A DNA stretch of 32,715 bases from Priapulus caudatus (taxonomy: Eukaryota), in the NCBI RefSeq assembly GCF_000485595.1, contig NW_014577081.1, positions 865,674-898,388 of the forward strand, given 5' to 3'. Positions 1 to 32,715 of the stretch are shown piece after piece. Positions within the stretch are counted from its first letter, which is position 1. Every line of letters starts with the position of its first letter. A model generated the notes under the pieces. That model searched no databases. It had not been told where the DNA came from and saw nothing but the letters and a program-made list of their open reading frames with translations. Both the position numbers and the translations under genes were made by a program.

Positions 1-262
1 GAGGATGTGAGGATGTTCAGAGCTGGAAGAGGGGTATGAGCTGGGGATGCTCGGGGCTGGTAAACGAATAGGAGGTGGGGTTGTTTAGGGCTAGAGAGAG
101 AGAAGGAGCTGGGGACGATCGGGGCTGGAAGCGGGAAAATGAGGTGGGGATCCTCGGGGCTGGAGGATTAGAAGCAGGCGGGAATGCTCGGTATTACAGA
201 AATAGGAAGTGGTATTATTCAGGGGTAGAAGAAGAGCAGAGGTTGATACCCATGGCTGGAAG
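1..262 (+). repeat. Degenerate purine-rich minisatellite (~27-30 bp) in SLC41 intron
   Basis: Recurrent gaggtggggatgctcggggctggaa-like units. Confidence 0.6.
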
Positions 263-802
263 AAGATGGAGTATGTCGCAGTGTTGACCAGTCACGTACG
301 CCCGGTGTTGTAAGGTGCTCGTGTACACAGGAATTCAGCTACTACGTGCATGCTTGCATCGATTATGTTTTTACTTCTCGTGAAGTTATTGTGATTTTCA
401 GTGTCCTATGTTTCTTTAGGTATTGGCATGATAGCTCTTCATTAGTGTCCTATTTTGCTTGGTTTGTTTTCTTTTCAGAATATACTGTTTTCTTAAACTC
501 TTCAACATATGAAAGGACTATTAGGAAACAAATTATCATTTAAATTTAGCTGTTTTGGTTGTAAGGTGTTGTGTTTGTTGTAAAGCACTATAGGTAAAAA
601 TTTTAATACCTTTTAAAATAATATTAAAATCTGTGCGCAGATTGCCTCGTTAACCATGCTGCGTACCATAATATATCGTTATTATTATTATTATTATTGT
701 TATTATTATTATTGCGCTCTAAACGCCACATTGCGGGCGCTGTTCGATGCAGGCGAGTGGCGATGATGACGAAGAATAACCCGACGTGTGTGTCTGTTTC
801 AG

Positions 803-970
803 GTTCTGATTCTGCTCTACGTTGCCAACTGGATGGTGCACTACATGTGGCGCAAGAAGCTCGACCCGGACCACGCGGCCATCCCGTATCTGACCGCCAT
901 CGGTGACCTGGTCGGCACAGCACTCCTGGCAGCCACCTTTTTCCTGCTAGCCACCTTCGGTAAAGAGTAA
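803..970 (+). CDS. SLC41A1: Terminal coding exon of an SLC41 (eukaryotic MgtE-type) Mg2+ transporter
   Basis: Acceptor tgtttcag at 795-802, then VLILLYVANWMVHYMWRKKLDPDHAAIPYLTAIGDLVGTALLAATFFLLATFGKE*. Closely resembles the SLC41A1 C-terminus and contains the P(D/A)x4Px6D motif. Paralog assignment is uncertain; upstream exons lie outside the window. Confidence 0.93.
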   Translation, partial: VLILLYVANWMVHYMWRKKLDPDHAAIPYLTAIGDLVGTALLAATFFLLATFGKE

Positions 971-3620
971 CAGGAGGTGCTTCCACGCCCCTCACTCATG
1001 GAGGACACGCATGTTCGACAACTGTTGGTAGGTGGCGCTGTCGTGCCAACTCTGAGATATAACCTGCAGGGGACTCGCGATCTCAACACCTATCAGCAGG
1101 TGCTGCCAGATGTCTGCTCAATAACTAGTGGTAGGTGGCGCCCCCACACCTGCTCGACAGTTAGCCAAGCAAAACCCTGTTGTAATCAGTCTTTCAGGCT
1201 AGCTGCGTCAGAATTACGCTTACTACGGACGATTACTACTAGTGGCCCATTTCACCATTACGAACCACCTGCTATCCATTAATGGTGTGGCTGCTACGAC
1301 CCAGCAAGCAAGTGGTGCAGTTAGATGCCATCTTACGTTGTAAGCGATTAGATTTCCGAAGCTGTGTAAACGGTGCTCCCTCTCTCACGTGCGTGCATGC
1401 GTGCGTAAGTGCATGCGTGCGTGTATTCTGTAGCGTGTATTGTGGTATTGTGGTGTACAGGGCATGCGAACAATGTGCAATTCCTGCTGTGAAGTCTGCC
1501 CAGAGAATACAAGGTTTCCGAGTTACAGTCTGATGAAATGTGATTTGCTGTGTTTATAAGCTTATATACATATATAAAGTTTGGATTTGAATGATTTTTT
1601 TGTGCTGGGCTGCAGGTATTTTTGTAACATTTAAAATGTAAAATGCACAAATAATGTGCAGTTGCAAGTATTGTGAGATAGTATAAAAGGTATCGCATCA
1701 TTAATTGCCGTCAGGCTGCAGTTACATACCAGCATGGCGTTTTTCAATCGGTGTTGGACTATGGACCACCAGCAACATGCACACCTGTACATTATCTAGA
1801 TTGCAATACGTACAATATACAATTGTATAGATACGTTCATGCGAGTAATTATTATAGATCAATATCCTCGTGAATTGTGATCGTATTTATTTTCTACGTG
1901 GCAGCTTACCGATCGGTAATAACTTGATCGGTAAGCAGCATATATAATAACTGCCAGGATTGTGAACCACTGATGTGGCTGGCTAGCGTAAATATGCAAA
2001 GGTTAGCAAACTTGGAATTCCATCTGTTACTGTGAAATAACGAATGCTAAGCATCGTTGCATAAAGTTGTACGTGGTCTTTAAATAATCCACCAGTTACA
2101 TGGGAGGGACATTGTCGTGTGATTTATACACTATATAAATTTCATCTTTCCTGATGCTTCACCCTCTATTTTTAATATTGGGGAAAATTATACAAATATA
2201 TGTTTGTTTGCGTGCATGTGTGCTTGTGAGCGTGGGTGCGTGATTGTGTCCATGCATATTTACGCGATTGATAGTTTGGTGAAACACTTTACATCTTGGA
2301 TAGACGTTATTTTGTTAACAAAATCATTTATTCACTGAAATTGATATGTGAACATATATCAGAGTAAGATCAGCTTTGATCTAATGATGTTTTTTTATTA
2401 GAGATATGAAAATATAATAAATTATACCATTTATTACAGACATTTCAAACCTGGCCTGTATTGATTTCTTGTTTAGCATACGGTCTGCATGGCAAGACCT
2501 GCCACAGCCTTTTAACTGTAAAAGAATATACTATGGCCTAAACTCTGAACAAATATCTAGATAGCTGGGAAATCATAGCGTTTCTGTCAGCATATTATCC
2601 CTGCAGTAAGAAAATAATTACAACAACAAGTCCATATTGATATCGAGACTAGATAATATTGCTCAGTAAATTGCATAAATCACATGTGATTGCAATAAAA
2701 ATTTATTTACTTTTGTTAAAAATCACATTATATAACGATTTTTGCATAATCTTGCCCTGTTATACATATGTACACAATTACAGGTATCTGCATAACTTTA
2801 TCCACCCATCAATAACAATTACTGCATCCACTCATTGACATAATTGACTTCACTATTAAAACTGTGATTCAATCAGCATACATAGGTTCCAGCAAAAATT
2901 ACAGAATGGGATACTGAGAACAACTCGTACAGTTCAATGCACGCTAATATATCTCCTACGTTCTATCACGATAAAATCACGTTGTGCGACAAGTGCTGGA
3001 CACACCCAAAAGTGACTCTAGGTCCAGCCTAGACAATAAAATCTGGACAAAGGCAGCTCATGTGAAACCTAAGTAGAGAAGTAAATCACAGATTGCGCAC
3101 GATAATGCCCGTTGAAAGAACAGATGCCAACACTTATTTGAAGCAATCTGTAGTTTCTGGCCATCAAATTAGTAGTTCGGTTTGTTAGGGGGGTCCGGCA
3201 TGCCCCCCGGGAAATTTTTTGATTCCGAGATGCAATTTCCTGCATTCTGAGGGTCAAAAATGACAATAATTTTAGTTTGATACAAACTGGTCGTAGTGGT
3301 GCAAAAGGAATAGAAATTCGTATAAAATACGGATAAATCGTAGTGGTTGGCATCTCTGAAACAAGCCCACCACGTGCACACAAAGCACCTTGCACGCGCA
3401 CATTCACACGATGCATAACCGTAATCTCGAACCGATATCGCGGCGTAATACAAAGTTTAACAGTGAGAAACATCATCGCAAAGTAGCAATGTAGCACCAA
3501 GCCTGTACATTACTACTCTAGAGCAATGTGGACAGGTGATTGGCAAAGCTGGCCCCTCCCCCCACTGGCTACTTGCAATGAGAATCTACTTCTGGGAACT
3601 GCCAGCCTGGAGGCGGCGAG

Positions 3621-3909
3621 CTAAGCTCTTGGCGAAACCAGCTTCTCATCAACGACGTGCTTGAGTCGCGTACCCTGTCGAATGTCCTGCATCAGCGCCA
3701 CCCTTGAAGAACTCTGAACGATGACGTCCGGCACCACCTCTGGGCCATTTCTCGCAGCTACGGGTTTTGAGGTCGATGCCGCTGATGTCTGTACTGATTC
3801 TGTCAGAGGCTGCGGTGGTCGCTTAACTGGCTTCTTTGAGGAGGATGAGGATGCTACAGACGATCGACGCCGCTGCTCCACTGTCGCGTGAGCTGCATTA
3901 GATTTTCTA
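3621..3909 (-). CDS. Slob: Slob/PXK-like last exon (Ser/Pro-rich linker + WH2 actin-binding motif)
   Basis: Acceptor ttgcag at 3910-3915; reads RKSNAAHATVEQRRRSS...SSRVALMQDIRQGTRLKHVVDEKLVSPRA*. RxALMxxIRxGxxLKHV fits the WH2 consensus. Confidence 0.85.
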
Positions 3910-3956
3910 CTGCAAACATTTCAACATAACTATTATTAGACGGTCCAACTTTTGAG

Positions 3957-4150
3957 TACTGTACGTATATGCCATATTTCTCGCGTACAGATATTTTCGC
4001 GAATTCAGACTTGATGGACAATTTCCCGAGTGGTTAATTACGCAGTCGGTGAATTATGAATTATTTGTGTTGTTATTATTATCGCGGTCGGGGACGCGTT
4101 CGCAAAATTCGCGAAAATGAAACCACCGCGAAATATACAGCTTATACAGG
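3957..4150. mobile_element. Degenerate MITE in Slob intron
   Basis: tactgta...tatacag ends with inverted ttttcgcg/cgcgaaaa subrepeats. Confidence 0.55.
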
Positions 4151-4336
4151 AGCTTGAAAGCTGAATACAACGGAAAGTCCCTGAAATCGTTTTACTTCAG
4201 CAGATAACATCCAATTTGTAACAATCTTCTAAGTGGCATGCAGGCAGATTGCCATTAAAAAATGATAGGAACACGATTTGACCCCCCCCCCCCGTAACCC
4301 TGGCACGATGGATGTGCGCACATAGACGATGCCTAC

Positions 4337-4485
4337 CCATGCCGACCACCATGGCTCTGAAGCCGACTGGCTTCGTTACACGCTTTCAGCAGTGACTTCA
4401 TAGCCGGCGTCATCTTGATCGGCGCTGGATTATACATCCTCAGCTCTCTCAAATCAACGCATCTGAAGAAGGCATGCTCGGCTAT
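4337..4485 (-). CDS. Slob: Slob/PXK-like exon
   Basis: IAEHAFFRCVDLRELRMYNPAPIKMTPAMKSLLKAC...; AG/GT flanks; phase 0 in, phase 2 out, matching neighbours. Confidence 0.85.
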
Positions 4486-4665
4486 CTGCAAACAGTCGTC
4501 AGCAGTCACTGTCTTACATCTGCATTGCGACAGTGCAGAGGCTTCTTCCTTCGTGCTGAATGGTAACAACACGTAAAGTGATCCCCTGTATCAACCTGTA
4601 TACCAATATATAACTACCTTCACCAATCAGCAGCACTAGTTGCCTGCTGCTATTGTGCATAAACG

Positions 4666-4667
<2 letters not shown>

Positions 4668-4709
<42 letters not shown>

Positions 4710-4830
4710 CTCGCTTGCTGCTTCTGCTATTGCTGCTACTGCTGGCTGCTATTGCTGCTGCTGCCACTAATAATATTATTTGCATTATTAATAAAAATAT
4801 TATAATAATATAATATTAATATTATATTAT
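4668..4830. repeat. (GCT)n followed by (AAT/ATT)n microsatellite
   Basis: Seen directly; intronic. Confidence 0.9.
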
Positions 4831-5267
4831 GAGTAGGATAAGAATACAATTCCAAAATAATACATGTAAGCCAGTCCCCTCTATTTGCAGCAATTTTTTA
4901 CACATTAACTTTCCATTTAAGTTTGAAAGGTGTGGTCAATTGTACTATCAATTGTATCTGCACTGTATCTCCTAGCAATGAGCAATAATGTCATTAGGAC
5001 TCTAGCTAGCCAATATCTAACTTTACTAATTCGACCTATAATTTAGAGACAATACATTTGTGAGGCACTGCAAAATGACCGTATCACCACCCAGTGTTGA
5101 CAGCACTCATTTTAATAGCCCACGACTCACATCGCTATATAAATGTTAGCCCAGTAATGCACACGCTATATGCTAGCTACAGAATAAGATATGTTGGCTT
5201 ATAATTCATGTTACAATGTTTCACATGCTCACAACCATATTGATCATGTGCACCAATGTGTACCAAC

Positions 5268-5413
5268 CTCCTTTATGCTGGGAGTGACCTCACTGTGAAA
5301 AATGAAATTCAAGATCTCTACTGCGTCGTGTCCTGCAACGTCCAGTAGATGGCGTGGTTGTGGTGCTGCACAATCTAGTTCATACCCAGTACACATCTCA
5401 AAGAGCAGATGTC
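5268..5413 (-). CDS. Slob: Slob/PXK-like exon (kinase-like C-lobe)
   Basis: (G)HLLFEMCTGYELDCAAPQPRHLLDVAGHDAVEILNFIFHSEVTPSIKE; tttag acceptor, gttggt donor. Confidence 0.9.
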
Positions 5414-5513
5414 CTAAACAGTGCGGAGATTCGTACACATTACGGAAGAAGTATATCTACAGCAGTGATTCATATGCCTGCATTAAAGGAGAGTATCTAT
5501 CTCTTTCTTGGTT

Positions 5514-5558
<45 letters not shown>

Positions 5559-5761
5559 CACACAGACGCACGCACGCACGCATGCACGCACGCACACACG
5601 CACACACTCACTCACTCACTCACTCACTCACTCACTCACTGTCTGTCCTTCTATCTGTGTGTCTGTCTGTCTGTCTCACTCTCTCACTCTCTCTCTCTCG
5701 CTATCACACACATGCACGCACATGCACACACACGCACGCACGCACGCACGCACGCGCACAC
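5514..5761. repeat. Compound (CT)n/(GCAC)n/(CACT)n microsatellite
   Basis: Seen directly; intronic. Confidence 0.92.
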
Positions 5762-5820
5762 AGTTGCTTATGCACAATATTGTAGCATGATACAGATCAC
5801 AATTGCTACTAAAAACTCAC

Positions 5821-5927
5821 CAAAGCACAGGCTGTCAAATGCCTGTGGCTGTTCCTTTATTTGCCTCTTAATTAGAGGCTGAATTTTGGGTTTTACACTC
5901 AGGAAGACATTAGCCAGCACATCAAGC
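5821..5927 (-). CDS. Slob: Slob/PXK-like exon (reading frame not in the ORF track)
   Basis: (R)LDVLANVFLSVKPKIQPLIKRQIKEQPQAFDSLCF(G); ttgcag acceptor, gtgagt donor; phases 2/1 link both neighbours. Confidence 0.85.
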
Positions 5928-6144
5928 CTGCAATAATTATAATAATGATATCAATAATTAATGGTATAGGTATAAATTCCATGTTATACATTGATTTATA
6001 TATAACATTGTAAGGTCTGAGATGTTTCAGATATCCTTTGTAAATGGTTGAAAAAAATCTAGCATTAAAAATCAGGAACATAAACTAAACATGATTTTTC
6101 ACAATATTAATAGTACAAGATGTTAAAAGCATATAGTTGCTGAC

Positions 6145-6329
6145 CTGCATTGGCCATCCTTTTGAAAAATAACATTCCCAGAATGAAGGTGATTAAGAGA
6201 TGTGAGACCCTTTTCTGCTAGAAACAACATGGCTACCAGGATTTGTTTGCACTGCCGTTGCATAGCGGCCACAGCAACTGGAGTTCCGCGGCTTCCATAC
6301 TTTATCTGATAACAGTCCGAGGGCTTGCT
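6145..6329 (-). CDS. Slob: Slob/PXK-like exon with degenerate catalytic loop
   Basis: SKPSDCYQIKYGSRG...QILVAMLFLAEKGLTSLNHLHSGNVIFQKDGQCR; the HxHxGN loop lacks the HRD Asp, as expected of a pseudokinase. Confidence 0.9.
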
Positions 6330-6540
6330 CTGAAGTGATAGTGAACCATTATATATGTGTGAAGTTGAAAGATGACGCATACTAAGAGGTGATCGATCGA
6401 TCACATAACGACTAAACCCCAAAATTAAAGACCATTCACATTGGACGGAAACCTGATGTCTATGTTTATTACAGTGATTCTCGTTTGAACATGAACTCTG
6501 TGACTATAGAACAGTAAAATGGCTTGAATAGCTCACTCAC

Positions 6541-6651
6541 ACGATAGATGGCATCTTTGAGTGAACCTCCTTTGCTGCACGTCTGCAGTACAACGCAGAG
6601 GTTCTGATCTGGTATGAAGTCAATGGAGAGCTCACTGAAGATGTACGGATG
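6541..6651 (-). CDS. Slob: Slob/PXK-like exon
   Basis: HPYIFSELSIDFIPDQNLCVVLQTCSKGGSLKDAIYR; ttttttccag acceptor, gtgagt donor. Confidence 0.9.
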
Positions 6652-7277
6652 CTGGAAAAAAAGTGAGTGCAACGAGCGTAGTGTAATGAGTGTTAACGAG
6701 TGAGTGTGAGAGAATTAACTTCTCATGGAAAGACCAATAATGTTACTGTTAATTATCAAGCTCTTGGCACTATCAACTCCCTCTGATATTGCATATGTAG
6801 CTCATAAGCGTAAACACTAGGTGTAGGTTACGTCTCTGCGTGAGCATTCCAATGTGTGAAAACCTTGCTAATTTTACAATAATCCTCGATTATACAGGTC
6901 ACAACCTGACAATGGTGACATAATACGAATGCATGAAAGATTATGAGCACCATAGGAAGAAACACTCCTATTATTAGCTCTCTATACTATTTATGATAAG
7001 CACTATATTACATCTACGCATATGAGTTAGTATTTGAGTATAGATACAAAAACTACATTACCTGCCGAAAAACATTTTTTACTACCATTTATTTTTGAGC
7101 AGATGTGTTAATGTGTTAATTTATGAGAAGACATAAGAATTCATAATCCACATAGTAAAACAGATAACATTACTGAAAACAGTGGGATACATGCAGCCGT
7201 GACCGCAATTCTGCTATTTTCAATGACAGCTTTACCAGGGCCTCTACATGTTACCCAATGGTAGTTTATCTTACTAC

Positions 7278-7429
7278 CTGTAAGAGCAGGAGCAACTCAT
7301 TCAGCGTCTTGCAAGTCATATCTGTGAAGGGAAGTGGGCAGCCGGCAGATCGCGGGAACATGCAGAGGAGAATATGCGACTTTGCTCCAACTTTGCGCAC
7401 GTGGAACCAGTGCTTCTGCGCCCGACTGC
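7278..7429 (-). CDS. Slob: Slob/PXK-like exon
   Basis: (G)SRAQKHWFHVRKVGAKSHILLCMFPRSAGCPLPFTDMTCKTLNELLLLLQ; ccttcag acceptor. Confidence 0.88.
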
Positions 7430-7833
7430 CTGAAGGACAGAAACGCGGACTTGCATCACAGTAAGCGTTCACCGTGTACAGGAAAGAATGCAAGTTAATA
7501 TGACAGCAGTCTAGCAAATCCATAGGTGAGAGAAAGCCAGGTGATGAACAACCATTACTTACACTATGCTACAATGTTGATTATAATTTCCAAACAACCT
7601 AGCTGGTGCTCACTGAAAATACGTGAACATAACAGGTAGCACTCAGTCAGCATTGCAGGGAATTCAACCCATGTGTGTGTACATTATTTTGTTTTAGGCT
7701 TTACAAGGTCCCTAGAACTCACGTTCACTGTGGTGTATGGAAAATAGTCATTCTATTGTTGAATGGATACTTGGCAGAAGAACTGGACATGTGTTTACTA
7801 CTGAAGCAGTGCATTTAACATTATAGTCCATAC

Positions 7834-7911
7834 CAATGGAAGGGCACTGTCGTAGCAGCACATAATGACCAGTCGAACGCAGGTAGTACTGACAGTTCAG
7901 CAGCGCTACAT
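7834..7911 (-). CDS. Slob: Slob/PXK-like exon (not in the ORF track)
   Basis: xVALLNCQYYLRSTGHYVLLRQCPSI(G); tttttcag acceptor, gtatgg donor; CxxYLRS followed by IGSR matches the Slob N-lobe. Confidence 0.85.
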
Positions 7912-8100
7912 CTGAAAAACCATTCACATACAGTAAATGCTATCACATGCCATATTGCAGACAAACATCAGAATTCATGTAATCAGAAAAACGTCTGTGA
8001 GATTTTGCGCAAAAATCTTCGCTCACATACAACAGGTAATACAATAACCTAACCCACAGAGTAACCTACTTAGTGTTCTACTCTGTTGAGTTACATTATT

Positions 8101-8277
8101 GTACCTAACCAGCGAAAAAAATACACGGGAGCGGCGAGCGATTTCGCTCCCGTCAGCTTTCAAAGCGCTTCTGGTAACAACAATTACGAGAGCAAAAATT
8201 TTGAAGCTACGAGAAAAAATCGCTCCCGTGCCGCGGCAGCGTTACGAACCCGTTCCTCAACATAGACAGCTAGGTAC
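8101..8277. mobile_element. Small MITE-like element
   Basis: GTACCTA...TAGGTAC termini; shares aattacgagagc and gctcccgt motifs with the sequence around the hairpin at 9352-9401 and its copy near 16105-16170. Confidence 0.5.
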
Positions 8278-9537
8278 CGTATCCAAAACATCTAGAGCTG
8301 CATGAACTCCTCAACGCATGATTCGCCACACGAACAAAAACTCGCGACAGTCAAGAAATCAATGTGTTTTTTAACTTTTTATAACCGCGCTAACAATAAG
8401 TTTATATATCGCAGGGTTATTGTGGGAAGTTAGGGCACGACCAGTGACACATGACACGCACGTAATCCAAGCTGTTTTCTGAATTCGTCACGTAGAAAGT
8501 GGACTGTTTTTATTCAGGTAGATATTTAGAAGAAATGTATACTGTATATACTTGAAGATTCTAGGCACTTGCAACTTTGTGATGTGCCGGCAGCATTGAT
8601 AGATCTATGCATGGGGGTACCGTGGACTGGGGAAAAGAAAAACGAAAGTAAACCTTACCAGAAGCTCCCCGACATTCCTAGAGATTGAAACATTATTTGA
8701 CCAACTCTAATTAAGTTACATCAAGGAGGTTAATGAAGACACTATTGTCTTCATTAACTCCTTGTTACGCGTATGCTGGTTTTAAATTCCAATGGTTACC
8801 TTTATATACTATTTTGTTACTCACTGCTAGTAAAAAAGCTGGCCACCAAATTTTTGGCAGATCCACCAACTTTCTGAGTTGGTGGTCCTGCTGTCCACTA
8901 GATTTTCAGCCGAAATTCGAACCCTGCGGTGCGCGGGCTCGACAAACCCGCTTGCCCGATGGCCCGGGGCAACCAAAATTCGCCCCGGGGCAGCGTAGCT
9001 TGAAATTGCACTTCCCTGTTCGGGCAAGCAAGTTTTTTTATTGATGGCTAGACATAACGAGATTTGAATTAAAAAACAATGCAAATGAGACAATCAGTGC
9101 ATGCAGTCATACTTTGTACACAACATGCATACAGCAACATGTAAACCCGGCCTCTGTGATTTTGTCACCATTAGGAATAATTTGTGACCTCGTCGATTTT
9201 GCCGAAGCATAATCTTGACTTTTGTTTGGGAAACACCTTTACGATAATTAGACACACAATTTCTGGCTTCTGTGACATTATTAGAGTCAGATGCATCAAA
9301 ATTATGAAAATTTTAACAAAATCATGCTACGAAATTGCCTCCGTAAACAAAATTACGAGAGCTCTTTTTTTCCGACAAAATCAAAAAAGAGCTCTCGTAA
9401 TAAAAAAAGTATTTTTTAGGCTGTACCTAACGTAATCGTGAATCTGCACTTGTAGCACTAAAAGTGGATGACACGACGCTGTTACAAATGCTTGATAGGT
9501 GCACAACAACAGCTATTCTGTAGAAGCTGCAAGTTAC

Positions 9538-9637
9538 CTTGTACTGCTTCTTCCTGCTCCCTCCGCTCTCCCTCCATCCTCTCGGCTAGTGACATTTGCA
9601 TCTCTCAGAACCGTGTAGTCATAGCGACGATAGCTGC
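9538..9637 (-). CDS. Probable N-terminal Slob exon
   Basis: xSYRRYDYTVLRDANVTSREDGGRAEGAGRSSTR; strong tattttag acceptor and gtaact donor, open frame. Confidence 0.6.
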
Positions 9638-9802
9638 CTAAAATACAAGATTGGGAAACAAGCCATGCAGGCAAATATAATTGTAAACAGATCAATCTGT
9701 TATTACATCACTTCAAGTATTAATGGTGAAATCAGTACCACACCACCTACAGGTGTGACTTGCACATCTGTGATGCTGAGAGGGTCAAAGGTAACTGCTT
9801 AC

Positions 9803-9987
9803 ATGCATCTCCACATCAGCCAGGCAAAGATAGGCCAATGTAAGCAGTGAGAGCAAGACCAGTAGGACGATCCCCTGCAAGACACATTATGTCTGTAGTC
9901 AGTGACAGTGCAAATTAAGGCGGGCAATTGATGAGCTACATTTGGTATTGTGATGATTTCACCTGGCAACGCGACTGGTAGCGCCAT
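9803..9987 (-). CDS. Possible first coding exon of Slob-like gene
   Basis: ORF MALPVALPGE...FAWLMWRC ends at a strong GTAAGC donor; the true start could instead be the internal Met of MWRC. Confidence 0.4.
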
Positions 9988-10486
9988 GGATTGTTTATGA
10001 GGAACTCTTTTATGGACTCTTGATATTTAGCAAAAAAAACAACAACGAAGTTCCGGTATTTGGCCATTTTTGCAGCTGCTTCATTTCCCCACCCACTCAG
10101 CGTCTAGTTTTGAAAAATTAGGGCTTCTATTTTTGAAACTTTTTGTCCATTTTTCATAAAAAATATTGATTATTTGGGTTTCAAACCAAAATTCCTAATT
10201 TTTTCAAACCAATTTTTTTTCAAATTACGTGTTCAAAGTTACCCCAGTTGACGGTACCGTAAAATACTTATGTTGTAACAAAACCGGGCAATACTAAAAG
10301 CCTCGGATACTAGTACTATACTTAGTAGGTATTTGTGGAATTTGTGCTAGTATTATATTACTGTTTGCAGAGGAGCTGCGCACGTCTGCACTATAATGCC
10401 AATCAATTCTAAAATGAAAATGATACACCGGCACGTGTCACGTGCACACTCAACCACACTCTCCGTGACACTGGCACTATGGTCAT

Positions 10487-10670
10487 AGGGTCTATGTCCC
10501 CGCGGTACTGCCGGAACGTACCCTGGTAACTATTTGATTATGGTTAGGGTTAGGGTTAGGGAGTAGGCGTAGCAACTCTCTAGACTCGTTAGTGGAGTAG
10601 GCAAGTACGGTCCGGCAATATTAGATAGCTACCAGGGTACGTTCCGCAATAGCCTGGGGACATAGACCCT
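10487..10670. mobile_element. MITE with ~45-bp TIRs and internal (TTAGGG)n
   Basis: AGGGTCTATGTCCC...GGAACGTACCCTGGTA paired with TACCAGGGTACGTTCC...GGGACATAGACCCT; copy at about 17213-17404. Confidence 0.7.
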
Positions 10671-10753
10671 CTCACGGCACTATGTACACAACATTAGTTC
10701 AAGAAAACGGTCTTGCTAGGGTTAGCAAGACCCGTATAGACAATCGGTCACAC

Positions 10754-11145
10754 CACAGGCACTTGAAAACGTCTCAATAAAATAAAAAAAAGTAAATAAA
10801 CACGAAATGTATTTACTACCAAAGTCGTACTCTAATTTCACCTATAATCACCTCTTTCACCTGTAAATGCCGGTCAAATGCTCATCTGCAACACACAAGT
10901 ACACCGCACGCCAGCTGCTGCACACTGACACATAACTATATATTTATGTGTCAGTGTGCAGCAGCTAGCGTGCGGCGGCCAGCATGTGACAGGTGTGTTG
11001 CAGATGAGCATTTGGACGGCATTTACAGGAAATTGTCGGCCAATAATAGTGAAAAGAGAGTAGAGAAACATTAAGGCTTTGCGTAGTAAATAGATTTCGT
11101 ATTTATTTACCATTATATTTTATTGAAACGCTCCAAGTGCCTGTG
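10754..11145. mobile_element. MITE with long TIRs and central hairpin
   Basis: CACAGGCACTTG...CAAGTGCCTGTG ends; long imperfect arms; central palindrome gctgctgcacactgacacataa...ttatgtgtcagtgtgcagcagc; same family as the 11207-13347 outer layer. Confidence 0.75.
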
Positions 11146-11206
11146 CCTCGCACAGCCTGGTCGGGCTACACAACACGGCCATAAGTACATTAGTAGGGCC
11201 TAAGAC

Positions 11207-13347
11207 CACAGACACTTTGCAACGTCTCAATGAAAAAAAAAGGTAAATAAAAATGTTATTTACTACTAGTCTTAATTGTTTCTCTACTCTATTTCGCCTA
11301 GGTATTATTGCGCATAATTACCCGTAAATGCCGCGTCAAATGCCTCACTGCAACACACAAGCTACACCGCAGGCACCGCCCTTGCGCACAAGCTCTCTAT
11401 TCATGTTGTTTGTGCACAGGCGGGCGTGCGGCGTACTTGTGCAGATGGAGTCGTTGTCGTATCAGGTACTACAGATATGTACCCGAGGTAGCTCTAGTAC
11501 TATAGCCGCTTACATTAACTGCCGCTGGCTATAGAACGACCCATGGGGCATGCGATGGACCAACTTATCCCCGGATATATCCGGCTATTGAAACGTCTGT
11601 GGTAGGCAATTAATGCCTCTTATCCGAAGTGAATATGTCTTAAGTTATAGCCGCTACTAAAATTAAACCTCTAACTATCGTTGCAATGCGTATACTTGCG
11701 GTATTTCTGTGAACAACATTCGATTTGCGAACTTCAAACGGCCATTTCTGGCGGCGCTGCAGCAGCGCCAGTCAGCGGGAACTATGTATTTCCGCATGTG
11801 GAGGCGGTGGGCGGGTTGGGTGGGTTGTGGACAACAACATTGTTGTTGTCAGTAACAAATTAAGCGATCAAAAGAGATTGTAATATTAGTTTTGTCATGA
11901 AAGATGAACAAATTACTATTATTAATGTAATGAAGATAATAGTGTCATAAAAGGGAAAGTGGATTAAGAGAGAAGTCATTAGGAACAGTGGAAAACTACC
12001 GGCTAGCCTAAGGAATAGAATGTCCGGCAGGTCTTAGAAAACAATCGATCTTAGGGACGATTAGGATTAGTCGTGCTAAGATGGTCAGCCACGTAGAACG
12101 GTCACTCTGACCGTTCTAAAACATTCCATTAAAGCGCTCTGAAAACTCGCCGTCCAGGGACGTGGCGAAGGCCAATGCTGACGTCAGATAGCGGGCTAAT
12201 GTTCCCAAAAAAGAGAATAAATACCGTCGTACTGGACTCTAGAAGACAGTTCGCTGAACGCAGCGTCTTCGTAAGTATTAATAGGTCTATCGTATGAGTG
12301 CTCATCGTATCTGTGTCTCTCTCTCTTTAAACTATTTTGAGTCATTGTATTTTGTTTATTTACGGTGCTACCCTCTGTTTTGTCATATACATCCACTCTG
12401 TTGGTTGTTCTGTGAGAAAACACGTTAGTACAAACATACTCTGTACGTGAGAGAGACGGAGCACTATAGCTAAGGATACGTAGACCATTGATACATTTAT
12501 AACTAACCATCTGTAGACACGCAGGCAAGGCGTGCACTGTATTGCGTTTATCTAACACGACGAAACCCCTTGTATGTTGTTGTACTTAAATGGTGATAAG
12601 TATTAAATAGATATATATATATATGTTGTACGTACACATCTGGTTTTGTCTATCATTATATGCTAACCTCAGGTAATTACCCGCCCACAAGCAGGACCTG
12701 TGGTTTTAGAACATCGCATGGTATATACACTATACGTCACGAGCTACGATCACACACACACACCCACACACACACCTGAGCGTACACGTATACACGAGGC
12801 GAGAAACAAATCACTACATTAATTTGTTACTTGACAACAACAATGTTTTTGTCCACAACCAACACAACCCGCCCACCCCTCCACATGCGGAAATACATAG
12901 CTCCCGCTAACTGGCCGGAGTAAGTTGGTCCCGAGCATTCGTAATGGTTGATGCTATAGCCCAGCGGCAGTTAATGTAAGCGGCTATAGTACTAGAGCTA
13001 TATACCCGAGGTAGTTTTAGGTTGTTTAGCTATTATGTTTATATTTTATACGAGGTATGTTTGGGTTAGGGTTATAGGTTAGGGTTAGGGTTAGGGTACA
13101 CTTCTGTAGTACAAGTCTGGTACACTTTGTGTATACATATATGTACCTCGGGTACATATCTGTAGTACGGTACCTGATACGACAACGACTCCTTCAGCTG
13201 TACTTGTGTGTTGCAGATGAGCATTTGACCGGCATTTATGGGTAATTATCGGCAATAATAAGCGAAATAGAGTAGAGAAACATTAAGACTTTGGTAGTAA
13301 ATACATTTCGTGTTTATTTACCTTTTTTTACGTTCCAAGTGCCTGTG
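11207..13347. mobile_element. Nest of concentric MITE-like elements
   Basis: Four inverted-repeat pairs nested inside each other (11207/13347, 11447/13192, 11489/13000, 11768/12914) surrounding the solo LTR. Confidence 0.75.
11926..12818. mobile_element. Solo LTR (Ty3/Gypsy-like), 893 bp
   Basis: TG...CA ends with imperfect inverted termini TGTAATGA/TCACTACA; 4-bp TTAA target-site duplication (11922-11925, 12819-12822); absent from the duplicate copy, which has a single TTAA at about 18481. Confidence 0.8.
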
Positions 13348-15173
13348 CCTGTGGCTGTGCCTAAGAGTAAGACAGGTAACTTTGCGAAGATATAACTGAT
13401 AGTAAGTGATAAGCCATACCCGCCGAAACATACTCTACCGATTAAAATAATTCCACTATGCACGCTACTGTTTGCCATATTCACTCACCAACGCTTCCAT
13501 TGCATGCTAAAAGTTTCTCATAAACAAATTAACGCTGGTTTTTGTATTTTACTTTCTAAATAGTTCACATACTAAACACGCCGCTGGTTACGAAGTTCGA
13601 CCACAGCACCCCCTGGCCGCCGACGACGATAGCAGCGCCGTTAGCGCCGTTAGCGCTACAAATATACAAATTGTATAGATCTATAGAGACACAATCTATA
13701 TTATTTCTATCGCTACAAATAGTAATGTTTTGATCATATATATATATATCAAGAGCGTATTAAGAAAGTCTTCTTATATATTATATAGATATATAGATAT
13801 ATATAATATATATATATATTAGGCAGGGCGTAGCCAGTATGTAGCCACTGTAGGCCCGGGCCTACACTTTTTTTGGCCAAGTTATCTTTTTTTTTAAACA
13901 CCCATAATTCAAATCCATAAGCTTGCTGGACGAGTTTAAGAGTCTAGGCAGGAAAAACTATTGAATGAACGTAGCAAGAATATGGCTAAATTAGGTGACC
14001 ATTCTTCTGTCATCTAGGCTGTCATTTCTATCGCGTGCCGTTTCATTCAACACTCTACCGCCGAAAAAGACTAGGATCCGATCTTGTCAGTTTTTAACAT
14101 TTTAACTCGTTCGTACACTATTTTAACTCCGGTGCGTTTTTGGGTTTAAAAGTGATATTGAATTAGGTGTCTAAAGTTAGCAAGAGGTCAGGGAACCAGA
14201 ATGAACACTCGGGAAGGGCCGTTTCCGGCCATCTGGGGGGTTTGTAAAACCAAAAATACAAACCCAACTGTACGCGGGCTATAGTTACTAGAGCAAGATA
14301 CAAGCTACATAAATTTGTTATCAGAATTGCAAACATTGACATCTAAACTTATTATTTATAATGTTACTAATTTAAGAATAGTAATCTTAATATTGATATT
14401 ATTGTGTTGATAATAATTGCCAACAGAAAAATTGTTCAAATCAGACATTCTGCTTTATTTAAATAAATGCATGCTGACTGCTACAATGAGATGTGTACAC
14501 TTCCTCGCACCTGCGATTATTGCTGCCACCACATCAATGGTTATCAAAGTTAAATTAACCGTATTCACCGGCGTAACCTACCCGTCATGGAATCATGCAG
14601 CAAACGGATTCATCCAACAACACCCCGCAAAACCCACAATTCATGTCCTAAAGCGACAAGATATTGTAATAAATATGATCAACGTGCAGTTGTCTAGTGG
14701 CGCATATTTAAATGAGGTACTCATCATTGATTTTGTATTGCATGAATAGATCATTACCTAAATGAACAAGGACGGTCTAATGACGTACGTGTCAATAAAC
14801 GCACTGAAGCCATAGGCGGCGCTAGTTGCTGGCAGGTGGCGCATCAGGTAAGCCAATCCTTGACACCAAATAATTAAGGTCAGATCTAGTGTGAGATATT
14901 TAACTGGGGAAAATTGTACTAACATTTTTACTTCTATGTCTTTTTGGTGTTTTTATACCAGTTTTTGTACTGTTAAGATTGGCCACTTTGGATACCTCCC
15001 TCATCTGCATCAAGTGACTGCCCCGTCCATCTCCCGGCCTCCCCTTCCTCCACATGACGGCCTGTTCCCCCCCCCCGCATGATCGCAGCGGCACCCCCTT
15101 ACGGACTCTCTCTTCCTTCCTCTATATGTGAGAACCCATCTGTTTATTACAGTTGCATCATCGGAACAGTGAA

Positions 15174-15331
15174 TCACAATTCGTCAGGCACATGACGGGA
15201 GAATTGGCGTCTTCTCTCCTCTACCTCCACCTCTACGTCTACAGCAGTGCGGGACGGCGGCCGCCGCTCCTTCTCCATCACTCTCTGTAAGATCTTGTGA
15301 AGCACCGTTATCTGTCTTCCTTCCTGTGTCA
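15174..15331 (-). CDS. PHB-depolymerase-like last exon with C-terminal extension ending PDEL
   Basis: (M)TQEGRQITVLHKILQRVMEKERRPPSRTAVDVEVEVEERRRQFSRHVPDEL*; gttgcag acceptor; AATAAA on - strand at 15143-15148. Confidence 0.82.
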
Positions 15332-15584
15332 CTGCAACGTGTACGAGGGACGCGCCGTCAGACATGAAGGGCACGCCAGGTAAATGCGCCGTTGGCATCG
15401 TTACAACCTGACACGCTGCTCCAGCTAGTGGTTAGAGGGGGTCGGTTTGTTATTATTCGTCATTTTTCACTCATTATTATTGGGTTAGCAATGTCGATTT
15501 TTTATATTAGTATTTATAACTTAATAACATTAAATTAGTGAAATTATAGGCAAATTAATAATAATAGCTTTTATGATCACATAC

Positions 15585-15739
15585 TGTACGCCAAGCCGGT
15601 GTATCCCCACCAATCCCAGCAGCCTGTCGGGTTAAATTTATCTATCGGTAGAGCCTGGGGATACAGGATGATGATGTTATTCAACTCTCCGACTTCGTTG
15701 TAACCGGCGTTGTTGTTGAAGTCGTCGCCAACCAGGTCT
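15585..15739 (-). CDS. PHB-depolymerase-like penultimate exon
   Basis: DLVGDDFNNNAGYNEVGELNNIIILYPQALPIDKFNPTGCWDWWGYTGLAY; diagnostic IILYPQ and NPxGCWDWWGY motifs. Confidence 0.93.
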
Positions 15740-15852
15740 CTGGTAATGTCGCGCAGCAGGAGAAGAAACGAAACCATGAATATCTGCTGCGCTCGGTTCA
15801 GTTTTAATACAGCGCTCATTTGTAATGGTTGCCTCCCCAGGCTCCTCTCGTA

Positions 15853-17696
15853 AGTCATACTTTGTACACAACATGCATACAGCAACATGTAAACCCGGCC
15901 TCCGTGATTTTGTCACCATTAGGAATAATTTGTGACCTCGTCGATTTCGCCAAAGCATAATCTTGACTTTTGTTTGGGAAACACCTTTACGATAATTAGA
16001 CACAATTTCTGGCTTCTGTGACATTATTAGAGTCAGTGCATCAAAATTATGAAAATTTTAACAAAATCATGCTATGAAATAGTAGCTCTGGCCAAGCTTA
16101 AAATAGCTCCCGTAAACAAAATTACGAGAGCTCTTTTTTTCCTACAAAATCAAAAAAGAGCTCTCGTAATAAAAAAAGTATTTTTTAGGCTGTACCTAAC
16201 GTAATGTGAATCCGCACTGTAGGCACTAAAGTCGGATGACACGACGCTGTCACAAATGCTTGATATGTGCACAACAACAGCTATTCTGTAGAAGCTGCAA
16301 GTTACCTTGTACTGCTTCTTCCTGCTCCCTCCGCTCTCCCTCCATCCTCTCGGCTAGTGACATGTCATCTCTCAGAACCGTGTAGTCATAGCGACGATAG
16401 TGCCTAAAACACAAGATGGAGAACAAGCCATGCAGGCAAATATAATTGTAAACAGATCAATCTCTTATTACATCAACTTCAAGTATTATGGTGAAATCAG
16501 TACCACACCACCTACAGGTGTGACTTTGCAACATCTGTGATGCTGAGAGGTCAAAGGTAACTGCTTACATGCATCTCCACATCAGCCAGGCAAAGATAGC
16601 CAATGTAAGCAGTGAGAGCAAGACCAGTAGGACGATCGCCTGCAAGACACATTACGTCTGTAGTCAGTAACAGTGCAAATTAAGGCGGGCATTGATGAGC
16701 TACATTTGGTATTGTGATGATTTCACCTGGCAACGCGACTGGTAGCGCATGGATGTGTTTATGAGGAACTCTATTATGGACTCTTGATATTTAGCAAAAA
16801 AACAACAACAACAAAGTTCCGGTATTTGGCCATTTTAGATCGTCTGCAGCTGCTTTATTAGTTTGGAAAAATTAGGGCTTATATTTTGAAACTTTTTGTC
16901 CATTTTCATAAAAATATTGATTATTTTGGTTCAACCTAATTTTTTCAAATTACGTGTTCAAAGTTACCCCAGTTGACGGTACCGTAAAATACTTATGTTG
17001 TAACAAAACCGGGCAATACTAAAAGCCTCGGATACTAGTACTATAGTATACTTAGTAGGTATTTGTGGAATTTGTGGTAGTATTAAATTAGTGTTTGCAG
17101 AGGAGCTGCACGTGCACTATAATGCAATCAATTCTAAAATGAGAAGGATACACCGGCACGTGTCACGTGCACACCCAACCACACTCTCCGTGACGCTGGC
17201 ACTATGGCTCATAGGGTCTATGTCCCCCCGGGTACTGCCGGAACGTACCCTGGTAACTATTTGATATGGTTAGGGTTAGGGTTAGGGTTAGGGAGTAGGC
17301 GTAGGTGACTCTCTAGACTCGTTAGTGGAGTAGGCAAGGTACGGTCCGGCATATTAGATAGTACCAGGGTACGTTCCGGCAATAGCCTGGGGGACATAGA
17401 CCCTCTCAGCGGCACTATGTACACAACATTAGTTCCAAGAAACGGTCTTGCTAGGGTTAGAAGACCGTATAGACAATCGGTCACACCACAGGCACTTGAA
17501 ACGTCTCAATAAAATAAAAAAAAGGTAAATAAACACGAAATGTATTTACTACCAAAGTCGTACTCTATTTCACCTATAATCACCTCTTTCACCTGTAAAT
17601 GCCGGTCAAATGCTCATCTGCAACACACAAGTACACCGCACGCCAGCTGCTGCACACTGACACATAACTATATATTTATGTGTCAGTGTGCAGCAG
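15853..17696 (+). repeat. Direct duplicate of 9105-10974 (includes frameshifted copies of Slob 5' exons)
   Basis: Colinear match from agtcatactttgtacacaac to gtgtgcagcag with many 1-bp indels; ends at N gap 17697-17706. Confidence 0.92.
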
Positions 17697-17706
17697 NNNN
17701 NNNNNN

Positions 17707-19434
17707 GAAGATAGAGGGTTGAACGATTAGAAGTAAAGCTTGGGACAAAAACAGCCGTTAGGAATTTGTCTATGAGAAACTTTGCAGCAGAGGGAAGCTG
17801 TGTGTGGAGGTGAATATGGCAAACAGTAGCGTGCATAGTGGAATTATTTAATCGGTAGAGGATGTTCGGCGGTATGTGCTTATCACTTACTATTATCAGT
17901 TATATCTTCGCAAAGTTACCTGTCTTACTCTTAGGCACAGCCACAGGCACAGGCACTTGGAACGTCTTTATAAAAAAAGGTAAATAAACACGAAAGTATT
18001 TACTACCGAAGTCTGTAATGTTTCTCTACTCTATTTTCGCTTATTATTGCCGATAATTACCCGTAAATGCCGGTCAAATGCTCATTTCTGCAACACACAA
18101 GTACAGCTGAAGGAGTCGTTGTCGTATCAGGTACCGTACTACAGATATGTACCCGAGGTACATATATATGTATACACAAAGTGTACAGACTTGTACTACA
18201 GAAGTGTACCCTAACCCTAACCCTAACCCTATAACCCTAACCCTAAACATACCTCGTATAAAAATATAAACATAATACTAAACAACCTAAAACTACCTCG
18301 GGTATATAGCTCTAGTACTATAGCCGCTTACATTAACTGGCGCTGGCTATGCATCAAGCCATTACGAATGCTCGGACCAACTTACTCCGCCAGTTAGCGG
18401 GAGCTATGTATTCCGCATGTGGAGGGTGGGCGGGTTGTGTTTGGTTGTGGGACAAAAACAGTTGTGTGTCAGTAACAACATTAATAATAGTAATTTGTTC
18501 ATCTTTCATGACAAAAATAATATTACAATCTCTTTTTGATCGCTTAATTTGTTACTTGACAACAACAATCGTGTTGTCCACACCACCCCAACCCGCCACC
18601 CCTCCACATGCGGAAATACATAGTTCCCGCTGACTGCGGCCTGCTGCAGCGGCCGCCAGAAATGGCCGTTTGAAGTTCGCAAATCGAATGTTTGTTCACA
18701 AGAAATACCGCAAGTAACCATTGCAACGATAGTTAGAGGTTTAATTTTAGTAGCGGCTTATAACTTAAGACATATTCACTTCGGATAAGAGGCATTAATT
18801 GCCTACACAGACGTTTCATAGCCGGATATAATCGGGGATAAGTTGGTCCATCGCATGCCCACATGGGTCGTTCTATAGCCAGCGGCAGTTAATGTAAGCG
18901 GGCTATAGTACTAGAGCTACCTCGGGTACATATCTGTAGTACCTGATACGACAACGACTCCATCTGCACAAGTACGCCGCACGCCGCGCCTGTGCACAAA
19001 CAACATGAATAAGAGAGCTTGTGCACAGGGCGGCGTGCGGTGTACTTGTGTGTTGCAGATGAGCATTTGACGCGCATTACGGGTAATTATCGCAATAATA
19101 GCCTAGGCGAAATAGATGTAGAGAAACATTAAGACTAGTAGTAAATACATTTTATTTACCTTTTTTTTTCATTGAGACGTTGCAAGTGTCTGTGGTCTTA
19201 GGCCTACTAATGTACTATGGCCGTGTTGTTAGCCGACCGGAGGCTGTGCGAGCGCCACAGCACTTGGAGCGTTTCAATAAAATATAATGGTAAATAAATA
19301 CGAATCTATTTACTACCAAAGCCTTAATGTTTCTCTACTCTCTTTCACCTATTATTGCCGACAATTTCCTGTAAATGCCGTCCAATGCTCATCTGCAACA
19401 CACTGTCACATGCTGGCCGCCGCAACGCGTAGCT
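17707..19434 (-). repeat. Inverted duplicate of ~10971-13580 lacking the solo LTR
   Basis: Reverse-complement matches throughout (e.g. 17825-17890 vs 13402-13470; 19385-19432 vs 10973-11020). Confidence 0.9.
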
Positions 19435-20316
19435 TTGCTTGTTAATGTGTGTACGTGCAGGGTGAGCTTGTGCTAGCATGCCATAACCTGCAGTGTTGGC
19501 CCTTCAATTCAATCGGCTGACAGTACAGAATGCCATAGAAAGTATACGATTTAAGGAGCATAAACCTTCTTCAAGCAAATTTAGCTTTTGAAATTTGACT
19601 GTGACATTGTAGCCTCATACATCCAAGCATGTATAGATTCTACTAGCAAACCCAGCAGTCAAATTCTTTCTAACACAGTAACAGTTAACAAATCCATGTT
19701 TAAATCCCTCCTCTTGAGGGTCAAAAGGTTATCAGACACTTACTCTTCGCACATCAGCGGAAAGCACATTTCATGGTCCTTTCAATAAAGCCATAAAAAT
19801 GCTAGGTCACTGCTGAAACAAAAAAGTTTTCCAATCGCTCCGTCACACCATGTCTTCAGAAAATGTCTAAAATCTGCCCTGTGCCCCATTGACCTTTGAC
19901 CTGTGACCTCCAATTTCGGCACAGTGATGGCTTTTCCTACCATGATGCTATACACCGACTACCACTAGGGTCAAGAGGTGTAAAAGAAGGGGGAACATTC
20001 CCTCCTTAACTTAAGGTATAGGGAGGAAATGCAGAATTGCGGCACAAATCTAAACGGCTTTGACCTTTGACCCCAAGCTTCGACATCCCAACTCGTTTTG
20101 ACGATCCCCCCCAACGTCCCGAATATCGTGACCGTACGTCGAGCGGTTAAGATTTGTGCCCAACTGTTGACGCACGGACGGACGGACGGACGGACGGACG
20201 GCCGGACGCACGCACGGACGGACGGACGATCGTGCGATTCTACAAGCTGCATCTGACTTCGTCAGATGAGCTAAAAACAGTGACGTCATTACTAGTTGTG
20301 TTCGATAATGACGTAC

Positions 20317-20422
20317 CTGATTGATCACGGCAGGCGCTCGGTACGTAGCCAGCACCGAATCCGCTCATAGATATCGCAACGTTGGAATCGTCAAAGTATT
20401 CTCTCTGGTCGAACTCTATGAA
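20317..20422 (-). CDS. PHB-depolymerase-like exon 8
   Basis: FIEFDQREYFDDSNVAISMSGFGAGYVPSACRDQS; FDQ..Y and YVPxxC motifs. Confidence 0.88.
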
Positions 20423-20714
20423 CTGTAACAGCACATCCCCCCACAGGCAAACACATGACGTCATCAGCTATGCAACTGTAGAGTTCTATTGCTCTCTAAG
20501 ATTTGTAGAACATATTCAATAGCATTCCTATTACAAAGGTTCTTATATAATTATTATATTATCATAATTATGTATATATCTTCTTATATATATATATATG
20601 TATATATACTTGCGTTACCGTCTTTGCTACTGACCATAGATTTTGCCGTAAAACAGAATTTATAACGTGTATTGTTTACGCGTTCACTGGGTAACAGTCT
20701 GAGCAATGACATAC

Positions 20715-20747
20715 CTCTCCCTTTAATTCCACGTCACTAGACGGTTT
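20715..20747 (-). CDS. PHB-depolymerase-like exon 7 (33 nt)
   Basis: KPSSDVELKGE; tttttccccgcag acceptor, gtatgt donor; phase 0/0. Confidence 0.75.
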
Positions 20748-21097
20748 CTGCGGGGAAAAATCAATCGAAACAATTCTCATATTGAGCGGCAGTTATCGAT
20801 TACACACGTGGATTTTCATTTAGCTCAATTAATGGCGTGCGATGTGACGTCATGCTATCATTTAGTATCAAACACGATATACTACTGTAAATAAATTTTA
20901 GGGGTCATGTCCACGAATGATAGAGAATTTTTGTGACGCGAAAAAGCAAATTTTCATCTATCTGTCATTCGTGAAAATATGGGTCCTTTATTTATGATGA
21001 AGCAACAAACAGGATCACGGCTAGAGAGAGGAGCTGGGAAGGAACTCTCCCCGCGCGGATGTCGCAACCGTAACTGGGTTTGTATCGACGGCCGCAC

Positions 21098-21208
21098 CTC
21101 TAAGTGTCCGTAGATGTGGCTGAGAAGAGCGTAGGCGGTGTTGTAGCCACAGTTGTTGAGCAAAGGACGCCGGCTCTCCCTGCACTCACAGCCGTGACTC
21201 TCTGTGGG
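21098..21208 (-). CDS. PHB-depolymerase-like exon 6
   Basis: PTESHGCECRESRRPLLNNCGYNTAYALLSHIYGHLE; fits the PT...C...P...NCxY...L..IYG.L pattern. Confidence 0.9.
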
Positions 21209-21381
21209 CTGAAAATCCCAAATAGTCAAGAAAACATATTCATCTAAGTTCATTCTCAGTTAGGTGTAGGCGCTGGGTAGTAATTCGGGTCCAAGTTATA
21301 ATTAATCCCGTGTTAGATGGAGCCGATAGCAAGAGTGTATGTGGGCGCGCCCTTCTCAGCTCTATACGTGCGTGTTCTTAC

Positions 21382-21473
21382 AATTCCGTGGCCTGCTGCT
21401 ATCTCGTACTCTGCCTTCACGTTCTCGGCTGGTAGAAAAAATTCGTAGAATTCCTGCGTTTTTTTCACCACTT
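21382..21473 (-). CDS. PHB-depolymerase-like exon 5 (catalytic His)
   Basis: (E)VVKKTQEFYEFFLPAENVKAEYEIAAGHGI; cttgcag acceptor, gtaaga donor. Confidence 0.88.
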
Positions 21474-21700
21474 CTGCAAGAGCAGCAATTAATTATTATT
21501 GATGTGGCTGTCTTTATTGTTGTTAATTATTACGGTTTTTGCTGCTGCTGTTGTTTTGTTACAAGCCAAGTATTAATTTAATTTAAGCTTTAGTGTTTTA
21601 AATTTTTGTTATTTTACGTGTTTCTGGATAATTAACTGCTCAAAATAAGCAAATATGAATCAATAAATAAATAAATAAATGAGTGAACTTTTTATCGAAC

Positions 21701-21823
21701 CTGGGTTAACTCGCTCATCGTGTTTTCCAGCCAGCAGGAAAACCTTAGCCTTTTCCAGGTGTTCAGGGTTATCAATGTGTTCCATGTCACCGAGGGCAAA
21801 GGTCATGTCAACAAGCTGCATGG
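21701..21823 (-). CDS. PHB-depolymerase-like exon 4 (catalytic Asp)
   Basis: (A)MQLVDMTFALGDMEHIDNPEHLEKAKVFLLAGKHDERVNP; contains the IDxxxxL and GxxDxxV motifs. Confidence 0.88.
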
Positions 21824-23338
21824 CTGCAAGTGTCACATTAATTACCACTAAATACACAATAACTAAAATAATCTACAGTACGAATTAATTAACTAACATA
21901 AACCATTTAAAAAAATACACAAATTCAATTATTTACTATATTGTATGAAACTCGACAAAACCGTGAATGTCAACACACACACCCACACACCCGCCACACC
22001 GGCCACACACACCACACCACACACACACATGCCATTTGTATTGTGATAAAGATTACCGAAAAGGGTGTCGCACATGCAGATCATAAAAATCAAGAAAACA
22101 ATAAAGCAGAAAACCAATCTTGGTGTTAGAGGGCTGATACCAAAATAATTTTGGTCGGGATTTATTATTGTTAATGGTCCCAAGGTCATCAATAATTATG
22201 CGTGTATTACATATCATCATTTGCAATGGAATAATTACATTATTAAATAATGCTATTACTAACAGTCTCCCACTTTTTGCGTGAATATAAGCTCGTGTTC
22301 ACAGCTTAATCCTGAAATAAGTGTCTAATGTGAGATGATATTCCTAAGCCTTTCATAAACAGATATTCTCTTGAATGAATTTCTGCAATTAGAATTATTT
22401 AATATACAGAAAAAAAACGTGTTAAAAAAGAAACGGTACCTAATTTTATAAGACATCCGCATTATTCTTAAAAACGGTTGTGCTGATCATTATATAATGC
22501 TCTCAATGCAACTTGAATGAAATGCAGTGGCAAAAAAAGAAAGTCAATCAGGGAAAGCGTCAAATTGTTGACGCACAGTATCACAAACAATTAAACGGCT
22601 TCTGCACTTCCAAACGACACACAATCGCCACACCACGCCACACACGCACACACACCACACATGAGCACGACACAACAGACACACACACACGCACATCAAC
22701 CACACCCACACCACACACACACACACGACACACCAGCACTCAGCACAGTCTACACACTTACATACAAATATGGGAAATATCCGTGGGACATGGTCCCCCT
22801 GTCACACCTGGTTATGCGCCCTGGCGGACCACGCACCAAGCACAGTTGCCTACTACCCGCGCACGCTGGCAACATTCCGAATGACCGAACGCATGTAGCC
22901 AGCACGCACCTGCACGCACGCTAACGCACATACAAACTCCAACACCCGCCGCGTGCGCAAAATGCGTTTAAGAAGCATAGGGGACGCGGCGAATATTACG
23001 CAAATCTATAAATCAGATTATTGGCAGCTGATTTATTAGTGACGTAATGCAAGAAAGATGTTTGCTTGCTTGATAAGAATAGTTAGCAGTTGGGCTACGT
23101 GGGCGAGGCGGGATGGCGGATGGAGCTAGGTACCATGAGTTTCATAAGGTGGTCAACGGAAATGAACAGGTGCCGTAATGCTATGATGAGCGATGCTGAA
23201 TTTTATAGTGCATACGAACTGACTCATAAGAAAATTTGGGGGCGAGTAGAAAAATCACGTAGCTGACTCGGTGAATATAGGAGGCCTTATATATAGTTGA
23301 GAAAATCGCGTACAGCCATTTAAGGGAGAAAGTTATTC

Positions 23339-23580
23339 AGAGAGAGAGGAGAGAGACGAAGAGAGAGAAAGAGAGAGAGAGAGGAGATCAGACGAGAGAG
23401 AGAGAGAGGAGGAGAAGAGAGAAGAGAGAGAGAGAAGAGAGGAGAGAGAGGGAAAGGGCAGAGATAGAGAGAACATAAGTAAGAAAACGATGTAGAAAGA
23501 GAAAGGCGAGGAGGGGAAGGAGAGCGAGAGAGACAGTATAATATATATTACTATAATAATATATATTATTATATATATAC

Positions 23581-23614
<34 letters not shown>

Positions 23615-23630
23615 GAGAGAGAGAGAGGAG
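23339..23630. repeat. Noisy (GA)n tract
   Basis: Seen directly; a (CT)n tract also occurs at 24535-24722. Confidence 0.85.
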
Positions 23631-24211
23631 GGGGTCGTCATGCGCGCCGTTCAGATTTCGTAAGACGTTGATCGCTCTAATTAATTATAAAATTAAATTG
23701 GTATCTGGTAAAGCAAATAAACGTTCTGGGTCTACGACGAACTTTGTTATACAGTAAGTAAGTTGATATGCAGTAATCTAAGAGGCTACCTGCCCTATTA
23801 ACCGATACGAATTATCGTGTAAAATCACGGGTCCACCGTGTGACCCAGCCAGCTGACCGTGACGCACAGGGACGGAGTGGTCACCAAACCCAACGATAAG
23901 ATCGCACGCGTTCACTTTCTCATGCACTCATCAACGTACACGTATAGCTGCTATCTCACCGCGCATAAGTTATCACGATATCCCAGCAGATGCTAGAGCT
24001 ATCGGGATGCAGCTAATGTAGCATAGAACAGAAATTCAAAGTCCACTGACGCGTCGTGTAACCAGGCGACACACGCGGCAGACGTACACTGGCTGGGTCA
24101 TATAGCGCTGTCACAAACCTATGTCCGTGCGTGTGACACACTGTCAAACTGTAGTGAGACGAGAGCACCCTATACATTATACATATACATATACATTATT
24201 ACATATACAAC

Positions 24212-24305
24212 ATGCGCGCGGCGACGTGTACAGTCATTCTTGCTGTCACCATCATCTGCTGTGTAATTACTACTGCACGCGGACAACACCAGGCAGCGCC
24301 ACTGA
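24212..24305 (+). CDS. PHB-depolymerase-like exon 1 (signal peptide), lying in an inverted assembly block
   Basis: caacATG start; MRAATCTVILAVTIICCVITTARGQHQAAPL, then A|GTAAGT. Hydrophobic signal peptide. Phase 1 joins exon 2 as ...AAPL-N-GYGAVDVSVSG. A noisy + strand copy of exon 2 follows at about 24815-24930. Confidence 0.75.
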
Positions 24306-24570
24306 GTAAGTGTCATAATTGTTATATTTGATTAATAAATAGCTCATAATATACATATACGTATATATGTGTGTATGTGTGCGCGCGTGTGTGCGTGCGT
24401 GCGCGCGCGTGTGTAGGTATATAGATAAATGACAGTTACAGTGAATCTGGCAGAAACTGACGAGTCAACGACGACGATTGTTATGATGGCGATTAATGTT
24501 GATCGATAATAATCAAGTAGGCGCGATATTAATACTCTCTCTCTCTCTCTCTCTTCTCTCCTCTCTTCGC

Positions 24571-24601
<31 letters not shown>

Positions 24602-25876
24602 TCTCTCATTCTCATCATCCTCTCCTCTCTCGTCTCTCTCTTCTTCTCGCTCTCTATACTGTCCTCTCTCTCATCTCACGTCACTCTCTCCGTCTTTCTC
24701 TCTCGCGCGCTCATCTCTTCTCTTAACCCTCCGTCGTCGTCGATCGTGCGTGCGTAGCGTGAGTGCGGCGTGCGTGCGTGCGTGCGTGCGTGCGTGGTTG
24801 CGTGCTGTCGGTAGATGCGTACGAGCGATAGATCAGTGTCATGTCCGGCACTCGCGCCGGCGCACTAGGCGCACGCAAGATGCTCTCTCATCACTCAGCT
24901 CGTTCCCCACCCCAGGACAGCCTTGTCATCGCCGCAGGTCACACACCCCGTACGAATTCACTCAATCCAGATCAGAGATCAAGATACATAATGATAATCG
25001 CCTGATACGATACTAACTGACTATACCCGCCACGCCTCACGAAACTTCGATCGCATGCCGCTGCCGCTGCTGTCCAATGCTAATCCGCGGCGTCGCTCCG
25101 CTTGCTACTACAGCTGCGCAAACCAGAGGAATTACTCACACTTCTTTCGTTGCAATTTTCTGCCCATTTTCGACCCCTACCCATTAAATACACCTGGACA
25201 GAATGTAGTATAATATCATTCATATAATAGTAAGTATGTGTCTGCAGGAGCCTAAAACATTGATGAGTTAGCTTTTACTCTATAGTAGACTGCGCGCTAA
25301 TATTTGGCATGGTATAAATAATTTTGTATTGTGGACCAGCATGAGGAATTCCAGAGACAACGGTGAACCCTATCTCTATCGCTTTCATTCACCAGGTCCT
25401 ACTTCTGCGGCCGGCGGCAGCCTCGAGATCTCGCGCGATGCTTGGTGCAAACGGGCGAAATCGACGGTCACTATAGGAAGTTTACAACTCCGATCTTTGC
25501 CGAACATTCACGGTTTTGTCGAGTTTCATACAATATAGTAAATAATTGAATTTGTGTATTTTTTAAAATGGTTTATGTTAGTTAATTCGTACTGTAGATT
25601 ATTTTAGTTGTAGCGCATAGACTTTCGTAACCTAGTAGTAATTCTTCAGAGCCGGTTTTGTGCTTTANNNNNNNNNNTAAAGCACAAAACCGGCTCTGAA
25701 GAATTACTACTAGGTTACGAAAGTCTATGCGCTACAACTAAAATAATCTACAGTACGAATTAACTAACATAAACCATTTTAAAAAATACACAAATTCAAT
25801 TATTTACTATATTGTATGAAACTCGACAAAACCGTGAATGTTCGGCAAAGATCGGAGTGTAAACGTCCATAGTTAC

Positions 25877-25951
25877 CGTCGATTTTCGACGCGTTTGCCA
25901 CGCAAGCATCTCGCGAGATCTCGAGGCTGCCGCCGGCGCAGAAGTAGGGAC
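25877..25951 (-). CDS. PHB-depolymerase-like exon 3
   Basis: (G)PYFCAGGSLEISRDACVANASKID(A); tttcccag acceptor, gtaact donor; noisy inverted copy at about 25396-25466 (+). Confidence 0.85.
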
Positions 25952-26361
25952 CTGGGAAATGAAGCGCGATAGATTAGGGTTTCACTCGTTGTCTCTGGAA
26001 TTCTCTCCAATTGCTGGGTCACAATACAAAATTATATACCATGCAAATATACGCGCAGTCTACTATAGAGTAAGCTAACTCACAATGTAGCTCCGCGACA
26101 CATACTTACTATGTAATAATGTGATATGATATTATATCCACATTCATGTCACAGGTGTATTAAGTGGTATGTGCGAAAATGGCAAAAATGCGAACCGATA
26201 AAATGTGATAATTCTCTGTTTGGCGCAGCTGTTATACAACGAGCACCGCGCATACATTACAGCACGGCACGCATGCGACATTTCTACGTGCGTATACCAT
26301 AGTACTACACGATGATCATGTATATCTATCGTGCTATCTATATGAATCTACGTGTGTGTAC

Positions 26362-26478
26362 CTGCGGCGATGACAGCTGCTCCTGTGACGTAGCTAGAGT
26401 GTGAGATGAGCATCTGCTGCGCCATGTGACCGCCGGCGGCGATGCCGGACACGGACACATCTACGGCTCCGTAGCCAT
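26362..26478 (-). CDS. PHB-depolymerase-like exon 2 (lipase box, Ser->Ala)
   Basis: GYGAVDVSVSGIAAGGHMAQQMLISHSSYVTGAAVIAA(G); aligns by eye to the family motif VSVSGLSSGGxMA. Confidence 0.88.
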
Positions 26479-26487
26479 CTACCGACA

Positions 26488-26538
<51 letters not shown>

Positions 26539-26598
26539 CGACGACGACGACGGAGGGAGAGAGAGAGAGAGAGCGCGCGAGAGAGAAAGAGAGAGAGT

Positions 26599-26636
<38 letters not shown>

Positions 26637-26639
26637 NTC

Positions 26640-27101
26640 AGTTGCTAGGAGGCCCCTGATTGGCCGCCTGCTACGAGGCCCCTGATTGGTCGGCTGCTAG
26701 GAGGGCCCTGATTGGTCGGCTGCTAGGAGGCTCCTGATTGGTCGGTAGCTACGAGGCTCCTGATTGGTTGGTAGCGAGGAGGCCCCTGATTGGTCGGCTG
26801 CTACGAGACTCCTGATTGGTCGGTTGCTAAGAGGCCCCTGATTGGTTGGTTGATAGGAGGCTCCTGATTGGCCGGCTGCTAGGCAGCCCCTGATTGGCCA
26901 GCTGCTACGAGGCCCCTGATTGGTCGGCTGCCTGGAGGCCCCTGATTAGCCGGCTGCTACGAGGCTCCTGGTTGGTCGGCTGCTAGGAGGCCCCTGATTG
27001 GTCGGCTGCTACAAGGCTCGTGATTGGTCGGCTGCTACGAGGCCCCTGATTGGTCGGTTGGTAGGAGGCCCCTGATTGGTCGGCTGCTAAGAGGCCCCTG
27101 A
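26640..27101 (+). repeat. 26-bp minisatellite, ~18 units
   Basis: Unit GGCCCCTGATTGGTCGGCTGCTACGA; period 26 (e.g. 26651 to 26677). Confidence 0.95.
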
Positions 27102-27709
27102 CAGGCTTTTCTGGCTTCTCATAATTCTGGCTGGGTAGCGCCGTAGTGCGCCTATTTTTATAGGCGTCTTTGATAACATCAGGAGTGAATAATAGAAATA
27201 ATATATAGAGATAAACAACTTTATTATTCACTCCTGATAACATTTACAGCTACAATGCGAGCCAGAAGAGAAATTCCAATCATTCTTTTAACAGGCTAAC
27301 AACCAGCGCTTGCTTATTATATTACATTACGCTACGTACGTTATATTACATTACGCTACGTACGCTACGCTACGTATTACATTACACCAAGATTACACCA
27401 AGAGCGTATTAAGAAGAAATCTTAAGAAGAACCCTCTTAATACGCTCTTGATTACACGTGTAAAGCGAGATAATGCCACAGGAATAGTGCACAGGTCAGC
27501 ACCATGCAGGCACCTGTTTGGTGTGTAAATTCTGCTAATTGGGTTTATCCAAGCTGTTTATCCAAGTAGTTTATCGCCTAACTTACTATCAAGAGCAAAT
27601 ACCTACCTTGGTATTTATTAGCTCTTGTTACTATATATATATCGAGCAAGGACCACGCATAACGGTTTTCCGCCAAATCTGCGGCTACGAGATAGTTTAT
27701 AGAACGTAC

Positions 27710-27891
27710 CGACTGCGGACTGGTTCCCCGCTAGGTAGCACTGCCGTGAAAGTTCCACCGCCTTCCCCGTATTTCATCACGATCTTAAACATCTCAATCT
27801 CGAACGCAACATTAAAATATTCTTTGCACCATTTAATCACATGCGGCAGATCTGACTCGATAGCCTCCCTGATTGTACACCCGTTCGCCAT
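27710..27891 (-). CDS. Orphan first exon of a GNAT-like N-acetyltransferase
   Basis: Kozak context gcatcATGG with an upstream in-frame stop; MANGCTIREAIESDLPHVIKWC...TFTAVLPSGEPV resembles a GNAT beta1-alpha1 start (IRxAxxxD); ends at a GTACGT donor. No downstream exons found. Confidence 0.55.
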
Positions 27892-28250
27892 GATGCTTTC
27901 AAATCAAATGCGCATACGGCCTGCTCATGGCCGCCGGCCCCCGTGTGTAACGTCCGCTATACCAAATGAGAAAACCGTGGTGAAAAACTCAATCCCGATA
28001 GACAAGAGTCACGCCGCTAAGTGCATGCTCCGCCTGCATAGGTATGATTGTTCGATTATAGGTACAGGATTTTAGGTGGGCCAAGCTGTCTCGGTTATAG
28101 CTCTAGTAACTATAGCCCGCGTACGGTTTCCTGCGAGTACGCGGGCTATAGTTACTAGAGCTATCTCGGTTAGAGGTGATTCCCTTGTCTCTGTGAGGTG
28201 AACATGAAAAACGCATTCGTTAATATTAGTCGTACCCTCGGTGTATAGAT

Positions 28251-28289
<39 letters not shown>

Positions 28290-28291
<2 letters not shown>

Positions 28292-29240
28292 CTGCTGATT
28301 GCCCGGCTGTTACGAGGCTCCTGATTGGTCGGCTGCTACAGGCCCCTGATTGGTCGGTTGGTAGGAGGCCCCTGATTGGACGGTTGCTAGGAGGCCCTGA
28401 TTGGTCGGCTGCTGTCAGGGGCCTCTTAGCAGCCGACCAATCAGGGGCCTCCTACAACCGACCAATCAGGGGCCTCCGTAGCAGCCGACCAATCACGAGC
28501 CTTGTAGCAGCCGACCAATCAGGGGCTCCTAGCAGCCGACCAACCAGGAGCCTCGTAGCAGCCGGCTAATCAGGGGCCTCCAGCAGCCGCCAATCAGGGC
28601 CTCGTAGCAGCTGGCCATCAGGGGCTGCCTAGCAGCCGGCCAGTCAGGAGCCTCCTATCAACCAACCATCAGGGGCCTCTTAGCAACCGACCAATCAGGA
28701 GTCTCGTAGCAGCCGACCATCAGGGGCCTCCTCCGCTACCACATCAGGAGCCTCGTAGCTACCGACCAATCAGGAGCCTCCTAGCAGGCCGATCAATCAG
28801 GGCCCTCCTAGCAACCGACCAATCAGGGGCTTCATAGCAGCCGCCCTCAGGGCCCTCCTAGCAGCGACAAATCAGGGGCCTCGTCAACAACGGCCAATCA
28901 GCGGCCTTGTAGCAGCCAACCAATCAGTGGCCTGCTGCAACCGACCAATCAGAGGCCTCCTAGCAACTGGCTAATCAGGAGCCTCGTTGCAACCGACCAA
29001 TCAGGGGCCTCCTAGCAGCTAACCAAGCAGGGCCCTCCTAGCAACCAACCAATCAGGGGCTTCGTAGCAGCCGGCCAATCAAGCCTCCTAGCCAGCCGAC
29101 CAATCAGGGCCTCGTAAAACGGCCAATCAGCGGCCTCATAGCAGCCGACCAATCAGTGCCTGCTAGCAACCCCAATCAGGAACCTCATAGCAACCAACCA
29201 ATCAGGAGCCTCGTAGCAGCTGACTAATCAAGGGGCTTCT
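28290..29240. repeat. 26-bp minisatellite: ~5 forward units then ~32 inverted units
   Basis: Same unit; orientation flips at about 28413; 28414-28860 mirrors 26640-27101. Confidence 0.93.
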
Positions 29241-30761
29241 GCTATTACATGGCTGCAATCGACGACATTAACGGCTAAGCACAACCAATCACTCACACAA
29301 CTTGCAATCTGGCAATGCTGTGTTAACTCATGCTCGACCGGCTTATATACCGCATATCCTGCTAACAGACAGTAAGATGGCAAGGAAGCTAACACCAGCC
29401 AATTAACCAGTCTCGTCGCCGTGGTCCAGCCTGCTTGCAATTATTATCAAGGCATTCATAATAGTCAACAGCGCCATGTCTACTACCAATGCTGCCGCAC
29501 GCACACGCTTTACGCAACCTAGACACACAATATATACACTGACGCGCACAGGCACAAGCACTCCTAAATGTCAAATGTCAAAGTCAATGTCAATGTCAAT
29601 GTTATATGTCAAAGTCAAGGCTCCTTCACTCTTACCCCTACCCCTACCCCTACCGCTAACCCTAACCCTGATCCTAACCCTGACCTCAGTTAGCGGTGAC
29701 TGCTACTTCCGCTGACCACCTGACCAACGCCACTTGATATAGAATAATCTTAATAAAATAATAATAATATTGATAAAGTATAATCTTACACGTTAATGTA
29801 ATCAATATACCTCAACAGCGCCTGACAGGCATATATGTTCGATAGCTTACACACACACACAACACACACACACCACCACACACACACTCACACACCCCAC
29901 ACACCACACACACACAAGATACAGACACACATACACACTGCGCGCGCATCGACCCCTCTCCCCCTCCCCCCTAGAGAGGGAGAGAGAGAGCGCGAGCGAG
30001 AGAGAGCGAGAGACGCAGGCACGCGCATACATATGCCAATATAATAGTCAAATATATTATGTCACAGAGTAGAACCGGGTTTTTTCACGAATACGGCTGT
30101 ACACCTGGTAGCACTCCATCGGACTATTCCTATTATACATACTTACACACATCGATATTCTCGGTGATAGTATAGATTTCACACCACGTGGTATTTCACA
30201 GGCTTATAATAATTAAACAACTTACAAAATAACCGAGCCAGTGTACGAACTAACTTCATGAAAAATTACTTACCTTAGTTGAATGTACACATTGACTGAA
30301 AGTCTTCCCTGATTTGAAGTCCATTCTGGCTGAATTTTCACCCTGGCTGTAAGTCAAGCGTCACTGCATTTCTGGCGTTGTTAATTTGTACCTCGATCAA
30401 CTCTAGTTTAACGCCTAGCGTTGATGGTTGCCTCTTATTAAGCGATGAAATTGTAGCAGACGCTCAAATGCTATATATAATAGTACCGGCCCTCAAGACA
30501 ACAGACATGCAAAGAAGCTAACACCAAGCAATTTACGCGTCTCGTCATCACCTCGACTGTTGCAATAACAACAACAGCCTAGACGCGCCAAGATGTCTAT
30601 ATCGTTACGCGCAACCCGCTCCCATACATTACATCAGGAGTAGATAATAGGGAATCTACTATATTCTACTATATAGTATATCTACTATATACCTACTATA
30701 TATCTACTATATACTTCCCTATTATCTACTCCTGATTACATACACGTCAGTCCACACACAC

Positions 30762-30806
<45 letters not shown>

Positions 30807-31025
30807 GCTGGCGCGCGGCGCGGCGCGCACACACACACACACACCACACACACCATATATATATATATAAACTTAGACACGAGGGCACTCACGGAGAGTG
30901 CATACCTTCCGCGAGCATGTATGTATGTGCTCGCTGGTGGCGGTCTGCTGACTGACTCGCCTGCTGCTGACTCGCGCGCTCACTGGTGGCTGCTGCTGAC
31001 TCGACGCGCTATCGATCGCGCGTGG

Positions 31026-31066
<41 letters not shown>

Positions 31067-32083
31067 ACACACCACAACACACACACACCAGAGCGATTAC
31101 ATGACCTCCGTTGCAACTCCGTTGCAAGGAGTATAATTATATATCTAGGGGCCTATCAGGGGCGTAGCCAGGATTTTCAAAGTTGTAGGCACGACTATCT
31201 GAACGGAGCGCCACCATCGTGTTTGCGCGGAGCGTACAAGAAAATTTTGGTTTTACAAACCCCGCAGATTGGCTTGTTGTCCATGTTGTAGATTCATTTC
31301 AAGATGGGCATGTACGTGTGATTTCCTGCCATGTTCACTTGTCACTTTGGGTGAATCTCTCCCCTGTGTCGGGAAACAGATATTTAAGTATGATTAACTA
31401 ATCAGAATTACGGGAAGTTAAGTATGATTATAGTGATTTAATCATACTTAAGTTAAGTACGCTTCGTGAAACCGGCCCCTGGGGTTGTGACAATAACACA
31501 GTATTTTCAATGGCTCCGTGGGCGCAGTCCACTGATCTCTATAATATAATCTATCGATCTATCGATTATATTATAGAGATCATGCAGTGGCGCAGTTATG
31601 TTGGAGTCCTTAGCAACAACATATGTATAAACATAGCGTAGTACGGCTCTTTCAATTGGATTATTCACTTCGCTCTTAGCGCATGCGTTGCAACGCGGGA
31701 CCTAATTGGACAATTCTCCGTCATTTTACTACGCGTTGTCGGTGAATAATAAGCTGAATTTCCTAATTTTCCCGCAAAATTACTAAAAACCTCGGCGGCC
31801 TCAGACGTAGGATAAGATGAAAATCGTTTGTTTCATATTTTCCCTTTATTTACAAAACATTTTCATGTTCTGCCGGGGAGGGGATCACAAGACTAAAAGA
31901 ACGGACAGGACGGCCTATAGTCTATTGGTCTATTGGTCTATTGGTCTATGGTCTATAGTCTAATTGGTGAAATGACAGCGTATACATAGTCACGCTATCC
32001 ACGCACGCATGCACACTTGCACCTCCGCGCACGCGCACGCACATTCACGCATGCCCGAACGCATGTCGGCACGCTTGCAGGCA

Positions 32084-32265
32084 CCAGGCGCGCAAATCCA
32101 TTTTGAAATGTGGGGGGGACACCAGTAGCGAGCACGCGAAGGGGGGGGGTCTGGGGAGCCCTGCCCCGAGAACATTTTTGAAATTAGACCCCCTCAGAAT
32201 GCGTTTTCTGCGCGAGCAGGGGGGGGTCTGGACGGCCCCTGAGACCCCCCTGTACACCGCCCCTG
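32084..32265. mobile_element. Non-autonomous DNA-transposon fragment (CAGGGGCG-type ends)
   Basis: caggcgcg...cgcccctg ends with G/C-run-rich interior; related fragments near 3185-3255, 13823-14260 and 31157-31275. Confidence 0.5.
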
Positions 32266-32280
32266 CACACACACACACAC

Positions 32281-32322
<42 letters not shown>

Positions 32323-32715
32323 CATTTGGTTTGTGATAAGATTACGAAAAAGGTTGCCACATGCAGTCATAAAATCAAGAAAACAATAACAGAAAACCCA
32401 ATCATTTGGTGTTGAGGCTGATCACAAAATAAATTGTCCGTTATTATTGTTGCTCCAGTCCATCATATGCGTGTATACATATGCATCAATTTGCATGAAA
32501 ATTACATTATTAAATCAATGCTCAGTTAACTCCAGTCTCCCTCTTGCGTGAATATAGCTCGTGTTCCAGCTTAATCTTGAATCAGTGTCTAATGTGAGTG
32601 ATATCTCCTAAACTTTCATAAACATACTTTCTCTTGTGATTTCTGCATACAATTATTTAATATAAGAAAAAAAACGTGTTAAAAAAGAAAGGCGGTACTA
32701 AATTTATCAAGACAG
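32265..32715 (+). repeat. Noisy duplicate of ~21972-22455
   Basis: (CA)n then atttg..gtgataagattac...aaaaaaacgtgttaaaaaagaaa shared, with frequent indels. Confidence 0.85.

What the first reader, a model, noticed from the sequence alone, without database searches (positions are those of the whole stretch)
15174..26478. Intron-containing animal homologue of extracellular PHB (bioplastic) depolymerase
Seen: ten phase-consistent GT-AG exons give a secretory protein carrying the motif order of fungal-type PHB depolymerases such as the Penicillium funiculosum enzyme (lipase box near the N-terminus, AGPYxCA, GxxDxxV, AxH, NCxY, YVPxxC, IILYPQ, NPxGCWDWWG). Known: this family is characterised mainly in bacteria and fungi, and animal members are little studied. 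Inference: spliceosomal introns and linkage to Slob and SLC41 make it a genuine animal gene, not bacterial contamination. It may relate to handling polyhydroxyalkanoate from dietary or symbiotic bacteria.
Basis: partly seen in the sequence, partly recalled or inferred. Interest (0 to 1): 0.8.

Follow-up and report, generated by a model that had tools for sequence, protein, structure and literature searches.

The report
Worm PHB depolymerase lacking catalytic serine
This is a real, spliced gene of a marine priapulid worm from a family of bioplastic (PHB)-degrading enzymes already described in animals, but this copy has alanine where the family's catalytic serine belongs, so it likely cannot cut PHB and would instead act as a non-cutting binding protein.

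Summary
The gene is real and animal: residues 50-250 equal RefSeq XP_014670990.1 of Priapulus caudatus, public contigs splice its junctions (25, 27), and sequence and fold point to the fungal-type PHB depolymerase 2D80 (52, 84). Animal members, including another Priapulus paralogue, were described and some assayed in 2026 (PMC13642032); this scan has noted intact ones in two other genomes. Corrections: 11 coding exons, not ten; the window is misassembled (exon 1 inverted, exon 9 absent). A DNA contig from another study and a spliced contig show the same codon (27); 188 of 191 aligned relatives have Ser, none Ala (68). Asp131, His165 and 43 of 45 family-conserved columns are kept; both losses lie at the active site. 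The protein ends in PDEL; its closest relative keeps Ser and ends in DDEL. The serine-less exon is also skipped in frame. Best reading: an expressed, still-constrained pseudoenzyme, untested. New variant of a known kind.

The parts
24212..24305 (+). Exon 1 (94 nt coding; start codon and predicted signal peptide). It sits on + only because it lies in an inverted, misassembled insert
   Evidence: Loose ends of spliced contigs in X6 and X7 match this exon's 3' end up to its GT donor; hydropathy peak 2.8 over residues 7-20; no signal-peptide program was run
26362..26478 (-). Exon 2 (117 nt, phase 1-1): nucleophile elbow G-I-A-A-G; Ala45 at 26440-26438 and Ala46 replace Ser-Ser; cassette exon, skipped in frame in some transcripts
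25877..25951 (-). Exon 3 (75 nt): GPYFCA motif
21701..21823 (-). Exon 4 (123 nt): catalytic-triad Asp131 in GxxDxxV
21382..21473 (-). Exon 5 (92 nt): catalytic-triad His165 in AGH
21098..21208 (-). Exon 6 (111 nt): NCGY motif
20715..20747 (-). Exon 7 (33 nt)
20317..20422 (-). Exon 8 (106 nt): YVPSAC motif
15740..20316 (.). Interval in which exon 9 (43 nt; oxyanion-hole motif, HAC instead of HGC) should lie but is missing; 15853-19434 is a rearranged second copy of 9105-13545
   Evidence: Same 40 extra letters in contigs of X6 and X7; no match in the window with up to 3 mismatches; self-BLAST
15585..15739 (-). Exon 10 (155 nt): GYNEVGELNNIIILYPQ and NPTGCWDWWG
15174..15331 (-). Exon 11 coding part (158 nt): last helix, charged tail of about 30 residues, C-terminal PDEL, stop
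14700..15173 (-). 3' UTR (extends beyond 14700)
   Evidence: One 1652-nt contig of X6 runs through it into exons 11 to 3
21971..25731 (.). Assembly insert: noisy inverted copy of the exon 1-3 region folded back at the N run 25668-25677; not part of the real intron 3
   Evidence: Self-BLAST 24644-26635 palindrome, 81% identity, 160 gap openings; a DNA contig of X5 joins 25732 directly to sequence at about 21830-21860

Best explanation
This is an 11-exon Priapulus caudatus paralogue of the animal PHB depolymerases whose nucleophile serine is alanine, so it is predicted to be a catalytically dead but still folded and still constrained pseudoenzyme that would bind short polyhydroxybutyrate chains or similar esters without cutting them, likely inside the ER-Golgi lumen. 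Shown: gene structure, transcription and splicing, family and fold, Ala45/Ala46, kept Asp131 and His165, HAC for HGC, PDEL end, in-frame skipping of exon 2. From established alpha/beta-hydrolase chemistry: with no serine hydroxyl at the elbow, no acyl-enzyme can form. Inferred: the crevice still binds substrate, as the engineered S39A fungal enzyme does in 2D81; PDEL gives partial ER retrieval; the gene arose by duplication within an xDEL-tailed lineage whose other known member keeps the serine; its job is to hold or buffer substrate, or to modulate an active paralogue.
For: Ala aligns with the residue that differs between 2D80 (GLSSG) and 2D81, the S39A mutant bound to an R3HB trimer (GLASG); Ser39 is the catalytic residue (PMC5445757, passage). 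188 of 191 aligned segments with a residue there have Ser, 2 Gly, 1 Asn, 0 Ala; 58 further segments do not reach the column. The codon shows no difference in a DNA contig of X5, from another study than X1-X4, nor in a spliced contig of X6. Constraint: of 45 columns conserved in at least 90% of 142 relatives, the model keeps 39 of the 40 readable in the window, the only miss being S45A. Of the 5 in exon 9, read by hand, 4 are kept and G of HGC is A (194 of 195 motif matches have G). The frame is open across 11 exons at 41% identity to the nearest relative. X6 against the window: 2 listed changes in 820 coding nt versus 7-8 in 474 UTR nt, p 0.006-0.014. The two core-coding variants seen are silent. 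Sister to P0084 (SH-aLRT 98), which keeps GISSG and ends in DDEL; 2 of 175 full-length relatives end in an xDEL-like motif.
Against: No assay, localisation or proteomic evidence. Only one species shows the alanine form: no orthologue with Ala was found, so conservation of the loss is untested. Exon 2 is skipped about as often as it is included in X6 (contig depth 5.6 versus 7.59), and only the skipped form was seen in X7; such a product would lack part of the core fold, which fits decay. Raw RNA depth on exons 4-8 is about 0-2 per strand in X11 and X12, and X13 had no reads on exons 2-3. The exon versus intron test on X5 was not significant (1 of 192 versus 15 of 563, p 0.086), and one X6 difference could not be placed in UTR or exon 11. 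PDEL gave mixed ER-Golgi localisation of a reporter (PMC2140024, passage). Contigs drop rare variants, so a Ser allele could exist unseen. Nothing here shows what the protein binds.
Confidence: 0.55

Rival explanations
1. A duplicate that lost its activity and is decaying: still transcribed, no longer needed.
For: Frequent in-frame skipping of the active-site exon, whose acceptor is preceded by a (CGTG)n microsatellite and is the only TAG among nine acceptors; low read depth; longer branch than its sister, 1.03 versus 0.62; a serine-bearing paralogue is listed for the species (XP_014675511; its sequence was not seen).
Against: No stop or frameshift in 11 exons; 43 of 45 conserved columns kept, with both losses at the active site; fewer coding than UTR differences; DEL end shared with a relative only 41% identical.
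Confidence: 0.2
2. A repurposed enzyme that uses the retained Asp-His pair as a general base for a non-hydrolytic reaction, as some alpha/beta-fold dioxygenases and tomato MKS1 do.
For: Asp131 and His165 are both kept while Ser is lost. Natural Ser-to-Ala at the elbow with a working His-Asp dyad is described for cofactor-free dioxygenases, and MKS1 decarboxylates beta-keto acids without the triad (PMC10548524, passages). Changes cluster at the elbow and next to the oxyanion cysteine.
Against: Asp and His may be kept for structure. No new conserved residue can be identified from one sequence, and no substrate is suggested by the neighbours.
Confidence: 0.13
3. An active, secreted PHB depolymerase that digests dietary or symbiont polyester.
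For: Family, fold, predicted signal peptide, Asp, His and oxyanion Cys are all present; enzymes from four animal species are active (PMC13642032, sections 6 and 9).
Against: Ala at the nucleophile in the window, an independent DNA contig and a spliced contig; the next residue is also Ala; the second isoform lacks the elbow altogether; PDEL tail.
Confidence: 0.07
4. Bacterial or fungal contamination, or a recent horizontal transfer.
For: Most Atlas clusters nearest by structure are bacterial.
Against: Ten spliceosomal introns with contig or read support; identity with a Priapulus RefSeq model; placement in a 39-row clade, SH-aLRT 95, that holds all 16 named animal rows (quick tree, long branch).
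Confidence: 0.01

Closest known systems
Animal PHA depolymerases (PHADs), Zeidler et al. 2026, Nat Ecol Evol (PMC13642032)
   Same: Domain type 2 layout, signal peptide, multi-exon gene (the Olavius gene has ten exons), Asp, His and oxyanion Cys; Priapulida is among the phyla covered.
   Different: The paper describes conservation of the triad; this copy has Ala for the serine, HAC for HGC, a charged tail ending in PDEL, 11 exons and a skipped active-site exon. The Priapulus entry in its Supplementary Table 2 is another gene (LOC106815555, 328 aa); LOC106811783 was not found in the held part of that file.
Penicillium funiculosum PHB depolymerase, PDB 2D80 and its S39A mutant 2D81
   Same: Best sequence hit (E 1.4e-11) and best fold hit (E 2.1e-11, probability 1.00); Asp121 and His155 align with Asp131 and His165; natural Ala45 corresponds to the engineered S39A.
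   Different: About 24-26% identity; Ser40 is also Ala; C-terminal extension.
RefSeq XP_014670990.1 / LOC106811783, Priapulus caudatus, 'uncharacterized', 218 aa
   Same: Identical to model residues 50-250: it is this gene.
   Different: The public model lacks exons 1, 9, 10, 11 and the elbow, and ends in a false exon from a repeat at 18990-18943; the real product is 368 aa.
P0084 (unnamed Logan protein, 359 aa)
   Same: Nearest relative, 41% identical, sister in the tree (SH-aLRT 98), acidic tail ending in DEL.
   Different: Keeps GISSG and HGC, so predicted active; species unknown.

Membership tests
Extracellular scl-PHA depolymerase, domain type 2 (fungal/animal PHAD) | Homology and fold of the P. 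funiculosum enzyme | tested here: met
   phmmer E 1.4e-11 and 9.3e-7 for two separate parts; Foldseek top two hits 2D80 and 2D81, next hit E 7.9e-3 (model of residues 50-250 plus the false tail, pLDDT 87.3); Atlas TM 0.91 to type 2 clusters. Pfam found no family for P0083.
Extracellular scl-PHA depolymerase, domain type 2 (fungal/animal PHAD) | Lipase box before the oxyanion-hole motif | tested here: met
   Elbow at residues 43-47, oxyanion motif near residue 260 in exon 9
Extracellular scl-PHA depolymerase, domain type 2 (fungal/animal PHAD) | Nucleophile serine in G-x-S-x-G | tested here: not met
   G-I-A-A-G; codon unchanged in contigs of X5 and X6
Extracellular scl-PHA depolymerase, domain type 2 (fungal/animal PHAD) | Triad Asp and His | tested here: met
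   Asp131 and His165 align with Asp121 and His155 of 2D80
Extracellular scl-PHA depolymerase, domain type 2 (fungal/animal PHAD) | Oxyanion hole (Ser40 and Cys250 amides; HGC motif) | tested here: inconclusive
   Cys kept; motif is HAC and the Ser40 position is Ala (as in 35 of 191 relatives); main-chain geometry not modelled
Extracellular scl-PHA depolymerase, domain type 2 (fungal/animal PHAD) | Secretion | tested here: inconclusive
   Hydrophobic N-terminus but C-terminal PDEL
Extracellular scl-PHA depolymerase, domain type 2 (fungal/animal PHAD) | Hydrolyses denatured PHB to 3-hydroxybutyrate | not testable with these tools
   Needs an assay; predicted negative
Pseudoenzyme (catalytically dead, retained paralogue) | Loss of an essential catalytic residue with fold kept | tested here: met
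Pseudoenzyme (catalytically dead, retained paralogue) | Maintained by selection across species | tested here: inconclusive
   Within-species signs of constraint; no Ala-bearing orthologue found
KDEL-receptor cargo (ER-retrieved luminal protein) | Signal peptide plus functional C-terminal KDEL-like motif | tested here: inconclusive
   PDEL present and DEL shared with P0084; PDEL gave mixed ER-Golgi localisation in a human reporter

The most novel reading that the evidence does not exclude
Priapulids carry an ER-retrieved (xDEL) branch of the PHB depolymerase family, and this gene is its first natural serine-less member: a dedicated binder or sensor of the animal's own short-chain (complexed) PHB, or an enzyme repurposed to non-hydrolytic chemistry on the retained Asp-His pair, switched on and off by skipping of the active-site exon.
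Probability: 0.2. Interest if true: 0.7.

Novelty: new variant of a known kind. Interest (0 to 1): 0.4.

Why it matters
The claim that animals have PHB depolymerases is already published, so the headline is not new. What is left matters in three ways. Counting PHAD homologues overstates degrading capacity if some, like this one, lack the nucleophile. A natural equivalent of the S39A substrate-trap mutant, next to an active-looking xDEL sister, gives a direct test of whether this family has roles inside animal cells (for example on complexed oligo-PHB) beyond digestion. And the public gene model is wrong because of misassembly; the corrected 11-exon structure can be used at once.

Tried and rejected
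No whole genome is held for this window, so paralogue number and the true place of exon 9 could not be checked. Scans for a family-like exon 9 in the window found none; a weak tblastn match at 27527-27471 was not followed. I first suspected a gutless oligochaete because of the ten-exon Olavius gene; the RefSeq match to Priapulus replaced that. The idea that Ala45 is an assembly error was rejected; the noisy inverted copy of exon 2 is too error-ridden to vote. Search of P0083 among near-length proteins returned only itself (1 of 313 candidates), a limit of the word index. Run search: no RNA holder listed; X6 and X7 are only guessed to be RNA, though their contigs are spliced. X13 gave no reads on exons 2-3, which is no test. 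The careful tree did not finish; both trees are quick trees with SH-aLRT only, and rows outside 300-460 aa or not hand-picked (41 chosen) were left out. A looser regular expression gave 2 HAC hits among relatives, probably outside the motif. Literature searches for an earlier report of this gene or of a serine-less PHAD gave none; supplementary text, Table 7 and the FASTA files of PMC13642032 could not be read and may contain such sequences. The full-length spliced protein was not folded, so the elbow geometry is unmodelled.
Full report
Observation. Building exons by coordinates gives nine minus-strand exons with AG acceptors and GT donors between 26478 and the stop at 15174. They are not phase-consistent on their own: exon 8 ends in phase 1, exon 10 starts in phase 2, and direct joining stops at codon 270. 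Laying public contigs resolved this. Contigs of runs X6 and X7 both carry the same 40 extra letters at that joint, which with the shared edge bases make a 43-nt exon 9; it is not in the window. Loose ends at exon 2 led to the signal-peptide exon, found on the plus strand at 24212-24305. The gene has 11 coding exons and encodes 368 residues (exon 9 held as X).

The window is misassembled. 15853-19434 is a rearranged copy of 9105-13545; 24644-26635 is a noisy palindrome around the N run at 25668; a DNA contig of X5 joins 25732 straight to sequence just upstream of exon 4. This explains the inverted exon 1, the missing exon 9, and the truncated RefSeq model XP_014670990.1 (LOC106811783, Priapulus caudatus, 218 aa), which equals model residues 50-250 and then runs into a repeat at 18990-18943.

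Expression. One 1652-nt contig of X6 runs from the 3' UTR through exons 11 to 3, and X7 contigs show the same joints. X6 and X7 are only guessed to be RNA, but their contigs are spliced. Raw RNA reads are few: 2 and 2 at the exon 10-11 joint in X11 and X12, 3 at 6-7, 3 at 4-5 and 1 at 7-8 in X11, 1 at 5-6 in X12 (about half of each run read); X13 had none on exons 2-3. Exon 1 joins exon 2 in X6 (depth 7.59) and also joins exon 3 directly in X6 (5.6) and X7 (3.98). The skip keeps the frame (329 aa) and removes the nucleophile elbow.

Family. Exon 10 alone finds 2D80/2D81 (E 9.3e-7) and 82 of 82 candidates, many named as animal PHB depolymerase-like. P0083 finds 2D80/2D81 at E 1.4e-11 and 1507 representatives at E up to 0.001. 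Its AlphaFold model (pLDDT 87.3) has 2D80 and 2D81 as the only two hits below E 0.001. Pfam gave no family for P0083. In a quick tree of 54 rows the model lies on the longest end branch (1.55, median 0.3) within a 39-row clade (SH-aLRT 95) holding all 16 named animal rows. Neighbours are an MgtE/SLC41-type exon and a gene with a WH2 motif and a kinase-like segment. Contamination is excluded.

The active site. The lipase box is G-I-A-A-G. 2D80 reads GLSSG and its S39A mutant 2D81 reads GLASG; Ser39, Asp121 and His155 are the triad, and Ser40 and Cys250 amides form the oxyanion hole (PMC5445757, passage). Ala45 is therefore at the nucleophile. Among 68 first-round relatives, 53 of the 54 that reach the column have Ser. 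In the larger set (239 proteins, 249 aligned segments), 188 of 191 have Ser, 2 Gly, 1 Asn and none Ala; 58 do not reach it. The codon (26440-26438) shows no difference in a 974-nt DNA contig of X5, from another study than X1-X4, which has 16 listed substitutions elsewhere, nor in the spliced X6 contig, whose single unlisted difference is most likely at a joint edge. Asp131 and His165 are kept. Exon 9, read by hand, keeps the cysteine but reads HAC where 194 of 195 motif matches read HGC.

Is it under selection? Of 45 columns conserved in at least 90% of 142 relatives of 300-380 aa, the model keeps 39 of the 40 readable in the window; the one miss is S45A. With exon 9 it keeps 43 of 45, close to the family median of 44, and both misses are at the active site. 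X6 differs from the window at 2 listed sites in 820 coding nt (one silent, one in the tail) against 7-8 in 474 UTR nt (p 0.006-0.014; one difference could not be placed). X5 gives 1 of 192 exon against 15 of 563 intron sites (p 0.086, not significant). Against this stand the frequent exon skipping, a poor-looking exon 2 acceptor behind a microsatellite, and low read depth.

Nearest relative and tail. P0084, an unnamed 359-aa Logan protein, stands clear of all other hits (184 bits against 143), is 41% identical over 355 columns and is sister to the model (SH-aLRT 98; branches 0.62 and 1.03, 42 hand-picked rows). It keeps GISSG and HGC and ends in DDEL; the model ends in PDEL. Only 2 of 175 relatives of 280-460 aa end in such a motif. 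PDEL occurs on a human ER protein but gave mixed ER-Golgi localisation of a reporter (PMC2140024, one passage). An xDEL-tailed lineage with one serine-bearing and one serine-less member is the simplest reading; its species range is unknown.

Mechanism. Most alpha/beta hydrolases need the nucleophile for the acyl-enzyme (PMC10548524, passages), so hydrolysis of PHB by this protein is unlikely (about 0.07). I favour a folded, non-cutting binder in the secretory pathway (0.55), by analogy with the trimer-bound S39A structure; the ligand and partner are inferred only. Rivals are a decaying duplicate (0.2) and a repurposed enzyme using the Asp-His pair, for which natural Ser-to-Ala precedents exist in this fold (0.13).

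What is known. PMC13642032 (seen: abstract; sections 4, 7, 9, 10, 15 and part 1 of 2 of section 6; passages; parts 1 and 3 of, and searches in, the spreadsheet, which is held cut and reaches only Table 4) reports 195 PHADs in 66 animal species from nine phyla including Priapulida, with activity shown for Olavius, a sponge, an earthworm and a springtail. Its Table 2 lists another Priapulus gene, LOC106815555, and LOC106811783 had 0 hits in the held part. The main text has no 'inactive' or 'endoplasmic' but gives triad identity as 60-100%, so serine-less members may be in the unread supplements (text, Table 7, FASTA). A search for Priapulus plus depolymerase returned only that paper; (listings only) showed no report of a serine-less PHAD. 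PMC4844607 (listing and start of abstract only) describes P. caudatus as a predatory worm with a gut symbiont. Two earlier notes of this scan describe intact animal PHAD genes in other genomes; none matched this sequence or genome.

Verdict. The gene is real; the family in animals is known; this copy fails the defining nucleophile test and is best filed as a probable pseudoenzyme variant. Interest 0.4.

Noticed in passing
window 770-967 (+): C-terminal exon of an MgtE/SLC41-type divalent cation transporter (PF01769, E 4.8e-14).
   Followed up: partly
   Followed up: partly
window 26638-27104 and 28290-29250: Arrays of a 26-bp minisatellite in both orientations, with 26643-27104 mirrored at 28412-28863 at 95% identity; likely another fold-back artefact.
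   Followed up: no
window 17130-20290: Dispersed repeats with very high RNA read depth on both strands (hundreds of reads), including a segment near 19560-20290 and elements with TTAGGG-like cores.
   Followed up: no
window 30270-30345 and 29350-29420 / 30490-30550 (-): An exon-like AG-GT segment and two similar short stretches upstream of the break at 26637; they do not belong to this gene, whose exon 1 is at 24212-24305.
   Followed up: no
window 27440-27530 (-): Two short words also found in the missing exon 9 lie within about 60 bases of each other, and relatives give a weak tblastn match here (E 0.01); no intact exon.
   Followed up: no
proteins P0073, P0089, P0098: Three relatives with Gly or Asn at the nucleophile (P0073 is a Capitella teleta model); possible further serine-less members or model errors.
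   Followed up: no
protein P0072: A relative near a EukProt row that ends in KDEL, apart from the model and P0084 in the tree: xDEL tails may have arisen more than once in the family.
   Followed up: no

Follow-up and report, generated by a model that had tools for sequence, protein, structure and literature searches.

The window analyzed here is a stretch of 32,715 nucleotides from Priapulus caudatus (contig NW_014577081.1, forward positions 865,674 to 898,388). It harbors a gene modeled with 11 exons encoding about 368 amino acids, 15 of which are left blank, and the model contains no internal stop codon. Nine of the exons are found on the minus strand between 26478 and 15174, and translation as well as splice-site checks revealed GT-AG ends and compatible phases. 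Exon 2 (26362-26478) encodes the lipase box G-I-A-A-G at 26446-26432, with the codon of Ala45 at 26440-26438, as judged from translation and splice sites. It is followed by exon 3 (25877-25951), the length of which would agree with the final 74 nt of the transcript contig X6-8. Exon 4 (21701-21823) contributes the catalytic Asp131 within the sequence GKHDERV and exon 5 (21382-21473) the catalytic His165 within AGHGI. Exons 6 (21098-21208), 7 (33 nt, 20715-20747) and 8 (20317-20422) come next, and exon 10 (15585-15739) displays the motifs GYNEVGELN, YPQA and GCWDWWGY. Exons 4 to 8 are placed by their splice sites and exon 10 by its translation. Furthermore, exons 5, 6, 8 and 10 are present in transcript contigs, exon 4 in contig pieces of both X6 and X7, and exon 7 corresponds to a 33-nt unaligned spacer in the contigs X6-8 and X7-11. 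The coding part of exon 11 (15174-15331) carries the last helix of the fold, a charged tail and the stop codon. Exon 9, a 43-nt exon in which the oxyanion-hole sequence HGC is expected, should lie within 15740-20316 on the minus strand, and an exon carrying HGC was not found within the window. Both X6-8 and X7-11 carry 40 unaligned nucleotides at its place (43 with overlaps).

Other features are present in the window as well. A multi-exon gene on the minus strand (approximately 9900-3620) comprises kinase-like exons, its final exon matches WH2 of Pfam, and it looks presumably PXK/Slob-like. A hydrophobic exon of this gene near 9800-9880 is copied near 16560-16630. On the plus strand, an exon at 794-967 matches Pfam MgtE (E 1e-13), which we take to be SLC41-like. 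Between arrays of a repeat of about 26 bp (26638-29250), an open ATG-started exon is located at 27891-27712 on the minus strand. It had no match in Pfam and we assume a resemblance to a GNAT acetyltransferase.

The window is misassembled, since exon 1 is inverted and the 43-nt exon 9 is missing. Here, the region 15853-19434 duplicates 9105-13545 with 91-94% identity, is partly inverted and lies beside an N run. Both blocks are likely gap-filling errors, the second copy of which occupies the place of exon 9. The region 24644-26635 is an inverted duplicate (81% identity) that folds back around the N run 25668-25677, and its plus-strand copy preserves exon 1. Intron 3 is probably truly short, because 21861-21970 repeats 25736-25841. 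The stretch 17100-20290 consists of high-copy repeats, partly palindromic and with TTAGGG runs, which show very high DNA depth and a hundreds-fold RNA depth; these are probably mobile elements.

These duplications pointed to the plus strand for exon 1. Its best candidate lies at 24212-24305 (plus), upstream of the inverted copies of exons 2 and 3, where an ATG opens a predicted signal peptide of about 24 amino acids (hydropathy 3.26), followed by seven mature residues and a GTAAGT phase-1 donor. With a basic n-region, a hydrophobic core and an A-R-G cleavage site, it is the best ATG-to-donor candidate above 21860 on both strands, and it joins exon 2 in frame, in phase 1 and without stops. Exon 1 is hence predicted to encode a cleavable signal peptide, likely cut after A-R-G. 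The first-pass annotation of this DNA had claimed a signal peptide in exon 1, and a signal-peptide-like exon does exist, although it lies on the plus strand in an inverted duplicate. After residue 30 the hydropathy reaches a maximum of 1.32 (19-residue window, with the 15 residues left blank), and no transmembrane segment is seen. Near 30549 and 29477 (minus), two further stretches were considered for exon 1. They are noisy copies of each other and were rejected, as the canonical phase-1 donor is absent. In the same area, 29330-29520 and 30440-30615 (minus) are two diverged copies of one stretch that looks hydrophobic-coding.

The gene is transcribed and spliced, and its transcripts contain the last exon described here. 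Contig X6-8 (1652 nt) is spliced over 21824-21701, 21473-21382, 21208-21098, 20422-20316, 15741-15585 and 15331-15050, and its record positions 915/914 link 15585 straight to 15331. It differs from the exons of the window by 0-2 positions per piece, with no difference in exons 4 and 5, which encode Asp131 and His165. Contig X7-11, obtained in a second study, has the same exon structure and reaches the start of the last exon. The X6 and X7 data had been guessed to be RNA, and the spliced structure shows their origin from transcripts. X6 bears a different organism code, yet it is nearly identical in sequence. In the raw RNA run X11, of which about 47% was read, the depth is approximately 9 in the bins of the last two exons, whereas the bin separating these, which is mostly intronic, has approximately 1.

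The region 15331-15174 (minus) is the last exon. Its frame runs through HKILQRVM, continues for 33 amino acids (15275-15177) and ends with RHVPDEL before a TGA stop at 15176-15174. This is the extension that had been noticed at first, and translation as well as the spliced contigs bear it out. The charged tail (15177-15275) contains D, E, K or R at 17 of its 33 positions and the terminal PDEL is encoded by 15177-15188. A six-frame scan of the window revealed an xDEL directly before a stop only once, namely this PDEL, and LEEL before a stop once elsewhere. Exon 10, which carries the GCWDWWGY motif of the family, is connected to exon 11 by a GT-AG junction with matching phases. If the last intron were retained, the frame would stop after two codons, and such a retention was not seen in the transcript contigs aligned to 15050-21860. 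On DNA level, 0.96-0.99 of the 31-mers of 15100-15800 are present in four DNA runs of one study. Since three of these four runs are possible sources of the DNA of the window, the bases are confirmed, but not independently. Contig X6-8 displays a 2-nt gap within 15050-15331. The 31-mer share in X6 is 0.37, compared to 0.371 expected without an indel in the coding tail and 0.28-0.34 with one. This share fits an indel-free coding tail, and the gap is therefore most likely located in a poly-C run of the 3' UTR. A listed set of 40 variant rows out of 202 contains four in the fold, all of them synonymous, and two in the spacer of the tail, both of which change a residue; PDEL has none in this set.

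Downstream of the stop codon, an AATAAA at 15148-15143 (minus) had been pointed out. It is indeed present, 25 nt past the stop, but probably it is not the main poly(A) signal: contig X6-8 extends 634 nt past 15050, so that this proximal AATAAA is at least read through. Judged from the length of the contig, which would end near 14416, a distal AATAAA at 14459-14454 (minus) is likely the main signal.

By sequence and tree placement, the protein belongs to the type 2 PHA-depolymerase family. A search with exon 10 gave matches for 82 of 82 candidates, many of them named poly(3-hydroxybutyrate) depolymerase-like and found in molluscs, echinoderms and chordates, and a profile search matched the PDB entries 2D80 and 2D81 with E values of about 1e-77. 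Pfam applied to single exons of this gene returned nothing significant. For animal members, the degradation of PHB has been reported and they were read as secreted, in a survey that retained sequences with a complete catalytic site only (Zeidler et al., PMC13642032). This activity is a recent finding; the substrate known for the family comes with the diet and is extracellular (PMC13642032). A table of the same paper lists a single Priapulus PHAD of 328 amino acids, which is unlike the length of the model obtained here (PMC13642032). The words "KDEL" and "endoplasmic" are absent from its main text and PDEL and KDEL from the searched part of its spreadsheet supplement.

Within the conserved columns of the family, the protein retained 51 of the 57 testable ones. 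Five of the six broken ones lie at residues 45-70, and six or more broken columns were observed in 6 of 129 other rows. Of the 106 other aligned rows that have a residue at the position of the nucleophile, 104 carry Ser, and 24 additional rows are gapped there. Here, the lipase box reads G-I-A-A-G in the assembly, which places Ala45 where the nucleophilic Ser of G-x-S-x-G is expected. Ala45 aligns with the engineered S39A of PDB 2D81, a variant that was crystallized with a 3HB trimer (PMC5445757). The inverted copy of exon 2 is noisy and fits Ala better than Ser, and both copies may derive from one molecule. Asp131 and His165 align with the catalytic Asp and His. Judged by its nucleophile, the protein would thus not count as an active PHA depolymerase, with the Ala being read in an error-rich assembly. 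Loss of the nucleophilic Ser is also observed in two homologs without an xDEL tail, namely P0088 (G-F-A-S-G) and P0139 (G-L-G-S-G, in which the His is lost as well), which are possible further pseudoenzymes.

The C-termini of 156 proteins were examined, comprising all 82 exon 10 matches and 74 new ones from the best 120 of 2331. A WDWxG-like motif is present in 146 of these homologs, and in 101 of them the C-terminus is reached 22-30 residues after the motif, in comparison to 58 residues for the protein of the window. This is in line with the first-pass annotation, which had assigned the fold and the family and had stated that members normally end right after the last helix. Other homologs carry assorted tails. 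A DEL end was present in two of the 146, P0128 (GDEL) and P0072 (KDEL), and one more homolog with a long tail ends with SAEL (P0106).

P0128 is a Logan record of 359 amino acids in a cluster of one and the best match to the model (283 bits versus 237 for the next), with 41% identity over 358 columns. In a quick tree of 142 rows it is the sister of the protein of the window (SH-aLRT 99). The pairing was recovered with 100/99 in a tree of 38 rows, hand-picked from the examined homologs, from which tails and N-termini had been removed. The path between both proteins amounts to 1.61 changes per site with long end branches (0.98 and 0.63). In P0128 the lipase box G-I-S-S-G, Asp and His are intact, its N-terminus is moderately hydrophobic (1.22) and an acidic tail of 25 amino acids ends with RRFGDEL. 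The spacers of the two tails (33 versus 25 amino acids) are scarcely alignable, DEL is retained and RR is found shortly before the end in both. A shuffled P0128 tail ends with DEL with p=0.004, the background being 1e-4. An AlphaFold model of P0128 (pLDDT 75.6, pTM 0.81, based on an alignment of 16 rows) displays a tail helix at 343-355 followed by a free GDEL of low confidence. The top fold matches of this model, which was calculated for the sister only, are 2D81 and 2D80. P0072 has an intact triad as well and belongs to a separate, early-branching clade, and a grouping with P0128 and the protein of the window was rejected (AU p=0.0006). By these trees, the KDEL of P0072 is an independent gain. 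Since the closest homolog shares DEL and only 2 of 146 have it, the tail has probably been selected.

The conservation of xDEL is seen in one ortholog, P0128. A search with the last exon yielded 11 candidates, none with E<=10, which is weak evidence. Exon 2 searched against 1.84 billion representatives gave no ortholog, the two matches being a repeat protein and a Ser-containing fragment. A metagenome search for the pattern WDWxG..[DE]EL-stop with a gap of 135-165 nt gave two loci, neither of them an open family gene; shorter tails fall outside this range. In the ESM Atlas, P0128 has matches on family level, and for its tail none was found at >=0.9.

That relatives keep a terminal xDEL, a check proposed with the first-pass annotation, was found for the nearest homolog. 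The proposed co-occurrence of xDEL with the exchange of Ser to Ala was not found: P0128 and P0072 keep the Ser with xDEL, while P0088 and P0139 lose it without xDEL, which indicates that tail and Ser loss are uncoupled. The original idea of a relocation coupled to inactivation fails, as the GDEL-ended P0128 retains Ser, Asp and His. A role as a chaperone or escort, which had been suggested along with it, is putative. For the same reason, the tail is likely older than the Ser-to-Ala change within this clade.

How strongly PDEL is able to act as a retrieval signal can be estimated from published reporters. In HeLa cells a PDEL reporter showed a mixed ER-Golgi localization (Raykhel et al., PMC2140024). 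Gly is absent from the efficient residues named there for position -4 and GDEL is not mentioned in its text (PMC2140024). In human cells ADEL is mostly secreted, and residues of the receptor shift the selectivity between species (Gerondopoulos et al., PMC8248988). Both PDEL and GDEL lie outside the PROSITE pattern [KRHQSA]-[DENQ]-E-L, as quoted in PMC2140024. PDEL does fit the extended motif XX[DE][FLM] at the true terminus and is kept in one relative. From the results with PDEL and ADEL reporters, PDEL and GDEL are expected to be weak signals and retention is perhaps leaky. The earlier description of PDEL as KDEL-like gains from the xDEL of the sister and was overstated with respect to strength. 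Not being an ER resident of the PROSITE type, the protein would likely work as a weak one.

Taken together, it appears rather probable that the tail is a functional retrieval signal. Nevertheless, a selected tail would also fit to a somewhat unlikely scenario, in which it delays transit or is cut at the paired arginines, with the protein acting outside the ER, for example in the gut lumen or the phagolysosome, as a non-catalytic PHA binder helping active paralogs. The weakness of PDEL and of small residues at -4, the RR near the end of both tails, the retained WDW motif and Asp/His as well as the dietary and extracellular nature of the known substrate (PMC13642032) are in line with this. On the contrary, recognition by the receptor offers the best explanation for an exact DEL over 1.6 changes per site plus a separate KDEL lineage. 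Furin cleavage follows the rule R-X-K/R-R, and neither RR complies with it. That the tail arose by a stop-loss extension in a common ancestor and ends with DEL by chance, the protein being secreted like the family, is improbable. Such a neutral origin would agree with the single ortholog, with acidic Leu-containing tails raising the odds of DEL, with the post hoc choice of the tail of the window, with both listed spacer variants changing a residue and with the assorted tails of other homologs. It is opposed by the composition-aware p value obtained for P0128, by the rarity of DEL with one of the two cases being the sister, and by the retained end despite a difference of 8 residues in spacer length.

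The remaining alternatives concern the locus itself. An actual retrieval combined with an Ala that is an assembly error or an allele would make the protein an ER esterase like P0128. The 81% fold-back duplicates and misplaced blocks of the window, the intact Asp and His and the reading of exon 2 from the assembly speak for this possibility, which we regard as improbable as well: exon 2 has an open frame between canonical splice sites, in-frame substitutions account for the five changed conserved positions at 45-70, the inverted copy favors Ala, and the exons matched by transcripts differ by only 0-2 each. A decaying locus or an artefact of the assembly might be suspected from the misassembly, the loss of the nucleophile and the low read depth. 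This is very improbable and largely refuted by the spliced transcripts, the contigs of which stem from two studies. Moreover, the model is free of internal stops, four of four listed fold variants are synonymous and the retention of conserved columns is high.

We return to the reading of the tail as a weak retrieval signal. The full sequence of events, from weak retrieval by PDEL and cycling between ER and cis-Golgi to a non-catalytic binder or regulator with Ala45, is put forward more tentatively, as we consider it slightly less than evenly probable. Here, an ancestor would have gained the xDEL tail while being active, resulting in an ER-lumenal esterase similar to the HXEL-ended carboxylesterases, and the lineage of the window would later have lost the nucleophilic Ser. 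The protein would enter the ER by its predicted signal peptide, which would be cleaved, and fold. We infer that a KDEL receptor reads PDEL weakly, so that part of the protein would be retrieved from the cis-Golgi. With Ser45 changed to Ala, esters would be bound and not cut, and the putatively inactive protein may hold a substrate or client in the early secretory pathway, the simplest ones being an active PHAD paralog or a polyester or lipid ester.

Dietary PHA granules are not expected inside the secretory pathway, which points to an endogenous substrate or to a role in regulation. The xDEL clade, in which one member is active and the other dead, together with the independent KDEL suggests that the fold has been drawn inside the secretory pathway at least twice. 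Short-chain PHB has been reported in eukaryotic cells (PMC3709699, PMC3781052), and on this basis an ER-resident branch of PHA depolymerases in animals might be imagined, in which active members like P0128 trim the animal's own short-chain PHB or related esters and dead ones bind the polymer or the enzyme and thereby regulate. This extension is quite unlikely; if true, it would give the first genetic handle on the turnover of short-chain PHB in eukaryotes. Within the open-access literature, no paper was found which deals with ER retrieval or with inactive members in the PHA-depolymerase family.

The closest known systems are the animal extracellular type 2 PHA depolymerases, PhaZ of Olavius algarvensis and relatives, which share the family, a lipase box placed before the oxyanion hole (expected in exon 9 here), Asp and His, a signal peptide (predicted here) and 10-11 exons (PMC13642032). 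In contrast to these published enzymes with a complete site, read as secreted, the protein described here has an Ala at the position of the nucleophile and a 33-residue tail ending with PDEL (PMC13642032). The PHB depolymerase of Penicillium funiculosum (2D80) shares its fold with the model of P0128 (TM 0.73/0.82), and 2D81 has an Ala at the same position. This fungal enzyme is secreted and without an xDEL tail, and the Ala of 2D81 was engineered. A PDEL end is found in TNRC5, which we take to be CNPY3. This human ER protein is unrelated and located in the ER with or without the motif (PMC2140024).

Two analogues, which are not relatives, resemble the proposed state. pFGE, or SUMF2, is an inactive paralog residing in the human ER, which has a Pro-containing end outside the PROSITE pattern, PGEL, and binds and dampens FGE (PMC2140024, PMC13199485). 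Its fold is unrelated to that of the protein of the window, and a bound partner is shown on the side of pFGE. The mammalian HXEL-ended carboxylesterases are alpha/beta hydrolases, the paralogs of which are held in the ER or secreted depending on the terminal xxEL (PMC5818367), and one of the carboxylesterases, egasyn (Ces1e), forms complexes with beta-glucuronidase (PMC2114662). Compared to the protein of the window, the HXEL carboxylesterases represent a different family, are catalytically active and carry the strong HXEL signal in contrast to the weak PDEL and GDEL.

What the first reader, a model, noticed from the sequence alone, without database searches (positions are those of the whole stretch)
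26422..26457. Catalytic serine replaced by alanine: a natural pseudo-depolymerase
Seen: the lipase box reads VSG-I-A-A-GG-HMA (ATC GCC GCC GGC) where the family has VSG-L/I-S-S-GG-xMA. The noisy inverted copy near 24853-24872 (tccggcactcgcgccggcg) is compatible with GCC. Catalytic Asp (GKHDERV) and His (AGHG) remain and all recovered exons are open. Known: Ser->Ala at this site inactivates serine hydrolases while usually preserving substrate binding. Inference: a maintained, catalytically dead polyester or oligo-3-hydroxybutyrate binder, sensor or regulator of active paralogs.
Basis: partly seen in the sequence, partly recalled or inferred. Interest (0 to 1): 0.85.

Follow-up and report, generated by a model that had tools for sequence, protein, structure and literature searches.

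The report
Serine-less PHB depolymerase in priapulid worm
A marine priapulid worm transcribes an unbroken gene for a bioplastic-digesting enzyme whose cutting serine is replaced by alanine, so the protein is likely a non-cutting binder, predicted to be held partly in the endoplasmic reticulum.

Summary
The Ser-to-Ala change is real. Codon GCC (26438-26440, minus strand) aligns with Ser39 of the fungal PHB depolymerase. No other letter is listed there in about 16-18 DNA reads from a separate sample and study, or in a 29x contig. The noisy inverted copy is an assembly fold-back and cannot tell GCC from TCC.

The gene has 11 exons and 368 codons. It matches the truncated Priapulus caudatus RefSeq model XP_014670990, which starts after the Ala. 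It is spliced and weakly expressed (about 2-4 RPKM in 2 of 3 raw RNA runs). New here: exon 9, missing from the window, reads HAC instead of the invariant oxyanion HGC; the protein ends in PDEL, and its two closest Ser-bearing relatives end in GDEL and DDEL; some transcripts skip the lipase-box exon.

Best reading (0.5): a maintained, catalytically dead, substrate-trapping protein of the ER or early secretory pathway. Early decay of a spare gene remains possible (0.22). No Ala-bearing ortholog was found, and dN/dS could not be computed. Ser-to-Ala copies also occur independently in Owenia and in one unnamed lineage. Verdict: new variant of a known kind, interest 0.55.

The parts
24212..24305 (+). 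Exon 1: start codon and a hydrophobic, signal-peptide-like N-terminus (judged by eye). It lies on + only because the assembly inverted this block.
   Evidence: An X7 contig joins its 3' end to exon 3 (loose end at 25951).
26362..26478 (-). Exon 2 (117 nt, phase 1-1, can be skipped in frame): lipase box GIAAGG
   Evidence: X9 RNA depth about 2.4. Its 3' part is in RefSeq model P0169.
26438..26440 (-). Ala45 codon GCC at the nucleophile position (Ser39 of the fungal enzyme)
   Evidence: no other letter in X8 or X1
26435..26437 (-). Ala46 at the oxyanion-amide position (Ser40 of the fungal enzyme); a tolerated variant, Ala in 42 of 268 homologs
25877..25951 (-). Exon 3 (GPYFC motif)
   Evidence: X7 spliced contig; P0169
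21701..21823 (-). Exon 4, with catalytic-position Asp131 (21717-21719)
   Evidence: X6 and X7 contigs
21382..21473 (-). Exon 5, with catalytic-position His165 (21388-21390)
   Evidence: X6 contig
21098..21208 (-). Exon 6
   Evidence: X6 and X7 contigs
20715..20747 (-). Exon 7 (33 nt)
   Evidence: Joints 20422-20715 and 20747-21098 in X6 and X7
20317..20422 (-). Exon 8
   Evidence: X6 and X7 contigs
15740..20316 (-). Repeat-rich stretch where exon 9 (43 nt) should lie; it is absent from the window. In transcript contig X6 it encodes H-A-C in place of the oxyanion motif H-G-C.
   Evidence: tables 5, 5c, 8 (40 letters between, in both X6 and X7; letters shown for X6 only); (0 matches with up to 3 mismatches)
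15585..15739 (-). Exon 10, with an intact GCWDWWGY substrate-binding motif
15174..15331 (-). Exon 11 coding part: acidic tail ending in PDEL-stop (PDEL 15177-15188)
   Evidence: Joint 15331-15585 in X6, X7 and 2 reads of X10
21861..25735 (.). Assembly insertion holding an inverted, noisy copy of the gene's 5' part (fold-back 24644-26635 around the N gap at 25668-25677)
   Evidence: Contig X1 and X8 reads join 25736 to about 21860 (table 7).

Best explanation
This is a spliced, open 368-codon Priapulus caudatus gene of the animal PHA-depolymerase family with alanine in place of the catalytic serine, and it likely encodes a maintained, catalytically dead protein predicted to bind (R)-3-hydroxybutyrate esters or a client protein in the ER or early secretory pathway without cutting them. 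SHOWN: the Ala codon, the exon chain, low expression, retained Asp, His, Cys and Trp motifs, the PDEL end, and a clade with two Ser-bearing xDEL proteins. INFERRED, step 1: no acyl-enzyme can form without the serine hydroxyl, and Gly-to-Ala next to the oxyanion Cys likely disturbs the oxyanion hole too. Step 2: the crevice still holds ligand, as the engineered fungal S39A protein does. Step 3: the signal peptide and PDEL give partial KDEL-receptor retrieval. Step 4: it therefore would buffer, hold or present an ester ligand or client, in the compartment where its ancestors hydrolysed it. The ligand itself is untested.
For: The codon is confirmed in independent DNA reads. The frame is open over all 11 exons, with spliced contigs in X6 and X7 and exon reads in X9 and X10. 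38 of 40 columns that are at least 95% conserved outside exon 9 are kept, and 4 of 5 inside it. Under a simple neutral model, the Ser codon changes before any stop, frameshift or splice lesion in only 1.2-1.6% of cases. 3 of the 4 exon variants seen are synonymous (p about 0.04, without transition bias). GC3 is 0.62 against intron GC 0.38. The model groups with P0134 and P0144 at 100/99 with the tails removed. All three end in xDEL, while only P0073 and its cluster-mate P0168 do so among the other fetched proteins. PDEL gave mixed ER-Golgi localisation of a reporter, and it ends the ER protein TNRC5 (PMC2140024 section 9). S39A is solved with a bound trimer, and W307 recognises the ester. A second PHAD of the species is listed.
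Against: No ortholog with GxAxG was found, and the nearest relatives (41% identical) keep Ser and HGC. S45A and G260A each need only one base change, so they could be recent. Expression is low (about 1-4 RPKM in X9 and X10; no depth in the exon bins of X11). The only X7 contig upstream of exon 3 skips exon 2, which deletes the nucleophile strand and helix. The X6 contig ends exactly at the start of exon 3, as expected if both forms exist. HAC rests on the letters of one contig, X6 (depth 12.5, labelled as a different organism). PDEL is a leaky signal, and TNRC5 stays in the ER without it. The variant count is tiny, and hid 314 rows. No protein-level evidence exists.
Confidence: 0.5

Rival explanations
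1. A spare gene in early decay: activity became dispensable beside a second PHAD, the serine was lost by drift, and truncating lesions have not yet arrived.
For: Low, patchy expression. In-frame skipping of the lipase-box exon. Single-base changes. No Ala-bearing ortholog. At 1% neutral divergence an intact frame still has probability 0.2-0.3.
Against: Ser loss before any lesion has probability 1.2-1.6%, and Ser plus Gly260 about 0.03-0.05% (toy model). 3 of 4 variants are synonymous, GC3 is high, and the tail motif is kept.
Confidence: 0.22
2. A maintained dead protein that leaves the ER and works with the active enzyme in the gut or phagolysosome, as a granule-binding helper or a regulator of the active paralog.
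For: Signal-like N-terminus; PDEL retains only partly. A second PHAD exists in the species. Dead twins sit beside Ser-bearing sisters in Owenia (P0281 and P0145, 73% identical) and in the P0088/P0086 lineage. Inactive GH28 proteins act in beetle pectin digestion (abstract of PMC6549527).
Against: The xDEL end is shared by the whole clade, including its Ser-bearing members. Expression is low for a bulk digestive helper (tissues unknown).
Confidence: 0.2
3. Still an enzyme, using a migrated nucleophile or water activated by the retained His-Asp pair.
For: Asp131, His165, Cys261 and the Trp motif are kept. Migrated catalytic residues are known in other pseudoenzyme families (passages of PMC10211241).
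Against: No new Ser or Cys appears at positions 43-47. The oxyanion motif is also changed, where Gly stands in 289 of 289 motif-bearing homologs. No structure of the full protein could be modelled.
Confidence: 0.06
4. The Ala codon is a sequencing or assembly error in a noisy region.
For: The surrounding block is misassembled and noisy.
Against: X8 raw reads (16-18 deep, another sample and study) and contig X1 show no other letter.
Confidence: 0.02

Closest known systems
Animal PHA depolymerases (dPHADscl, catalytic domain type 2; PMC13642032)
   Same: Same domain order, signal-like N-terminus, Asp, His and oxyanion Cys, GCWDWWGY motif; 36-41% identity to the best family members; a similar exon number (11 against 10 in O. 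algarvensis).
   Different: Ser is Ala and HGC is HAC; 34-residue acidic tail ending in PDEL. That study kept only sequences with a complete catalytic site. Its Table 2 does not list this gene or the Owenia Ala copy.
Penicillium funiculosum PHB depolymerase S39A mutant (PDB 2d81)
   Same: The same substitution at the same aligned position; the mutant is solved with a bound 3HB trimer.
   Different: It is engineered and keeps HGC. The worm protein is natural, has the extra Gly-to-Ala change and the xDEL tail, and its binding is untested.
P0134 and P0144 (unnamed Logan proteins, 359 aa)
   Same: Sister clade at 100/99, 41% identity, acidic tail ending in GDEL or DDEL.
   Different: They keep GISSG and HGC, so they are predicted to be active. 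Their organisms are unknown.
Inactive GH28 pectinases of beetles (PMC6549527, abstract only)
   Same: Dead members of a digestive hydrolase family that exist beside active ones.
   Different: Different fold; they are highly expressed and their role was shown by silencing, whereas here expression is low and the role untested.
Non-catalytic alpha/beta-hydrolase proteins such as neuroligins, the thyroglobulin ChEL domain and maspardin (recalled, no call)
   Same: The hydrolase fold is reused for binding after loss of the nucleophile.
   Different: Other subfamilies with known partners; only an analogy.

Membership tests
Extracellular PHA depolymerase, domain type 2 (animal PHAD) | Homology to P. 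funiculosum 2d80 with the lipase box before the oxyanion motif | tested here: met
   Exon 2 aligns to 2d80/2d81 (E 0.01-0.03). The sister P0134 matches 2d80 at E 3.6e-44 and Pfam Esterase_PHB. Motif order.
Extracellular PHA depolymerase, domain type 2 (animal PHAD) | Nucleophilic Ser in G-x-S-x-G | tested here: not met
   GCC = Ala, confirmed in reads
Extracellular PHA depolymerase, domain type 2 (animal PHAD) | Catalytic Asp and His | tested here: met
   Asp131 and His165
Extracellular PHA depolymerase, domain type 2 (animal PHAD) | Oxyanion motif H-G-C | tested here: not met
   H-A-C in contig X6; the Cys is kept. Gly in 142 of 142 and in 289 of 289 with the motif. Rests on one contig.
Extracellular PHA depolymerase, domain type 2 (animal PHAD) | Substrate-recognising Trp motif (CWDW) | tested here: met
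   GCWDWWGY is intact
Extracellular PHA depolymerase, domain type 2 (animal PHAD) | Secretion: signal peptide without retention signal | tested here: inconclusive
   Hydrophobic N-terminus judged by eye (no predictor run); C-terminal PDEL
Extracellular PHA depolymerase, domain type 2 (animal PHAD) | Hydrolyses PHB | not testable with these tools
   Needs an assay
Maintained pseudoenzyme | Lacks a catalytic residue but keeps an intact, expressed reading frame | tested here: met
Maintained pseudoenzyme | Purifying selection after loss of catalysis | tested here: inconclusive
   Indirect only; no ortholog found, so no dN/dS
Maintained pseudoenzyme | Protein made, with a non-catalytic function | not testable with these tools
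   No proteome or assay available
KDEL-receptor-retrieved ER protein | C-terminal KDEL-like motif that retrieves efficiently | tested here: inconclusive
   PDEL is outside the PROSITE pattern and gave mixed ER-Golgi localisation in PMC2140024; xDEL is in 3 of 3 clade members
Pseudogene | Truncating lesion or no transcription | tested here: not met
   The frame is open in the window exons and in contig X6; spliced transcripts exist

The most novel reading that the evidence does not exclude
The xDEL clade is an ER-resident branch of animal PHA depolymerases that acts not on food but on the cell's own short poly-3-hydroxybutyrate, conjugated to secretory or membrane proteins. The Ser-bearing members would be erasers, and this Ala protein would be the first known reader. 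Dead readers or helpers would have arisen repeatedly in animals (Priapulus, Owenia, the P0088 lineage).
Probability: 0.08. Interest if true: 0.88.

Novelty: new variant of a known kind. Interest (0 to 1): 0.55.

Why it matters
Animal PHA depolymerases were described only in 2026, and the survey kept only sequences with a complete catalytic site. Dead members were therefore invisible by design, and here the RefSeq model also starts just after the Ala and ends before the tail. A natural substrate-trap version and an xDEL-tailed subfamily suggest that the family does more than digest bacterial storage plastic. They give ready tools (the natural protein, its revertant, an active sister) to ask whether animals handle PHB or 3HB oligomers inside the secretory pathway. 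Pseudoenzymes of the alpha/beta-hydrolase fold are common, so the class itself is not surprising.

Tried and rejected
No whole genome was held, so paralogs could not be counted directly. The inverted copy was rejected as evidence (the first attempt used free end gaps and was uninformative). The exon-2 homolog search gave 0 hits among 78 candidates, which is weak evidence. The profile searches found no Ala-bearing ortholog; only the best 120 of 3019 and the best 150 of 4669 hits were seen. The scan for DNA of the P0088 lineage found nothing closer than 66%, so no dN/dS was computed. One search listed no indexed RNA holder on record; that is not used as evidence. Exon 9 was not found in the window. 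My first guess, a gutless oligochaete, was rejected once named Priapulus caudatus. No Rfam match in the window. Single exons gave no Pfam hit. Earlier-findings look-ups returned nothing. Literature searches with 0 hits: depolymerase + ER + polyhydroxybutyrate + KDEL, 'inactive depolymerase' + PHA granule + binding, Priapulus caudatus + depolymerase; the 15 of 211 papers listed named no PHB pseudoenzyme in title or abstract start. Clustering of the changes at the active site is not significant on its own (about 0.3 by my arithmetic, no call).

Full report
Setting. The window is animal DNA with microsatellites, N gaps and assembly duplications; no whole genome was held. A database protein, P0169, is identical to residues 50-250 of my gene model. 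Its record is XP_014670990.1, LOC106811783, Priapulus caudatus. That RefSeq model starts at Met50, five residues after the site in question, and runs into unrelated sequence after exon 8, so it shows neither the Ala nor the C-terminus.

The observation. The minus strand at 26362-26478 encodes VSVSGIAAGGHMA. It aligns with the fungal PHB depolymerase 2d80 (GLSSGG) and its S39A mutant 2d81 (GLASGG), which puts the first Ala (GCC, 26438-26440, residue 45) on the nucleophile. I laid four runs on 25700-26486. X8 is raw DNA of another sample and study; about 4 in 100 of it was read, giving mean depth 18.5 in the bin. It lists no other letter at the codon, and its only exon variants are 26447 (3 of 16 reads) and 26462 (4 of 12), both synonymous. 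Contig X1 (depth 28.9, possibly the window's source) agrees. RNA run X9 laid 12 reads, 11 of them at least 99% alike, with about two over the codon; that is too few for the tool to list a difference. It belongs to a fold-back (24644-26635, 81-83% identical) inside a block, 21861-25735, that X1 and X8 skip.

The gene. Spliced contigs from X6 (depth 12.5) and X7 (depth 4-5; both guessed to be RNA) and raw RNA reads define the exons. The model has 11 exons and 368 codons with no stop. Exon 1 lies on the plus strand in the inverted block. The exon 1-2 junction was not seen directly. It follows from phase and from my arithmetic: X9 depth stops after 23 bases of bin 26456-26482, that is at 26478. 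The exon 2-3 junction is in P0169. Exon 9 (43 nt) is not in the window. Both contigs hold 40 extra letters at that joint, and the X6 letters translate to a motif ending H-A-C where the family has H-G-C. The protein ends in an acidic tail and PDEL. Expression is about 2 RPKM in X9 and 1-4 in X10, with no depth in the exon bins of X11. The only X7 contig upstream of exon 3 joins exon 1 straight to exon 3, skipping the 39-codon lipase-box exon in frame. The X6 contig stops exactly at the start of exon 3 (74 letters left), as expected at a branch between two forms (inference). In X9, exon 2 is as deep as exon 3 (2.4 against 2.2), so inclusion also occurs.

How unusual. Of 311 fetched proteins, 268 cover the site: Ser 260, Ala 5, Gly 2, Gln 1 (cluster-mates are included, so the rows are not independent). 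In the MAFFT set of 142, 118 cover it: Ser 116, Ala 1, Gly 1. Of 80 metagenome loci, 75 cover it, all Ser. The Gly of HGC is invariant: 142 of 142, and 289 of 289 where the motif was found, with 22 proteins lacking a match. Ala46 is a common variant (42 of 268) and carries no weight. The model keeps 38 of 40 columns that are at least 95% conserved outside exon 9, differing at Ser45 and His55; its Ser-bearing relatives differ at 0-2.

Relatives. P0134 and P0144 (unnamed, 359 aa, 41% identical to the model) group with it at 100/99 in IQ-TREE on 33 selected rows without the tails, and at SH 99 in FastTree on 143 and 271 rows. They keep GISSG and HGC and end in GDEL and DDEL. Elsewhere only P0073 and its cluster-mate end in DEL. 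The tail is therefore older than the loss of Ser. No Ala-bearing ortholog appeared. Independent Ser-to-Ala copies exist. One is Owenia fusiformis CAH1780438.1 (GMAAGA), sister to the Ser-bearing P0145 at 73% identity. Another is the unnamed P0088 cluster, with GFASG in 4 of the 4 members that cover the site, of 5. Their terminal branches are longer than their sisters' (0.33 against 0.13; 0.17 against 0.07). These are database predictions that I did not check in reads.

Maintained or decaying. For maintenance: under a toy neutral model the Ser codon is hit before any stop, frameshift or splice lesion in 1.2-1.6% of cases; 3 of 4 exon variants are synonymous (the fourth is V353E in the tail; p about 0.04); GC3 is 0.62 against 0.38 in introns. 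Against: each change needs one base; at 1% neutral divergence an intact frame still has probability 0.2-0.3; expression is low; exon 2 is skipped in some transcripts; one search hid 314 variant rows; and there is no dN/dS. I put a maintained dead protein at about 0.7 and early decay at 0.22.

Mechanism. Established for the fungal enzyme: Ser39-Asp121-His155 form the triad, the amides of Ser40 and Cys250 form the oxyanion hole, Trp307 recognises the ester, and S39A was solved with a bound trimer (passages of two reviews, PMC5445757 and PMC9878459). Inferred: the worm protein cannot form the acyl-enzyme but keeps the crevice, so it would act as a substrate trap. PDEL gave mixed ER-Golgi localisation of a reporter and ends an ER protein that does not need it (PMC2140024, passages and section 9), so retention is predicted to be partial. 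I commit to a non-catalytic binder of 3HB esters or of a client in the ER or early secretory pathway (0.5), ahead of a secreted helper or regulator of the active enzyme (0.2). Medium-chain PHB has been reported from eukaryotic microsomes (passages of PMC3709699), which leaves the bolder 'reader' case open at low odds.

Prior art. From PMC13642032 I read the abstract, passages, sections 6 (part 1 of 2), 9, 10 and 12 (part 1 of 3), and part 1 plus searches of the supplementary spreadsheet. It reports 195 animal PHADs and kept only those with a complete catalytic site. Its Table 2 lists one P. caudatus protein (XP_014675511, 328 aa) and Owenia CAH1780439.1, but neither LOC106811783 nor CAH1780438. 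I could not see its supplementary texts, FASTA files or Table 7, which might mention incomplete-triad copies. Searches showed no report of a natural dead or ER-retained PHAD. PMC6549527 was seen as abstract only and PMC10211241 as passages. The neuroligin, ChEL and maspardin analogies are recalled.

Verdict. By sequence it belongs to the animal PHAD family, but it fails the two catalytic criteria, so it should not be filed as a depolymerase enzyme. It is a new variant of a known kind, interest 0.55.

Noticed in passing
window 802-970 (+): Last exon of an SLC41/MgtE-type cation transporter gene (Pfam MgtE, E 1e-12).
   Followed up: partly
window about 3600-7450 (-): Multi-exon gene with kinase-like segments (LHSGNV) and a C-terminal WH2 motif (Pfam WH2, E 1e-5). 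It resembles PXK/Slob pseudokinases (name recalled).
   Followed up: partly
window 9105-13545 and 15853-19434: Direct and inverted duplicates at 91-94% identity around the N gap at 17697. Parts are abundant transcribed repeats. Exon 9 of the gene was probably lost from the assembly here.
   Followed up: partly
window 16402-16568: A 165-base joint with CT..AC ends (a minus-strand intron) in X7 and X11 (36 reads) but not X10. It lies in duplicated sequence, so a separate spliced transcript is nested or mis-placed here.
   Followed up: no
window 26643-27101 and 28295-29236: Arrays of a 26-bp GC-rich minisatellite in opposite orientations.
   Followed up: no
P0015 cluster (JGI, unnamed): PHAD homologs with the catalytic His replaced by Tyr in 6 of 6 members, close to the Ser-to-Ala P0088 cluster and the intact P0086: two kinds of dead copy in one small clade.
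   Followed up: partly
P0074 (Capitella teleta), P0180, P0286, P0298: Further homologs with Gly or Gln at the nucleophile position. P0074 also lacks the Asp segment and looks decayed or mis-modelled.
   Followed up: no
P0073/P0168: An unrelated PHAD cluster ending in KDEL with an intact triad, which suggests a second, independent gain of ER retention.
   Followed up: no
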